Program-made: the position numbers and the translations under genes
NCBI GenBank assembly: GCA_021613535.1
Contig: CP075496.1
Coordinates: 124,001-188,000, forward strand
Reading direction: 5' to 3'
Length of the DNA: 64,000 nucleotides
DNA from: Adineta vaga
Taxonomy: Eukaryota; Animalia; Rotifera
Shown: positions 1 through 64,000 of the stretch, in pieces
How the letters are laid out: each line of letters starts with the position of its first letter
Numbering within the stretch: the first letter of the stretch is position 1
The notes under the pieces: generated by a model
What the model was told of the DNA's origin: nothing
What the model saw: only the letters and a program-made list of their open reading frames with translations
The model's database searches: none

Positions 1-482
1 AAATCACATTTTCAATAGAATCGCCATAGAAAATCATTGCGACTTACAAGACTGTAATTTCAATTTATCCTCTTGATCATCAGAAATTTCATTGATCATA
101 TCATACGTGGCATTATCATAGATATATCACGAACTGATTGATTAAGTTCTTTTGATTCAATTCGTCTTAAATGTCCTATATCAACAAATAAAAATAATAG
201 TTTTGTAACAAAACTTTAAAAAAACCTTTGAGTAATTCGACAGCATTCATACAATGAATGAATTTGATCAAATGCATCAATTAAAAATGTTAAATCCTTT
301 TCACTAATTCTTCTTTCTTCTATAAGTCTTTCCATAATATTAAGTGTACCTGTAAGCGATGGATCATCTCGAAATCTTCGTGGAACAACACCACCAAGAT
401 AAAAATGTAAACGTGATCGATCTTCATTACTAAGATGATCTTGAATATCCAATAAAATAACACGTAAACGTTGAGTATCCAT
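1..482 (-). pseudogene. Death-effector-domain (DED) protein, disrupted by two short tandem duplications; continues beyond window start
   Basis: The ORF 482-216 has a DED-like helical pattern (LSNEDRSRLHFYL...LIEERRISEKDLTFLIDAFDQI). A GT-AG intron lies at 225-176. A 4-bp duplication (253-260) and a 5-bp duplication (95-104) break the frame; removing them restores IHCMNAVELLK/GHLRR...MPRMINEISDDQEDKLKLQS up to a GTAAGT donor. Confidence 0.7.
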
Positions 483-821
483 TATTTATTATTTATTCCA
501 CGAAGAAAATTGTATGATTAATAAGAATATCTGCTAAGAAGAAAAAAATAGTGAATAATCAATTTGAATCTTGCCTTAAGCGATAAATTTATCGTTTTGT
601 GGGATTTCATTTTTTCCTTTCTCTCATGTAGAGTATGGGAAAAATTGTCAAGTATGGAATATCACCACTTATTATACAATCACACAGTCGGTCTTGTCGA
701 TACTTTTCTTCTACTTTATTCTATGAGAAAAATCTGTCCTTTCTCACATCTTCAGACTATAGATTTATCTATTGTAAATTACGAAGGATTGACATTCAGA
801 GAGCTGATTCGAAAAAATGAC

Positions 822-884
822 GTGGGTGTGGGTGTGGGTGTGAGTATGAAAGAACAGTAGATACCCACACCCACCTACACCCTC
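822..884. repeat. Telomere-like inverted repeat element: (GTGGGT)n ... (CCCACA)n
   Basis: GTGGGTGTGGGTGTGGGTGTGAG, a short spacer, then CCCACACCCACCTACACCCTC. Confidence 0.7.
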
Positions 885-924
885 GACTTCGAATGCTGAT
901 TTAGGAAATACAAGTCAATTTCTT

Positions 925-1410
925 TGTAAACTTCGTATCCTTGTTTTTTTCAATACATTAACCATAGCTTTTTGACTTATTACATTAGCTACTCTTGATT
1001 GCATGGTGTTCTTCTAACAGGAATATTAATTATCGAAATCGAAGTACATTGAAAAATGCACAATGTGGTATTATTCTCATTGTGTTTATGTCAATTCTTA
1101 TACAAATTCAACAGATCTTCTATTATGAAGCCAATCTTACATATACTCCATTGAAATGTTATTCAAAAACGGTAACACGTGGTATTCTATCAGATTTATC
1201 CTTGATTATGATTACTGTCCTAATTCCATTATCATTTATGTTTATCTTTGATCGAATGATTATTTTAAATATACACCACACACAATCACGTTTAGAAGCC
1301 ACACAGCTATGACAATGTCGGATAGTAATGGAACTCTAAATCCCATTTTTGTCGATATTAGACATTTCAAACAACAACGCAAAACTGATAAACGATTATT
1401 CAACATTACA
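925..1410 (+). pseudogene. Degraded rhodopsin-like 7TM receptor fragment (about TM3-TM5/ICL3)
   Basis: CKLR...WCSS...RNRSTLKNAQ..II..., C..K...LIPL.FM.IF and RKTDKRL resemble the 17440 receptor family. It has in-frame stops and no complete ORF. Confidence 0.55.
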
Positions 1411-2310
1411 AAATACGATTGAAATTTTAACTTTCGATTTATTTCTTCTTTTTATAAATTGTTGTTTCGGGAATGCCATTCTATATTTATAGATTACCTG
1501 GAAGAAAAGCATTTGGAAAAGCATCGTTAAATCTGTTTCATAGAAAATAAACATTATTGCCGCTCATAATCTCTTTATTTGGATAGAGAATAATAATCCT
1601 ACGGAAATAGAATGAAAGCTATGAAAGAGAAAATAAATTAAAAAGACGTAATTTCTTAAGATAAAATGTTTAGAGTGTATCGTGTGTCTGACATAAACAG
1701 AACTGATATATAATATTTTGATAGATGAAAGTGTTTTAGTCTATTTCCAGATTATCATTTGATAGACGAATAATATATAAACTAATTAAAATCAACGAAT
1801 TTGTATGTTAAAGATCATTTGTATTGAACTGAATATGTATCGAAGTCTTACTTGTACATGGTAATAATCAATTATATCTGAATATTTTCGAACAGATGAT
1901 GAAAAAAAGCCTTTCAATTAAAATTTATTGTATATTATTACGAAGTTTAAAAAAAAGTTATTTTTAAAATATATCGATGAATTGAAATATTCTGCGGAGT
2001 TTTATTTATCTCATTTTATATTAAATTAAGCAGAAAAATACATCAAGTTTTACAAAATTATAGGTATATCAGTATTAGACATGTGACATACAGACATTAT
2101 CACTTATGTAAATTTTGATAAAAATGGATACTCGACATCTTCAATTATTCAATTTCGTTGATGATATTAAACTAATTGGAGTAGAAATTTTCTATCTATG
2201 TTTCATTGAATGAGTTAAGGAAAATAGGAAGACATTTATTTAGAGATGCGTTAATAATCATAAATAAAAGCTCGAGTCTTCTTTTTTTCTTAAAAACATT
2301 TTTCATAAAA

Positions 2311-3222
2311 ATGAATCTCTCAATAAATGATACAACACTAAAAAAAAGCGATTATAGTCTTATTGCTCCTTTATCAATGTCATTTTCTGTAATTGCTATT
2401 TTAATTAGTTTATATATATTAATTCTGATTATATTAACAAAACAATTACATACAATAAATCGTTTATTAATTTGTAATACATGTTTAGCTTCTATTTTAT
2501 ATTGTCTTGTTCAATTTATTCTTTATATTTATCTTTTAATATTAAAATGGATTACAGATGATCAATCATGTCGATGGCGTGCTTATTTTTCATATATGTC
2601 GTTAGTTGCATTTGTCTATTCTTATGTTATTCAAATAATATCAAGATTTTTTTTTATTAATTTATATACAAAATATCGTTGGTTAATTTCATATAAAGTA
2701 CATATTTATTTAATTTTATTTGGATGGATTGTGATATTAATATTACCATTACCATCACTTTTAACAAATGATATTCATTTCCGTGCTGATGAAATTTGTT
2801 GGGTACCACCAGATAAGTTAATACATTCAAATTATACAATTGTTGCATATTATATAATACCAATTATATTAATTATTCTATTTAGTATTGTTATAATGAT
2901 TCGAATATATAATTATAAAAATACAACAACAATACAACGTAATAAAAAAAGAAGAGAACGTGATTCAGAAATCTTTCGTAATATAATGATATCATTTAGT
3001 GTTTATTTTCTTGGTGGTATTCCATATATGATTAATCAATTTACAAATATTGAATTTTTCTATTCAGTCGGTGTAGTTTCTGTGACATTTGTTGTTAATA
3101 TGGAAAAATTAATTATTATTTATCTTGATCGAGATATTCGAAATATTGTTAAAAATTATTTTTATCAAAGACATACTCGAGTTACACCAGTGACATTTAA
3201 TCCTACTTTTACTGTTCGTTAA
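2311..3222 (+). CDS. Orphan rhodopsin-like (class A) GPCR, single exon
   Basis: Seven hydrophobic segments, LLICN in TM2, Cys before TM3, ISRFF at the DRY position, CW in ECL2, YFLGGIPY in TM6. ATG at 2311 (MNLSIND) is the likely start. Confidence 0.85.
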   Translation: MNLSINDTTLKKSDYSLIAPLSMSFSVIAILISLYILILIILTKQLHTINRLLICNTCLASILYCLVQFILYIYLLILKWITDDQSCRWRAYFSYMSLVAFVYSYVIQIISRFFFINLYTKYRWLISYKVHIYLILFGWIVILILPLPSLLTNDIHFRADEICWVPPDKLIHSNYTIVAYYIIPIILIILFSIVIMIRIYNYKNTTTIQRNKKRRERDSEIFRNIMISFSVYFLGGIPYMINQFTNIEFFYSVGVVSVTFVVNMEKLIIIYLDRDIRNIVKNYFYQRHTRVTPVTFNPTFTVR

Positions 3223-3224
3223 TT

Positions 3225-3420
3225 ACAAGTAATGCTCGTCGGACTGATTCGCTTAACTCTCGACTATGGAGGACGGGTATTTTCAGTTTGTCACACTAGT
3301 GAGATGAATTGATCTGGAAACTTAAGATAGGAGAAAATGGCTCTCATGTTATTGGCAAAATATGTATTAACCTTCGAAAACAGAATATCAACTTTTTTTT
3401 CGTAAAATCAATTTCACCCA
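3225..3420 (-). mobile_element. Helentron-associated (HINE/DINE-1-like) element, 3' end
   Basis: ACAAGTAATGCTCGTC...CTCTCGACTATGGAGG...GAATTGATC is homologous to the element ends at 4332, 35090-35181 and 38420-38510. It lies 2 bp after the GPCR stop codon. The inner boundary is approximate. Confidence 0.6.
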
Positions 3421-4331
3421 ACACTCTTGTTCATACTGTGTCACGATGATTTCTGACTAGCGTTCACTGATGTTTTTTTTATACCTTTGCCACAAACTCA
3501 CAGACTGGCTGGTTAATGGTCCTCTTTTTACTACAATTCTTCTCCTATTCCTCCTTTTTCATTTTAATTTCAAAATCAATAAATTGAATACCGTGAAAAA
3601 ACAAAAACTCGATGTTGAAAAGAATTAAATCATTGGAACAGGAGACAGAACTCATGTTGAAATATAAAAAGCTTCAATCAAAACTTCACAATACAAGAAA
3701 CACCAATAAGGACCACTTCATAAAAACGTTACATATCCTGCATTCTAAATTTCGATAACAACACGAACGACTGATTTCAAAACTTTAACCCCGAAATTTT
3801 CCCTCACGGCTACCCATTGTAAATCGCAACCAATACCCCACTCGCCTTACCCTCTTAACAAGTTACTAGTTTAGCCCTACCACTCGCACTGACCACGCAT
3901 CTCTATAGCACCGAACATCGATAAACTGACACTGACGTTCACTGGACCAGTGGTGCACCGACACTGTTTACACTGAAAGCACAGTAAACACCGACACAGT
4001 ATTCACTGGGCTAGTGTGACTACACTGGGATTTTATTATTGGTGCGTATTAATTCGAAATAACATATAAGAGAACGATATCTTTCGCAGGTAATATGTGG
4101 ATGAATACAAAATTTTTATTCGATGGAAGAATTTTAGCTGTATAATCCATTTCCCTATAATTGATAATTGATCTATTCGAAATAATTTGACTTGCATATT
4201 TCTTTGTTAATAAACTAATGAATAGCGATTATGAAATAACATCTACCTATTCCATTGTAAAGAAACTATGCTCCACTTATTATTGTATTCTTTTATATCC
4301 TACTCTCTGTTGTCGATTCTTCTCATATATG

Positions 4332-5981
4332 ACAAGTAACGCTCGTCTTTAGACTCGCTTAGCTCTTTCTCGTAGAAATATTGCTTTCAGATGGTATATT
4401 TTTTATGCATTATTGTGTATATAAGTTTATTTTCAGCATAGATTAGATATTTTCACAAAAGCAACAATAGATACGTATACCAAAATGTTAAATATAGGAT
4501 TAGATATTTTGAAGAAATACTAATACAATTAGGAAGATTATGAATGATTACATCAAATTAAGATAAATGTAAAGAAAGAAGTAAAGAAAGTGAACATATA
4601 TGAATAGTTATTTTGAGATAATTTCAAATTATGATACATTTTATATGCTTGCAATAACACTAGACTCTTAGCAAAGTATCGATTTACACATGTTCAAAAA
4701 ATGAAAGAGATACACTCTCGTTTTGTCTTCTTGCCAAGTTCATCTAAACGTTTGAGTTCAGCGTCTTGGGCAGAAGAAGGTTGAACTTGTAGAACCTTCA
4801 TGTCGAAAGGTCGAAGAATAACTATATCATCACCTTTCTTCACTCTGCTGAGTGGTACATATATCGATGCTACTTGCAGTGTCCCAGGCGGGACTTGAAG
4901 ATCGACTACGATTTTGTTCATTGTGAGTCCTTGCGCCTTGTATGTAGTTATAGCGAAGGCAGGTACAATTGGTAGTTGCGTTCTTGTAACTTGAATGACT
5001 TGTGGAATTTTTCTCCCACTTTGCGCTCGATCGAATAGATGCCCGAAGAGTTGCTTTATAGGAACAGTGAATCGCTTTTTGATTAATGGAATAGGAATTA
5101 GTTTAGGACGAAGACCATCAAGATTTGTTTCTACTTGTGATGTATTAATTTCCACGAGTGCATATAATGGTTTTCGTATGTATATTGTATTGGGGGAGAA
5201 TACATCGCTCTTTATCTTAAAACCCCTTGGCTCCTCCTGATCATCGTATATGAGCTCTCGAAAAATTCCTTGTGTACCATTCGAAAGCCCTAGTTCACAC
5301 GCAATGTTATCGGTGAGAAGTACAGGCATGTTGGGTACGAAGGGTAAGAGACCGGGTAGAAGCTCGGTCTTGTTATCTGATAGATGGACGTTACTTCAAA
5401 ATTCGTTTGTGAAAGTAAGTTACTAATTATTACATCACCACACATTGCACACAATATTGTATTTACCCTATTTATCCATTTGACTGTACCCGGTATCATA
5501 CGATTATGCATTTCTCCCGAAAATCGGTACCCTCTGTTTCAAAAAAAATTTTTAATTCTCAAAAAACTAACACCAAATTCGAGTTCCTCGACACGAAAAC
5601 ACCTTTATGTCAACTCTTGTAAAAGAATATGTTTTTGGCAAAAAACTTTTCCTGTCTCAAAAAAATATTTTTTTATGCGAAATTTCAAAAAACTAACATC
5701 AGATTCGTTTTCCCCAACCCAAAAAACCCTTTGGCCAAATTTTAGAAAAAAAAAAGTTTTTTATAAAAAAATGGTCCTTTGTCTTAAAAAAATATTTTTT
5801 TATGCAAAATTTCAAAAAACTAACATCAGATTCGAAGTCTCCGCATTGAAATACCTCTGGAAATGTCTTTTCGGAAAAATCGATTTTCGATGTTTTTTTG
5901 ACCCTGCGGACATACAAGCAAACAAACAAACAAGCAAACAATTTATGTTTCTAAGACTCTTCTCTACGAGAAAGAGAATAA
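4332..5981 (-). mobile_element. Internally deleted Helentron (Helitron2-type) element
   Basis: Perfect 13-bp subterminal inverted repeats CTCTTTCTCGTAG (4363-4375) / CTACGAGAAAGAG (5964-5976). The 3' end has a mini-hairpin GTCT-AA-AGAC plus GAGCGTTACTTGT. A (GTTT/GCTT)n microsatellite lies near the 5' end (5911-5941). It carries a PIF1 helicase C-terminus. Confidence 0.8.
4694..5385 (-). pseudogene. PIF1-family SF1B helicase C-terminal fragment (RepHel remnant)
   Basis: MPVLLTDNI..ELGLSNGTQG, RTQLPIVPAFAITTYKAQGLTM and YVPLSRV are PIF1/Helitron helicase motifs. The N-terminal helicase and Rep domain are absent. Confidence 0.85.
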
Positions 5982-6665
5982 AGTTAATAAACCCCTAAAA
6001 ATGGATTATTATGCTTCGCTTTTTTTACAGTGTAAGCAATAGCAAAACTCATTCCCTGTGTTCGAAGACCACAAAACAAGAGAACAAGAAAAAAACGTTG
6101 TGAAGTGACTTCATAGAACGAAATGAAAGACTGTTGAGAGAGAGTAGATAGGAAAAAAATATTTTGAAATGAGACACGTTTCGTTCTTCAATCAGTGTTT
6201 GTCTCTTGCAACGTCAGTGGTAAGTTGCACAGGAATGAGAGTGTGGATGTAACTTGCGGGAAAATCGACGAGAACAGGTTTGGACGTTGCTGTCTGAAAT
6301 CACAACATTCACCCGAAGTGGTCTTCGGAACAATCTGATTCACCGACATTTGAGCTCCGGCAGTTGAGCCTGAACGAGCATGTCATAATCCCATCCCATC
6401 ACATCTGGTAATTAGATTTTCAATGCTGTAATGACTTCGTTACACCAAACCTACTGAAATTTCGCAGCTTTGTAGGTATATAGTTGTATGTCAGATGCAA
6501 TGAATTAGGTTGACTACTCTGTAACGTATCGTGTCGTCAAGCGGTCGTTATCCACCGTAATAGTATTATGACACGTGTGGGCCCTGACAATTAAACCGCG
6601 GAAATTGAGCAGCAACACTTGAATCCTTGACAGTTGTCTTTCAGTAGAGTGGGAAAAAGAAAGAT

Positions 6666-6700
6666 TGAGGGTGTGGGTGGGTGGGTGTGGGTGAGGGTGT
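6666..6700. repeat. Interstitial telomere-like repeat (TTGAGGGTGTGGG...)
   Basis: TTGAGGGTGTGGGTGGGTGGGTGTGGGTGAGGGTGT, with the same terminus as the palindromic copies. Confidence 0.65.
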
Positions 6701-7648
6701 GAAAGATTCGTCTTTTCGTAAGCTTTCATTCTCAACATTCTTACGTGCCGGTATATGTATTATTTTCGTTTTCGAGGTTTTCATTTTCGACATTTTTACT
6801 TTCGAGGTTTTTAGGGAAAATCATTCTATTATCCAAATATTCAGGTTAAGAAGACACCCGAAACTCTTGAAGGAAGAGCCTATCGCTCGAACCCTTCTAG
6901 GATGTTGCACAGGTGATTATGTAGTATCGATACAACTAGAAATCGTTGAAACTGGAGGGGATATTTCGCGAGGCTCCCTTGTGAGCCTTAATCTGTCTCA
7001 GGATAGTTTTATACTGGGTTCAGTCCATGCCTGAAATGAGTTACAGAATAATCCAAAACTTATATATTATATATTTATCAGGGTCTATTAGACTCTTAAC
7101 CACTCATAAACTTTGCACCTTCACCCACAGCGTCAAGAGCCTGCTAAACAAATAGTATATAAATGGAATTAAATATAATTATACACATACGATATATATA
7201 CTATATGAATTATAGAAATTTTGAATTATTGTGTAATTCATTGACGACGTTCAGTGATTGAGTTGGATTTTCAGCTGTCCTAAGGCATGTATACAATAGA
7301 AGCAAAGAACGAACAGACGAACAAGCACATGGACTCGGTGAACCACCCTCCACCAAAGGAGGAAATTAAAATTAAAATGGAATCGGTAAATTTTACGCGT
7401 ATAGATCTCAATGACACGGAAGAAATTTATGAAAAGACAAGCAAATTAAAAGACAAGTTCTTTTCAACAAGAGATGACGTGAAAGAGGTAGATGCAGAGT
7501 CGAATGAATCGAAATTACCACCATCATTTCGCGTGACTGAGTTAAATCAACACGAAACCAAACTTGATGAAGAGGAAAACGCAATCAAAATTCAAGCAGA
7601 ATCCGTCTCAACGGATCAGATTTGTCATTTATCAAAGTATTACGTTAA

Positions 7649-10413
7649 CCCTGAAACGCCCACCTGGGGTTCATGCGGACCCCAGCTAGTTTCATTCTAA
7701 TGTTTTATATATACGATGACAGATCATATCACGCCACTCTACATATGCTCTAGTGAAGAGTAGTAGAGTATACTATAGAAAGCATTCGCTTATCTCTTTA
7801 AGTCATCTATGAGATAAATTACTTCAAAGTTGATATATACGTATATTGCCCACCTGGGGTCCAACTGGACCCCATATTATAACATTAGTTTTCTCCTAAT
7901 ATTTGATCATAAATTTTTCATTCTCATATTTTATACATCTGTCCACTCATGTGGGAATATTCTATAGCTCTCTAATAAACTGTGAAATATATCAGTCGCA
8001 TTAAAACGGTATATTCTGCATATCTGACTATTCTTACAACTCTTCTGTTATTTTTTTAAATAATTACGTCTCCAATGTAAAAGTTGAATATTTTCATGAA
8101 TAATACTTTTGTGCAGTACGACTCTACATGCATAGGTTTTTCTTTCTGCTATTGACATGACGTCACTATATATACATATTATATGTATATCTTATTTCGT
8201 TCTGCTATCATACGTTCATACGTGCATCATTTTTCTGGTATGTTCAAGTACACATGTTTTTTTTCTCGTTCTTTCTATATAGATGACATATGCTCTCTCT
8301 TGTAGCTTCTAGTAATTCCACTTATTTCTGCCATTTTCTAGCGAGTTCTTTGATTTTCTTCATAAAAACCTATATAAACCCATTCACTGAAATAGTAAAG
8401 TCATTATATATCTCACTACCTACGACTATTATACGAAAACATATGGATTCGAAGAAACGCTCTAATTCCAATCAATCGAAACACTGGTCTCGATATTCCA
8501 AGCACTTCAACGATGAGTCGAACGACGAAGATGATGATGTTGATAATGATTCTGAAGATGACGAAATACCTTTTACTCTTCAAGAAAGTTCTGATGAATC
8601 AGATGGTGGCGTGGTTGAAAAGGATTCAGATGATGAATCTGGTACAAGTACTGTTGAAACTGAAAGTAACAGTGATGATGAACCACCTAGACGTCGAGCA
8701 AAACGTCAATGAAAGGCTGAGCAATCACCAGTTCAAATATTTACAGCAAAATCTGGATGTCAATGGACATCAAAGGAACCTCCCAAAAGAAAAATACCAT
8801 CAGCTAATATCTTACGACAGCAAAATGGTGTTGGACGACTAGCTGCAGGTATACAAACAGTGAAAGAAGCATTTCAGGTTTTGATCACTCAAGAAATGGT
8901 TCTTATCTTGGTGAAGGAAACTAATCGACGAGCGCATCTGATCTTGGGACAGTGGAATAAGAAAAATTCTGGTAAAGAATACCAATGGAGGGATACGGAT
9001 CTTGAAGAAATGTGGGCTTTCATTGAGTTATTACTCCTCGCAGGTATTCATCGAGCAAAGAATGAAAGTTTGAATGAATTGTGGTCAATGATCAATGGAC
9101 GACCTATATTTTGAGCAACTATGTCCAAGAATCGTTTCAAAGCCTTACTTCAGTTTTGCCGATTCGACGATACAACAACACGAGAGGAAAGACTGAAGTC
9201 AGATAAACTAGCAGCAATACGAGATTTATGGACAATGTTCTTAGGTGGATTACAAATATGCTACACGCCTGGTGGATCGCTCACGGTAGACGAACAGCTT
9301 ATTCCAACTCGTGGTCGATGCAATTTTCGTCAATATATGCCTAGTAAACCTGGGAAATATGGACTGAAGATCTTTTGGTGTTGTGATTCAGATACAGCAT
9401 ATCCTTGGATCAATACAGGACGAACCATTACTACAGACAACTATTTTACCAGAGCAGATTTGGCAGAAGATCTTCTAGGTGTTCAAACAACTCTTGTAGG
9501 AACTATTCGACGAAACAAAAAGGGAATTACACGGGAGCTGCAGCCAAATACACAACGTCCTGAGCAGTGATCTATATTTTGTTTCGATCGACAGCTAACA
9601 CTAGTTAGTTATGTACCTAAAACATCACATACCGTGATTCTGCTGTCATCTCTTCATCATGATCAGACAATTGTCGACGATGAAAAGAAAAAACCAGAGA
9701 TTATTTTATATTACAATAGCACAAAAGGTGGTGTTGATCATATGGACCAGATGGTTCAAACTTATTCGTGCAAACGAAAGACAAAACGATGGCCAATGAC
9801 TTTCTTTTTCAACATACTTGATCTTGGTGCTCTTGCTGCTTTTGTGGTATGGACAACCAAAAATCCTCAATGGAATGAAAAGAAAAACTACCGTCGATGT
9901 CTATTTCTAATGGAATTAGGTTATGATCTTGTTCAGTTGCATTTGGATCGACGACGACATCAACCACAGGCACTTCAAAAGAACGTTCTGATGGCTATAC
10001 AAGCGATTGGACTAACTGTTACTACTTCACACCCATCTATTGTTTCAACGGCTACTACCAAACAACGTTGCCATCTTTGCCCAAGAGAGCGTGATCGCAA
10101 GGTTATTACTCACTGTTCAAGTTGTAATGCTCCCTGTTGTCCAGATCATCACAGAGTTGTTTGCACGACGTGTAGTGAAACATTTTTAGGATAAAAGTAG
10201 ATTATACAAAAATGTTTTAGAAATAAATGATAAAATAACGAAATATAGTTTCTTTTTATAAGCTAATGAGTGTCTAAGAGACAAACTATATACCACATAA
10301 TACTAGCATAGTATACTACTTAAAAGGTGTATTATATCTATCTTATTGGGTTGGGGTCCATGCGGACCCCAGGTGGGTTATAAGTGGTAGTCCTACAGGT
10401 GGGCGTATGAGGG
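7649..10413 (+). mobile_element. piggyBac DNA transposon, full-length ends, defective
   Basis: TTAA target duplications at 7645-7648 and 10414-10417. 18-bp TIRs CCCTGAAACGCCCACCTG / CAGGTGGGCGTATGAGGG (2 mismatches). Subterminal TGGGGTCC..GGACCCCA palindromes near 7665, 7856 and 10353. Confidence 0.95.
8443..10194 (+). pseudogene. piggyBac transposase with three in-frame TGA stops and an in-frame deletion
   Basis: Acidic N-terminus, DDD triad motifs TVDEQ / TDNYF / GGVDHMDQ, YMPSKPGKYGLK and a C-terminal Cys-rich domain. All ORF pieces are in one frame, with stops at 8710, 9112 and 9568. A segment appears to be missing at AYP/WINTGR (~9405). Confidence 0.92.
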
Positions 10414-10695
10414 TTAATCGTCTTCTTGGCGTTAATGACTATAAGTTGCATGGCACGGACCGTAGTCAATCAAGATGAGGTCGATGACAGTGTTCATCAT
10501 TTAATAAACAAACGTCAAAGTAATTGTGTTACTCTTATTTATGGTGCTCCTTTTCCTTGTCCCGGTCTTACTTGTAAATTTGGTGGTTGTACTGTTACTT
10601 ATAATCCTAGTACTGGTACTCTTACTGCTGGTGGTTGTTGTGGTGTTACTGTTAGTGTGCTTGGCAATGGTGTTAGGTATTGCTGTAATAACTAA
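10414..10695 (+). CDS. Secreted Cys-rich peptide precursor (pro-region, KR site, 59-aa 8-Cys mature peptide); 5' part separated by the piggyBac
   Basis: Hydrophobic LIVFLALMTISCMA, acidic pro-piece, NKR/Q cleavage site, mature C-x10-C-x4-C-x4-C-x15-CC-x13-CC. It joins in frame to ATG 7567-7648 across the TTAA. Confidence 0.7.
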   Translation, partial: LIVFLALMTISCMARTVVNQDEVDDSVHHLINKRQSNCVTLIYGAPFPCPGLTCKFGGCTVTYNPSTGTLTAGGCCGVTVSVLGNGVRYCCNN

Positions 10696-11636
10696 TAAGG
10701 CAGGTATGCTGTGTCAATGTATTGTTTCGATAATAATTCATTAAGAGAATGTCGCTAATGATTTACCCTATCATTCGAACATTCTTTTTTGAGATTATCA
10801 TTTCAAGTACTTTATGGCGCTGAATTAATTCATTGTTTTTTTTCTTTATAGGGAAATGGTACAAACACAAGTTCCAACAAAAAAATCGGAAAATATGGAC
10901 TAGTTAGCTCCCTTCTCTCATATTTTCAACTATGTTTCCTCTTTATTTATTCTTATGGGGATAGGTGTATCGATCGAAAACAGATCGACTCATCTTCTAA
11001 ATAAAAGATAAATCGATCTGCTTATTCCAACTTTTGCTTTTCAGCAAGCGAGATGTCGAGGGTGAGCATTAGCTACCACGATCGCGATTTCGATCCCTGC
11101 TAAGAGGATCTTCATCAGATGACTTGAGTTCAGATACTCCTTATTAAAGGAGTAAACCTTTTTATCTTTCTAAATTTAATAAATTAAATATCTGAAGGTA
11201 AACTTGGTAGCGCTGTGAATTTGTATTAAAATTCAGTGACATTTTAATCTAGAGTAATGTAAAATTAATTATAATTGTGGAATGTGATATTTGTGAAGTT
11301 TGTTTTACCGTGAATATTATTATTGAAGGAGTTCATAGATCCAGTTGTTTGATAAAGAATTGTTTACTAATATATTGCTGATGTGGAAATGGTGTATTGA
11401 TGTTGAATTGAGAATAGTAAATATGCTGAGAGATGAAGAATGGTTGATTATGAATTATTGTAATGGATGTTTGCTGTATAGCAATTGAATTGTGAAATGA
11501 ATAAAAAGTGAAATTGGTTGTCGTTTATATAGGACGGGGATGGCAATGGGCGTTGCATTGCATTACTCCTCTGTATGGAGTGTGGGTGCTCTGAATGCTA
11601 TAGCAATCCAATCTTTATGCGCAGATACCGCATTTT

Positions 11637-11878
11637 TTAAGGTGAGTGTGGGTGTGGGTGCGAGCATTACATCCATCCAACATCCACTCACACCCACACC
11701 CACACCCACACCCACGCCCACAACCACACCCACACCCACCCACACCCACACACACCCACTCACACCCACACCCACACCCACACCCACCCACACCCACACC
11801 CACACCCACACCCACGCCCACACCCACACCCACACCCACCCACACCCACACACACCCACACCCTCACCCACACCCTCC
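11637..11878. repeat. Telomere-like palindromic element with expanded (CACACC)n arm
   Basis: Short GTGGGT arm, core GAGCATTACATCCATCCA, then about 190 bp of CACACC/CCCACA repeats. Confidence 0.85.
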
Positions 11879-12705
11879 ATCAAGTATTCAAGCAATACTA
11901 GATTTAATGCAAGAAAAAACTGAATGTTTACGACGTGATATTAGTGTTGAACAGTCATTAGTTGATCGGTTTGAATTTATTGATCAACAATGTCAAGATG
12001 CTTTTGACGAGTATTATGGTGATGAAACAAAACTTGTCGAAGAAATACAAAAACTCCATCTGATTACTAGACGAACACAGTTACAACAAAGAAAAGAAAT
12101 GAATATTTGATTATAATATTAAAATATATCTCGACCCTCTTTTGTTATAGTGGTTAGTTTCGAATATTTAATCAAACAATATAAAATGTTATAATTTTCT
12201 GTTTTTTTTCTCAAGAATATCGGTACTTTTGATTATTTTAGTCCTAACATGTGAGCTGACAGGTAAAGATGCGAAAATATCAAATAAACTTAAAATTCAC
12301 ATCTACATTCTAAGACTAAAACATCGTAAAGTCTATACTGTTGAGCGAGATAGACGATCGGATGGAATACAAATGACCACATTTACTGAGAAAACTAACG
12401 AATTTAATATATGACCACTTAGTGTGGCTTACATTTAATTGAAACAGATAATATATAACATAAAATTTAATATTCCAATTCAAATCCTTAGTATTTTGAA
12501 TTTTTACGTATATGTTCATTTTAACAATTAATTTACATATTAGTGAAATAAAAGAAGTATTGTTTAGATTAATCACTGTTTTATTTAATATATAGTTTGT
12601 TTAAACATGTTATTAAAAAGAAACAGTTGAAAAAACTTTCCCTTTAAAAAATCAAAATGATTATATGCTGTCGAACAATAATAAGAATAAAATATTCTCT
12701 TTTTC

Positions 12706-13256
12706 TTAAAGTGGTAAAATCCACATGATAATTGTCGCAGCATTCGAAGCAGCATTTGGACTACAACCAAGTCCAGGTGTCATACAACTTAATTCATATA
12801 AAGCATTTTCAATAACATCTTCAAGATAATCTGAATAATGATAATATTTATCGATGAGTTCCATTACTTTATCAATTCCAAAATAAGTTTTAATCCAATT
12901 AGGAAGTTTATTCCATCCTTTTAAAAGTGCTTGTCGTATAACACTTAATGCAAGTTTACCTAAATAAGGAAAATAATTCATTATATTAACATATATTTTC
13001 TTTGTTTAGATATTTACCTTTACCACGAGTTTGTGATCTATATCCCAATTCATCATTATCTAAACGTGATTGAATTTCAACTTTCTTTTCATCATTGGTT
13101 GTCAGATCGATATTTATCGACTGAATACCATAAATTCCTTGAAATAATATATAGTTTTACTTAAATACACTTATTGACTACTAATAACTTACTCTCTGCT
13201 TCAGCACAGACAAATGCTCCAATAATCAAGAATAAGTAAAATAATGCTGCTTTCAT
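12706..13256 (-). CDS. Small secreted precursor (signal peptide, acidic pro-region, amphipathic helical C-terminal domain), 3 exons, ~143-145 aa
   Basis: Exons 13256-13193, 13137-13018 (or 13024) and 12959-12706 are joined by phase-1 GT-AG introns. Sequence: MKAALFYLFLIIGAFVCA signal; ...QTR/GKGKLALSVIRQALLKGWNKLPNWIKTYFG...AATIIMWILPL. Confidence 0.75.
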
Positions 13257-14208
13257 ATTGATCAGTTTTGATAGTTGTGATTTGGTCACTAATGTTTAAC
13301 ATTGAAGTCTTTATATACGAGTGTAGTCTGTGACTAGAATAATGCTTATCAATTAATTTGGAATTTAGTATAAATTTACAAAGCTTAATATTAATTCGCT
13401 GGTTTTTCTTAGAAAAAGATCTAGTTTCATAGAATTCTATAAGATACACTGGTTTTAATTTGACTAATTTTCCTATTAGATTCCGTTTCATCGAAAAACA
13501 AGATGAAATTGAAAAGAAAAAATGTATTGATTTTGTCATATCAAATTTCTTCAAATCTGCGAAAAGAAAGAGAACGTCGAATAGTGTTGTTAAAAATTGA
13601 ATAGAGAAGTTTTAGATATTTATTTAAAACTTAAGAAATTCATCCACCTGTGTTCTTTCATTCTTACGAAAATTGAACTTTAAATCACCTTGATTAAGAA
13701 CGTTAACATATAACAAAGTCTTCGTTAATTATTTCTTAAGATTTGATATAATTCAAAGCAAATGTCGATGGAAATTGGTGTTTGATTGTTTATTTCTTTT
13801 TACGAAGATCTGTTAACCAAAATTTCACACATGAAAGTATGAATTTTACGTTTTCTTTCTTCACTTAGATTTCATAAAACCGAAAAGAGAATACTTTCTA
13901 ATGAATTTATTATATCAACGTTTGATTACGTTGATCTTGATATTAGCTGAAATTGCTCCCGATATATCATATTTTGACTTCGAATGCGCAGTGAAAATTT
14001 AGATCGAATTTATGAGAGAATATCATAGGAACATCTTATTTACATTATTTCTTTCGATTATTCATTTTCGAATAAGCTTTCAATGTAAATAAACTTACGA
14101 ATGCTTTTCGAAAAAGGATCAATATATTGAAAATAAAGAGATAAAAAACTAGCACGTGTTGTAATATATTTATATGTAGTTATTAGTAGAGTTTAAAGAA
14201 ATATTTTG

Positions 14209-15331
14209 TTAGTTTTCCTCTTCTGAATAATTATCATTAAATGTTGATGGTTTTGTATCTTGATTTGAACTAATCAATACAATATCACTGATACTAGCAC
14301 GACTGGTTTGACGACTACAAGGAACATGTACCGATGGTATAAATTCACTGGATGATCCAACATTATCATTTGAATGATAGAAGGAAATAGCCGGATCTAT
14401 AACACGTAGAAAAGGTGTTTTATCCAATCCGTTTAAGATGTGTGTCTCATTAAGATCAAGACCCATTTCTTCCAAAGCTTGAATTACTCGTATAGCATTA
14501 GCATCAGTATTTGAAGTAACTAAGAAAGTGCGTATTCGCCATTTATTATCCTCGCCCAATGCTTGACGAACGTTTTGTAATTTGAGAGCAAATGCTTGTA
14601 TTGGACCTTTAGCTAACAAACTTTGCTCCATTTGATGATCACATTGTTCAAAGTTTATTGGTTGAGGTTCTTCCAAAAAGAGTACACCATCTCCATCAAA
14701 AACAATACGAACTTGATCTTTACTCCATGATGAACTGTTAAATGTAGTATCTGCGGTAGTGACAGGATTATCTGAATGTCTTCATAACAAGTGAATGAAA
14801 TAACAGATATAGATAATACCTTTGAATAAATTTATCAACTTACATAGTTATAGGTTGAGCAGGTATCGGCACAGATACCATAGTATATACCAAACCAGCT
14901 GCTATACCTTGTAATGAATTCGAACTTCCGCCAGTCAGTACTTCTCTAACTTGTTCTTCTTCTGTAGATAAGAAGAGATCACATTCCCAAGATGGAAGGT
15001 ATTTTGTAACTTCTTCACCACATGTGAATGACGTTCGTGTAATCGAAAGTTTGTAATAATTGATAGAATTGATAATACGTTTTACTGACCCACCGTCGTT
15101 ACGTGAAACAAGCACAATATCGATTATTGGATTGTCCACGACTTCATTCAATTTTAATAATGATTGTACAAGTGGAAATCCAACACCCGGTTGGAGAGGT
15201 TTGTTAACATTTTCACGTTGATGGTTTGTGTATGCTTCAACTCCATCACGTTTCCATATTTCATGCGATTCACTGCAATCGAAAAGTGCAGTAGATGCAA
15301 TACAAACGACCAGCTTAATTGAAGATTGCAT
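14209..15331 (-). CDS. 5'-nucleotidase family protein (PF06189/cN-I-like HAD), 2 exons, 352 aa
   Basis: IASTALFD, PGVGFPLVQSLL, VLVSRN, QVRIVFDGDGVLF, GPIQAFALKL and IRTFLVT. A GT-AG intron at 14843-14780 joins the two ORFs in frame. Confidence 0.85.
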
Positions 15332-17439
15332 TCTAATTTCTATATCTTATTTTTCTAGAATGAACGAAATAACTTGTCACAGGAAATCTTAGTAGTCTAA
15401 CATTAACACAGGGTTTTTTGATCACAGAGAATAGAGTGTTGAAGTAAACTTTGATTTGATATACTATACGGCAAACGCGTAAAATGCGCATCATGTTGTT
15501 GTTAGAATAGAAGAAAATCTATTAATGCAATGAAAATGTTTCAACAAGATTTCTTTCCTTTTCTAACATATTGCGACAATGTAAAGTTCCGTCCACAGTT
15601 ACACATCCGAACACGTAACAAAAAACAGACTTTTTACGCGTAAAATATTTCTATTTTTTGCCTTCAGAGAAGGTTTTATTAAAAAACCATTTGCATTTCA
15701 ATTTATTCTTTCAAACTTGTTTACTAGAAAAAATTTCCCAATATAGTAGAGTATGCGCTCACTTCCTTTATTTCCTTTTCCGTCTATACTAATAGGAAAT
15801 AAGAAAATCAGTAAAATTTATTTGTTATTCCTTGTCTGACATACTACGTGCGAGAAATGTAGACATCGCGTCAATTTCCGTAGCAGTTGTCACCGAAGTC
15901 AATTAAGTTTCTCATTATCAAGGTATTCAGCCATGATAACTCATGATGTATACAAGTAATACTTATCGATATCTACGTGTTCTATGTCTAAAGGCATATT
16001 TTTTTAATCAAACCTAATGATTTTCGACAACTACAAACGCCTTTAAAAAAAACCAACATATATAATACTTCAATTATTTTTCATATATGCGTATTATATT
16101 TTTTCATTCGTCACCAATATCAAATAACGATGGGTCCTGAAGTAGACGATTATTAAATACACGAAAAGTTTATAAATACGAGTCTTAACAATTAATAATC
16201 AAAAGTTCATTTCTATATCTTTCTCCATCTTTTACCATCTATTCATTTTCATGTAGATTCACCTTAGTCTTTATTTACTTCCTCTGAAAAAAGTAAATTT
16301 TTGTCAAAAATTTTGAAATTGTGATAAATTCATAAGAAGGTAGTCCATCTTCAGATCTTTCAGAAATTATATGATTTTTTCTTAGCTCATTTGAATTTAA
16401 CTGGACTGAAATAGGTTTTTGAGTGAGCGGGGAGGCTTAATACAACGAAACTTAACACTAAAATGTATTGAAAAATGATGTTTTAATACATAAGAGAATA
16501 AAAACGAGCGAAATATTACATCATCTCTTGATTATTCTATGAATTGATTAGAAAGAAATGAAAATACATGATGTGTATTATCTTGAATATTTCGTCAAAA
16601 TCAGAAGAAAACAATCTGAGATACATTTATGATATGAAAGCGATAGATTTTAAGACCGAATTAGCCATCGCATGACTCAACTATACAACAAGCTTCATAT
16701 TCAAATAACTGCGAAAAAAGTTTAATTTCATTTGACAAATGCACTTTTACATGAATTAGATTTAATGAAAATAGAAAAACTAACAAATTGAAAAAATCTT
16801 CATATACCATCATCAGGATTATTTCCTCGACAGACTAATGTTACAATTGTTCAATTTTTCACATGAAAGTCTTTTATCCGTCATTGTCTACTTGAAAGGA
16901 GTTCATGACAGGGAACTCTAAGGGTCATATAGTACGGAATCTAGATCGACTGATCCAATCGAGAATAGAGAATATCAATTTGATATCAATTTTAATTAAC
17001 TATTTCTCTTTTTCGTGGATAAGAGTCTTACAAAAATAAATTTGTTTCCTTGTTTGTGAGTAATGTTATTTTTCACAAAGTGCATACATATTCATTTGAC
17101 ACGAACTTTTATGAAAAACATGCAACCGGTAACAAGGGTAACCAGTTAAAAATGTTCTCTATATAAAATATAAGAACTTCTTTTGATGTTCATTTATAAT
17201 TTATGATCATACTTTTTAAAAGTAGGTTAATTTTTAAAAGAATATTAAAAATAAATTAATTCATACTTCGAATAAAGATTCTCACGAGCAGAAAATTATT
17301 CATAATGGTTGATGTCCTCTAAATTAATTCATTTCATCAAAGAATATTCTGTACAAAGTATATTACTTTCTATTCTTTCATTTAAAAAAAAGTAACTATC
17401 CAAATCAATTCTAAATAAAACTCTTAGATTTTATACCAA

Positions 17440-18450
17440 ATGGCATCTGAACACTATTTATCATTCGATTATGTAATAAAACAATTATCTTATTATTATG
17501 GTATTCCAACATTTATCTTGGGATTAGTTGGTGCATGTCTTAATATCATTGTATTTCTTAGTTTGAATACATTTCGACAAAGTTCATGTGCATTCTATCT
17601 TCTTATTATGTCAATCTCTGATCTTGGTCGACTTTTATTCTTTTCATTACAAAATATTCTTTCGCTTGGATTTGATTTTGATTTTAGAAAATTATCAATT
17701 GCTTGTTGTAAAATAAGTTTTGGCGTTTCTGTAACTTGTATATTAATTTCAACAACTTGTTTATGTTTAGCAATTCTTGATCAATATTTTGCAACATCAA
17801 ATTATCAAAAATGCCGACAATGGTCAAATATCAAACTTACTCATTGTTTAGCAACAATTTTTGTTATTCTTTGGATTCTTCATGGAATTCCATATTATAT
17901 ATTTTATACGCATAGTTTTATATCAACAACAAATCAAACAGTTTGTCAATCTTCGAACGATATTTTTAGTCAATATGTAATTTATGGCCAAATTCTAACA
18001 TTGAGAAATTTAATACCGATTTTAACAGTGATATTTGGATTATTAGCTTATTATAATGCAAGAAATCTTGTACATCGAACAGTTCCATTAGTTCGTCGTG
18101 AATTAGATAAACAATTGACTGTAATGGTTCTTATTCAAATTCTTATTAGTTTTTCTACACATTTACCTTATTCAATTCAAACGATACATAAACAATTTCA
18201 TACAAATGAAAATGATAGAAATTTTCGAAAAAAAATGGATTTTGCAAGTACAGTTACTCTCTATTTTTCATTATTATCATATTCGGTAAGAACTATTTTA
18301 TTCTTTAGAAATTCGAAGTTCTATTTTTATCTTTAGACACCATTTTATACATATATTTGTGTTTCAAAACGATATCGACGACAATTTAAATATATTCTTT
18401 TGAAAATCTGTTCAAAACCAATTCGACAAAATGAAAGTGAAGCTTCATAG
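17440..18450 (+). CDS. Orphan rhodopsin-like GPCR, 2 exons
   Basis: GLVGACLNIIVF, CAFYL, CKI, AILDQY, RRELDKQLTVM. Intron 18286-18336, then TPFYTYICVSKRYRRQ to TAG at 18450. Confidence 0.88.
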
Positions 18451-18909
18451 AAAGTCTACTATTCTGATTCGTTGTTCTGTGATGTTTCTTCATTGAACGT
18501 TAATTCGTTGACAAATAAAACTAAAAGTATTTCTTTTGCTGTTAACTTTAATAACTGATGTGCAAGAGACAAAAGACAAAAATATACTTTTTAATTAAAT
18601 TTTATCAAAAGATTCATAAAAATAACAAAAAAGAAGTACCCTAGAAGTTCGAAAACTTCTTATTTCCACATTTATTGATGTTGAATCTTCAAGAAACTAT
18701 ATGCACAAAAATAAATTGAAATTTGTATAAGTTTTGTTTTATAAACGATTTATAGAGGGCGCTGATAAACATCGATATCTTCTTCTTTTCTTATAAATGG
18801 TTATTAACTTGTTTACACGCGTCCTTCACTGATTCGTTTTCGTCGTTTACTCTATATACCTTTAGATATAAATATCATTACGATAAACAGTTTTTTTCTA
18901 TCATATAAA

Positions 18910-19896
18910 ATGGCGAGTAAACAGTTAGTAACTATCGTTGGATCAACCGGTGCACAAGGAGGTGCTATTGTTCGATCATTAGTTGAAACTGGTAAATATA
19001 AGGTATTTAACTTTTTTGTTTTTTTCTTCTTCTTCATCATCTTTTTCATATATAAATAGATTCGTGGTTTAACACGTGATGCAAAAAGTGAAAAATCACA
19101 AGCAATTGCACGTTTAAGTAAAGATATTGAAATGGTTACATGTGATATTGGTAAAAAAGATGATGTTGAACGTGCATTCAAAGATTCATGGGCAATTTTT
19201 GCATTAACTGATTTTTGGGCACAACCGGATAAACCTGAAATAGAAATTCAACAAGGAAAATTAATGGCTGATGTTGCTGATTCTCTTAAAGTACCTTATT
19301 ATATCTATAGTACACTTGAAAATGTAGAAAAAATATCTGGTGGAAAATTAAATGTTCCACATTTTACACAAAAAGCTCAATTACGTGATTATATCAAAGA
19401 AAAACATCCAAATTTAAAAACAATCTATGTTGAACCTGCATTTTACATGCAAAATTGGCAAGGTTTTTCAAAAGTACAAAAATTAGATAATGGTACATTT
19501 GTATTTGCTCATCCAATGGATCAAAAATCATCATTACATATTGTTGATATCGAAGATACAGGTCCAATTGTTCGACAAATTTTAGAAAATCCTGATAAAT
19601 TTGTTGGACAAGATATTTGTATTTGTGGTGAAGAAATTCGTTTTGAAGATGTTCCGAAAGTCTTTACAAAAGTAACTGGTCAACCAGCTATATCAAAATC
19701 ATTAACAGAAGAAGAATATCGTGGTGCAACAAGTTTTCTACCTAAACCAGTTCAAGATGAAATTTTTCATATGTTTAAATGGTTTGAACAATATGGTTAT
19801 TATGGAAAAGATAAAGATTGGAAAAATGGACAACAACTTACAAAATTAAATACATTTGAACAATGGTTACAAAAAACCGGTTGGAAAGGTGAATAA
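18910..19896 (+). CDS. NmrA-like / HSCARG atypical SDR (NAD(P)-binding), 2 exons
   Basis: VTIVGSTGAQGGAIVRSL Rossmann motif in exon 1 (18910-19002), intron 19003-19059, then IRGLTRD, TDFW, EIQQGK, VPHFTQK, PAFYMQN. Confidence 0.9.
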
Positions 19897-20818
19897 AATA
19901 GACAAACGTTTTTTTTTATTGAAATAAAAAGTAGATTTTAGTAGAAGAATTTCATATTGTTTCTTTTTCTTTCAACAATATTTAATGATTAAGAAAGAAA
20001 ATCATACGAAAACTTTTTCTAAGAGAATGTTTGAATAAGAAGAATTGTACAATTGATATATCTTCAGAGAACAAATCAGAATTATTATGTGATTTAAATG
20101 ATGGAGTAAACGATTTTTTGATAAATATGATCATTGATCCTCGTACTCATGTAGAAAAACAAACAGTAACATTTTTTCATCAATGTGATGGATGTAATCG
20201 TGATATATTCTTATCAAAAGTACAAATTTATATTAATAAATATTATGATTTATCATCATTATGCAATATTCTAATAAATTCAATCAAACTGTCACTACTT
20301 TTCATTTATTACCATTATATAATGTCATTGACAATGAAATTAATTCGTTTCATAGTCGATCAATTATTGTTTGACGCTATAAATAATTTCACGATAAGTC
20401 GTAATACAATTAAACTTTTTGAAAGGAAGAAAACTTGTAAACAAGTGGAACATGTATCTGATGTTGATTCAGAATATTTCAGACATTCAAGCTCTATTTT
20501 CCTTCACCCTCTTTAATTGCATTTGCACTCATGAAGCCATTGGAAAGGATCTTTAGCTTTTATCTGATATATAAAAAAAGCATTTTAATTTGAATCTTTT
20601 GAATTGATAATATTCCAAGTCTTCAGTTAAAATTACGAGTCAACAAAGAGACAATAAGTTGTTTATATGATTTCAACAAATATAATTAACAAATGAAGAA
20701 TGTATTCAAGCATTTGTTTAATGAATAAACCCATTTGAAACCTTTTCGCTTTCGAATGCACTTATCTATAAAAGCATTTTGCAAATCTATTTTTTCAATC
20801 AGTGAAAAGAACCGTATA

Positions 20819-22341
20819 ATGAATACAAAATACTTACTCTTCTTTGTTATATTACAAATTTGTATTGTATATGGATCACATTTTCGTGGTGGAACATTTA
20901 CATGGTAAGTTCTATAGGAAAACTTTTCTTTCTTGAAATTTTCTCTTGTTGATAAGAGACCTTTGAATGCAACTCCATCTGGTAGTACAGCCGATTTTCT
21001 AATACGCGAAAGATTTTCATGGCGTAGCAGTTATAATTTTCCTGCTTATGGTATTATTTGTTATTGTGATGATACAACTATTGCTACTAGTGGTACAATT
21101 GGTGAGAATGATATATTACGATGTACTGCTGGTAGTTATTGTCCTTCTTGGAGTTATTTGAATACAACAACATTTTGTACAGATTACAGTACTATTCTTG
21201 ACGTTAGTTCGGGTGAAAAAACTCGAGTATATACATTACCATTAAATACTTCATTTACCATTTATTATTATAGTGGTAATTGGCTAAATGATCTTGTTAA
21301 AGGAGGTAATACAGTGTGGTATGTTGCAAATCGTGTTAGTACAAATCTTCGACCAGATGGTTATATTAATACCAGTCCTGTTGCTGTTACACTTCCAATT
21401 ATCTACAAAGAAATCAATATACAACATGTACATGTTATTCAAATGTCTGATTTTGATACTAATGATATCTTACAATGTCGATGGGCGAATGCAAACTTTT
21501 CTTATAATACAAATCAATATGATGAATGTGGTGGAATTTGTAGTGGTGTTCCAGGTGCTCTTCTTATTCAAGCAAATTGTACTATTGTATTTACGTTAAC
21601 AACGGCTGGACTCTATGCAGGAGTTGCATTGCAAATAGAAGATTTTTATGACACTGCAGCACAGATAGCCAATAAACCGATGAGTTCAGTTCCACTTCAA
21701 TTTCTCTTTTATGGCTATCCTGCACCAACTGGTTGTACAATGTCACAAAAAATCACTGGTAATCGACCTAATCGTGGTAAGTTTGCATAATACTATATAC
21801 TCTTTTATTCTTATTTTGATTTTTTTATAGCTTGTATTGGAATACCAATCGGTTCCAATGTTACCGAATATGTTATAGTTGAAACATATTGTCCAGGACA
21901 AACAATTGATAATTTTATAACAAGTAGTCCAATTGGAATGAAAAAAGTGCAATTCTCAATCCAAATCCAGGTCAGTTATGAATGAATTATTCGACTATAA
22001 TTATAAAATTTCTTTCCTTTCATAGGTATTTATCATTTGATTCTTAATTGGATTCCCGTATCTGCTCAATATGGTCCTGAACCATTTTGTGCGGGTGCTA
22101 TTGATAATAATAATCTACAATCCAATCAATGGTGTGTTACATTTTTAGTTGGTTTTGATTCACCAGATGTTATTCGACCAAAAGTTGTTCAAGGTTCCAT
22201 TTCTCCAATTGGTACTATTTTTCAAAATCACACAACTTTTTCATTTTAAAGTAAAACTTATTCGTCATTATTATGATAATTGAATGTGAATGTTTTTGAT
22301 TTTTTAGCAACAAAATTCGTTGGTCGTCCTAATCGTAATGA
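20819..22341 (+). pseudogene. Secreted Sib/'integrin-beta-like' family protein (SHFRGGT motif), pseudogene
   Basis: Signal peptide plus GSHFRGGTFTW, then NTSPV, D.D.D.L.CRWA, DECGGIC, YAGVALQIEDF and PMSSVPLQF. Lesions: first acceptor AG>AA (~20955), 1-bp loss in an A-run (~21941), TAA at 22247 and a Helitron insertion at 22341. Confidence 0.7.
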
Positions 22342-23784
22342 TCTTCTATATATATAAAGAAAAAAGTTTGTCTGTCTGTCTGTCTGTCTGTCTGTTCGCT
22401 ATGCATTCAGTCCCTGTAATAGCTACGGTCACCAAACTTTCCACAGTGCTTCCCCAGGTCCAGGGGAAGGTCGACATGGGGTTAGAATGGTCATCGGGGG
22501 GTGGGGGTGGGGAGCGTGGGTGAAATTTCACCCAGACAGTTCAATGATAGCTAACATTCCTAAACTTTCCACAATGCTTCTCTAGGCCCACGAAAAGGTC
22601 GACATCTACTTTATTCCGAAAAAAAATGAATTCTACGCTTCCTACAGGCAATCTATGAAACTAACCAATACAGTAGGATTGCAGCATTTCAAAAAATTAA
22701 AATAATTGATAGCGAAGGCGGCCGGAGGCCGTCTGAGCGCACATCTACGATAATTTACACGTTCCGTATCAAAATATCTTGATTTGAGGGTGGGAATCGG
22801 TGTCTGGGTGAAATTTCACCGAAGTCGTATTGAATTTCAATTGTCGTTATTTTTGGTAGAAACTTACAGAATATGCTCCGGTTTTGAGATTTTTTATTTG
22901 ATACTATTTATTTCTTGCAATAAATGTGACAATTAAAGGTTCTTTAATCTATATCTATCTATCTATAATTTATCTATATATATAAAGAAGAAAGTTTGTT
23001 TGTCTGTTCGCTATGCATTCAGTCCCTGTAATAGCTAATGTCACCAAACTTTCCACAATGCTTTTTTAGGTCCGGCGGAAGGTTGACATGGGGTTAGAAT
23101 GGTCATCAGGGGTTTGGAGGGGGGCGTGGGTGAAATTTCACCCAGGTGATGCTTTATAGGAATTTTTCGATCTCACTGATAGCTGGCGACACTAAAAGTT
23201 TCACGAAACTCCCCTAAATTCCACGGAAGGTCGAGACGAGGTTGCCACCTTCAAGGGGTGGGTGAAGGAGAATTAGTGAGAATTCATCCAGCGTCGATAA
23301 ACTGCCAGTTCCACGTTTTTCCCTGGAACTTTGAAGTGGGTGTGGGTGTCAGCATCCAAGATGGACAACTACAACGCTTGGGTTGGGTTCTTAAAAAAAA
23401 CTGAATCTGGAGTGGAATGACTACTCTGCCTGTATAGAGTCAAAGCGAAGTTTATAAACTAGAGAATGACTTGCAGCGAGCGTCTGAGAATAGACAGATC
23501 TACCGAGGGGCGAGAACTGCAGCGGGACAGTGGGTGTAGAATGGGACTAGAGTTGCAGCGGGACAGTGGGAGTAGAATGGGACTGGAGTTGCAGCGGGAC
23601 AGTAGGAGTGGATTTAAAAGGAACAGAGCATTATGTCGTATGGATAGCGAGACAAGACCATTAGAAAAGAATTAACGAAGAGAAGTGAAAATTTCTGAGA
23701 AAATCCCTGGTGCACGACGCGAAAAGCACTGTTGTAAATGGAAAACATAAATTATGCCCTCTTTGCAGCGGGTATCTCCGCTAG
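22342..23784 (+). mobile_element. Non-autonomous Helitron with duplicated 5' end
   Basis: A|TC start TCTTCTATATATATAAAG, (GTCT)n microsatellite, a second 5' end at ~22973 repeating about 170 bp, and a 3' hairpin AGCGG-GTATCT-CCGCT overlapping CTAG|T. No target duplication. Confidence 0.85.
23513..23610. repeat. 36-bp minisatellite (~2.7 copies) inside the Helitron
   Basis: GAGTTGCAGCGGGACAGTGGGAGTAGAATGGGACTG is repeated. Confidence 0.8.
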
Positions 23785-24048
23785 TATATATATATTCTTT
23801 GAACTCTTTCATTTTGTGTCAAAGTTTATTTTTCTATACAATCAAGTGTCATTGATATTTTTTAGTATTGTTGACAATTTTTTTTGCAATTAATTATAAA
23901 TTGTTTTAGTTTCACCTTTAGAAATGATTTATTGATATTACTTCTCTTTTCTTTTCAATTATGACTATTCCTTTTTTCTCACATTGAAATATATATATAT
24001 ATAAAGAATTGACTTTATATTTTATTCATTAAACATATTTTTGAATAA

Positions 24049-25182
24049 ATGTTTAATACAACTAATTCATTATCATGTGAAATTAATATTTGTCAAAATA
24101 ATGGACAATGTTTTCTCTTCAATTCATCTATCAATAATTTTACTTGTATTTGTACACGATGTTATACAGATTCTTTTTGTCAAACAGAAAAATATTCTCA
24201 AAATCTTTGGTATATGGGTATATCTGATGATAAACGTTTTTCAAATTATCAAATAATTGAAAGAATAATTGGTTTAATTATTTCAATTATTTCTTTGATC
24301 TGTAATTGTTTAGCATTACAAATATTTGTATGTAGCAAAACAATTCGTATAACAAATCTTGGTATTTATTTAATAATACTTTCATTATCATGTTTAATTA
24401 TTAGTATTCTTCGTGGAATATTTATTTCGATTGTAATTTTCAATAATCCTATTCAATTAGGAAACGTTTATTTTATATTTCAATGTGCTACAATACGTTT
24501 ATTTGCATCTTCAATTATTTGTTGTCTCTTTTGGCTTCTATTATACATTGCAGTAGAACGAATATTACTCGCTTATTCCTTTGTGAATTTGAATGATTCA
24601 AGAAAACGTTCAATTATTTCATGTATATTATTGTTTATTATAATACCAACGCTTACATTTTCGATAATCTTTTTTGGTTCAAAAAAAGGCAATACTTCAA
24701 CTGATTTTTGTCGATTAAATTTTACTTCAAAAGGTTATATTTTTTATTCAATCTTTCGTTGGTTTAATTATTTAATTGCACCAATAGCATCACTTATTTC
24801 ATGTATCTGTATTTTACATAATCTTATTCAACATCGATTGTATCTTACAACTCACAGCGAGACATTAGCTTCTTCAGTGAAACTAATTATTTCTAATCAT
24901 CAAGATTTCTTTATGGTACCATTAGTATTTACATTATGTATAATGCCATATTTTATCTTAACTCAAATTGTTACTTGTTCATCAGCGGATAATTTTATTG
25001 TTGGAAAATTAACAACAATATTTCAATTACTTTCAGATTTAGCTTTAATAATTCCATTTCTAACAACAGTTCTACCATCAAAATTATATATGGAACACTT
25101 TTGGGAAATATCTCATGTTGGAAGATTCTTAATTTATATTAAAACGAAATTATGTACTCATAATACTTCTATCAAGGATTGA
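24049..25182 (+). CDS. EGF-domain + 7TM orphan receptor
   Basis: CEINICQNNGQC...FTCICTRCYTDSFCQ EGF module, then seven hydrophobic segments with YIAVER at the DRY position. An upstream signal-peptide exon was not identified. Confidence 0.8.
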   Translation: MFNTTNSLSCEINICQNNGQCFLFNSSINNFTCICTRCYTDSFCQTEKYSQNLWYMGISDDKRFSNYQIIERIIGLIISIISLICNCLALQIFVCSKTIRITNLGIYLIILSLSCLIISILRGIFISIVIFNNPIQLGNVYFIFQCATIRLFASSIICCLFWLLLYIAVERILLAYSFVNLNDSRKRSIISCILLFIIIPTLTFSIIFFGSKKGNTSTDFCRLNFTSKGYIFYSIFRWFNYLIAPIASLISCICILHNLIQHRLYLTTHSETLASSVKLIISNHQDFFMVPLVFTLCIMPYFILTQIVTCSSADNFIVGKLTTIFQLLSDLALIIPFLTTVLPSKLYMEHFWEISHVGRFLIYIKTKLCTHNTSIKD

Positions 25183-25871
25183 CATAATCTACATCTTGCG
25201 GGTGAGGGTTTGAGTTTCAGTTCTCACCCACATCTTTAGTTTTGTTTTATTAAAATTAAGAATTAAGTCATGTAGAGAAAAAAATTTGACGGTGGGTGGG
25301 TGTGAATATATTGTATACTGTTGCTGAAAGATGTGGTTTTGCTTCTGCGAGTTCGTATTTGATTGTGTGCATGGTAGTGGGATACGGCAGGATCCAGAGG
25401 CCGGAACGACCGACCTAGACATAATTCATCAGAAAAGCGGTACCTTATCCGGTCGCTCGATCGTGTGCATGACGCCTTACTAAACACAAAGTAGCTTACT
25501 GTTACAAACTGCGTTTCAATTAGTTAGAATGATATCTATCAATTCTCACTCGTACTTCAGCCACTTTCCAAATGTAAGAATTAGTTTGGTCAATTTTATT
25601 TTCACAGAGAAAAGTAAATTTCTGATTGCTGCCAAGTCCTCTTAATTTTGTTTCGATTTATTTACCCTTATTTATACAAAGCATTCGATGGTATTAAATC
25701 AACACGCAAATTTCGAAACTGATAACATCAGCTAACCTTTAACTATCACTACTTAGTAGCAGAGAATGACAAAGAAAGATAAGGACTCCTTTCACACATT
25801 TTGCAGAGGAAGAAAACGGTTAGATTCTTATAAAATAGTGAAGTGGTAAACTCGTTATACTACGATCAAGT

Positions 25872-28221
25872 ATGGGTTGCAAAGAATCAAAACCGAATGT
25901 TATTGAACCGGTCATAGCTCCGTTAAGCGTACTCAATCCCCTCTCATCGTATGAATTAACTTCGGAAGCCTATCATTCAACATCGGTCGATGTCGGTAGT
26001 GCTACAGCAGAAACATCGTGTAAACTGATTACTGTTATAATTCAACCATGACTGAATATACTCTGCTTTTCTAGATCTGATATCCGGCAGTGAAATACAG
26101 GACGATCGGGATTCATTAGGCCGGAAGCCTTTGAAGTATGATCAGAAAAATCACGAAGATTTTGTCGTAGTCTGGCTTGGCGATTATCTCATTCCAATGG
26201 CCGGAAAGTTGAATGTAGGCATCGAAGAACTACAACGTATCGTTAATCATGTGGAGCTGTTTAACAGGTCCGAACCTTGTCTCCAGTTCTTGAGAGATAA
26301 TGTTAACGAGGAGAAAATATTTCTCATTGTGTCTGGCGAGCTCGGCCAAGAATTTGTTCTGCTAGTTCAACATCTTCCCCAACTTGCAGCCATCTACTTC
26401 TTCTGTGAGAGAAGGGAACCATATGAGACATGGGCCAGGTCGTTATCCATAGTACGAGGCGTTCACGACGATCTCGGACTTCTCTTTCAACATCTCTACA
26501 AAGACATGAACCTTTTGTCCAATAACTATCTAGACATTCAAGTCACTAGTTGCAACCTTGGAGCAAATGAAGGTCTAAACCGGCAAGATCCATCGTTTAT
26601 GTATGCTCAGCTACTGAAAGAAATTCTGCTCGACTTCCCAGCGATGGAAGAAAAGTACAGCAGGGAGGTAATGATCGCTTTCTGCAGAGAACAGTATCGA
26701 GACAACGCAAGTAAACTGCGCATTATCGATCTGTTTACAGCTAACTACGTCAAACGAGACGCCATTCTTTGGTATACAAAGGACGGTTTCCTCTTTCAAC
26801 TTTTGAACAAAGCCCTGCGATTGCAGGATGTCGATGTCTTGTTTAACATGCGATTTTATTTGAAGCATCTTCACCAGGAAATCGAGCGACAGCACAAACA
26901 GTGGCTCTTACTTCCTGCCAGTAAAACAACCACAAAGTTGGTGCTTTTTCGTGGCTTCAACGTTTCAGCAGAAGAATTTACTGCACTGAAGATTCAAAGA
27001 AGAAGTTTCCTCTCTGTCACAAGTTTTCTTTCTACTACTAGAGATAGAGATGTGGCTGCGATTTTCGCCGGACTGAGCACCACTGATCGAGCTGCTGTTC
27101 TTCTGGAAATTGAGATCGACGTCAGAAACTGCACTACTCCATTTATCGACATCACTGGACAGAGCCAGTTCGAGGATGAGAGAGAAACACTGTTTACTAT
27201 GGGTGCTATTTTCAGGATCCAGGCGATCCAGCAAGATAGCCACGGTTTGTGGAATGTAAAACTGAAATTGACTGGTGAAGAAGATGTGGAGCTCCGAGCT
27301 CTAACTGAACATATCAGAAAAGATGACAAAGAAGGCAACGTCATCGATCGCTTGGCAGCGTTGACGTTCAAAATGGGGAAGTATGAACAATCCGAGCGAT
27401 TTAGCCTGGTAATGCTTCGAGGTGTGGAGATGCTAGGAAATATAAAAGTGATTACTCATGCGCACAATAGCCTTGGCGTTATTTACGTTAAAACTAGACG
27501 ACATCAAAAGGCAATTTTTCATTTTAAGGCAGCACTCGCAGTTGCTTCAAAGCATAGATCTCCATATGACTGTCAGATTTCAACAATACTCACTAATCTG
27601 GGAATGGCCTATCACAAGCTAAAAGACTATGATAAAGCTTCATCGTGCTACAAAGAAAGTTTAACAATGGACTTAGCTGCGCCGACGCCAAATTACATAA
27701 GTATTGCACGAACCTACAACAATCTTGGGGGCCTGTTTGGTGAGCAACGGCGTATTGAGAATGCTATTCCAATGATTGAAAAGGCGCTGCAAATTCATCA
27801 AGAAGTGCTTCCTGCGAACCACCCATCTGTAGCAACTGGCTATTTTAACTTAGGGGCTCTCCACGGACAGAAAGCCGCTTATGAGCAGGCACTCACTTGT
27901 TATAACATAGCACTGTTTATGCAGCTGGCTGCCTTGCCATCAGATCACCCTGAACTAGCTAGAACTTATTTCGCAATGGCGAGAACGTTGGAGATTCAAG
28001 GTAAATATCGAGAAGCATTGGAGAACATGCAACTGGCACTCAACATCACCGAGACAAACCTCCCGCTTGATCATCCAGACTGCATTTATATGAATCAGTG
28101 GCTGATGATATTGTACGCCGAATGCATTGAACAAGCTGCAGGTCGTCCAAGTATAGATTCTCGAATAACTCGGGAGAACGAAGGTGATCAAGAGCCGGAA
28201 TACTTTCCAAATTTCTGTTAA
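25872..28221 (+). CDS. R-S-E clade ADP-ribosyltransferase + TPR protein with N-terminal MGCxxS acylation motif, 2 exons
   Basis: Exon 25872-26019 (MGCKESK...), intron 26020-26074 (phase 1). Then a receiver-like alpha/beta domain, AILWYT...LNKALR, LFRG, SFLSTT, QFEDERETLF, and kinesin-light-chain-type TPRs (LPANHPSVA). Confidence 0.88.
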
Positions 28222-28784
28222 CTTACTAAACTTAAAAAACATAGGTACATTACCGAACTACAGAATTTTCATATTTTTTGCACCGAATGGTTATAAGTTT
28301 AGCAGAAGAAAATTAGTTGGTGCTAATCCTGGAAAACATTTTTAGGATCAGCAGGGTTTAATAAATTGCCAGTTTTTGTACGAAACCTTCTGGGAGTTTT
28401 GTAGAACGATCGAAGGTTTGGTAGGTCATTAGATAAATCATGGGTGACTCCAAAAAACGTCTGAAAAGTTCACAATATGTTCACGTAACCTAAGTTTGGA
28501 AAAGTGGATCTAGAGCTCCAGCATTTTCATCCATTCTGGTGAGTTCTAGCGAATCTTGGTGAGCAAAGTAAACGCTACTAGGCTCTTACGTGATCCATTC
28601 CTAGGTAGTGGTAATAGTTCATTACTGGTCACCGTGCGAGATAAATTTGTCATTCCGACTTGCTTGTTAGAAAGTAATTATATTTTGAGAATGATGCGAT
28701 TCCAGAAAGTTTGATCCAAGTATTTTAAGATAGAGCAAGACAGCTTCGCAACCGTAGCAGGCTTGAAATGTCACTATTGACAGG

Positions 28785-28877
28785 TTAAGGGTGTGGGTAT
28801 GAGTGTGAGTTTGGTGGATGTGAGTGTATAGCTAATGTAATACTCACGCGGCCACCCACACCCACACCCACCCTCAA
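28785..28877. repeat. Telomere-like palindromic element
   Basis: TTAAGGGTGTGGG... core ATGTAATACTC ...CACCCACACCCACACCCACCCTCAA. Confidence 0.75.
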
Positions 28878-29040
28878 ATTCTCAAATTTTCACAGACGAA
28901 CGAAATCAATACTCCGAAAAATAGTAAATATTCGTTGTTCTTCTAAATTATACTGAATTTTGTTTCATAGAAAAGCTTTCCGAACTTAAGAGAATTATTA
29001 TATTCACATCTAGTGAGGTGAATTTATAAAATTTTTGTAG

Positions 29041-31201
29041 ATATTATAATATTATCTGTCGATGATAAGTCTTCAAATTTCTTATTGTTACGAAGTTAAA
29101 GAATTGTGTCAATAGCGATAATACACAGAGTTTACGAGCAATTATTAATTTTTTTAAATATTTTAATGATGTGGATGTATGTATAGATTATATTACCGAT
29201 ATAGAATGTGAGTTAGTTGTTCTCATCATCTATGATCATCCAAGTCATAAGAATTAATCAAATTAATACACCATATACCCCAGTTAACGGCAATATATTT
29301 ATGTGTGCCATAACAATGTTGATATCATTCGGTTCCAGAATTTTAAAAAGGTATTGTTGAACTCATTTAGTATCTATTTATTTTATTGACAAGAAAATAA
29401 AATGAGCACTCATAATTTTGCTTTTTTGCTAGATCAAACCCATCGTCACTGATTTTGGCACTTTAATTCAAAAAATCAATATGGATCAAAATGAAAGACA
29501 AAGCTCGGTCGATAGAGAAGCACCACTAAGAATTAACACATGTAATCCTAATGATCAGAATGAAGATGTATTAACAGAAAATGGGAATTTTATGTGGTTT
29601 CAGCTATATTTATTGATGTAATCATGCGCATGGAACGACCTTCGTCACCCTCAAAGATTGTTGAAAAATGTGCTAAATATCATAATATTAGTTTATCAGA
29701 TGCCGCCGATATAGTCATAGGAAATGCAATTCATATGGATCGTCAAATTATTGGTAAATTAGTAGAATTCATAAAACCAGAGTACGCTGATAACAAAATA
29801 CAGTTAGAGATAATCAATGATTTCTCAACAACATTTCATGACGCATTAAGGTGGTATGCAAGTGGAACATTTGTTCATCAAATTTTGAATAAAGCACTAC
29901 GTGAACAAAACATCGATATAATAATTTTATTTCGTCCTTTTATTAAATTTTTACATTCCAATTTAGAAAAGAATCGAAAGAACATTTTGGAATCTAGTAT
30001 GCGATTGTACCGTGGGCAAGCTATGTCAACTAAAGAATTAAACTTTTTGAAGAAAAGGAAAATTTTATCAATGAATTCATATTTATCTACATCAAGAAAT
30101 AAAGATGTTGCATTAGCTTTTGCTCGAAGTATACCTGTATCTAAACAATTACAAGCCGTTCTATTCGAAATTTATATTGAAAATACGAAACAATATGACA
30201 CAAAAGCTTTTGCTGATATATCAAATTTAAGTCAATTCAGAGAAGAAAGTGAGATTCTATTTGATTTAGGTACTATATTCGAAATCAATGATATTGAATA
30301 CAATCATTACGAAAATATTTGGAATATAAAATTGAAATTACTTGGTCAAAATGATGATAAATTACGAGATGTTTATAACTCAGTGAAGAATATTTTTCAA
30401 AAAGCTGTAACATTTCATTCATTAGGTGCTTTCTTATATATTAAGGGTGAATACGACAAAGCCGAAAAATATAGCTTAGAATATTTGAGTACATTTGATG
30501 AAACGACGAAGTATGAGAGTGCAGGAATTTTACATAATCTAGGAGCTATAACTAGTGCGAAGGGTGATTACGACAAAGCATTACATTATTATCAGCTATC
30601 CATCGATTATGAATTGATATCGAACTCTATTGATAATGCTAGTCTGGCTGAAACATATTCTGGCATTGGTTCAATTTGTTCTATTCAGGGTAAATATAAA
30701 TCTGCGGAGGAATTTTTTTCGAAAGCAATCGATTTAAAATTATAAGCGGTTGGACCAAATGATTTAACACTAGCGCATATCTATTTTCTCTTTGCACAAA
30801 ATTATTTGCAACAAAATAATCATGAGTTAGCAAGAGAATATTATGATAAATGCTTCTATATACGTAAATCTCAACTGCCAAAAGATCATTATCTACTAGC
30901 AGATGTAGAAATAGGTATCGGTCTTATTTATTACAAGCAAGACAAACTGAACGAAGCTTTGAAACTTTGCATGAACGGATTGAGAATAAAACAACAGTTG
31001 TTACCAACAGACCATCCTGATTTTATTACAAATCACTCAAATATTGGTCATATTTTCCTAGCACTTCAAAACTATGAATTAGCTTTTAGACATTATACAG
31101 AAGCGTACCGAATCTTAAAACAACAATCGGCACCAACGCATCATCTATTAGTTGCACTCGAAGAAAATATCAACTATGTGCAGCAACAGTTATATTCTTG
31201 A
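29041..31201 (+). pseudogene. Second ADP-ribosyltransferase-TPR paralog with premature stop
   Basis: ALRWY...LNKALR, LYRGQ, SYLSTS, QFREESEILF and TPRs. In-frame TAA at 30743-30745 lies between two same-frame ORFs. There is an apparent frameshift in the 5' receiver-like exon (~29250). The start was not located. Confidence 0.8.
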
Positions 31202-31421
31202 GGGTGTGGATGTGGGTGGGTAGATGTTATTATTTTGTGTATTTGTATGTATAGGTCGTGATAATAGGTTGAAAATGATTGGAAAAATAAAAGATGGAAA
31301 ATTCTCGAAAAAATTTGATTTCATAATTAGCTACATTATTATCTTATCATCATATTAGTTTTGTCATATATTTTCACTTAAATGTCTAACTTTTTCAACG
31401 AGTAAAACTTGTAAGTGTTCT

Positions 31422-33788
31422 TCATTCATCGTGCTCGCATTGAGTGGAACTATGGAAAAGTTTCGTTTGACTAGACGCGCTAGCTATCAGAAACTCTTTG
31501 TATTCATGACGTTGTGAAACAAGGAATTGTCGAAATAGATGATTCCGTATGAGTATATTAATTGCCATGAGTGATAACATTGGTGGTAACATCATAAAAG
31601 ATATAGTCAATGCTTGAAATCGCAGGTTCAAGGTCATTGGCGTTACAATTGTGACAGGACGAATAAATGGCAACCAGAAACAATGAAAGCTTTGACTCAA
31701 ATGGAATAGAATCGCATTTATATTAAATAGGAAAATGATGTAGAAACTAAGATAATATAATGATGCTGATGGAGATATGATTACAGATTCCATATCTTTG
31801 TTAAATGATGATAGTAAGAACTGAGACAGACAGATGGTAACATTTTTTAGACTAAATACAAGCCATATTGTCAAAGCAATAAGTCCAGTGACAAGAAATG
31901 AGCCAAAAATACAAATACCAATCATAAGAATATAAGCATCATGAGCAGAATTAAAGAGCGTGAGCTGCCATCGCCATTCATCAGTAGGTCGGTACATATT
32001 GGCAAAGATGACTAATAGTAAGATCATCATCAACAACCACCATATACTGATGATGGTCAATGCAAATATAAAAAAAGTTCGGTGTACACGTTGAATGTAA
32101 GTTGGTACATATTTGTATTCGCTAATGCTTCTCATTGAACGATGATCCAATAATAATCGTCTCCATCCGTTTGTCCATGCATATAAAACAGATCTTGGTA
32201 ATAATGCATACAGATCAAGAAAAGTTGATCGATGAAAAACGATGCATATTGTCAGAACACCAAAAATGGCAATGAAAAAACTAAAGAGAAAATTTCTTGT
32301 CATGATATGTGCGATGCGATGCGCTTTGGATACTTCAATGAGTGTAGAGAGTGCGTCAATGTTACTATTGAGTACGGTTATATTAGCAGTTGTTTCTATG
32401 GCATCAGAAAATAGTGAATCGTAATGTGACTTTAATGACGATTGATTCCATTGATTTAGCAGAGCTTTTACTAATGACTGCTTCTGTTTGTACAAATCAA
32501 AATATAAATGATACCATTTCGATGTCGATACGAGCGCAGAAATGATAGGAGAAATGAAAGATCCTTCACTTTGACGTGGTACTGGTACGCCCAAAAGAGC
32601 AGTAATAGTTGTAGCTATATCGACAGTGTCAAACGTGGAATAAACGGGTAATAAATTCTTCACAGAAGCCAAGTGAGAATCTTTCGCGTATACGACGAGA
32701 GGAACAATCTTTAAAACATGTGCATCACCGCCATGACCACCAGCATTGACATGTCCGTGATCACTTGTTATAATAAATACAGTGCGAGTCTGTGTCACTG
32801 CATCTAATGCAGTGATGGCATTGATACCTTCGCGAACGAACATTACCTTATCATCAATAGCTGATTGTGTCTGCGATGATTGAGCTCCAAATGAATGAGA
32901 TTCACCATCAATATCACCATAATATGATAAGAAAAAATCATAATCGAATTGAATAATATCAATCGATCCATTTGATCGGCGTACAACTGTTTGACTGTTA
33001 ATTGCAGCATGGAATCGTTGATTGTAAGCAATATCTTTATTACGATCACTATGACCATGTGTATAGAATGAATCGTCAAAATTGTTTGTTAATGTAGGAC
33101 TAGTACCATCTCCGTAGAATGGAGTCAGGTGACCATTCAATAGAATAGACCACCATGCATCACCACTAATTCCATTTTTCATTCCGACACTCGTGGATGA
33201 AGTAAAAATGGAATCTAATGTATAGGGTGTTAAATTATCATTGCCTATACGCCCATGTAATGATGGTCGAGCACCAGTGATGAGACTCTGCCAATTGGGA
33301 ACGGATACAGTTGGAAATTGAGTGGACATTTTTAATAATAATGAATCAGACGCAAACCATGTCGATGTTAACAATGCATTCAATGATGGATTCGTCTGAA
33401 TAGCATCAAAACGAAGACCATCCAAAATGAAATAGACTACTCGTGTGCGAATTTTATCATTCAAATTAAGACTCTGTGTACCGAAATATGTTTGAGTTGT
33501 ATTTCTATCGTTTAATGCATTGAGAAAGTCAATATTAAGATTAGGATCAGATCCAGAAGTGATCGCGTGTCGTTCTGATATACCATAAATAAATAACAGA
33601 AAGAAGAACAGAAATGTAACATACAATGTGTGACGTTGTTTTTCATGACGATGTAAAATCATTGATTCAACTGTATATGGTGGGCGACACAAACCTGCAG
33701 TATTCATTAGCGCTAACAACGCTATTGTTGATCCATCATAATGCATGCGAGTAATAGTATTCTTCTTCGATTCATTGTCTTTGGCCAT
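31422..33788 (-). CDS. Alkaline-phosphatase-superfamily membrane protein (GPI ethanolamine-phosphate-transferase / type I phosphodiesterase-like), intronless
   Basis: N-terminal TM, VVYFILDGLRFD, PTVSVPNW..LITG, DIDGESHSFG and ITSDHGH metal-site motifs, and several C-terminal TMs. Confidence 0.8.
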   Translation of the reverse strand: MAKDNESKKNTITRMHYDGSTIALLALMNTAGLCRPPYTVESMILHRHEKQRHTLYVTFLFFFLLFIYGISERHAITSGSDPNLNIDFLNALNDRNTTQTYFGTQSLNLNDKIRTRVVYFILDGLRFDAIQTNPSLNALLTSTWFASDSLLLKMSTQFPTVSVPNWQSLITGARPSLHGRIGNDNLTPYTLDSIFTSSTSVGMKNGISGDAWWSILLNGHLTPFYGDGTSPTLTNNFDDSFYTHGHSDRNKDIAYNQRFHAAINSQTVVRRSNGSIDIIQFDYDFFLSYYGDIDGESHSFGAQSSQTQSAIDDKVMFVREGINAITALDAVTQTRTVFIITSDHGHVNAGGHGGDAHVLKIVPLVVYAKDSHLASVKNLLPVYSTFDTVDIATTITALLGVPVPRQSEGSFISPIISALVSTSKWYHLYFDLYKQKQSLVKALLNQWNQSSLKSHYDSLFSDAIETTANITVLNSNIDALSTLIEVSKAHRIAHIMTRNFLFSFFIAIFGVLTICIVFHRSTFLDLYALLPRSVLYAWTNGWRRLLLDHRSMRSISEYKYVPTYIQRVHRTFFIFALTIISIWWLLMMILLLVIFANMYRPTDEWRWQLTLFNSAHDAYILMIGICIFGSFLVTGLIALTIWLVFSLKNVTICLSQFLLSSFNKDMESVIISPSASLYYLSFYIIFLFNINAILFHLSQSFHCFWLPFIRPVTIVTPMTLNLRFQALTISFMMLPPMLSLMAINILIRNHLFRQFLVSQRHEYKEFLIASASSQTKLFHSSTQCEHDE

Positions 33789-34169
33789 GAGTAAAGCACT
33801 GTTCTATCAATCAAAAGTGTTTGTCTAAAGAACGCAACAATCAAAGCAAATAAATCACCCTCAAGATGGAAACTTCTGAAGATACTGTTTGACGCTTTTT
33901 GTCCTACTAGCTTGGCGAATAATTCAAGAGAATGTCGTGTCGATGTATTTGTTTTACAAGTAACTGTTTTGTCAGCAAGTTAAGATAAGATAAACTACAT
34001 TCATCTATTATATACTTACAGATGCAGAATTTTTCAAGTAGTATCGTCCAATTAAACTATTATTATAGGATACATAACATCGTAAAAATATAAAGAATAA
34101 TTAAAATAAAAGGTTGTGAGTAAGATAGATATAAATACTCACATTCTTATTGTCAAATCTTTGTTGTAT

Positions 34170-34800
34170 CTAAATGCATCGTTTAAGAACATTGTCTTTA
34201 TATAATTGTGTCATATCACCTTGTCAATCATATTTAAAAACATAATACATAGTTATTTTATCTTTTGCAAATGATCTACCGACACCTAATTTTGTTGAAC
34301 TTTTCGAAATGATTTATTGATGACCAAATCTGGATTCGTCCAATTATAATATTTGTTTTCTCTATAAAAGTCATTGATTACATTTTGACCTGTAAATGAA
34401 AAGTATATTTATTCTGTTTGTTTTGTTAAAGATATTCAAAATGTAACTAACTTTGACGATTGAAATCAACATTGTTATAAAAAATATTAAACATTGTATC
34501 TGATTGATAAACAGGTGGGATACGATCTTCAATGAGTAAATTATCAGCAAGATCTCGAGCTATTTTATTAAGATTTGAATCTAATACTAAGTATGGTACA
34601 TAATGTTGTTTTTGTTTCTCATTATGACTATCTAAATCATCTAATTGAAATGCTAATTTTGAATTACCTACATTAACTCGATGTTCGGGTGCTAAATGAA
34701 ATAATTACGAAAAAGTCGATTGAACTGATAAAATCATTGACTTTACCAATACATAATCCAGAAGTGAAACTCTGCTAGTTGATATAGTTATTTATAGTTC
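34170..34800 (-). pseudogene. CAP/SCP (GAPR-1-like) domain pseudogene, not in the ORF track
   Basis: Spliced fragments read ...LDSNLNKIARDLADNL..., FYRE/KYYNWTNP and SSTKLGVGRSF...YYVFKYD*QG...YKDNVL, matching the CAP C-terminal pattern. It has frameshifts and a stop. Confidence 0.6.
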
Positions 34801-34960
34801 TATAATAAATGTGGAAACTCTCGGATTTAAATCCGAGTGTTATGTGTACTTCAAAAACTGATAAAAAATTATTCGTTTTGTTTATTATTATGATTTATCT
34901 TAGGTACAAAATGGCATCTCTTTCAAAACTAAAGATTCGTTTTCTCTAAAAGATATTAGA

Positions 34961-35181
34961 TTCTCTCGACTGTAAGGGTGGGGTTGTTGGGTGAGATCGT
35001 TTTATAGAAAAAAGTTATTATTTTGTTTTCGAAGGTTACTACACATTTCAGCAGTAACATTTGAGCGGTTTTCCCGTATGGTAAGTTGGTAGATCAATTC
35101 GTTTCACTATTGGGTCTAGCTAAAAATACCTGTTCTCCACAGTCGAGGGTTGAGTGAGTCGGCACGACGAGCGTTACTTGT
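34961..35181 (+). mobile_element. Short HINE/DINE-1-like Helentron derivative
   Basis: 5' TTCTCTCGACTGTAAGGG; 3' CAGTCGAGGG + GTCG-GCA-CGAC hairpin + GAGCGTTACTTGT. Confidence 0.7.
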
Positions 35182-35753
35182 GGTAACTTTATTTTAGCCG
35201 ATCATTTCTTTGTAGTTTAAACTTCGATTAAAGCCATTTTGCTGGGAATTAGACTAAGCCTGTCTGGAAAAGTATTGTAGCAAAAACCAATCATATATTT
35301 TGAAGAACATACTCTTAGCTGGAAACTGGAACATCTAACAACTCTTCTCGGTCTCTCACTCGTTTATTGTAAGATCAGCAAAAAGTACCGCACAGACGCG
35401 TTAGTCTTTCCGGCTGTTGAATGTGAGAAACTGTATTTTGATAATATCAATAGTATTAAAAAGTGAAATGAGACCACTAAATACATCTCACATTCTATAT
35501 AAATTACAGATATTATAATTTACTTGTGATTGCATATGACCGTGTATAATTTCAACAGATTTTTTTTCTCACGCAATACATGATGGAATTTTCCTACTTT
35601 TGAAAGAATTCAAAAAGAACTGACGTGCCATTACTTACATTTTGTGTATGACGATGTATGATGTAATGTCTTTTGCTTTATTCATAAATAAAAGGCACAT
35701 AAAGTAAACGTTATTCTTCAATATTTTATAGAGAAACAAGAATTACGTTAACA

Positions 35754-37421
35754 ATGTCGATAAAAACTTTCGAAAGTTTATCTGATGAACTCATTTTAAT
35801 GATAATGGAATATTCTGGTGATATTTCCAATGTTCTTCGAACATATTTTGGTTTAAATCAACATTTCAATAATATTATTTTTGATAATTATTCTTCTTTT
35901 ATGATTCGATTCTTACATATGATTGTACCTGACAAAGATATGAAGAACATTTCGAAATCTATTTTATGTCAACAATTCTTCAATAATTTATCACAAATGA
36001 AATCAACTAAAAATTATGCACATATAATTACATATCTACAAGGATTTCTCGAAGATCATCTTCAAGAAAAGTTTATTGAATTGGGTATACAATTTAAATC
36101 TAAAATGACCATTTTCAAATCTAATCACCAGACTGAAAAAGAAATACGTATAGCAATTCTTTGTTCAAAAATTCGTAAAGAATCGTATGATTTAACGAAT
36201 ATAAATGCTACTTCTGATAATAGATGGAAAAATTGTATTAATCTTCAAAAAAAAAAACTCATTAGCAATAATATATCAGATCCATTTTCTATTTCTGTAT
36301 CGATTATTTACGATAAACCATTGAAATCAAATAAATCTCCATTTGTTTATCATTTTATGAAAATATACAAAACATGGATAGTTTATGCTATCGATTATGT
36401 CGATAATCAATCTTATAATATTATTAATGGAACTCCACTTTACGATGGTTTTCGAGAAGTTCTTCGACAAATAAAATTTATCAAGTCGAATCAACAAAAA
36501 TACAATGCTCCATGGATTTGTCCCCGAGTGTTAATTGATACAATTATCTATTTTATCCAAGCTTTAATATATTTCTCAAATGAGAATCACTTGTCGGAAT
36601 CAAATTTGTGTCGTCTAATGAAAGAAATTTCTTCCGTAGAATGGATTATCCCTCAGGATCCATGGTTTGAAGTAATAATCAAACAAATAATAAAATTCAT
36701 TATTGATAATTACATAAAACAACTTCCAGGTCGAATTCAAACGAACTCATATGTAAGATCTCGCTTTATTTACTTTTTCAGACTATTGAGTCAATACAAT
36801 CGATTCAATGATCTCCTATTTTTCTATCAAAACTATTTCCTTCGAGAAACTAATGTAAAGGGGTTTCTTCGTATTTTTCTTAAAACACACGAAGGTCGAC
36901 ATTGCTTGGATAAATTTCTTGGGAACAAAATTCCCGATTCTTGGTTGATTAATCCAAAATGGTTATTCTATTTGGTTGAGAGAAATGAAAAAGAATTTCT
37001 CGAGAAAATATTACGAATCCATCCATCACTCAAAAAGACAATAGATGACGAAGGTAATGATCTCTTATTATATGCATGTTGCAAAGGAACTGGTCGTCGA
37101 TACTCTATGATTAAAGTTCTCATTGAAATTTTTGATATTTACTACAGACGCAATAAATATGGGCAAACATGGATGAATGCTTTAAAGATGAAACACAATA
37201 TAAACCTCTTTGAAGGACTGAAAAGAAATGGTATTATTAATCAAAACAGTTTTGAACATATACCCGATTTTCCTCAAATGTATCAACATTCATATTCAGA
37301 CAATGATCCATTTTCAAGAACAATACGACGAAAAATATGGAAATATACAGAAAATAAACCGACAAAGAATAAACGATACAGCAATAGAAAAAAAAAGAAG
37401 AATACAATCAAAAATGCTTGA
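35754..37421 (+). CDS. Uncharacterised protein with N-terminal F-box-like motif and C-terminal ankyrin-like repeats
   Basis: FESLSDELILMIMEY...LRTYFGLNQHFNNII is F-box-like. DDEGNDLLLYAC and RRNKYGQT are ankyrin-like turns. 555-aa open frame. Confidence 0.65.
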   Translation: MSIKTFESLSDELILMIMEYSGDISNVLRTYFGLNQHFNNIIFDNYSSFMIRFLHMIVPDKDMKNISKSILCQQFFNNLSQMKSTKNYAHIITYLQGFLEDHLQEKFIELGIQFKSKMTIFKSNHQTEKEIRIAILCSKIRKESYDLTNINATSDNRWKNCINLQKKKLISNNISDPFSISVSIIYDKPLKSNKSPFVYHFMKIYKTWIVYAIDYVDNQSYNIINGTPLYDGFREVLRQIKFIKSNQQKYNAPWICPRVLIDTIIYFIQALIYFSNENHLSESNLCRLMKEISSVEWIIPQDPWFEVIIKQIIKFIIDNYIKQLPGRIQTNSYVRSRFIYFFRLLSQYNRFNDLLFFYQNYFLRETNVKGFLRIFLKTHEGRHCLDKFLGNKIPDSWLINPKWLFYLVERNEKEFLEKILRIHPSLKKTIDDEGNDLLLYACCKGTGRRYSMIKVLIEIFDIYYRRNKYGQTWMNALKMKHNINLFEGLKRNGIINQNSFEHIPDFPQMYQHSYSDNDPFSRTIRRKIWKYTENKPTKNKRYSNRKKKKNTIKNA

Positions 37422-38163
37422 AAAAATTTATTTTCTATTATTTCAAAAAAGAATATCAGCAAAGTAAAGTCTCAAAGTTGCTATTCAATTTTTTTTATAA
37501 AGATTGTTAATAAAGATGGTTATTGAACATTTACAACATTAATTATTAGAGTATTTGAATGGAATTTCAACCATGATGTACAAAAGTTCTCTCAGATTTT
37601 AATGGAGAAAATCGCAAAGTACTACATTTTTTAAAGCGCTCACCTACGGTTTTTGCCGATTTTCTCTATCGAAACTAAATCAAAGCTTAAACAAAAATAC
37701 AGCCATTCGATTCCTCTTGATCAGGTGTATCCAACCACGAAAAAACTAATAGGAATTTTGAAAAGAGTCCCTTGTACTCTCATCTGCAGCACTACCAACT
37801 TAGATCTGTTATATTTCCAAAAAACCAAATTACTCTGAGCGGTATACAATAAATAACGCTCATGGAGTAATATAAGACACTTCATGGCGTTAAACTTAGA
37901 CGCGTTTGATCATTTTCATTGGTGAGACAAGAAACGCAACCGCGAGTAGCTAGTCGTTCGTCGGTCCCCCCTGTGGAGTACCCCTCCTAGTATATTTTCA
38001 ATTGTTTAGTAAACGTTTTTGTAATATCCTCCAATTAGTCGAGAGAATATAAAAGGATTTGTAACTGATTATCGTCTATGACGAAGAAATACCTATTACG
38101 AGATTATCGAGAGTGGGCAGCGAATAACTAGCCAAATTTCTCGATTTAAAATTGACACTCACT

Positions 38164-38548
38164 TATTCCCTCGACTGTAAGGAGGGTCGTATGAAAAAAA
38201 TAGGTTGTAAATTTGTAAATTTGTTTTGTGGCAGGGTCAAAGGTCAAAAAAACATTTTACCCTCGTTATCAGTTATTATTATGAAGAGGCCTCTAGCTTC
38301 GATGCTTATTTTTTCTTGAGTTTAACTGCGGTGTTATACTATAGAATAGGACAGAAAAAAAGTAGTGAAAATAAGCTCTAAATAAAAAAAATTGAATCGT
38401 TTCATGGTATATATAAAGTTCCCAGATCAATTCGTCTCACTATTCGCACACGCAGAAAATATCTGTCTTGTTCAGTCGAGGGTAAAGTGAGTCGCCACGA
38501 CGAGCGTTACTTTTTTTTCATATGACCCTCCTTACAGTCGAGGGAATA
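38164..38548 (+). mobile_element. HINE-like element enclosed by ~37-bp terminal inverted repeats
   Basis: TATTCCCTCGACTGTAAGGAGGGTCGTATGAAAAAAA (38164-38200) vs TTTTTTTCATATGACCCTCCTTACAGTCGAGGGAATA (38512-38548), 1 mismatch. An internal HINE 3' end lies at 38473-38510. Confidence 0.8.
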
Positions 38549-39159
38549 TAATCTTCACTTTTCTCTGACTCCATTCATTTTCATTACTTTCCATTCATAT
38601 CAATTCAATTCATAAATTAGTAAGAATTTCAAGCCATCTGATGAGTTCTTTTGAAAAAAGGATGAAACCGGTCATGGTAGCTAGTATCTCACCCTCACCC
38701 TTAACAAACAACGGTAAAACAATGATTTATGTCACACCCCCACCACAAATATTCTATGTCCAAATCCTCATGGTCAACGATGTAGCTTTCAGATGCTTTA
38801 TACTGTAGACATGCATCAAAACCAGACGATTTCGGTTTGCGTTAGGCTCTAACTAATATAGTTTCATTTCGAATTGGATTTGAATTCATTTATATGTATT
38901 CTCTAGATCTCTTTTATTTATACTGAAGAAAGCGAGTCGCAGAACGTCATAATAATGTTAATATGGCAAAGACGTAGATCCTGTTTATAGCAGAGTGTGT
39001 GAGCAAAGATTTGAACGAAAACAGAAGAACCAGAATATGTTCGGAAATTGGGAAACGCTGCTAAAATTAATCCCATACGACTATCTGATTGCACTCCGTT
39101 CGTCTTCTCATTCTTCTATATATTGGGGATAAGACGAAATAAAATAAATAACTATTTTT

Positions 39160-39785
39160 TTAGAATATGCACCAAACATCGTAATTCATTGCCAAACCTT
39201 GAAGACAGAATGTCAATTGGTGGTAACAGTCATACTGAAAATAATGAAAAAACCGATGCCGAGAAAGGTCACCAATAGAAAAACATTCATCTATCGTCAG
39301 ATTTCGTAAAGATGGATGTATCCTTAAGCATTTATGTCGGCTACGTGACACTCCATATCTGAACCGCCAAAAATCAAAGCTGGACAAAGTACGTGCTAGT
39401 GCATCACGATACTAGTTTGTATAATAAAAAGTTACGCTTGTTGTAGGAAAACAGTTGGACGAAGACTGTGAACATACGCACGATTGAGGAAATCTGTGGT
39501 TAGATTGTGTTGTTCGTCGATCGACAATCGGTGATAAAGAGATTCTGAATGCCCAAATACATGTTTGAATGTATCTGTTCTGTTTGATAACTGTTCGAAT
39601 AGAACATTCAGGAGCGAACTGCCACATTTGGGTATCCGATTGTATAAAACCATGATGAATGGAGTCAAGTTCATTTTTTCCACGGTTGTATCTGTAGATG
39701 TAAAATGATAGTCCAAGATAGTAATAATTGCACATATTACTAGTATTCCATACGTAATTTTATTTTTAAGCCTTTCGATCACCAT
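39160..39785 (-). pseudogene. Heparan-sulfate/uronyl 2-O-sulfotransferase-like, disrupted
   Basis: Type II anchor plus VLYNRIPKCGSS (5'-PSB loop). RDALARTLSSFDFWR (3'-PB motif) lies after a stop and frame break at ~39432. Confidence 0.65.
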
Positions 39786-41526
39786 AGCTAGGCTATTTTC
39801 TGAAAATGATAAAAAGATATTACCGACAGATCGTAACGAAACTTACCCAGTTATAGTTATGCAGAAGCAGAATAGCGCGAAGGATTGATGTAGAGCACTG
39901 GAGCTCGACCAGTAACACCAACAAACAACTAACGGCTCTTCTTATGATTTTTTGGTAGTTATTTTTGAAAACTGAACTAATTTTAGCTGAAGTTTACGTT
40001 AAATTTTGTATGGTATTGTGGAAGATTTGTGTTTACTTTGAGACAGACTAAAATATTATCTTTTAGTTGTCTGTGGGCGGAACTTATAAGAGAAAATTTG
40101 CACTGGGATTAGTGTAAAATCATTTTCATACAATAACAGCTCAATTGTATTTATCAGAAATGGGCAAGTCAAGTCTTTTTTGACTCGACTCGACTTGACT
40201 TGGCTTATAAAAAGCCATGACTTACCCGTCTTTGATGTTTACATTAAGAAGGCAATGACTACAGTCACTACAGAAGCGAATGAACGAAATATTATCAAGT
40301 TGGTAGAAGAATAAATCATGAAAAGGTCGTATTTGGTCAAGTTTATCATAATTCACATTTCGTGTATAGGAGTAGCCATTGAGCTGTTATTTATGTCAAC
40401 AAATATCTGGAAACTAATGATTTGAAGAATCTTAGTGAAAAAAGCTGCACATTCTTAGAAAACATGTGTGCAATTGAATATGTTATTGGTTCGCGAAGTG
40501 CATTTATTCAGTTTGCTTGTTCTATCTCAGCATTATCGTCTTGCACTATCTAGTTATATGTTAGGCTCTTTAGACAATAATTCATAAGTACTGTCATTTA
40601 ACAATCAGGCTTTTAACATCCAATCTTGCCAGAATAACTCACCGATTCGTGAGATATCATAACAAAGAGTGTATTTTGTGCCAAATAACACAAGTAACAT
40701 ACAATAGCGAATAGTCAGGAATGACAGATCGAAGGAAAGCCGACTAATAACTGTAAGATAAGTTATTTGATGTATAGTCGGAGAACTTGCAAAGAGCATT
40801 TCAGAATCAGCTTTAAATCAGTCAAAGTTAAAGTGGATCGTCTCAAGGAGCGTTATTTATTATTTCTTTATAATATAATATACTTTTCTTTTACTTCTGC
40901 TCATATGCTACTATTTTTTATTCGAAACATTTTTTCTCTCTATAACTTCGATGCCATAATATGTAGGGTGACACTTACTGAACCAATATCATGACTTAAC
41001 ATAATATTGTTGTAAAATGGTTTCACGCCAGTCGTACTCTACTCCTACGCTTCGTAAGTTTTGAAATAATTTATTAAAAATAAATGGTCGAACTCTAACG
41101 AATATAACACATGACGGACATGTATTGTCCGCTTAGATAGGACATTAGATTAGTAGTGAAACATTGTTTAGTTGGAGAAAGTTGTACTGCGTTCGAAATT
41201 CTAACGAGTGTTCGATAATTTTTCGATATCGTCTAGTGAGATTGTAACATATGAAGTAGACTTCGAGTAGGAAATAAAAAAAAAGAGAGATTGTAATGAA
41301 AAGGTTCCATGTTTAGATTAAGTCGAATAGAATCACTATTTCCACTCACTACGAAAAACCAAAATGAATTTATTAATCAAGAATAAAAGAGAATATTAGA
41401 AAGATATCACGAGAAATAGCGTAAGTCATTGAGCGTACATAGTGCCATCATCTACAATCAAAGGATATCGATCGAAAGAACGTTTTTATAACGCAAGTTC
41501 AAGTCCAAATACTGAAATAATTCATT

Positions 41527-44500
41527 TCAATTACTAAATTTCAATGACGGACGAAGAAATGCATAATTCAAATAGTGCATCATATGATTTGTCAGCCAAA
41601 TGAGTACAACGGCGATTACCAACGGAACACTAGTATTGTAGATAGCCGAGTTGCAACGAAGAATGCCAGTTATAATTATATGTATCACATCAATTAGACG
41701 ACTTGTAACCACATAATGTTCACCATAAAATTCATCTGTGTAGATGTTGTAATGAAATATTGATGCTATACGTTTTATGAGACGAACAAAGAAATAACGT
41801 CTTTGAGCATTTTCATGTGTTCCACGTCGATCAGTAAAACATGATGCAACTACTCGACTGACAATAATGACACCACTGTATGTTAAAACGTTGTAAATAC
41901 CAACGAGTTTGGTTTGCGCGATTGAAACGATGGGAGAGTATATTACCGAATAATTATGGTAACCTCGCAAGCTGATAATGACTGTAAGGAGCTGACCATT
42001 AGTGAGTTGACCCGCTGTGATGTAACTCTCGTTATTACTTTCACTTTCATTAAACACACGAACCAGATGATTAGGACTCAATGTCAGCCGATGTCCGGAC
42101 TCGGTTTCAATAATAAGAAAGTGAGCTAAAATGTGACAATGAACGCGTTTTACAATGAATGCACCAATCAATAATACTAATCTCGAGCTACATCTTTGTC
42201 ATTAAAAACGACTTCCAAGCTTATTCTCGCCTGACTCATACGAATAAGAATTCGTAAGTGAAACATGTTACACTACTTAATTGCAGTTTGCTGGTTTTTA
42301 CAAGCACTTCTTGATGACAAGAATCATTTGATATTGATTCTTCCTTCGTTTTCGACACAATAACTGCGGTTCATGTAAACCACTTTCATCTCTTTCTATT
42401 CTCTTGCGTAAAAAAACGCTCATATGAAATAAAACAGTATATTTGATTATTCGTCGTCAGGTCCAGAAATAAAGGACACAATATTATCTGTTACCAAAAT
42501 GTCAGCGTTAATTATTATAATATTAGAGTTAGGGAAGATACTTTATCTTTACTTTATAAAGTCACCATAAAGATTACCTTTATTTTCATAGAATAAAGTA
42601 ACAGTCCTAATTGAACTAAAGAATACCCTGTGACCTTAAGTACTTTTTGTATATGGATATTCATAGATCCATGATAGCTATAGACTATTAACTCGTAAAG
42701 AGCCCTGCACGAGAGGCACACAGACAGCAAAGTTTGAGATGTATGTTCTATAGGTTTTTCTTCACAAGTTTGAACTAGATATCATCAAACGTGAGATCAA
42801 CTTAACGGTACAGATATGGAGTTATTCGAAGTAGACCTCTATTAGCAATATTCTAGCTACTCTATTAAGTGTTTTTCATCAGGGGATGCTTTAAATAAAA
42901 AGCTGTTTCCACTACTCGAAAAAAATTAGGAGTGAACAGATCTAAATCTTTTCGGCTGAACAAACATCCACAGAAAAGATCCATCCACACGTCGACGAAT
43001 ACGACCGTCGTAAACGGAAGTTTATTGTCGTATACTGCGCCGTATACGATTGTATACATAACATATACGGGACCTTTATCTCCGTGACCACGTACGGTGA
43101 CATACAATGATATTTACTATCGTTTTAGATTAATGATTTTCATACAAAACAATTCTTTTACAAAAAAGCTTTTATAAGAGTTTAACAACGGGCAGTCAGG
43201 GTCGAGGAACACTAGTATAATTTTAGTTTTTAAAGTTTAGTACTGAATACGTTGATTTTAGTTTAGAACGCAAATTCCACAATGAATTCGAATGAGTTTT
43301 ACGATTAATATAGTATGATGATTCTATACGATCCTATACGGCTGCTGTTTACGACCTGGGGTATTTAACCTGGGTTTATTTCATACAAAATATTTCGAAA
43401 TATCATTCTTGAAATTTCCTCCGTGAAATTGTAATCGCCAACAGACTTTTCTTAATCGCAGCACAAAATTAGTACCATAGTTTGTTTTACTTCGTGTCCA
43501 TTTATCTTAATAAACACTTCAAATAGCATTATACTCGAGGAATAATTGAATGATTCCTGTCAAGTGTTACGCTGCGGGTCAACTTAAGAATACGTTGTTG
43601 TCATTGGTAGGCACTGGTTCCAAGATAACAACGACTAGCTCATTGATCTCTGAAATTGGAACATTACATCGATTTTGTTGTTTCTAATAGTTACAGTGAA
43701 CCGATTTTTATATTGACCATGATAACCAGGTAATTTCTATTCCTATTAATAACGAGAGACGACTATAAGTATTATTTCTAATGATATAGAGACGTTTCTT
43801 TTCAGCTCTAACAGTGATGAATAACTGTTTTTTCAATTGATGTCAAAATAACTTAGTGTGTCCTTCGGATAATGATAATGTTTCATACAGGAGTATAATG
43901 TATCGGCAACAATATTTGTATCAGCATCTTGAGTTGAATTTATTGGACGAAAAGCTTTCTGTAATATTCATGTAGGAGAAAAACAGTTGTTCGTTACTGT
44001 TAGAGCTGAAAAGAAACGTCTCTATATCATTAGAAATAATACTTATAGTCGTCTCTCGTTATTAATAGGAATAGAAATTACCTGGTTATCATGGTCAATA
44101 TAAAAATCGGTTCAATGTAACTATTAGAAACAACAAAATCGATGTAATATTCCAATTTCAGAGATCAATGAGCTAGTCGTTGTTGTCTTGCAACCAGTGC
44201 CTACCAATGACAACAACGCATTCTTAAGTTGACCCTCATAGCGTAACACTTGACAGGAATCATTCAATTATTCCTCGAGTATAATGCTATCCGAAGTGTT
44301 TATTAAGACAAATGAACACGAAGTAAAACAAACTAAGGTACTATTTTTGTGTTGCAATTAGAAAGTCCCTAAACACGCTGTAAGTGGAGTATGAATTTAT
44401 TTCTAGATTGCAACGGTGTAGATATTAGAAAGTAGAAAGATTATTTCATTGCATTATGCCTATATTCACAAACATCGAAACTACTATACCTGTCTTATTT

Positions 44501-47470
44501 GGTTCATGATGAAGACGCACAAGCACTTCATCTTCCACTAATTTATCAGCGGTTGATTGACTATTACTAATAATTGTCTTCAGTCGATCACCCATTCGGA
44601 CGTATTTTATCTGCTTTTCTGTGCCATCAGCCATTAAGACATATTCGTCACCATGGAAACATGTGTAGCATACGTCCGTAACGATCGATGCACTACAGCA
44701 ATCTGAACTACTTGCGGACGCAATACCATCCTGTTTACAGCACACACCACTCTGGCAGATTACTCCAGCAGCATTGTCACAGCAGTCAGCAGTTGCTGAG
44801 CATGTTTTGCTCAGTGGCACACAACATTGAGCAGATTGACATGTCGTCGATCCATCACCATTGCCACAGCAGTCTGTCGCTGCTGAACATGTTTTGGTCA
44901 GTGGTGCACAACATTGAGTAGATTGACATGTCGCGGATCCATCACCATTGCCACAGCAGTCTGTAGCTGCTGAACATGTTTTGCTCAGTGGCACACAACA
45001 TTGAGTAGCATGACACGTCGTGGATCCATCACCATTGCCACAGCAGTCTGTCGCTGCTGAACATGTTTTGGTCAGTGGTGCACAACATTGAGTAGATTGA
45101 CATGTAGCGGATCCAACAGCATTGCCACAACAGTCTGTAGCTGCTGAACATGTTTTGGTCAGTGGTGCACAACATTGAGTAGATTGACATGTAGCGGATC
45201 CAACAGCATTGCCACAACAGTCTGTCGCTGCTGAACATGTTTTGGTCAGTGGTGCACAACATTGAGTAGATTGACATGTAGCGGATCCAACAGCATTGCC
45301 ACAACAGTCTGTCGCTGCTGAACATGTTTTGGTCAGTGGTGCACAACATTGAGTAGATTGACATGTAGCGGATCCAACAGCATTGCCACAACAGTCTGTA
45401 GCTGCTGAACATGTTTTGGTCAGTGGTGCACAACATTGAGTAGATTGACATGTAGCGGATCCAACAGCATTGCCACAACAGTCTGTCGCTGCTGAACATG
45501 TTTTGGTCAGTGGTGCACAACATTGAGTAGATTGACATGTAGCGGATCCAACAGCATTGCCACAACAGTCTGTCGCTGCTGAACATGTTTTGGTCAGTGG
45601 TGCACAACATTGAGTAGATTGACATGTAGCGGATCCAACAGCATTGCCACAACAGTCTGTCGCTGCTGAACATGTTTTGGTCAGTGGTGCACAACATTGA
45701 GTAGATTGACATGTCGCGGATCCATCACCATTGCCACAGCATTGCCCAGTGCTTGTACAACTTGCTTGAATCGTCTGACAACCTGCAAAATTGATCGAAA
45801 GTGTACGTGAAATTGTTCACAACCATACAAAAATACAATAAAAGTCTTCCCATCCTTATTACCTGAAACATTCTGCAAGAATTCGACAGAATTTTAGAAG
45901 CGCTTCGTCATAGATTGTGGGTCTTTATCCTGTGAGACTATTCTAAAGACTGAATCGGGCTTTTTTCATAACAGTATGTTTGCAAAGTGACCTGCTTGGT
46001 TTTCGTCTTTCAGTTTGATATTGATTTCGTTAGTATTCATTTTATACAGTGGTGGTTATCTTCAAGATCGATGCGATGCATCAAAGGAGGCAATAAATTA
46101 CCATAATGAAAAATATGCATTCTCATTTTTAAGAAGGAAATCTTGGTGAAGTTAAGATTACTCGGGAAAACTTCTTTAATTAAATTCTTCGAGGTGTTTG
46201 ACCTTGGAGATATGCAGACAGTTATCTTCACTCTGTTATTTTTCATTGTGTACCTTATGTGAAACTCATACTCGAAGTGTAGCGAAGCACAGATATGCTA
46301 GTTGAACGTCTCGTTGCAGAAAACAAGCCCGTAAATCATTCGGGCGTTCAAACTTGCATCTTAAGAGTTATTAGCTACAGACGAGTCATTGAGTTGAATA
46401 CTACAGAAGTAGAACTGATCAGCATTAACTTTGAAAGATTCGAGGTCGTCGAAATGTTTCTAGTAATAGAATCTGATTGTTAGTCTCATTTGAACTTGTT
46501 TTCAAAAGCTTATTAGAAGTTTGTATATATATTACATAATAGTTTAGTGATCGAACTAGTATGATATCATACTCTAGGTTAACCTTATCTAACTTCGAAA
46601 ATTAACAGCATGTGCTGCATGCTGTAAAATCTGAAACGAAATGGAATGTTCGACGGTTAGTATTGTGATTGATTTATTTTTAGCGCGAACTATATTTTAT
46701 GTGTTCTATTCTACGACAATCTTCTCTACAATCTAAGGCGACTATCCGAAAAAGATAGTTTTTCTATCAATGTGTAGGTCAAACAGACACGGTGCTTAAC
46801 GATTACATACGAAAACATACAAACAGATATATGTCTAGAAAACGAGTTCATTTGTATTATGCACTCCGCTAGTTTACTTCACAAATAAATGTAGATTGTC
46901 TTCAGTATCTGCCTTCGTATTATGATTGTAAATCTTCATGTCATATATGGAGTAATAAGAAAATAGACAGAGGATAATACAGTCGTTTACGACAATGCAC
47001 GTTCATGAATACAAGCAGTCTCAAAACCGAGCCAAGTAATATCGTAAAACACGATCATTTACAGTCGGGTAGGAAATCTGTCGTTTTAGTCCTGTATTAG
47101 AAATACGCTTTACTGTTTCGAAACGTTCTGAATTCTTGGCGGCAAACAAATAATTGAGGAGCGTTTAATGACATCTAAGTGAAATCTCAGATAACTCTAT
47201 AAGCAAATCAGATACGAGGTCATCTCAGATCTGCACCTAACCGGTTGAATGTGAACTTATTATCCTATTAGCAGTGTATCTATTTTCGATTTCTTATCTC
47301 CCAGCACCAGCTGTAGTTAATCTGCTGTCACTAAGTTTATTGTTGCTAACTAAATATGGTCAAGATCAAATAAAAATACATACCTGTCGTTGTTGTCGTT
47401 GTTGTCGTTGTGGTCGTTGTGGTCGTTGTAGTCGTTGAGATCGTGTTCATGGTTGTTGTCGTCATTAGAA

Positions 47471-47501
<31 letters not shown>

Positions 47502-50500
47502 TACAGTTTTGGTTGTAGATGCTATGATCGTCGTTTGAACTAAAATAAGATACGTTATATAAGCGCGAACAAAAGACAAACTATAAATTTCATCGTACAC
47601 TAAAATCAAATAGCATACTAGAACATTTGTAAAAACAGTACATAATGTTCTGATAGTTACAGAACCTATTACCTATGAGGCGCATCTGAAGAATCAAAGA
47701 TAGAAAGTCAAGAAATAATTAATATGCATAAATTTATATCTGTTTATTCAACTATTCTGCTGAACTCTCAAGAATCAAAAGAAGTGTCATTCTTGATTTA
47801 CGAATTAAAGTAATTGTGAAAAATTTTCAAGTTTTACTGAATCTACTAGACTTTTAAAAACTAGTGCTATTATACACCGATTCTGATGACCACGTCTAAA
47901 AGATTCTGAAAAATATATGTGATATTGAATGAAAAATATGCGTTAATTCACGGTATTGAATTATGTACAGACAAGAATTGGCGTAAGCCCTTGTCTCAAT
48001 GCTAAATGTAACATTTATGTTTTATCGTCATTCGTTGGATAAGAGAAACGGTAGCGAGGGAACTTCCTAATTAACGATTTGTCGAAGATTCCAATAAATA
48101 TGGGTGACAGAAACTATAGATTAGACAACAACTACTATCGCAGTTTTAAAAAAAACGAAAGATGAGAGCACATCTTAACACGTGAAATCTGTTATTAACA
48201 TACTTTTCCAGACATTTTTCTCCATCAGAATCAAGCGAAAAGTAGCCAGCATTCTCGAGGGAAATTTTTCTACTAGACTTGTGCTCCAACATACTACGGC
48301 CCGGCGGGATTGTCCCGACCCCTATTTGTTACGAGCTTGATCCCGATCCGATCGGGGTTGGGATAAAAATGTTCGAGACCTAGTCAATCATTTCATATAT
48401 ACATGTAACGTTATACTTATTCAAAAGCTTTAATATAATCTTCAGTACAAATATAACTAGAAAACACCTCTACACGTGTCGAAAACAACTATATTTATAA
48501 GTGGTAAATAGTTAAAGTACAACATAGTCAGGTCTGATTACTCTTCGAGTTCATCTTCACTTAGTACAATATGATCGTCGTTGATTCGATGTTTTTTCAG
48601 TTTTGAATGAGTCTTCTGTTCACCGTCATGAACAAAAAACATACTTTCAATAGGTAACAAAGAAACTGAATATCGATGAAGAAAGGGTTTCTATTTCGGT
48701 GGTACTCACGTACGATGATGATAATGTGACGATTTTTGATGGAATTACGCCTTTATTTATTTCTTCCTCTTAAATCGCATCGTTCTGATACAAAACAAGC
48801 GTTTATATACTCGTCCATAAATTAGAACGCAAGAAAATATCATGTCAAAGTACATCAGAATGTATTGAAATAAGGACATAATGAGGATAATCCATTATAT
48901 GATAAGAATCGAAAGAACTAACATCATGCGTACAGCGCATGTAAGCGAGAGCGTCGCAGATATGATTTTATAATTAAATATGCTGTTCTCAGTCATTCGA
49001 TTTCTTTCATTTCTGCTCTTCTTTATATTCATTCGACATGTGTACGAAGAATAATTCTGATAGGTTAAAAAAAACGAGTTTAAACGGGACTGAGACTGGT
49101 TTTACACTAAGAAAACATGTTCCGGGTCGGAACAAAGTTTTTCGTCCGACCGAATTCAAAGTATATAGGTTTCTTTGTCATAATCAGCACAAAAAAATGT
49201 ATTCTCCTCGAAATCTTGTGCAACAAATATTTGATCCCTGTTTGTGTATGAGCTTGTCCGTGTATAGCATGAATAAAAGAAGTATATATGTATGTAAATG
49301 TTGTCTTGTTTTCTTTCCTTCTCTCTTCTAACTGCACAGACTATTAGTTTTAGATAATCCATCAATCTATAATGTAGGAAGATTACGATTTTTCGCAGGA
49401 AATGAAACAAATCATGTTTTATATTATACTGATTCTGTTGTAAGGGAGAACGAACAATGCAGATTCTTTTGTAATGGTAAATCAATGAAAAATTAGAAGA
49501 AAGATAGGACTAAAAAACATCTAGCAAAGCGATATTTTCCTCCTCTCAATATCTTAAAAATAAGCATTGTTTTATGTTTCTGTTCGTATGAATGCAAGAT
49601 AAACTTATCATTAAAGATAAAAAATATATCATCTGTGATCTTTCTCTTGTTCGACCTTGTGTATTACGAGAGAGCAAAAGCTTGAAATTTCTTAGACACC
49701 AATTTTGAGAGAGTATGTCGGAGTACAAATATAATAGAAAAAAATTTCTCACAAAAATCGGCTTGATATTCTCTTATATCAACAAATAAAAAAGTTTAAA
49801 AAGTGTCTCTGTAATAGATTTCACATTTTAATATTCATTCCCATCTATCCTTCATGGAGTTGTGAAAGTCGCAGATGATCTTTATACCTTTTTTGTTTAA
49901 AATTCTGATAAAAGCTTATGTCGCTTAATAAAATCGCAAAAAAACAGCCACGTCAATATTATGTTGAAGATAGAAAGTAAGTGAAAAGAAATGATTTCGT
50001 ACCTGGTTGAACCTGTCCAAGGGAACAGAAAGCTATTTCTGTCGTGATCGTCGATCCGTTAGCCAAAGTTAGCAGCATTGCTGTCTGTGAACGTATAATA
50101 GCAGTGACTTTTTCGAATGTTTCGTTGAACGTCTTTCGGCAGCTGTTAAGAAGACACGAAAGCCGAGGCTTGATGATAAATGCAATATACAGCAAATCAC
50201 CCGTTGTATTTGGATTCACTTTACATTGTTCGTTCGTAGATCTAAAAAGCGGAAAATACGGCGCTTTTAAGATTAAATAAACATACTGAGTTTCACGTCG
50301 TCGTTTGCCAGAGGCATTTGATCCTGTCGAAGTGAATACTGTCGTCACAACACTTATATCAATATTTGGATATTGACTCGTCAACTGCAAACTTAGATAA
50401 AAGTTATATTTTGTGAGAATTTGAAACACAAACCTGAGTAAGCAAGTTGTTAACGTTCGGAATTGCAGACTCGCCATCATTTTTAAAATTAGTACCATAC

Positions 50501-51064
50501 GAAACATCGTACGGTAACACGACTAGAAAGAAGTAAACAATCTACCAAATCAATCAATAGAAAAACAATAAACACATACATGAATTGGTATTGATACCAA
50601 AAGTACCATTTGTCGATAAATAAACTGGAATTAAACTTAACACCACTACAATTGCGACTAGACCAGGGATGCAAAGGAAGCAACACAGTAGTGCTAACTG
50701 CCAGCGATTCCTTTAAATAGGTAGAAATACTTTCAGTTATAAATGCATATCAAGCTTTAGATGTCTGCAATGTATTCAGTCTTACTAGATCTTTAAAAGG
50801 CATTGTCATAACTCCATCGATCGATACATCTCTCTAGGATAAACGTAGGGTATACGGAGATTATAGAACGCCCTGATTCAAAGGTCATTCTATATTTTCC
50901 AGACATCGTGCAAATGTGTTTGAGACCCTTCATACTCAATCGATTGATTCTAAGTTATTTGTTACTAAAAACTCTGCTCTATCTTACGAACTCATTGTTT
51001 ACTAAACAACTCGAGAAAAATGTTCTTACCTGATCCTTCTCACCAGCGTCTGTTTGGTGTTCAT
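41527..51064 (-). CDS. Signal-anchored mucin-stalk, poly-knottin, Hint/Hog autoprocessing protein (8 exons, 879 aa)
   Basis: Exons 51064-51030, 50710-50580, 50522-50434, 50384-50287, 50241-50003, 47539-47384, 45782-44490 and 42125-41527. All introns are GT-AG, phases are compatible and the total is 2640 nt. Hint motifs: CFHGDEYVLMADG..K.I..V..GD, LTLSPNHL and GIYNVLT.SG.IIV..VVASCF. Confidence 0.75.
43444..44367. mobile_element. Foldback element: ~390-bp inverted arms around a ~145-bp spacer, inside the Hint-splitting intron
   Basis: 43444-43833 is the reverse complement of 43978-44367 with only scattered mismatches. No clear target duplication. Confidence 0.85.
44740..45780 (-). repeat. 87-bp coding tandem repeat (29-aa cystine-knot unit), 12 copies
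   Basis: The GGATCC marker recurs every 87 bp (45718, 45631 ... 44935, with variants at 44848 and 44761). Unit: CAPLTKTCSAATDCCGNAVGSATCQSTQC. Confidence 0.95.
47384..47505 (-). repeat. ACN trinucleotide repeats encoding a Thr-rich mucin-like stalk
   Basis: (TAG)n, (GTT/GTC/GTG)n on the + strand, within a phase-1/phase-1 exon. Confidence 0.85.
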
Positions 51065-52980
51065 CGACAGCTTTTTGAATAGCAGAGATGGTAATTCAGA
51101 CAATTATTCAACAACAGATCAGTAAAAATGAAATGATTAATCTAAATATGAAAGAATTCTTCATGTTCAAAGAGAATATCTCAAAATATCCCTCGTTAGT
51201 ACGACATAGATGTAAATCTTTGTTTCAGTAAAAAGCCGAATCTACACGCACTTATACTGGTGATAAGATAAGGCTTACGACTTTTATTGTTAAAAGGCGC
51301 AGAAAAGAAAGTTTTATAAAGTATGTTCAAGATTTTATGAAAAAGCCTTGTATGACGCTTGATCCCAGGTTTCTAGGACAAATCACAGAAAACAGCTCTT
51401 GTGAAATATGAAAAAGCAAAATATTGATTCGCATCTGAAAACATAAAAGAAATGTAGTCTTAACCGTAGCAAAATATCAGAAAAAAGCCATTTGGTGAAT
51501 TTAGAAAATCGAGAAATGCAGTTCTATTGGGAGATTTATAATTATGAAAAGCCCTGCATTGTTTCTATTCTAAAACCTAACTTATTAGTCCCTTCCATTT
51601 ACTCCTTGTAAGACGCAACTATCCACGTATACTTGTGAAACTTACTAGAATTAGCAAAAACAAAATCATGGCTGCCCAACATTCCGAATGAACAGATCGA
51701 TATTCAATGAATGAGAGCGAAAATAAAACAAGTACTTAACCTAATCGATATTTAGGTCGAAATTGATTGAAAAAGCTAAAAGAGACGAATCAGAGGACAT
51801 TCTCAAAGTAATTAGCTTCTTAATATGAGGATGATCAGTCTGGCCGAATACTCCAGTTTCTTGTTTAAGGTATCGACACTATAGTACATCTGAACGAGAG
51901 AATATTTCCTATTCTCAAAAGTTACACATTTCTGCACAGCGTTGCCACCCGCTATCGAGTGCCAACAAATCCGGAATATACAAAAACATCATTTACGGCA
52001 CATACAAGTCACTACCACGAAATCCTCCAATGGCGCACCATTTATCTCCATTCCATTACACGCACCTCCTGGTTATTCCTGCCTATTTCGGAATTTGTTG
52101 CATTTGCTCAATAATGGAATGCTAGTTCTCAAAGGCGAAGTGTTTTATTGGATAGATTGACTATGTACGGATGGATGTGGCTCATTGATAACATGGTCGG
52201 ATGATGTCAATTTCAAATTCAGTAGATTATGGTGTCTTTTAACGGAGATGTGCAGTTCTGAATGTGCCCACCTATCGAACCTCCCGCACACCCTCACTTA
52301 CAACAATCTATAACATAGAGAAACCTGAAACTGGTACTGTTGTCATCCAAACACCATCTTATGAAGCAGTCTTATCCATTAGAGTATCTACGCACTTCTA
52401 TCTCGCAGCTAAGCATTGGCAAATGCAGTTATGACAGTATCGGAAGGAATAAACAGAAACTCCTGATGATTGCATATCTGTTTTCATGTTAATGCTTACA
52501 CAAATCTCAATAAATGAAGCAATTCCTGAATTGTCAGGAACTCCTAGGGATTTGATTGTATCATGATTTTTACTATATATCCTTATAGGATATGACTATA
52601 ATTAAGAATGTTTCTAAATTCTTCCACTAAAATAAACTTTTTAGTAGAAAGAACTGGCATTTAGCAGCATATCTAAAGCTTATATGTCGAAAATAACTGG
52701 AGACAAACATACTGTAATTACACAACGGCATCTTCAAAATATACAATATATTGTCAAAGAGAACAATTAAGAGAAAAACACTGTTACTTCGGCTAATATT
52801 CTCTTGGTTTTATATGACTGTAGTCTACATATCATATGTGTACCCTAGTGAGAAACTTCACGTAACAGAATGTATTGATATGCAGCAAGCGTATTTTTTT
52901 CCTTTTATAAAAATTTCCATTGATAAAACAGAGCCTTTTCAGTTGAGATATTGAGGAAGTAACTTTTTTTGAATTATTCT

Positions 52981-53021
52981 GCAGTCGAGGTTTAAAAGAG
53001 TCAGCTTCAATGAGCGTTATT
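52981..53021 (+). mobile_element. Degenerate HINE-like 3' end
   Basis: CAGTCGAGGTTTAAAAGAGTCAGCTTCAATGAGCGTTATTT resembles the ends at 35181 and 38510. Confidence 0.4.
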
Positions 53022-55467
53022 TAAGTTAAGAAAACTTACTGAAATGAAAACTCGTAGGATAAATAGTAATCAAAAAATTAAAATAGCCAATTGCTAATGT
53101 AGTGTTCTTTCCGATAGCATGATTGTTGTTTCAGAAAAGCGTGAATGAACCGCTAGATCACTGCTATTTGTAACAGATAGTAAGGGAAACGAATAGAAAA
53201 GGCCATTGACATAGTTTAGATGGTCATCATATGTATAATGAAAGATGATTACAGATGACGATGGAGGGGAAAATAAACTATGACAAATGAAGTTTCTCTA
53301 TTCTAACAATAATCACAATCGTTTTATTATCCTGCAAGGAATTCGCTAACAGTTTTTTCATATTTTGTATGCTACTAAAGGATATAGTTCGTAGATCGTC
53401 TGAAGAGTGAAGCATCTTGTGTATTGTGCATTTAATAAAATCTATTGAGATATGATGAATATGAAAGCGACTGATACATGTGAGATATATATAACGATTT
53501 TCTTCGATTATTTATCATTATAAATCTGCATAATAATAACTACGGTCGAGCAAATTTTTGTTATTATTAATGATTGCACTTACTTTGATATTGAAGTAGC
53601 TAATACCTTGAGTGTATTGAAAGTAAAAAAATGATATATCAGCACACTCTATTTATGTATATGGACATATATCTTCTTGATCAACGTATGATATTTTGCT
53701 GTGTTACGGCTCAGTGCTTTTTATTATTAGTTTTGTCCTCATTTCAGTTTGTTTCTCCCGATTATTGCTTGTGGCAAGTTTAGAAAGTACGAAATATTAT
53801 ATTTCACATTGAAATCCAGTTTGATAAAAGCATACTTTTTACGTCGTCATCTCAATAACTACGATATTATATAGTATACAGAACAATATAGTCAGCTCAT
53901 TTCTACTGAATACTACATTTTTTGATAGGGAAAAATGAAACTATGATGAGAATAGTATATAATTCTCTTAATAAAAATAATCGAAAAATACTTTAAATTA
54001 TTATTTATTTCTATTTCATTAAGCAGAATATATATTCAAATAAGAAACATGCAACAAACAAAAAGACAAATTGACATTCTTTTTATAAACTTTTTAAAAA
54101 CTATATATTTATAAATATAAAAAACAATCTAATCATTCATTTAATGAGCCATTTCTTTTTCGTTCTATCGTTTCTCATTTGTTTATTGTATATGAAATAT
54201 CCTACCATGTAAAGGATGAAACACAACGACGAAACGAAAAACATGCCTACTACCTCAACGAGTGCGACGATCAAAGAGTCTCTCTCTCTCCTAATTCATA
54301 ATTAACCTATCTTTTCTATCGATTATTTTCCTCGTTATTTTGCTCACTTCGAGAAGATTCTCCTTTTCTTCGTCGACTTCACATAATTCGTAATCATGAA
54401 TAGGCAATTTTATTATGAAAATTGTGATTGTGTGCATTGAAGTGTAACTTAAATAAATATTATTCACAAATGCGTTGCAAAAATAATATGAATAGTAATG
54501 GGAAGATATACCTTAGTTTCTGATAACAAGATGTAATTTCACAAAAAAAACAATTATGATTGAAATATATTACATCGCAACAATTTCTCTCATTTTCACT
54601 TATCTCGAAAGACATCATTTCATAATACAATATAACAAAAGATAGTTTGTAAAACAATAAAACAGCTTTATAATCTTGTAAAAAATTTTCTTTTGAATGT
54701 TTATATTTGTATAAGAAATCACATGTACTGTTGTGACATAGTTTTCTATTGATCAACTTTAAAGTAGTCTAAATATTCAGAATAATCTGAGTTATTTTAA
54801 TATTAGTTCTTTTGGTATTGTCAAACCTACCAATCAAGAATAAGATCGATAAAACCATATAAAAGCTCGTATTTTGAATGAAACTCTATATGGAATTATA
54901 ATATGCCTAGCAGTATGTTTTGAGAAAACTTTGTGCTCTAAATTTCGAACAGTTGAAATCCAATCGCTGAAGTAAAAAACTTACTCAAATTTTTTCCTCA
55001 CATACACCTTTTTTTGTGAAACTTCTGACAACATTATTATGTTGAGGGTTCATTTTTTCGTATAGATAACGAAAATTGTTCTTAAATAAACTAAAAAGAT
55101 TTTTAACCGACGCTATAATTTATATGAAAATAACTCGTAAACTTTCGTACATTGTATATATTGACATACTCGATAAAAACTATGATTAAATAAAATAAAT
55201 AGAGTACTGTTTTTAGAATAATAGTCGTACAAAGCTTTTCAAGTACATCTCTGTTTATATATATATATATATATTCATAAAAGAGAACACAAAAACGTCA
55301 TTCTAAAAACACCTTTGGCAAGTTTTCAATTCATCATCAAATGGTGAATAGAAAAGAGTATTATAATCGATAAAATAACATATATGAATCATATTTATTC
55401 AGAATAAAACTTAATGTTCATAATAAATATGTTTTTATTTAAGAAAATAAAACTTATAACGAGTAAC

Positions 55468-57082
55468 ATGACTATTATATCGAAAGAATTACCTATGGAT
55501 TTGAATTCTACGATAAATATTCGAAAAAATGTATCACGTCATCGATCAATAATTCGTGAATTTTCTTTGAATACATCAATGCATGGTGTTCCAGGTATTG
55601 CTCGTGCTGAAAGTCTTCCTAATAAAATCTTTTGGACAATTTCATTTATTTGTTTTCTTGGAATTATGATATTTTTCATTGTAAATGCAATTCGAAATTA
55701 TTTTCAATATCCAACACACATTGATTCAAGTTTTGAAATTGAATGGCCACAATATTTTCCAGCGATAAGTTTTTGTAATCTTGCTTCATTAAGTTTTGAT
55801 AAATTTATTGATCCTTTTATAAATTTTACTCTAACAAATAATTTGAGTAATATAATTGATAGAACAACATTTTTACCAAGTCAAGCTGAATTCATTTGGA
55901 GTTTTCTAATTGATCGAATAAATAAAAATGAATCAATAGAATCAATTTCTTTTACATTATCATCAATGTTATTTAAGTGTTCTTTTAATTCTCAACCATG
56001 TTCAATAAGTGATTTTATTATTTTTCAATCTGCAAACTATGGTCTATGTTATAGATTCAATGCAAAAATGAAAAATATTATTTATAATAATCATATACGA
56101 CATAGTAATCAATATGGTGGTTCTGGAATATTAAGTTTAGATCTATATCTTCATAGTAATCAATATTTACCCTATACAATGAATGGTAAGTATTGTTTTA
56201 ATGTTTTTCATTTTCTAAAATATTCATTTTTAGTTGTTGGTGGAGTAATTCTTGTACATGATAATACTCAACTCCCACCAATTGAATCATCTGGAGTTGA
56301 ATTAGCTCCCGGAAGAAGATATAAATTAAGTTATAGAAAAAAGAGAACTGATCTTTTATCTTCACCTTATACAAACTGTCGAAAAGAATTGACACTTAGT
56401 ATGAAAGCAATGTTAGAAAATTATAATGGAGCTGATTATGTTTATTCTCAAGATACTTGTATGATGCTTTGTCAACAAACATACGTGTAAGTATATATTT
56501 ACTGAATGAAATCAAATAAAAGAAAAAATATAATTCTTTTTTTTTTTAATTTCTAGTTATGAAAAGTGTGGTTGTATTAATCCATTTTTATGGAATGCTC
56601 GTATCATAGTCTTACCAGGAACGAATAAAACTATTGTTGCACCTCTTTGTACAGCAAGTGATCAATGTGCATTTAAAACTTCCTCTTCTTTAATCGAAAA
56701 TTCATCATTATTAATGGAATATTGTTCTGATTGTTCGCAAGATTGTTCATTAATAAGTTTTCCCACTCAACTATCATCTTCTCAAGTATTTTTAGATTGG
56801 GAAATAGATAATATTAAAACATTTGTTGAAAATTCATCTGTTCGATTACCTGTTAATTGGTCAACAATGTCGTACGAATATATTCAACGAAATTATCTTA
56901 CAATAAACATTGTAACTGAGAGTAATATTGTTGAAACAAATACACAAACAGCAGCATTGAGTATTGTTGATGTTATATCAAATATTGGTGGTCAAACAGG
57001 ACTATGGATTGGTATTAGTTTTCTTTCCGTAATGGAATTTGTCGAAATGATTTATAGATTATTTCGATGTCGTGATCGATGA
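55468..57082 (+). CDS. DEG/ENaC/ASIC-family sodium channel subunit, 3 exons
   Basis: EFSLNTSMHG pre-TM1 HG motif, FPAISFCN, YGLCYRFN, LSSPYTNC, CGC and SNIGGQTGLWIGISFLS. Introns 56186-56233 and 56487-56556. Confidence 0.93.
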
Positions 57083-57826
57083 ATATATTAAAGATCATTT
57101 TTTAGATAACAAAACTTCATTTCATGTTTTGCTTATTTCTTTTCAAATAATAAAGAGTCGAACTTAAGATAAAAAATATTTTCTTTTAAATCGACCAATC
57201 TAGAGAGTTGGATATTATCAACCGCTGTCCGGAATCGGTCTGCGGATCTGGTTCCAAATCTGCTACAAACAACAAATAAAAAGTGTATGAGAGAGATGAA
57301 GCATTCCAGAATGTCTACGCATTAAAATTACCACGAGAAACTTTTCGATAACTCAGCCATTTCTGGATAGATCCTTGTCATCTTCGAACTAGACTGAGAT
57401 ATTGTTGAGACAACTATATGCACAAAGTTTTAGCTCGATCGAATGTAATTGTGAAGAGTTATCGTGTAAACGGTCGGGTACACAGTCCGATTCTAGTAGT
57501 GTACTCACCTTTTGAGTACGCAGACATAATTCATGCGCACATGATAAATAAAATATCAGATGATATTTAGAATGATCTTGCAAAAAAACATTCTTCGCAT
57601 TTTGAAATAGAAACAAACACTAAACAGGACGACGTTTGTTATTCTTTGCATTGTCATATATTTTTAACAAAAAAAAAAAAAGAATATCGATAATAACATA
57701 GGCTATTTTGGGTTTTTTATCTTTAAAAACAGTGATACAACAAAAAATAACTATCATATATATACACCAGTATAAAATTCAGTATTCTTCATTGTTATTC
57801 CACGACAAACAAGCTCAATATTTAAA

Positions 57827-59050
<1,224 letters not shown>

Positions 59051-60332
59051 AAACTTTCTTTAAATTTTTTTATATGATTTTGAATTTTTTCTAAATTCCT
59101 TATAATATATCAACTATTGTCACGTTCAGACACACCAATTGATAGTCTCTCATAAATCAACCTACTATAGCTCTACTTCACTGTTTTTCTCATCATTCTA
59201 AGTGATTTAATACATGAAAGAAACGATGATAGATGGGTGACGAGTGTGGGTGAGAATATCATATGCGTACTTTCATCCTATTTTGTTCTTTTGTCAAATT
59301 TTCAAAAAGAATTAGAGAAAAGTTACCTTTGCCCCGATCATGAATAAATGAAAAGAACAATAAAAAATTATTTTTCGACAAAATTTCGTTCGACCAGCAA
59401 CATAAGGTATTCGTAGGAAAAATTCTATGAACTTGTATTAATTGAGTTAGAAGTATTTGGTTTTTTTTGCTTTCATCATTAAACTTATCTAAAGTTTATT
59501 AGAAATATAAATAATGCATTCTTAGCACTTCCGACACGAACATATTCATATAAGGCATTTGTGCAACAATATATCATAATCAGGATATCGTTTGGCTTCT
59601 TCATCTGAACCATCATTGCTTAATTTGACGAATATATTATGTAAACGATTGGTATTGTAGATTGTCAGTAAATCAAATATAATCATCAAACATGATGGAA
59701 TAGCACATCCATATACAACTACTTCTAAATTATTTAAAACAAGATCATTGATAGACAATAATATTAAACAAATAATTACGATTACAATTGACAGTTAAAG
59801 CAACACGTTTATGGCTCCATTGATGTATGTTGACATTAGATGAGTTTACAAAATAGTGATCAACTTATGTGAATACAATAAAATATAGTGATAAGAGTCA
59901 ACATAGATTATAAGTAAGAGATCGAAAAAGTGCATAGTTGTCGTTATTGTTTTTACCCACACCCTAATTAAAGAGATAAGTTGTTCATAATGAACGTTAA
60001 AACTTAGAAAGAAGATATCTAAAAATCTGTGAAAAAAAGACTGTTTCTAATAGCAATAAATCATTAGAAAACGAATATAAAAGCTTTATTGAGTAATTAC
60101 ATATCCATGTGCGATGCTTCAATTAAACAAACATCGAATTAGGAAAGAAAAAAAAGTAACATACAATATTTTCATAATACCTTCTTCTTTCTCTATATAC
60201 TCCTACTGTACATCGATAGTTTCATATAGAAAGGAGAAATTGCACCATCACGAGAAAGTTTATAATATATTCTATTCACAACAGAACACGTGAAAATCTG
60301 CAAACATACAAATACATCTTCAATCTAAGAAA

Positions 60333-62120
60333 ATGATTGTTTCATTTCATACATTACCAGTTGAATTGGTTTATCGGATTTTAGACAACCTTGATCCATT
60401 AATAATTCTTTTGTCATGCCGTAATGTTTGTGCAAGATTCAATGCAATTACTGATACATACTATCGATATCAGGTATTCTTTGTTTTATTAAAATTATAC
60501 TCACTCTTTTCTATAATCCATAAATATTTACCTGGAAGATTTCATATAAAGTCCCTCTAATATATTCACTCTTTTACTATTTTCTCTAGAAATTGACCGA
60601 TGTTTACCTCTACCGCAATGAGGCCAGTAAGATAGGAGCACAACATTTAGCCAATGTTCTAGCCAACAACCAGGTAATACTACCCAAATTGATATTGTCC
60701 TTATTTAGTCATTCGCTTACTAATGTTTACAGACATTTACAACATTCTATATTTCGAAGCATCGATTCGGTGACCTTGGAGCACAATATTTTGCTAATGC
60801 GCTAGAACAAAACATGGTAAGATGACTGAGATATGTCTTCTTGTTATACAAAGGTTTACTTCTTATTCTCTACAGACACTCAAAACATTTGGACTCGTGG
60901 AAAATCGAATTGGAGACGACGGAGCACAATGTTTAGCTAATGCGCTAGAACAAAACAAAGTAACGTAATCAATATCAATCGGTTTTAACTATTTACTCAT
61001 TATTTGCAAAGACACTTACAACACTGAATCTCTCGAGCAACCGAATCGAAGAACAAGGAATACAATATTTAGCCAATGTTCTAAAACACAACAAAGTAAT
61101 ACGATCAAGACGCGTTTGTGTTTCATTACTTACAAGTATCAACTCACAATTTTCTCTGCAGACACTCACGGCATTGATTCTTGCAGGCAACCAAATGGGA
61201 AATCAAGGAGTAGAATATTTAGCCAATGCTCTACAAGAAAACAAAGTAGATATGATCGACGCCGTATGTCTATATTGTTTAATCATTCATCTACGGTTTA
61301 CTACAGACACTTGAAAGACTAAACCTCTCGATTATCCGAATCAATGAGAAAGGAGCACAACATTTAGCTGATGCTTTACAACAAAATCAGGTAGTACGAT
61401 TGATGTACATCTTTCTCTTATTCAATCATTCATTTATACTATTTTTAAAGGTACTTAAAGAACTTTCTCTAACACAAAATCAAATTGGTAATCAAGGAGT
61501 AGAATATTTAGCCAATGCCTTACAATATAACAATGTATCATAATTCAAAACGCTCTTTTTCTTATATATTCGCTCATCTTCTATTTTCTATAGACGCTTA
61601 CAAAGTTAGTTTTATCGAACAATCAAATCACTGATGACGGAATACAATATTTGACTAATGCTCTACAAGAAAACAAAGTATCACAATTGACATCATTACC
61701 GTTCATTTTTTTCAATTATTGATCCATTATTTTCTAAAGATATTAGAAAAATTGGAGCTTGCACACAATCAAATTGGTACACGTGGAGCACAACATTTTG
61801 CTCATGCTCTACAACGAAATAAAGTACTATTATCAATGCTAAGAATTTTCTTTGTCATTCATTCACTTACTTTCATAGACACTCAGATATCTTGATCTCT
61901 CAAACAACAAAATATATGATGAAGGAGCAGAACATTTAGCTAATGGTCTACAACAAAACCTAGTAGCATGATCAAACCTACTTTTTTTCTTATTCAAACA
62001 TTAATTATCTACTTTTCCTAGACACTCTATACAATTGACCTCTGGGACAATAGTATCCGCAGTGATGAACTAGTACGTCGTATTAAGGATATACTCAAAA
62101 CAAATAGATCTCGGAACTAA
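60333..62120 (+). CDS. F-box-like + RNI-type LRR protein, 12 exons
   Basis: Exon 1 reads SFHTLPVELVYRILDNL...SCRNVC.RFN. Ten 84-bp phase-0 exons follow, each TLxxLxLxxNxIGxxGAQxLANALxxN, then a terminal exon ending TAA at 62120. Confidence 0.9.
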
Positions 62121-62279
62121 TCCCATAAAGAACTTGGAAGATGAACATTAGATACAAAACAAATGTTTTTTCTATTCATATTATAAAAGTTTTAAAAAAA
62201 AGTTCTAATAGCGATAATATATGTCAATATGATATTTCTGTGATAAGTGGAATAGAAAGACCATAGTCTATCGATTCTA

Positions 62280-62379
62280 TTGAGGGTGTGGGTGAGGGTG
62301 TGCGTGTTAGATAGATGTAATACTAACACACACCCAAACCCTCACTCACACTCACCCACAACCACAACCACACCCTCAA
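62280..62379. repeat. Telomere-like palindromic element
   Basis: TTGAGGGTGTGGGTGAGGGTGTG, core TAGATAGATGTAATACT, then ...CACAACCACACCCTCAA. Confidence 0.8.
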
Positions 62380-62797
62380 GATGGTTATTTATATATAGAA
62401 AACATTGTTTGATAAAAAGGTGTCGATGACTATGTTCTATTGTACTATTAGAATAATCAAACTACGTTGTCATTATAACATGAACAGTGCAAAAATATTG
62501 TGATATAATTTGATATAGCCATGTGCAACAAAAACAACAACGAAAATGAATGCATGTTTCAATAATACAAATATGTATTAAAAGGAATTTCACGTGAGAG
62601 CATTCTACTGTAACGGTTTCAACAACAAATTTTGTGCTCTGAGCTGAGTGCTACTTTAATTAATAGCAACTCAGAGCACATCAAACACAAATCCAATAGT
62701 TTTTTTTTTCAAAGTGATATATGATGACCCTTTGCAGTTTCAATGGAGATGTGAATAAAGTACGGTAAAAGTTCAGGGAGAAAACGATATGGTTTGA

Positions 62798-64000
62798 TCA
62801 TTTCGCTTGAATTAGTTTCCGATATGTATTAACTTCAACTTGTAAGTATGCATTTTTTAATTTTGTTTGGCAATAGCAATCAGTTAAGTATATAATTGAT
62901 GCTTCGAGTTCTCGAATTTCTATTTCTTGATCATTGATCAAGATTGCATTGTCTACAAAAGAAAAAGAATCATATGTTGCGGTAACAGTTTCAACTTACA
63001 TTCCTTCGTCATACGCAGAACAGCAGGAAGTTTTTCATATTCTCTAAGTGTAACGAGATGTTCATTCTGTAAACGAGTGTATGTATCTGCATTTTCACGG
63101 ATTGAAGTAATTAATTGAAGGAACGATTTGCGAGGAGCTTTAGAAGTTGACGAACCTTTCACTGTAGCCATATTTTTACATTTTTCTTCTATCTTGATTC
63201 TATAATGTTCAGTCAGTTCAGCTTTTTCGGCCTTCGATAATTTATTAAAATCGTCTCTGATGCCTGCTATTGCTCGTACAAGTTCAGTTCGATAAAAAGC
63301 GCTGACATCAATGCAAAGCGACGCTGTTTGTATGGTGTCTAATTCTATTTGGTGTAAATGTGGTAAAAGGTATAATTCCTCGTTTAAACTTTGTATTTGA
63401 CTTTCCAACGATATACGAGCAATTGCTATTTTTGAAAACACGGCTTCCACAAGTAAAACATTGCCACTCTGATCCTTGACTTCTGATACCAGCTTTTCCA
63501 CTCCATACCTTGACTGACCTCTGAGAATATCGAATTGATCTGTAATAAAAGGAATATATATTGCAAAATATTTAAAATTCCACATACCTATTGCCCGAAT
63601 GATGGCAGAATTACTTTCGTCCGAAAGTTGATTATTTCGAAGGTCCAGGAACTCTAAATTGCCCTGTCGTTTAAGCAGCTTGAGAATATCTTTCAAACAC
63701 TCATCTGTGATTCTATTCGAACTAAGATTTAGTTCAAGTAGAGTATTATTGTTGGCTAACATTTTGACGAACGCTTTCATGCCTTTATCTCCGATGACAT
63801 TGCCACTTAAACTTAGTTTTTCTATCGTCGGATGGAAATACAATGCTGCAGCCAACTCCAGCGCCCCAGAATCCGTGATTCCATTGACGTCTAACCGAAG
63901 TTCAACAAGAGTTCGATTAAGACCTAAAGACCAGGCTAATCGTGTTGTGCCTTCATCACCCAAGTGGTTGTTGTCAAGGAAAAGTTGCCTTATAGTTGAT
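62798..64000 (-). CDS. RNI-type LRR protein fused to an intermediate-filament rod fragment (5' end outside window)
   Basis: 28-aa LRRs at 64000-63590. Introns 63587-63540 and 62999-62953. Then ARISLESQIQSLNEEL..L..LHQIEL, FYRTELVRAIAGIRDDF and the final exon LQVEVNTYRKLIQAK* (IF helix-termination motif). Confidence 0.8.

Follow-up and report, generated by a model that had tools for sequence, protein, structure and literature searches.

A predicted membrane-anchored protein of the rotifer Adineta vaga that joins tandem knottin-like units to a Hedgehog-type Hint/Hog domain

Hog domains placed behind lineage-specific secreted N-termini, some of them with Cys motifs or Thr stretches, have been described in nematodes, cnidarians and protists (PMC2362128), and Lophohog is found in molluscs and annelids (PMC9695228). 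Whether and why such non-Hedgehog Hogs attach sterols is an open question, and sterol transfer is unproven in the nematode hedgehog-related proteins (PMC2362128). In this study, we analysed a window of 64,000 nt from A. vaga, which contains on its minus strand a gene for an 879-aa protein. Judged by its predicted parts, this protein is a member of the Hedgehog-related (Hog) class, with a secretory targeting sequence, a non-Hedge N-terminus and a C-terminal Hog. With Hedgehog itself (Drosophila Hh, PDB 1AT0/6TYY; SHH) it shares the Hint fold sequence with C1, His72 and C143, followed by an SRR-like helix. It differs in lacking Hedge, the signalling domain, for which there was no Pfam match on the scanned exon frames or in the homologues P0001-P0003, and further in having a signal anchor instead of a signal peptide, His at D46, a degenerate HPR motif and a hydrophobic C-tail. 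Nematode Warthog, Groundhog and Quahog, as well as Lophohog, also carry the Hog behind a lineage-specific, Cys-containing extracellular N-terminus; in contrast to them, the rotifer protein has a type II anchor, a ferredoxin-like domain, a stalk and a tandem array, a comparison of layouts made outside any tree with named members. A Thr-rich stretch before the Hog is also present in choanoflagellate Hoglet and Xiphinema Thog, for which the relevant passages of PMC2362128 report no knottin array or membrane anchor.

The initial annotation knew of no description of this architecture, and our literature search, made largely in open-access papers, likewise found none: it returned no paper on a knottin-Hog or a bdelloid Hog, the word "rotifer" has 0 occurrences in the main text of PMC2362128, and passages of PMC3482391 name Adineta for Het-C only. 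Protist Hogs rich in Cys may be present among the supplementary sequences of PMC2362128. The layout of the 879-aa protein appears to be a new architecture within the known Hog class, and the gene is probably part of a bdelloid expansion for which no literature description was found.

The eight-exon gene model

Assembly of the frame from the DNA gave eight exons. Their ends are AG/GT throughout and their phases fit, so that they join into one 879-aa frame with a stop; with the exon-2 donor at 50580 this reproduces the length given in the initial annotation. An alternative exon-2 donor would yield 870 aa; donor 50580 was chosen because the resulting protein aligns to the homologues P0002 and P0003 without gaps. 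The features, in window positions, are the following.

51030..51064, minus strand: exon 1 (putative), start codon and basic N-tail (aa 1-12), aligning to the N-termini of P0003 and P0022
50580..50710, minus strand: exon 2, signal anchor; hydrophobic window aa 14-49 (peak 2.98, about 50700-50614), conserved in P0002-P0005 and P0022
50434..50522, minus strand: exon 3, start of the predicted ferredoxin-like (SEA-type) domain
50287..50384, minus strand: exon 4, N-domain continued, with KRRR (aa 112-115) at 50306-50295
50003..50241, minus strand: exon 5, C-terminal half of the N-domain, with four invariant Cys
47384..47539, minus strand: exon 6, Thr-rich stalk (37 Thr in 53 aa)
45782-44490, minus strand: exon 7, array and N-half of Hint
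44740..45780, minus strand: twelve six-Cys knottin-like units (aa 251-597), linker-free
44668..44739, minus strand: unit 13, degenerate (aa 598-621), lacking both Cys II and Cys V
44490..44661, minus strand: Hint N-half, Cys624 (C1) at 44661-44659 and His674 (D46 position) at 44511-44509
42126..44489, minus strand: intron inside Hint (2364 nt), containing a foldback inverted repeat at 43453-44360
42125-41527, minus strand: exon 8, Hint C-half through the stop
41839..42125, minus strand: Hint C-half, Ser697-x-x-His700 at 42078-42067 and Cys776 (C143 position) at 41841-41839
41527..41838, minus strand: sterol/adduct-recognition-like region, hydrophobic tail (aa 840-863, moderate peak of 1.88) and stop

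All parts first proposed, from the basic tail and anchor through the domain, stalk, knottin-like units, Hint and SRR-like segment to the hydrophobic tail, are found in this order. The closest proteins come from Adineta ricciae (about 60-80% identity), and its orthologue P0001, with four units and Hint, is identical at 257/361 positions with no gap over the joint of exons 7 and 8. P0007 and P0015 diverge from the 879-aa protein at this joint, as they would if their models ran on into an intron common to all of them. No second copy of the gene was found by tblastn elsewhere in the 64,000-nt window, and metagenome scans gave no match.

The stalk-to-array joint (47384>45782) bears on the possibility of two separate genes, one for anchor, domain and stalk and another for the knottin-Hog, or of an unexpressed locus. 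The A. ricciae annotation does divide the orthologue into P0004 (N-half) and P0001 (C-half), and P0003 and P0005 are likewise annotated as N-half only. The accessions of P0004 and P0001 are neighbours, and the longest contig listed is of equal length for both (84961); their adjacency is taken from these two points. Their free ends resemble read-through of the intron-6 donor and acceptor of the 879-aa gene. Against a division stand the matching phase 1 of donor and acceptor, the conservation of both halves at 76-80% identity, and intron 6 itself, where only one of 10 open ATG-to-phase-1-donor pairs is a candidate for a signal exon, and a weak one. Moreover, the paralogue P0022 (near-copy P0155), whose N-domain is identical to ours at 87/185 positions, is a single gene model that unites anchor, N-domain, Thr stalk, another Cys repeat and Hint with a hydrophobic tail. 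We therefore regard two genes or a silent locus as very unlikely; as read from the DNA, the eight exons are predicted to form one spliced, conserved gene. It should be noted that all supporting gene models are predictions. The orthologue halves (P0001/P0002/P0004) and the paralogue (P0022/P0155) have the same layout and are labelled "Hint domain-containing protein"; compared with the 13 units of the 879-aa protein as assembled the orthologue has 4, while the paralogue, besides its other Cys repeat, lacks C143. Contigs over intron 6 match window positions 45685-47457 with 0 differences; they perhaps come from the same source and are hence not independent. Seven of nine read sets that may be RNA were aligned, four to 41300-51300 (at 85%) and three to 41400-47700 (at 80%); apart from Thr-repeat matches of unrelated records they covered no exon and crossed no splice joint, an outcome that counts neither for nor against the model.

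Hint domain, self-cleavage and sterol recognition

The Hint profile search advised by the initial annotation was run on the end of exon 7, which matches Pfam Hint 10-64 with 26.7 bits (alone below the 29.7 cut-off), and on exon 8, which matches positions 64-188 with 64 bits, above it. The two halves adjoin at profile position 64, and P0001, gap-free across the intron, reaches 96.6 bits, in agreement with the proposal of a Hint split by a 2.36-kb intron. The catalytic set is present as C624 (C1), S697/H700 (T/S-x-x-H), H674 (base at 46) and C776 (C143). Thr at -1, Ser-x-x-His and His at D46 had been listed earlier as deviations from Hedgehog; the residues are as described, and deviations at these positions are common among Hog relatives.

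Counts among relatives refer to 147 proteins covering nearly all of the Hint model, out of 171 collected and 167 matching it, a set of best P0001 matches and cluster members that is query-biased and includes near-duplicates. Cys1 is kept in 146/147 and His72 in all 147, C143 in 77/147. At the D46 position 123 proteins carry His and 16 Asp, and position 69 is Thr in 92 and Ser in 54. Since His46 and SxxH are this frequent, they can be considered ordinary outside classical Hedgehog; by eye, the Hedge-bearing P0133 has His at D46 as well. Position -1 is Gly in 45/147, and Thr is outside the eight commonest residues there. The best PDB match is 6TYY, the D303H/D46H variant of Hedgehog, which is active in vitro and tolerates a wider sterol range (PMC9163320).

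With C1, H72 and C143 kept, the last of which Hedgehog processing needs (PMC12054796), self-cleavage of the Hint domain between Thr623 and Cys624 is probable. The opposite reading, in which Hint no longer cuts and the protein remains a loop anchored at both ends, could draw on the hydrophobic C-tail and on two residues that could slow the acyl shift, the Thr at -1, which is β-branched, and the Ser in place of Thr69. However, C1, His46, His72 and C143 are all retained, and the Hint core is identical to P0001 at 123/154 positions (80%) compared with 59/110 (54%) in the last repeats, which leaves an inactive Hint with only a slim chance.

The sterol-recognition region is present yet divergent and resembles an adduct-recognition-type region. 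In the first SRR helix, the columns of the Hedgehog His-Pro-Arg motif (named in PMC7906309) are occupied by Gln, Phe and Arg, so that Arg alone is retained; in the 147 relatives these columns hold His in 74 and Gln in 41, Pro in 107 and Arg in 115. In SHH, H374A blocks cholesterolysis (PMC7242414). Due to the degenerate recognition motif, the possible sterol anchor suggested by the initial annotation becomes uncertain, and we put attachment of a sterol adduct to the N-product at somewhat below an even chance.

The extracellular part and its possible role

The N-domain spans about 140 aa and keeps K-R-R-R in P0002 and P0003 and K-K-R-R in P0022, while a Pfam scan of P0002/P0003 assigned it to no family. 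Structure prediction, as initially advised, was run on the paralogue P0003 and gave a ferredoxin-like β-α-β-β-α-β topology of low confidence (AlphaFold; mean pLDDT 49, pTM 0.39, core blocks 60-78, 7-row alignment), with the basic motif equivalent to KRRR between β2 and β3. Fold searches with this model returned ferredoxin-like matches over residues 55-192 (Z 8.7, near the common range; rmsd 2.4, 94 aligned), with a similar outcome in a further search, and no SEA chains among the 50 matches listed; Foldseek gave none at E < 0.001 for the N-domain model, and the Atlas listed SEA clusters as leads at 0.82-0.83. SEA surface proteins (MUC1, Notch S1 site, GPR126) would share with the 879-aa protein the ferredoxin-like fold and the β2-β3 cut site by an anchor or stalk, as predicted here, while the latter lacks a Pfam SEA match and the GSVVV motif, has four extra Cys and ends in a Hog, not in a protease or 7TM. 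Type II serine proteases are further SEA-domain surface proteins of this kind. Both the fold and the position of KRRR concern the proposed release of the chain. The β2-β3 loop is where cleavage of SEA domains takes place, with furin as the enzyme in Notch and GPR126, and the cut halves stay bound until force parts them (PMC6954182). The earlier proposal that a furin cut at KRRR, together with Hint cleavage, would free the array is therefore weakened, since KRRR falls inside the predicted domain; by this analogy the site is probably a nick, and furin alone would probably not release the array.

Counting confirmed the reported twelve knottin-spaced units plus a degenerate one: eleven have 29 aa and the spacing C-x6-C-x5-CC-x8-C-x4-C, the 12th has x7, and the 13th has four Cys, whereas its equivalents in P0001 and P0007 have six. 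The missing Cys II and V are a knottin disulfide pair, a weak point as their joint loss would hit such a pair by chance in 3 of 15 pairs. Single Cys at both array ends fix the register of the units. The DNA has an 87-nt period (11.2 copies, 95% matches), and units 2-8 are identical in protein; their DNA is also the same, except that two of them carry a single silent change. The order C-C-CC-C-C with loop a of 6 and loop c of 0 is that of inhibitor cystine knots (calcins, spider toxins, conotoxin O framework), both loop lengths being common in knottins (PMC2238874). Profile matches went to knottin families only and were all sub-threshold, with Toxin_27 in 3/7 units (best E 0.051) and Toxin_12 in 1/7 (E 0.013, below cut-off); PDB matches were weak for the units (E 0.12-0.41) and for P0001 (E 0.046), and a single-sequence model of P0001 (pLDDT 38.7) gave only helix matches in a fold search. 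The initial assignment to inhibitor cystine knots thus stands for the spacing, with profile matches remaining below cut-off, and each unit would likely fold as a cystine knot (I-IV, II-V, III-VI).

In contrast to known inhibitor cystine knots, the rotifer array is an acidic, linker-free tandem of 12-13 units that lacks aromatics and release sites. Its 371 aa include 0 aromatics and 12 K/R against 19 D/E, with no dibasic site and no linker. Given this composition and the missing sites between units, a rigid rod at the surface or in the matrix is a better match than a toxin polyprotein, and we read the array as a rigid spacer or matrix rod that has expanded recently, not as a precursor of diversified toxins. 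A toxin polyprotein was rejected because dibasic sites and linkers are missing, and a granulin or metallothionein-type repeat because no Pfam match was obtained; chitin or cellulose binding would be unlikely for an array devoid of aromatics.

We propose a self-cleaved Hog precursor that would leave a membrane-tethered stalk and cystine-knot rod on the surface, most likely as coat structure or in adhesion, a reading to which we give about an even chance and whose structural role is drawn from composition and analogy. The hydrophobic stretch after the basic tail would act as an uncleaved type II anchor, the remainder passing into the secretory lumen, where a furin-type enzyme may nick KRRR in the β2-β3 loop, with the SEA-type halves bound until pulled apart. 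The Thr stalk would be O-glycosylated, and the knotted, linker-free units would form a stiff, protease-resistant rod. Hint would form a thioester at Cys624, aided by His700, His674 and Cys776, which could be resolved by a sterol (slightly less than an even chance), water or another nucleophile, e.g. a matrix protein; force or a protease acting at the nicked domain may shed the rod later. The best functional analogy is provided by nematode Hedgehog-related proteins, which are cuticle components (PMC10793445).

A defence or ligand polymer had been considered initially. In such a reading, both cuts would yield a knottin chain, multivalent and tagged with a sterol, that has high avidity for a target (protease, channel, receptor) in microbes or a host. 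The weak matches all point to knottin toxin families, copy number varies (13 and 4 units), and an unrelated knottin-Hog cluster, P0018, resembles defence-peptide precursors in combining an identical prepro region with three knottin sequences. The repeat composition argues against a toxin-like polymer, however, with no aromatics, a net negative charge and no processing sites; units 2-8 are identical instead of diversified, and the other Cys repeat in the same slot of P0022 suggests that a Cys-rich spacer is needed and not a specific knot, so that we consider this role unlikely. Still less probable appears a signalling precursor, whose lipidated N-product would be a short-range ligand of a Patched-related receptor, a role that has been suggested for further Hedgehog-related proteins. 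A membrane tether combined with a sheddable domain is an arrangement like that of juxtacrine ligands, and the catalytic set of the Hog is intact, but the Hedge domain is missing, the sterol helix is degenerate, and a long homogeneous repeat would be unusual for a receptor ligand.

Relatives and other knottin-Hog proteins

A search of 50% clusters gave 853 matches at E ≤ 0.001, of which the 150 best were taken up. In a quick tree of 148 rows the 879-aa gene sits on a long branch, weakly (support 80) beside the knottin-Hogs P0085/P0089/P0096. In a more careful tree (LG+G4, 46 selected rows, P0006 and the SRR region added) it belongs to a clade of 17 rows (96/94), which also holds proteins of A. 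ricciae, A. steineri and Didymodactylos as well as 11 others. The AU test rejects only a grouping with P0018 (p 0.037). Horizontal gain of the knottin-Hog cassette, weakly favoured by the quick tree, was not recovered in the careful one and is not rejected for the three knottin-Hogs (p 0.184); separate Hog origins of the 879-aa gene and P0022, which the tree separates, are not established (p 0.13).

The search for further knottin and Hint architectures, also proposed initially, gave a loose knottin pattern in 26/154 proteins, and inspection by eye found a knottin-like unit directly before Hint in seven (P0001, P0007, P0018, P0028, P0085, P0089, P0096), two of them with weak Conotoxin matches (E 0.02, 0.046). 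In the P0018 cluster 5/10 members are full length, and it is these five that combine the identical prepro region with three different knottin sequences. It is conceivable, though we hold it to be improbable, that eukaryotes in general use Hog domains to attach lipids to cystine-knot effectors. Unrelated lineages would then have paired knottins with Hog independently (P0018 cluster, P0085/P0089/P0096, P0028), and the rotifer gene would build a force-releasable, sterol-anchored 12-valent chain. If so, Hog cholesterolysis would have been put to use repeatedly for defence or adhesion, outside its role in development. Knottins lipidated in this manner would show a new way of making multivalent mini-proteins that are anchored in membranes, and would supply natural Hog variants for bioconjugation. 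With its natural His general base, the 879-aa gene is a compact test case for Hog sterol chemistry. Its 17-row clade includes proteins with anchor, Thr stalk and Hog (P0151, P0066, P0102), an EGF-like domain with Hog (P0054) and long Cys arrays with Hog (P0016, P0156), pointing to a bdelloid family of membrane-anchored Hogs with interchangeable cargo: knottin-like units, other Cys repeats, EGF or bare Thr stalks.

Hog domains joined to knottin-like units and to other domains

In P0018 and P0163–P0171, protein records from JGI/ENA, a signal and pro region is followed by one knottin-like unit and then by Hog, and these proteins look like a defence-peptide precursor carrying a built-in lipidation domain. 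Within the P0018 cluster, the prepro region is identical in the five full-length members, while their knottin sequences are of three kinds. Further knottin-like plus Hog proteins (P0085, P0089, P0096 and P0028) branch elsewhere in the Hint tree. Among the proteins P0017, P0088, P0093, P0010, P0012 and P0054, Hog is fused to a chitin-binding hevein domain, to an AIG1 GTPase (P0088 also with MACPF) or to FG-GAP, an anchor and EGF, and a tandem double Hog is present as well.

Repeats and contig matches in the introns of the gene with knottin-like units and Hog

Three introns of the main gene contain the following features:

43453–44360, intron 7: foldback inverted repeat with arms of 260 nt (97%) and 121 nt (93%)
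46942–47294, intron 6: exact match to a contig of sequencing run X12, depth 2
48737–48955, intron 5: fragment of a repeat to which many short contigs of RNA-like runs give deep coverage

The foldback repeat is likely a non-autonomous transposon. The X12 contig displays a loose, adaptor-like end on the 5' side of the + strand, and the contig itself may be either antisense RNA or DNA carry-over.

Neighbouring genes and transposon-like frames

The following further frames were found in the window:

4694–5395, −: Helitron-like helicase fragment
8713–10194, +: PiggyBac-like transposase frame with in-frame stops
14209–15346, −: 5'-nucleotidase (PF06189, 148 bits)
26056–28221, +: TPR protein, weak ADP-ribosyltransferase match (E 2.8e-4)
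29564–31201, +: TPR protein, similar by eye to that at 26056–28221
31422–33803, −: 793-aa open frame, Phosphodiest domain (71 bits)
39364–39785, −: neighbour gene, 72% identity to the N-terminal 151 aa of P0004

The neighbour gene is presumably sulfotransferase-like; a Pfam search of its exon returned no match. In P0004, an A. ricciae gene model, its homologue is joined to the N-terminal half of the main gene, which suggests that A. ricciae and the window share this gene neighbourhood in a different order. The second TPR frame is interrupted by an in-frame stop at 30743–30745, and the Phosphodiest frame additionally contains several hydrophobic segments. For the 5'-nucleotidase gene, a foreign origin is possible.
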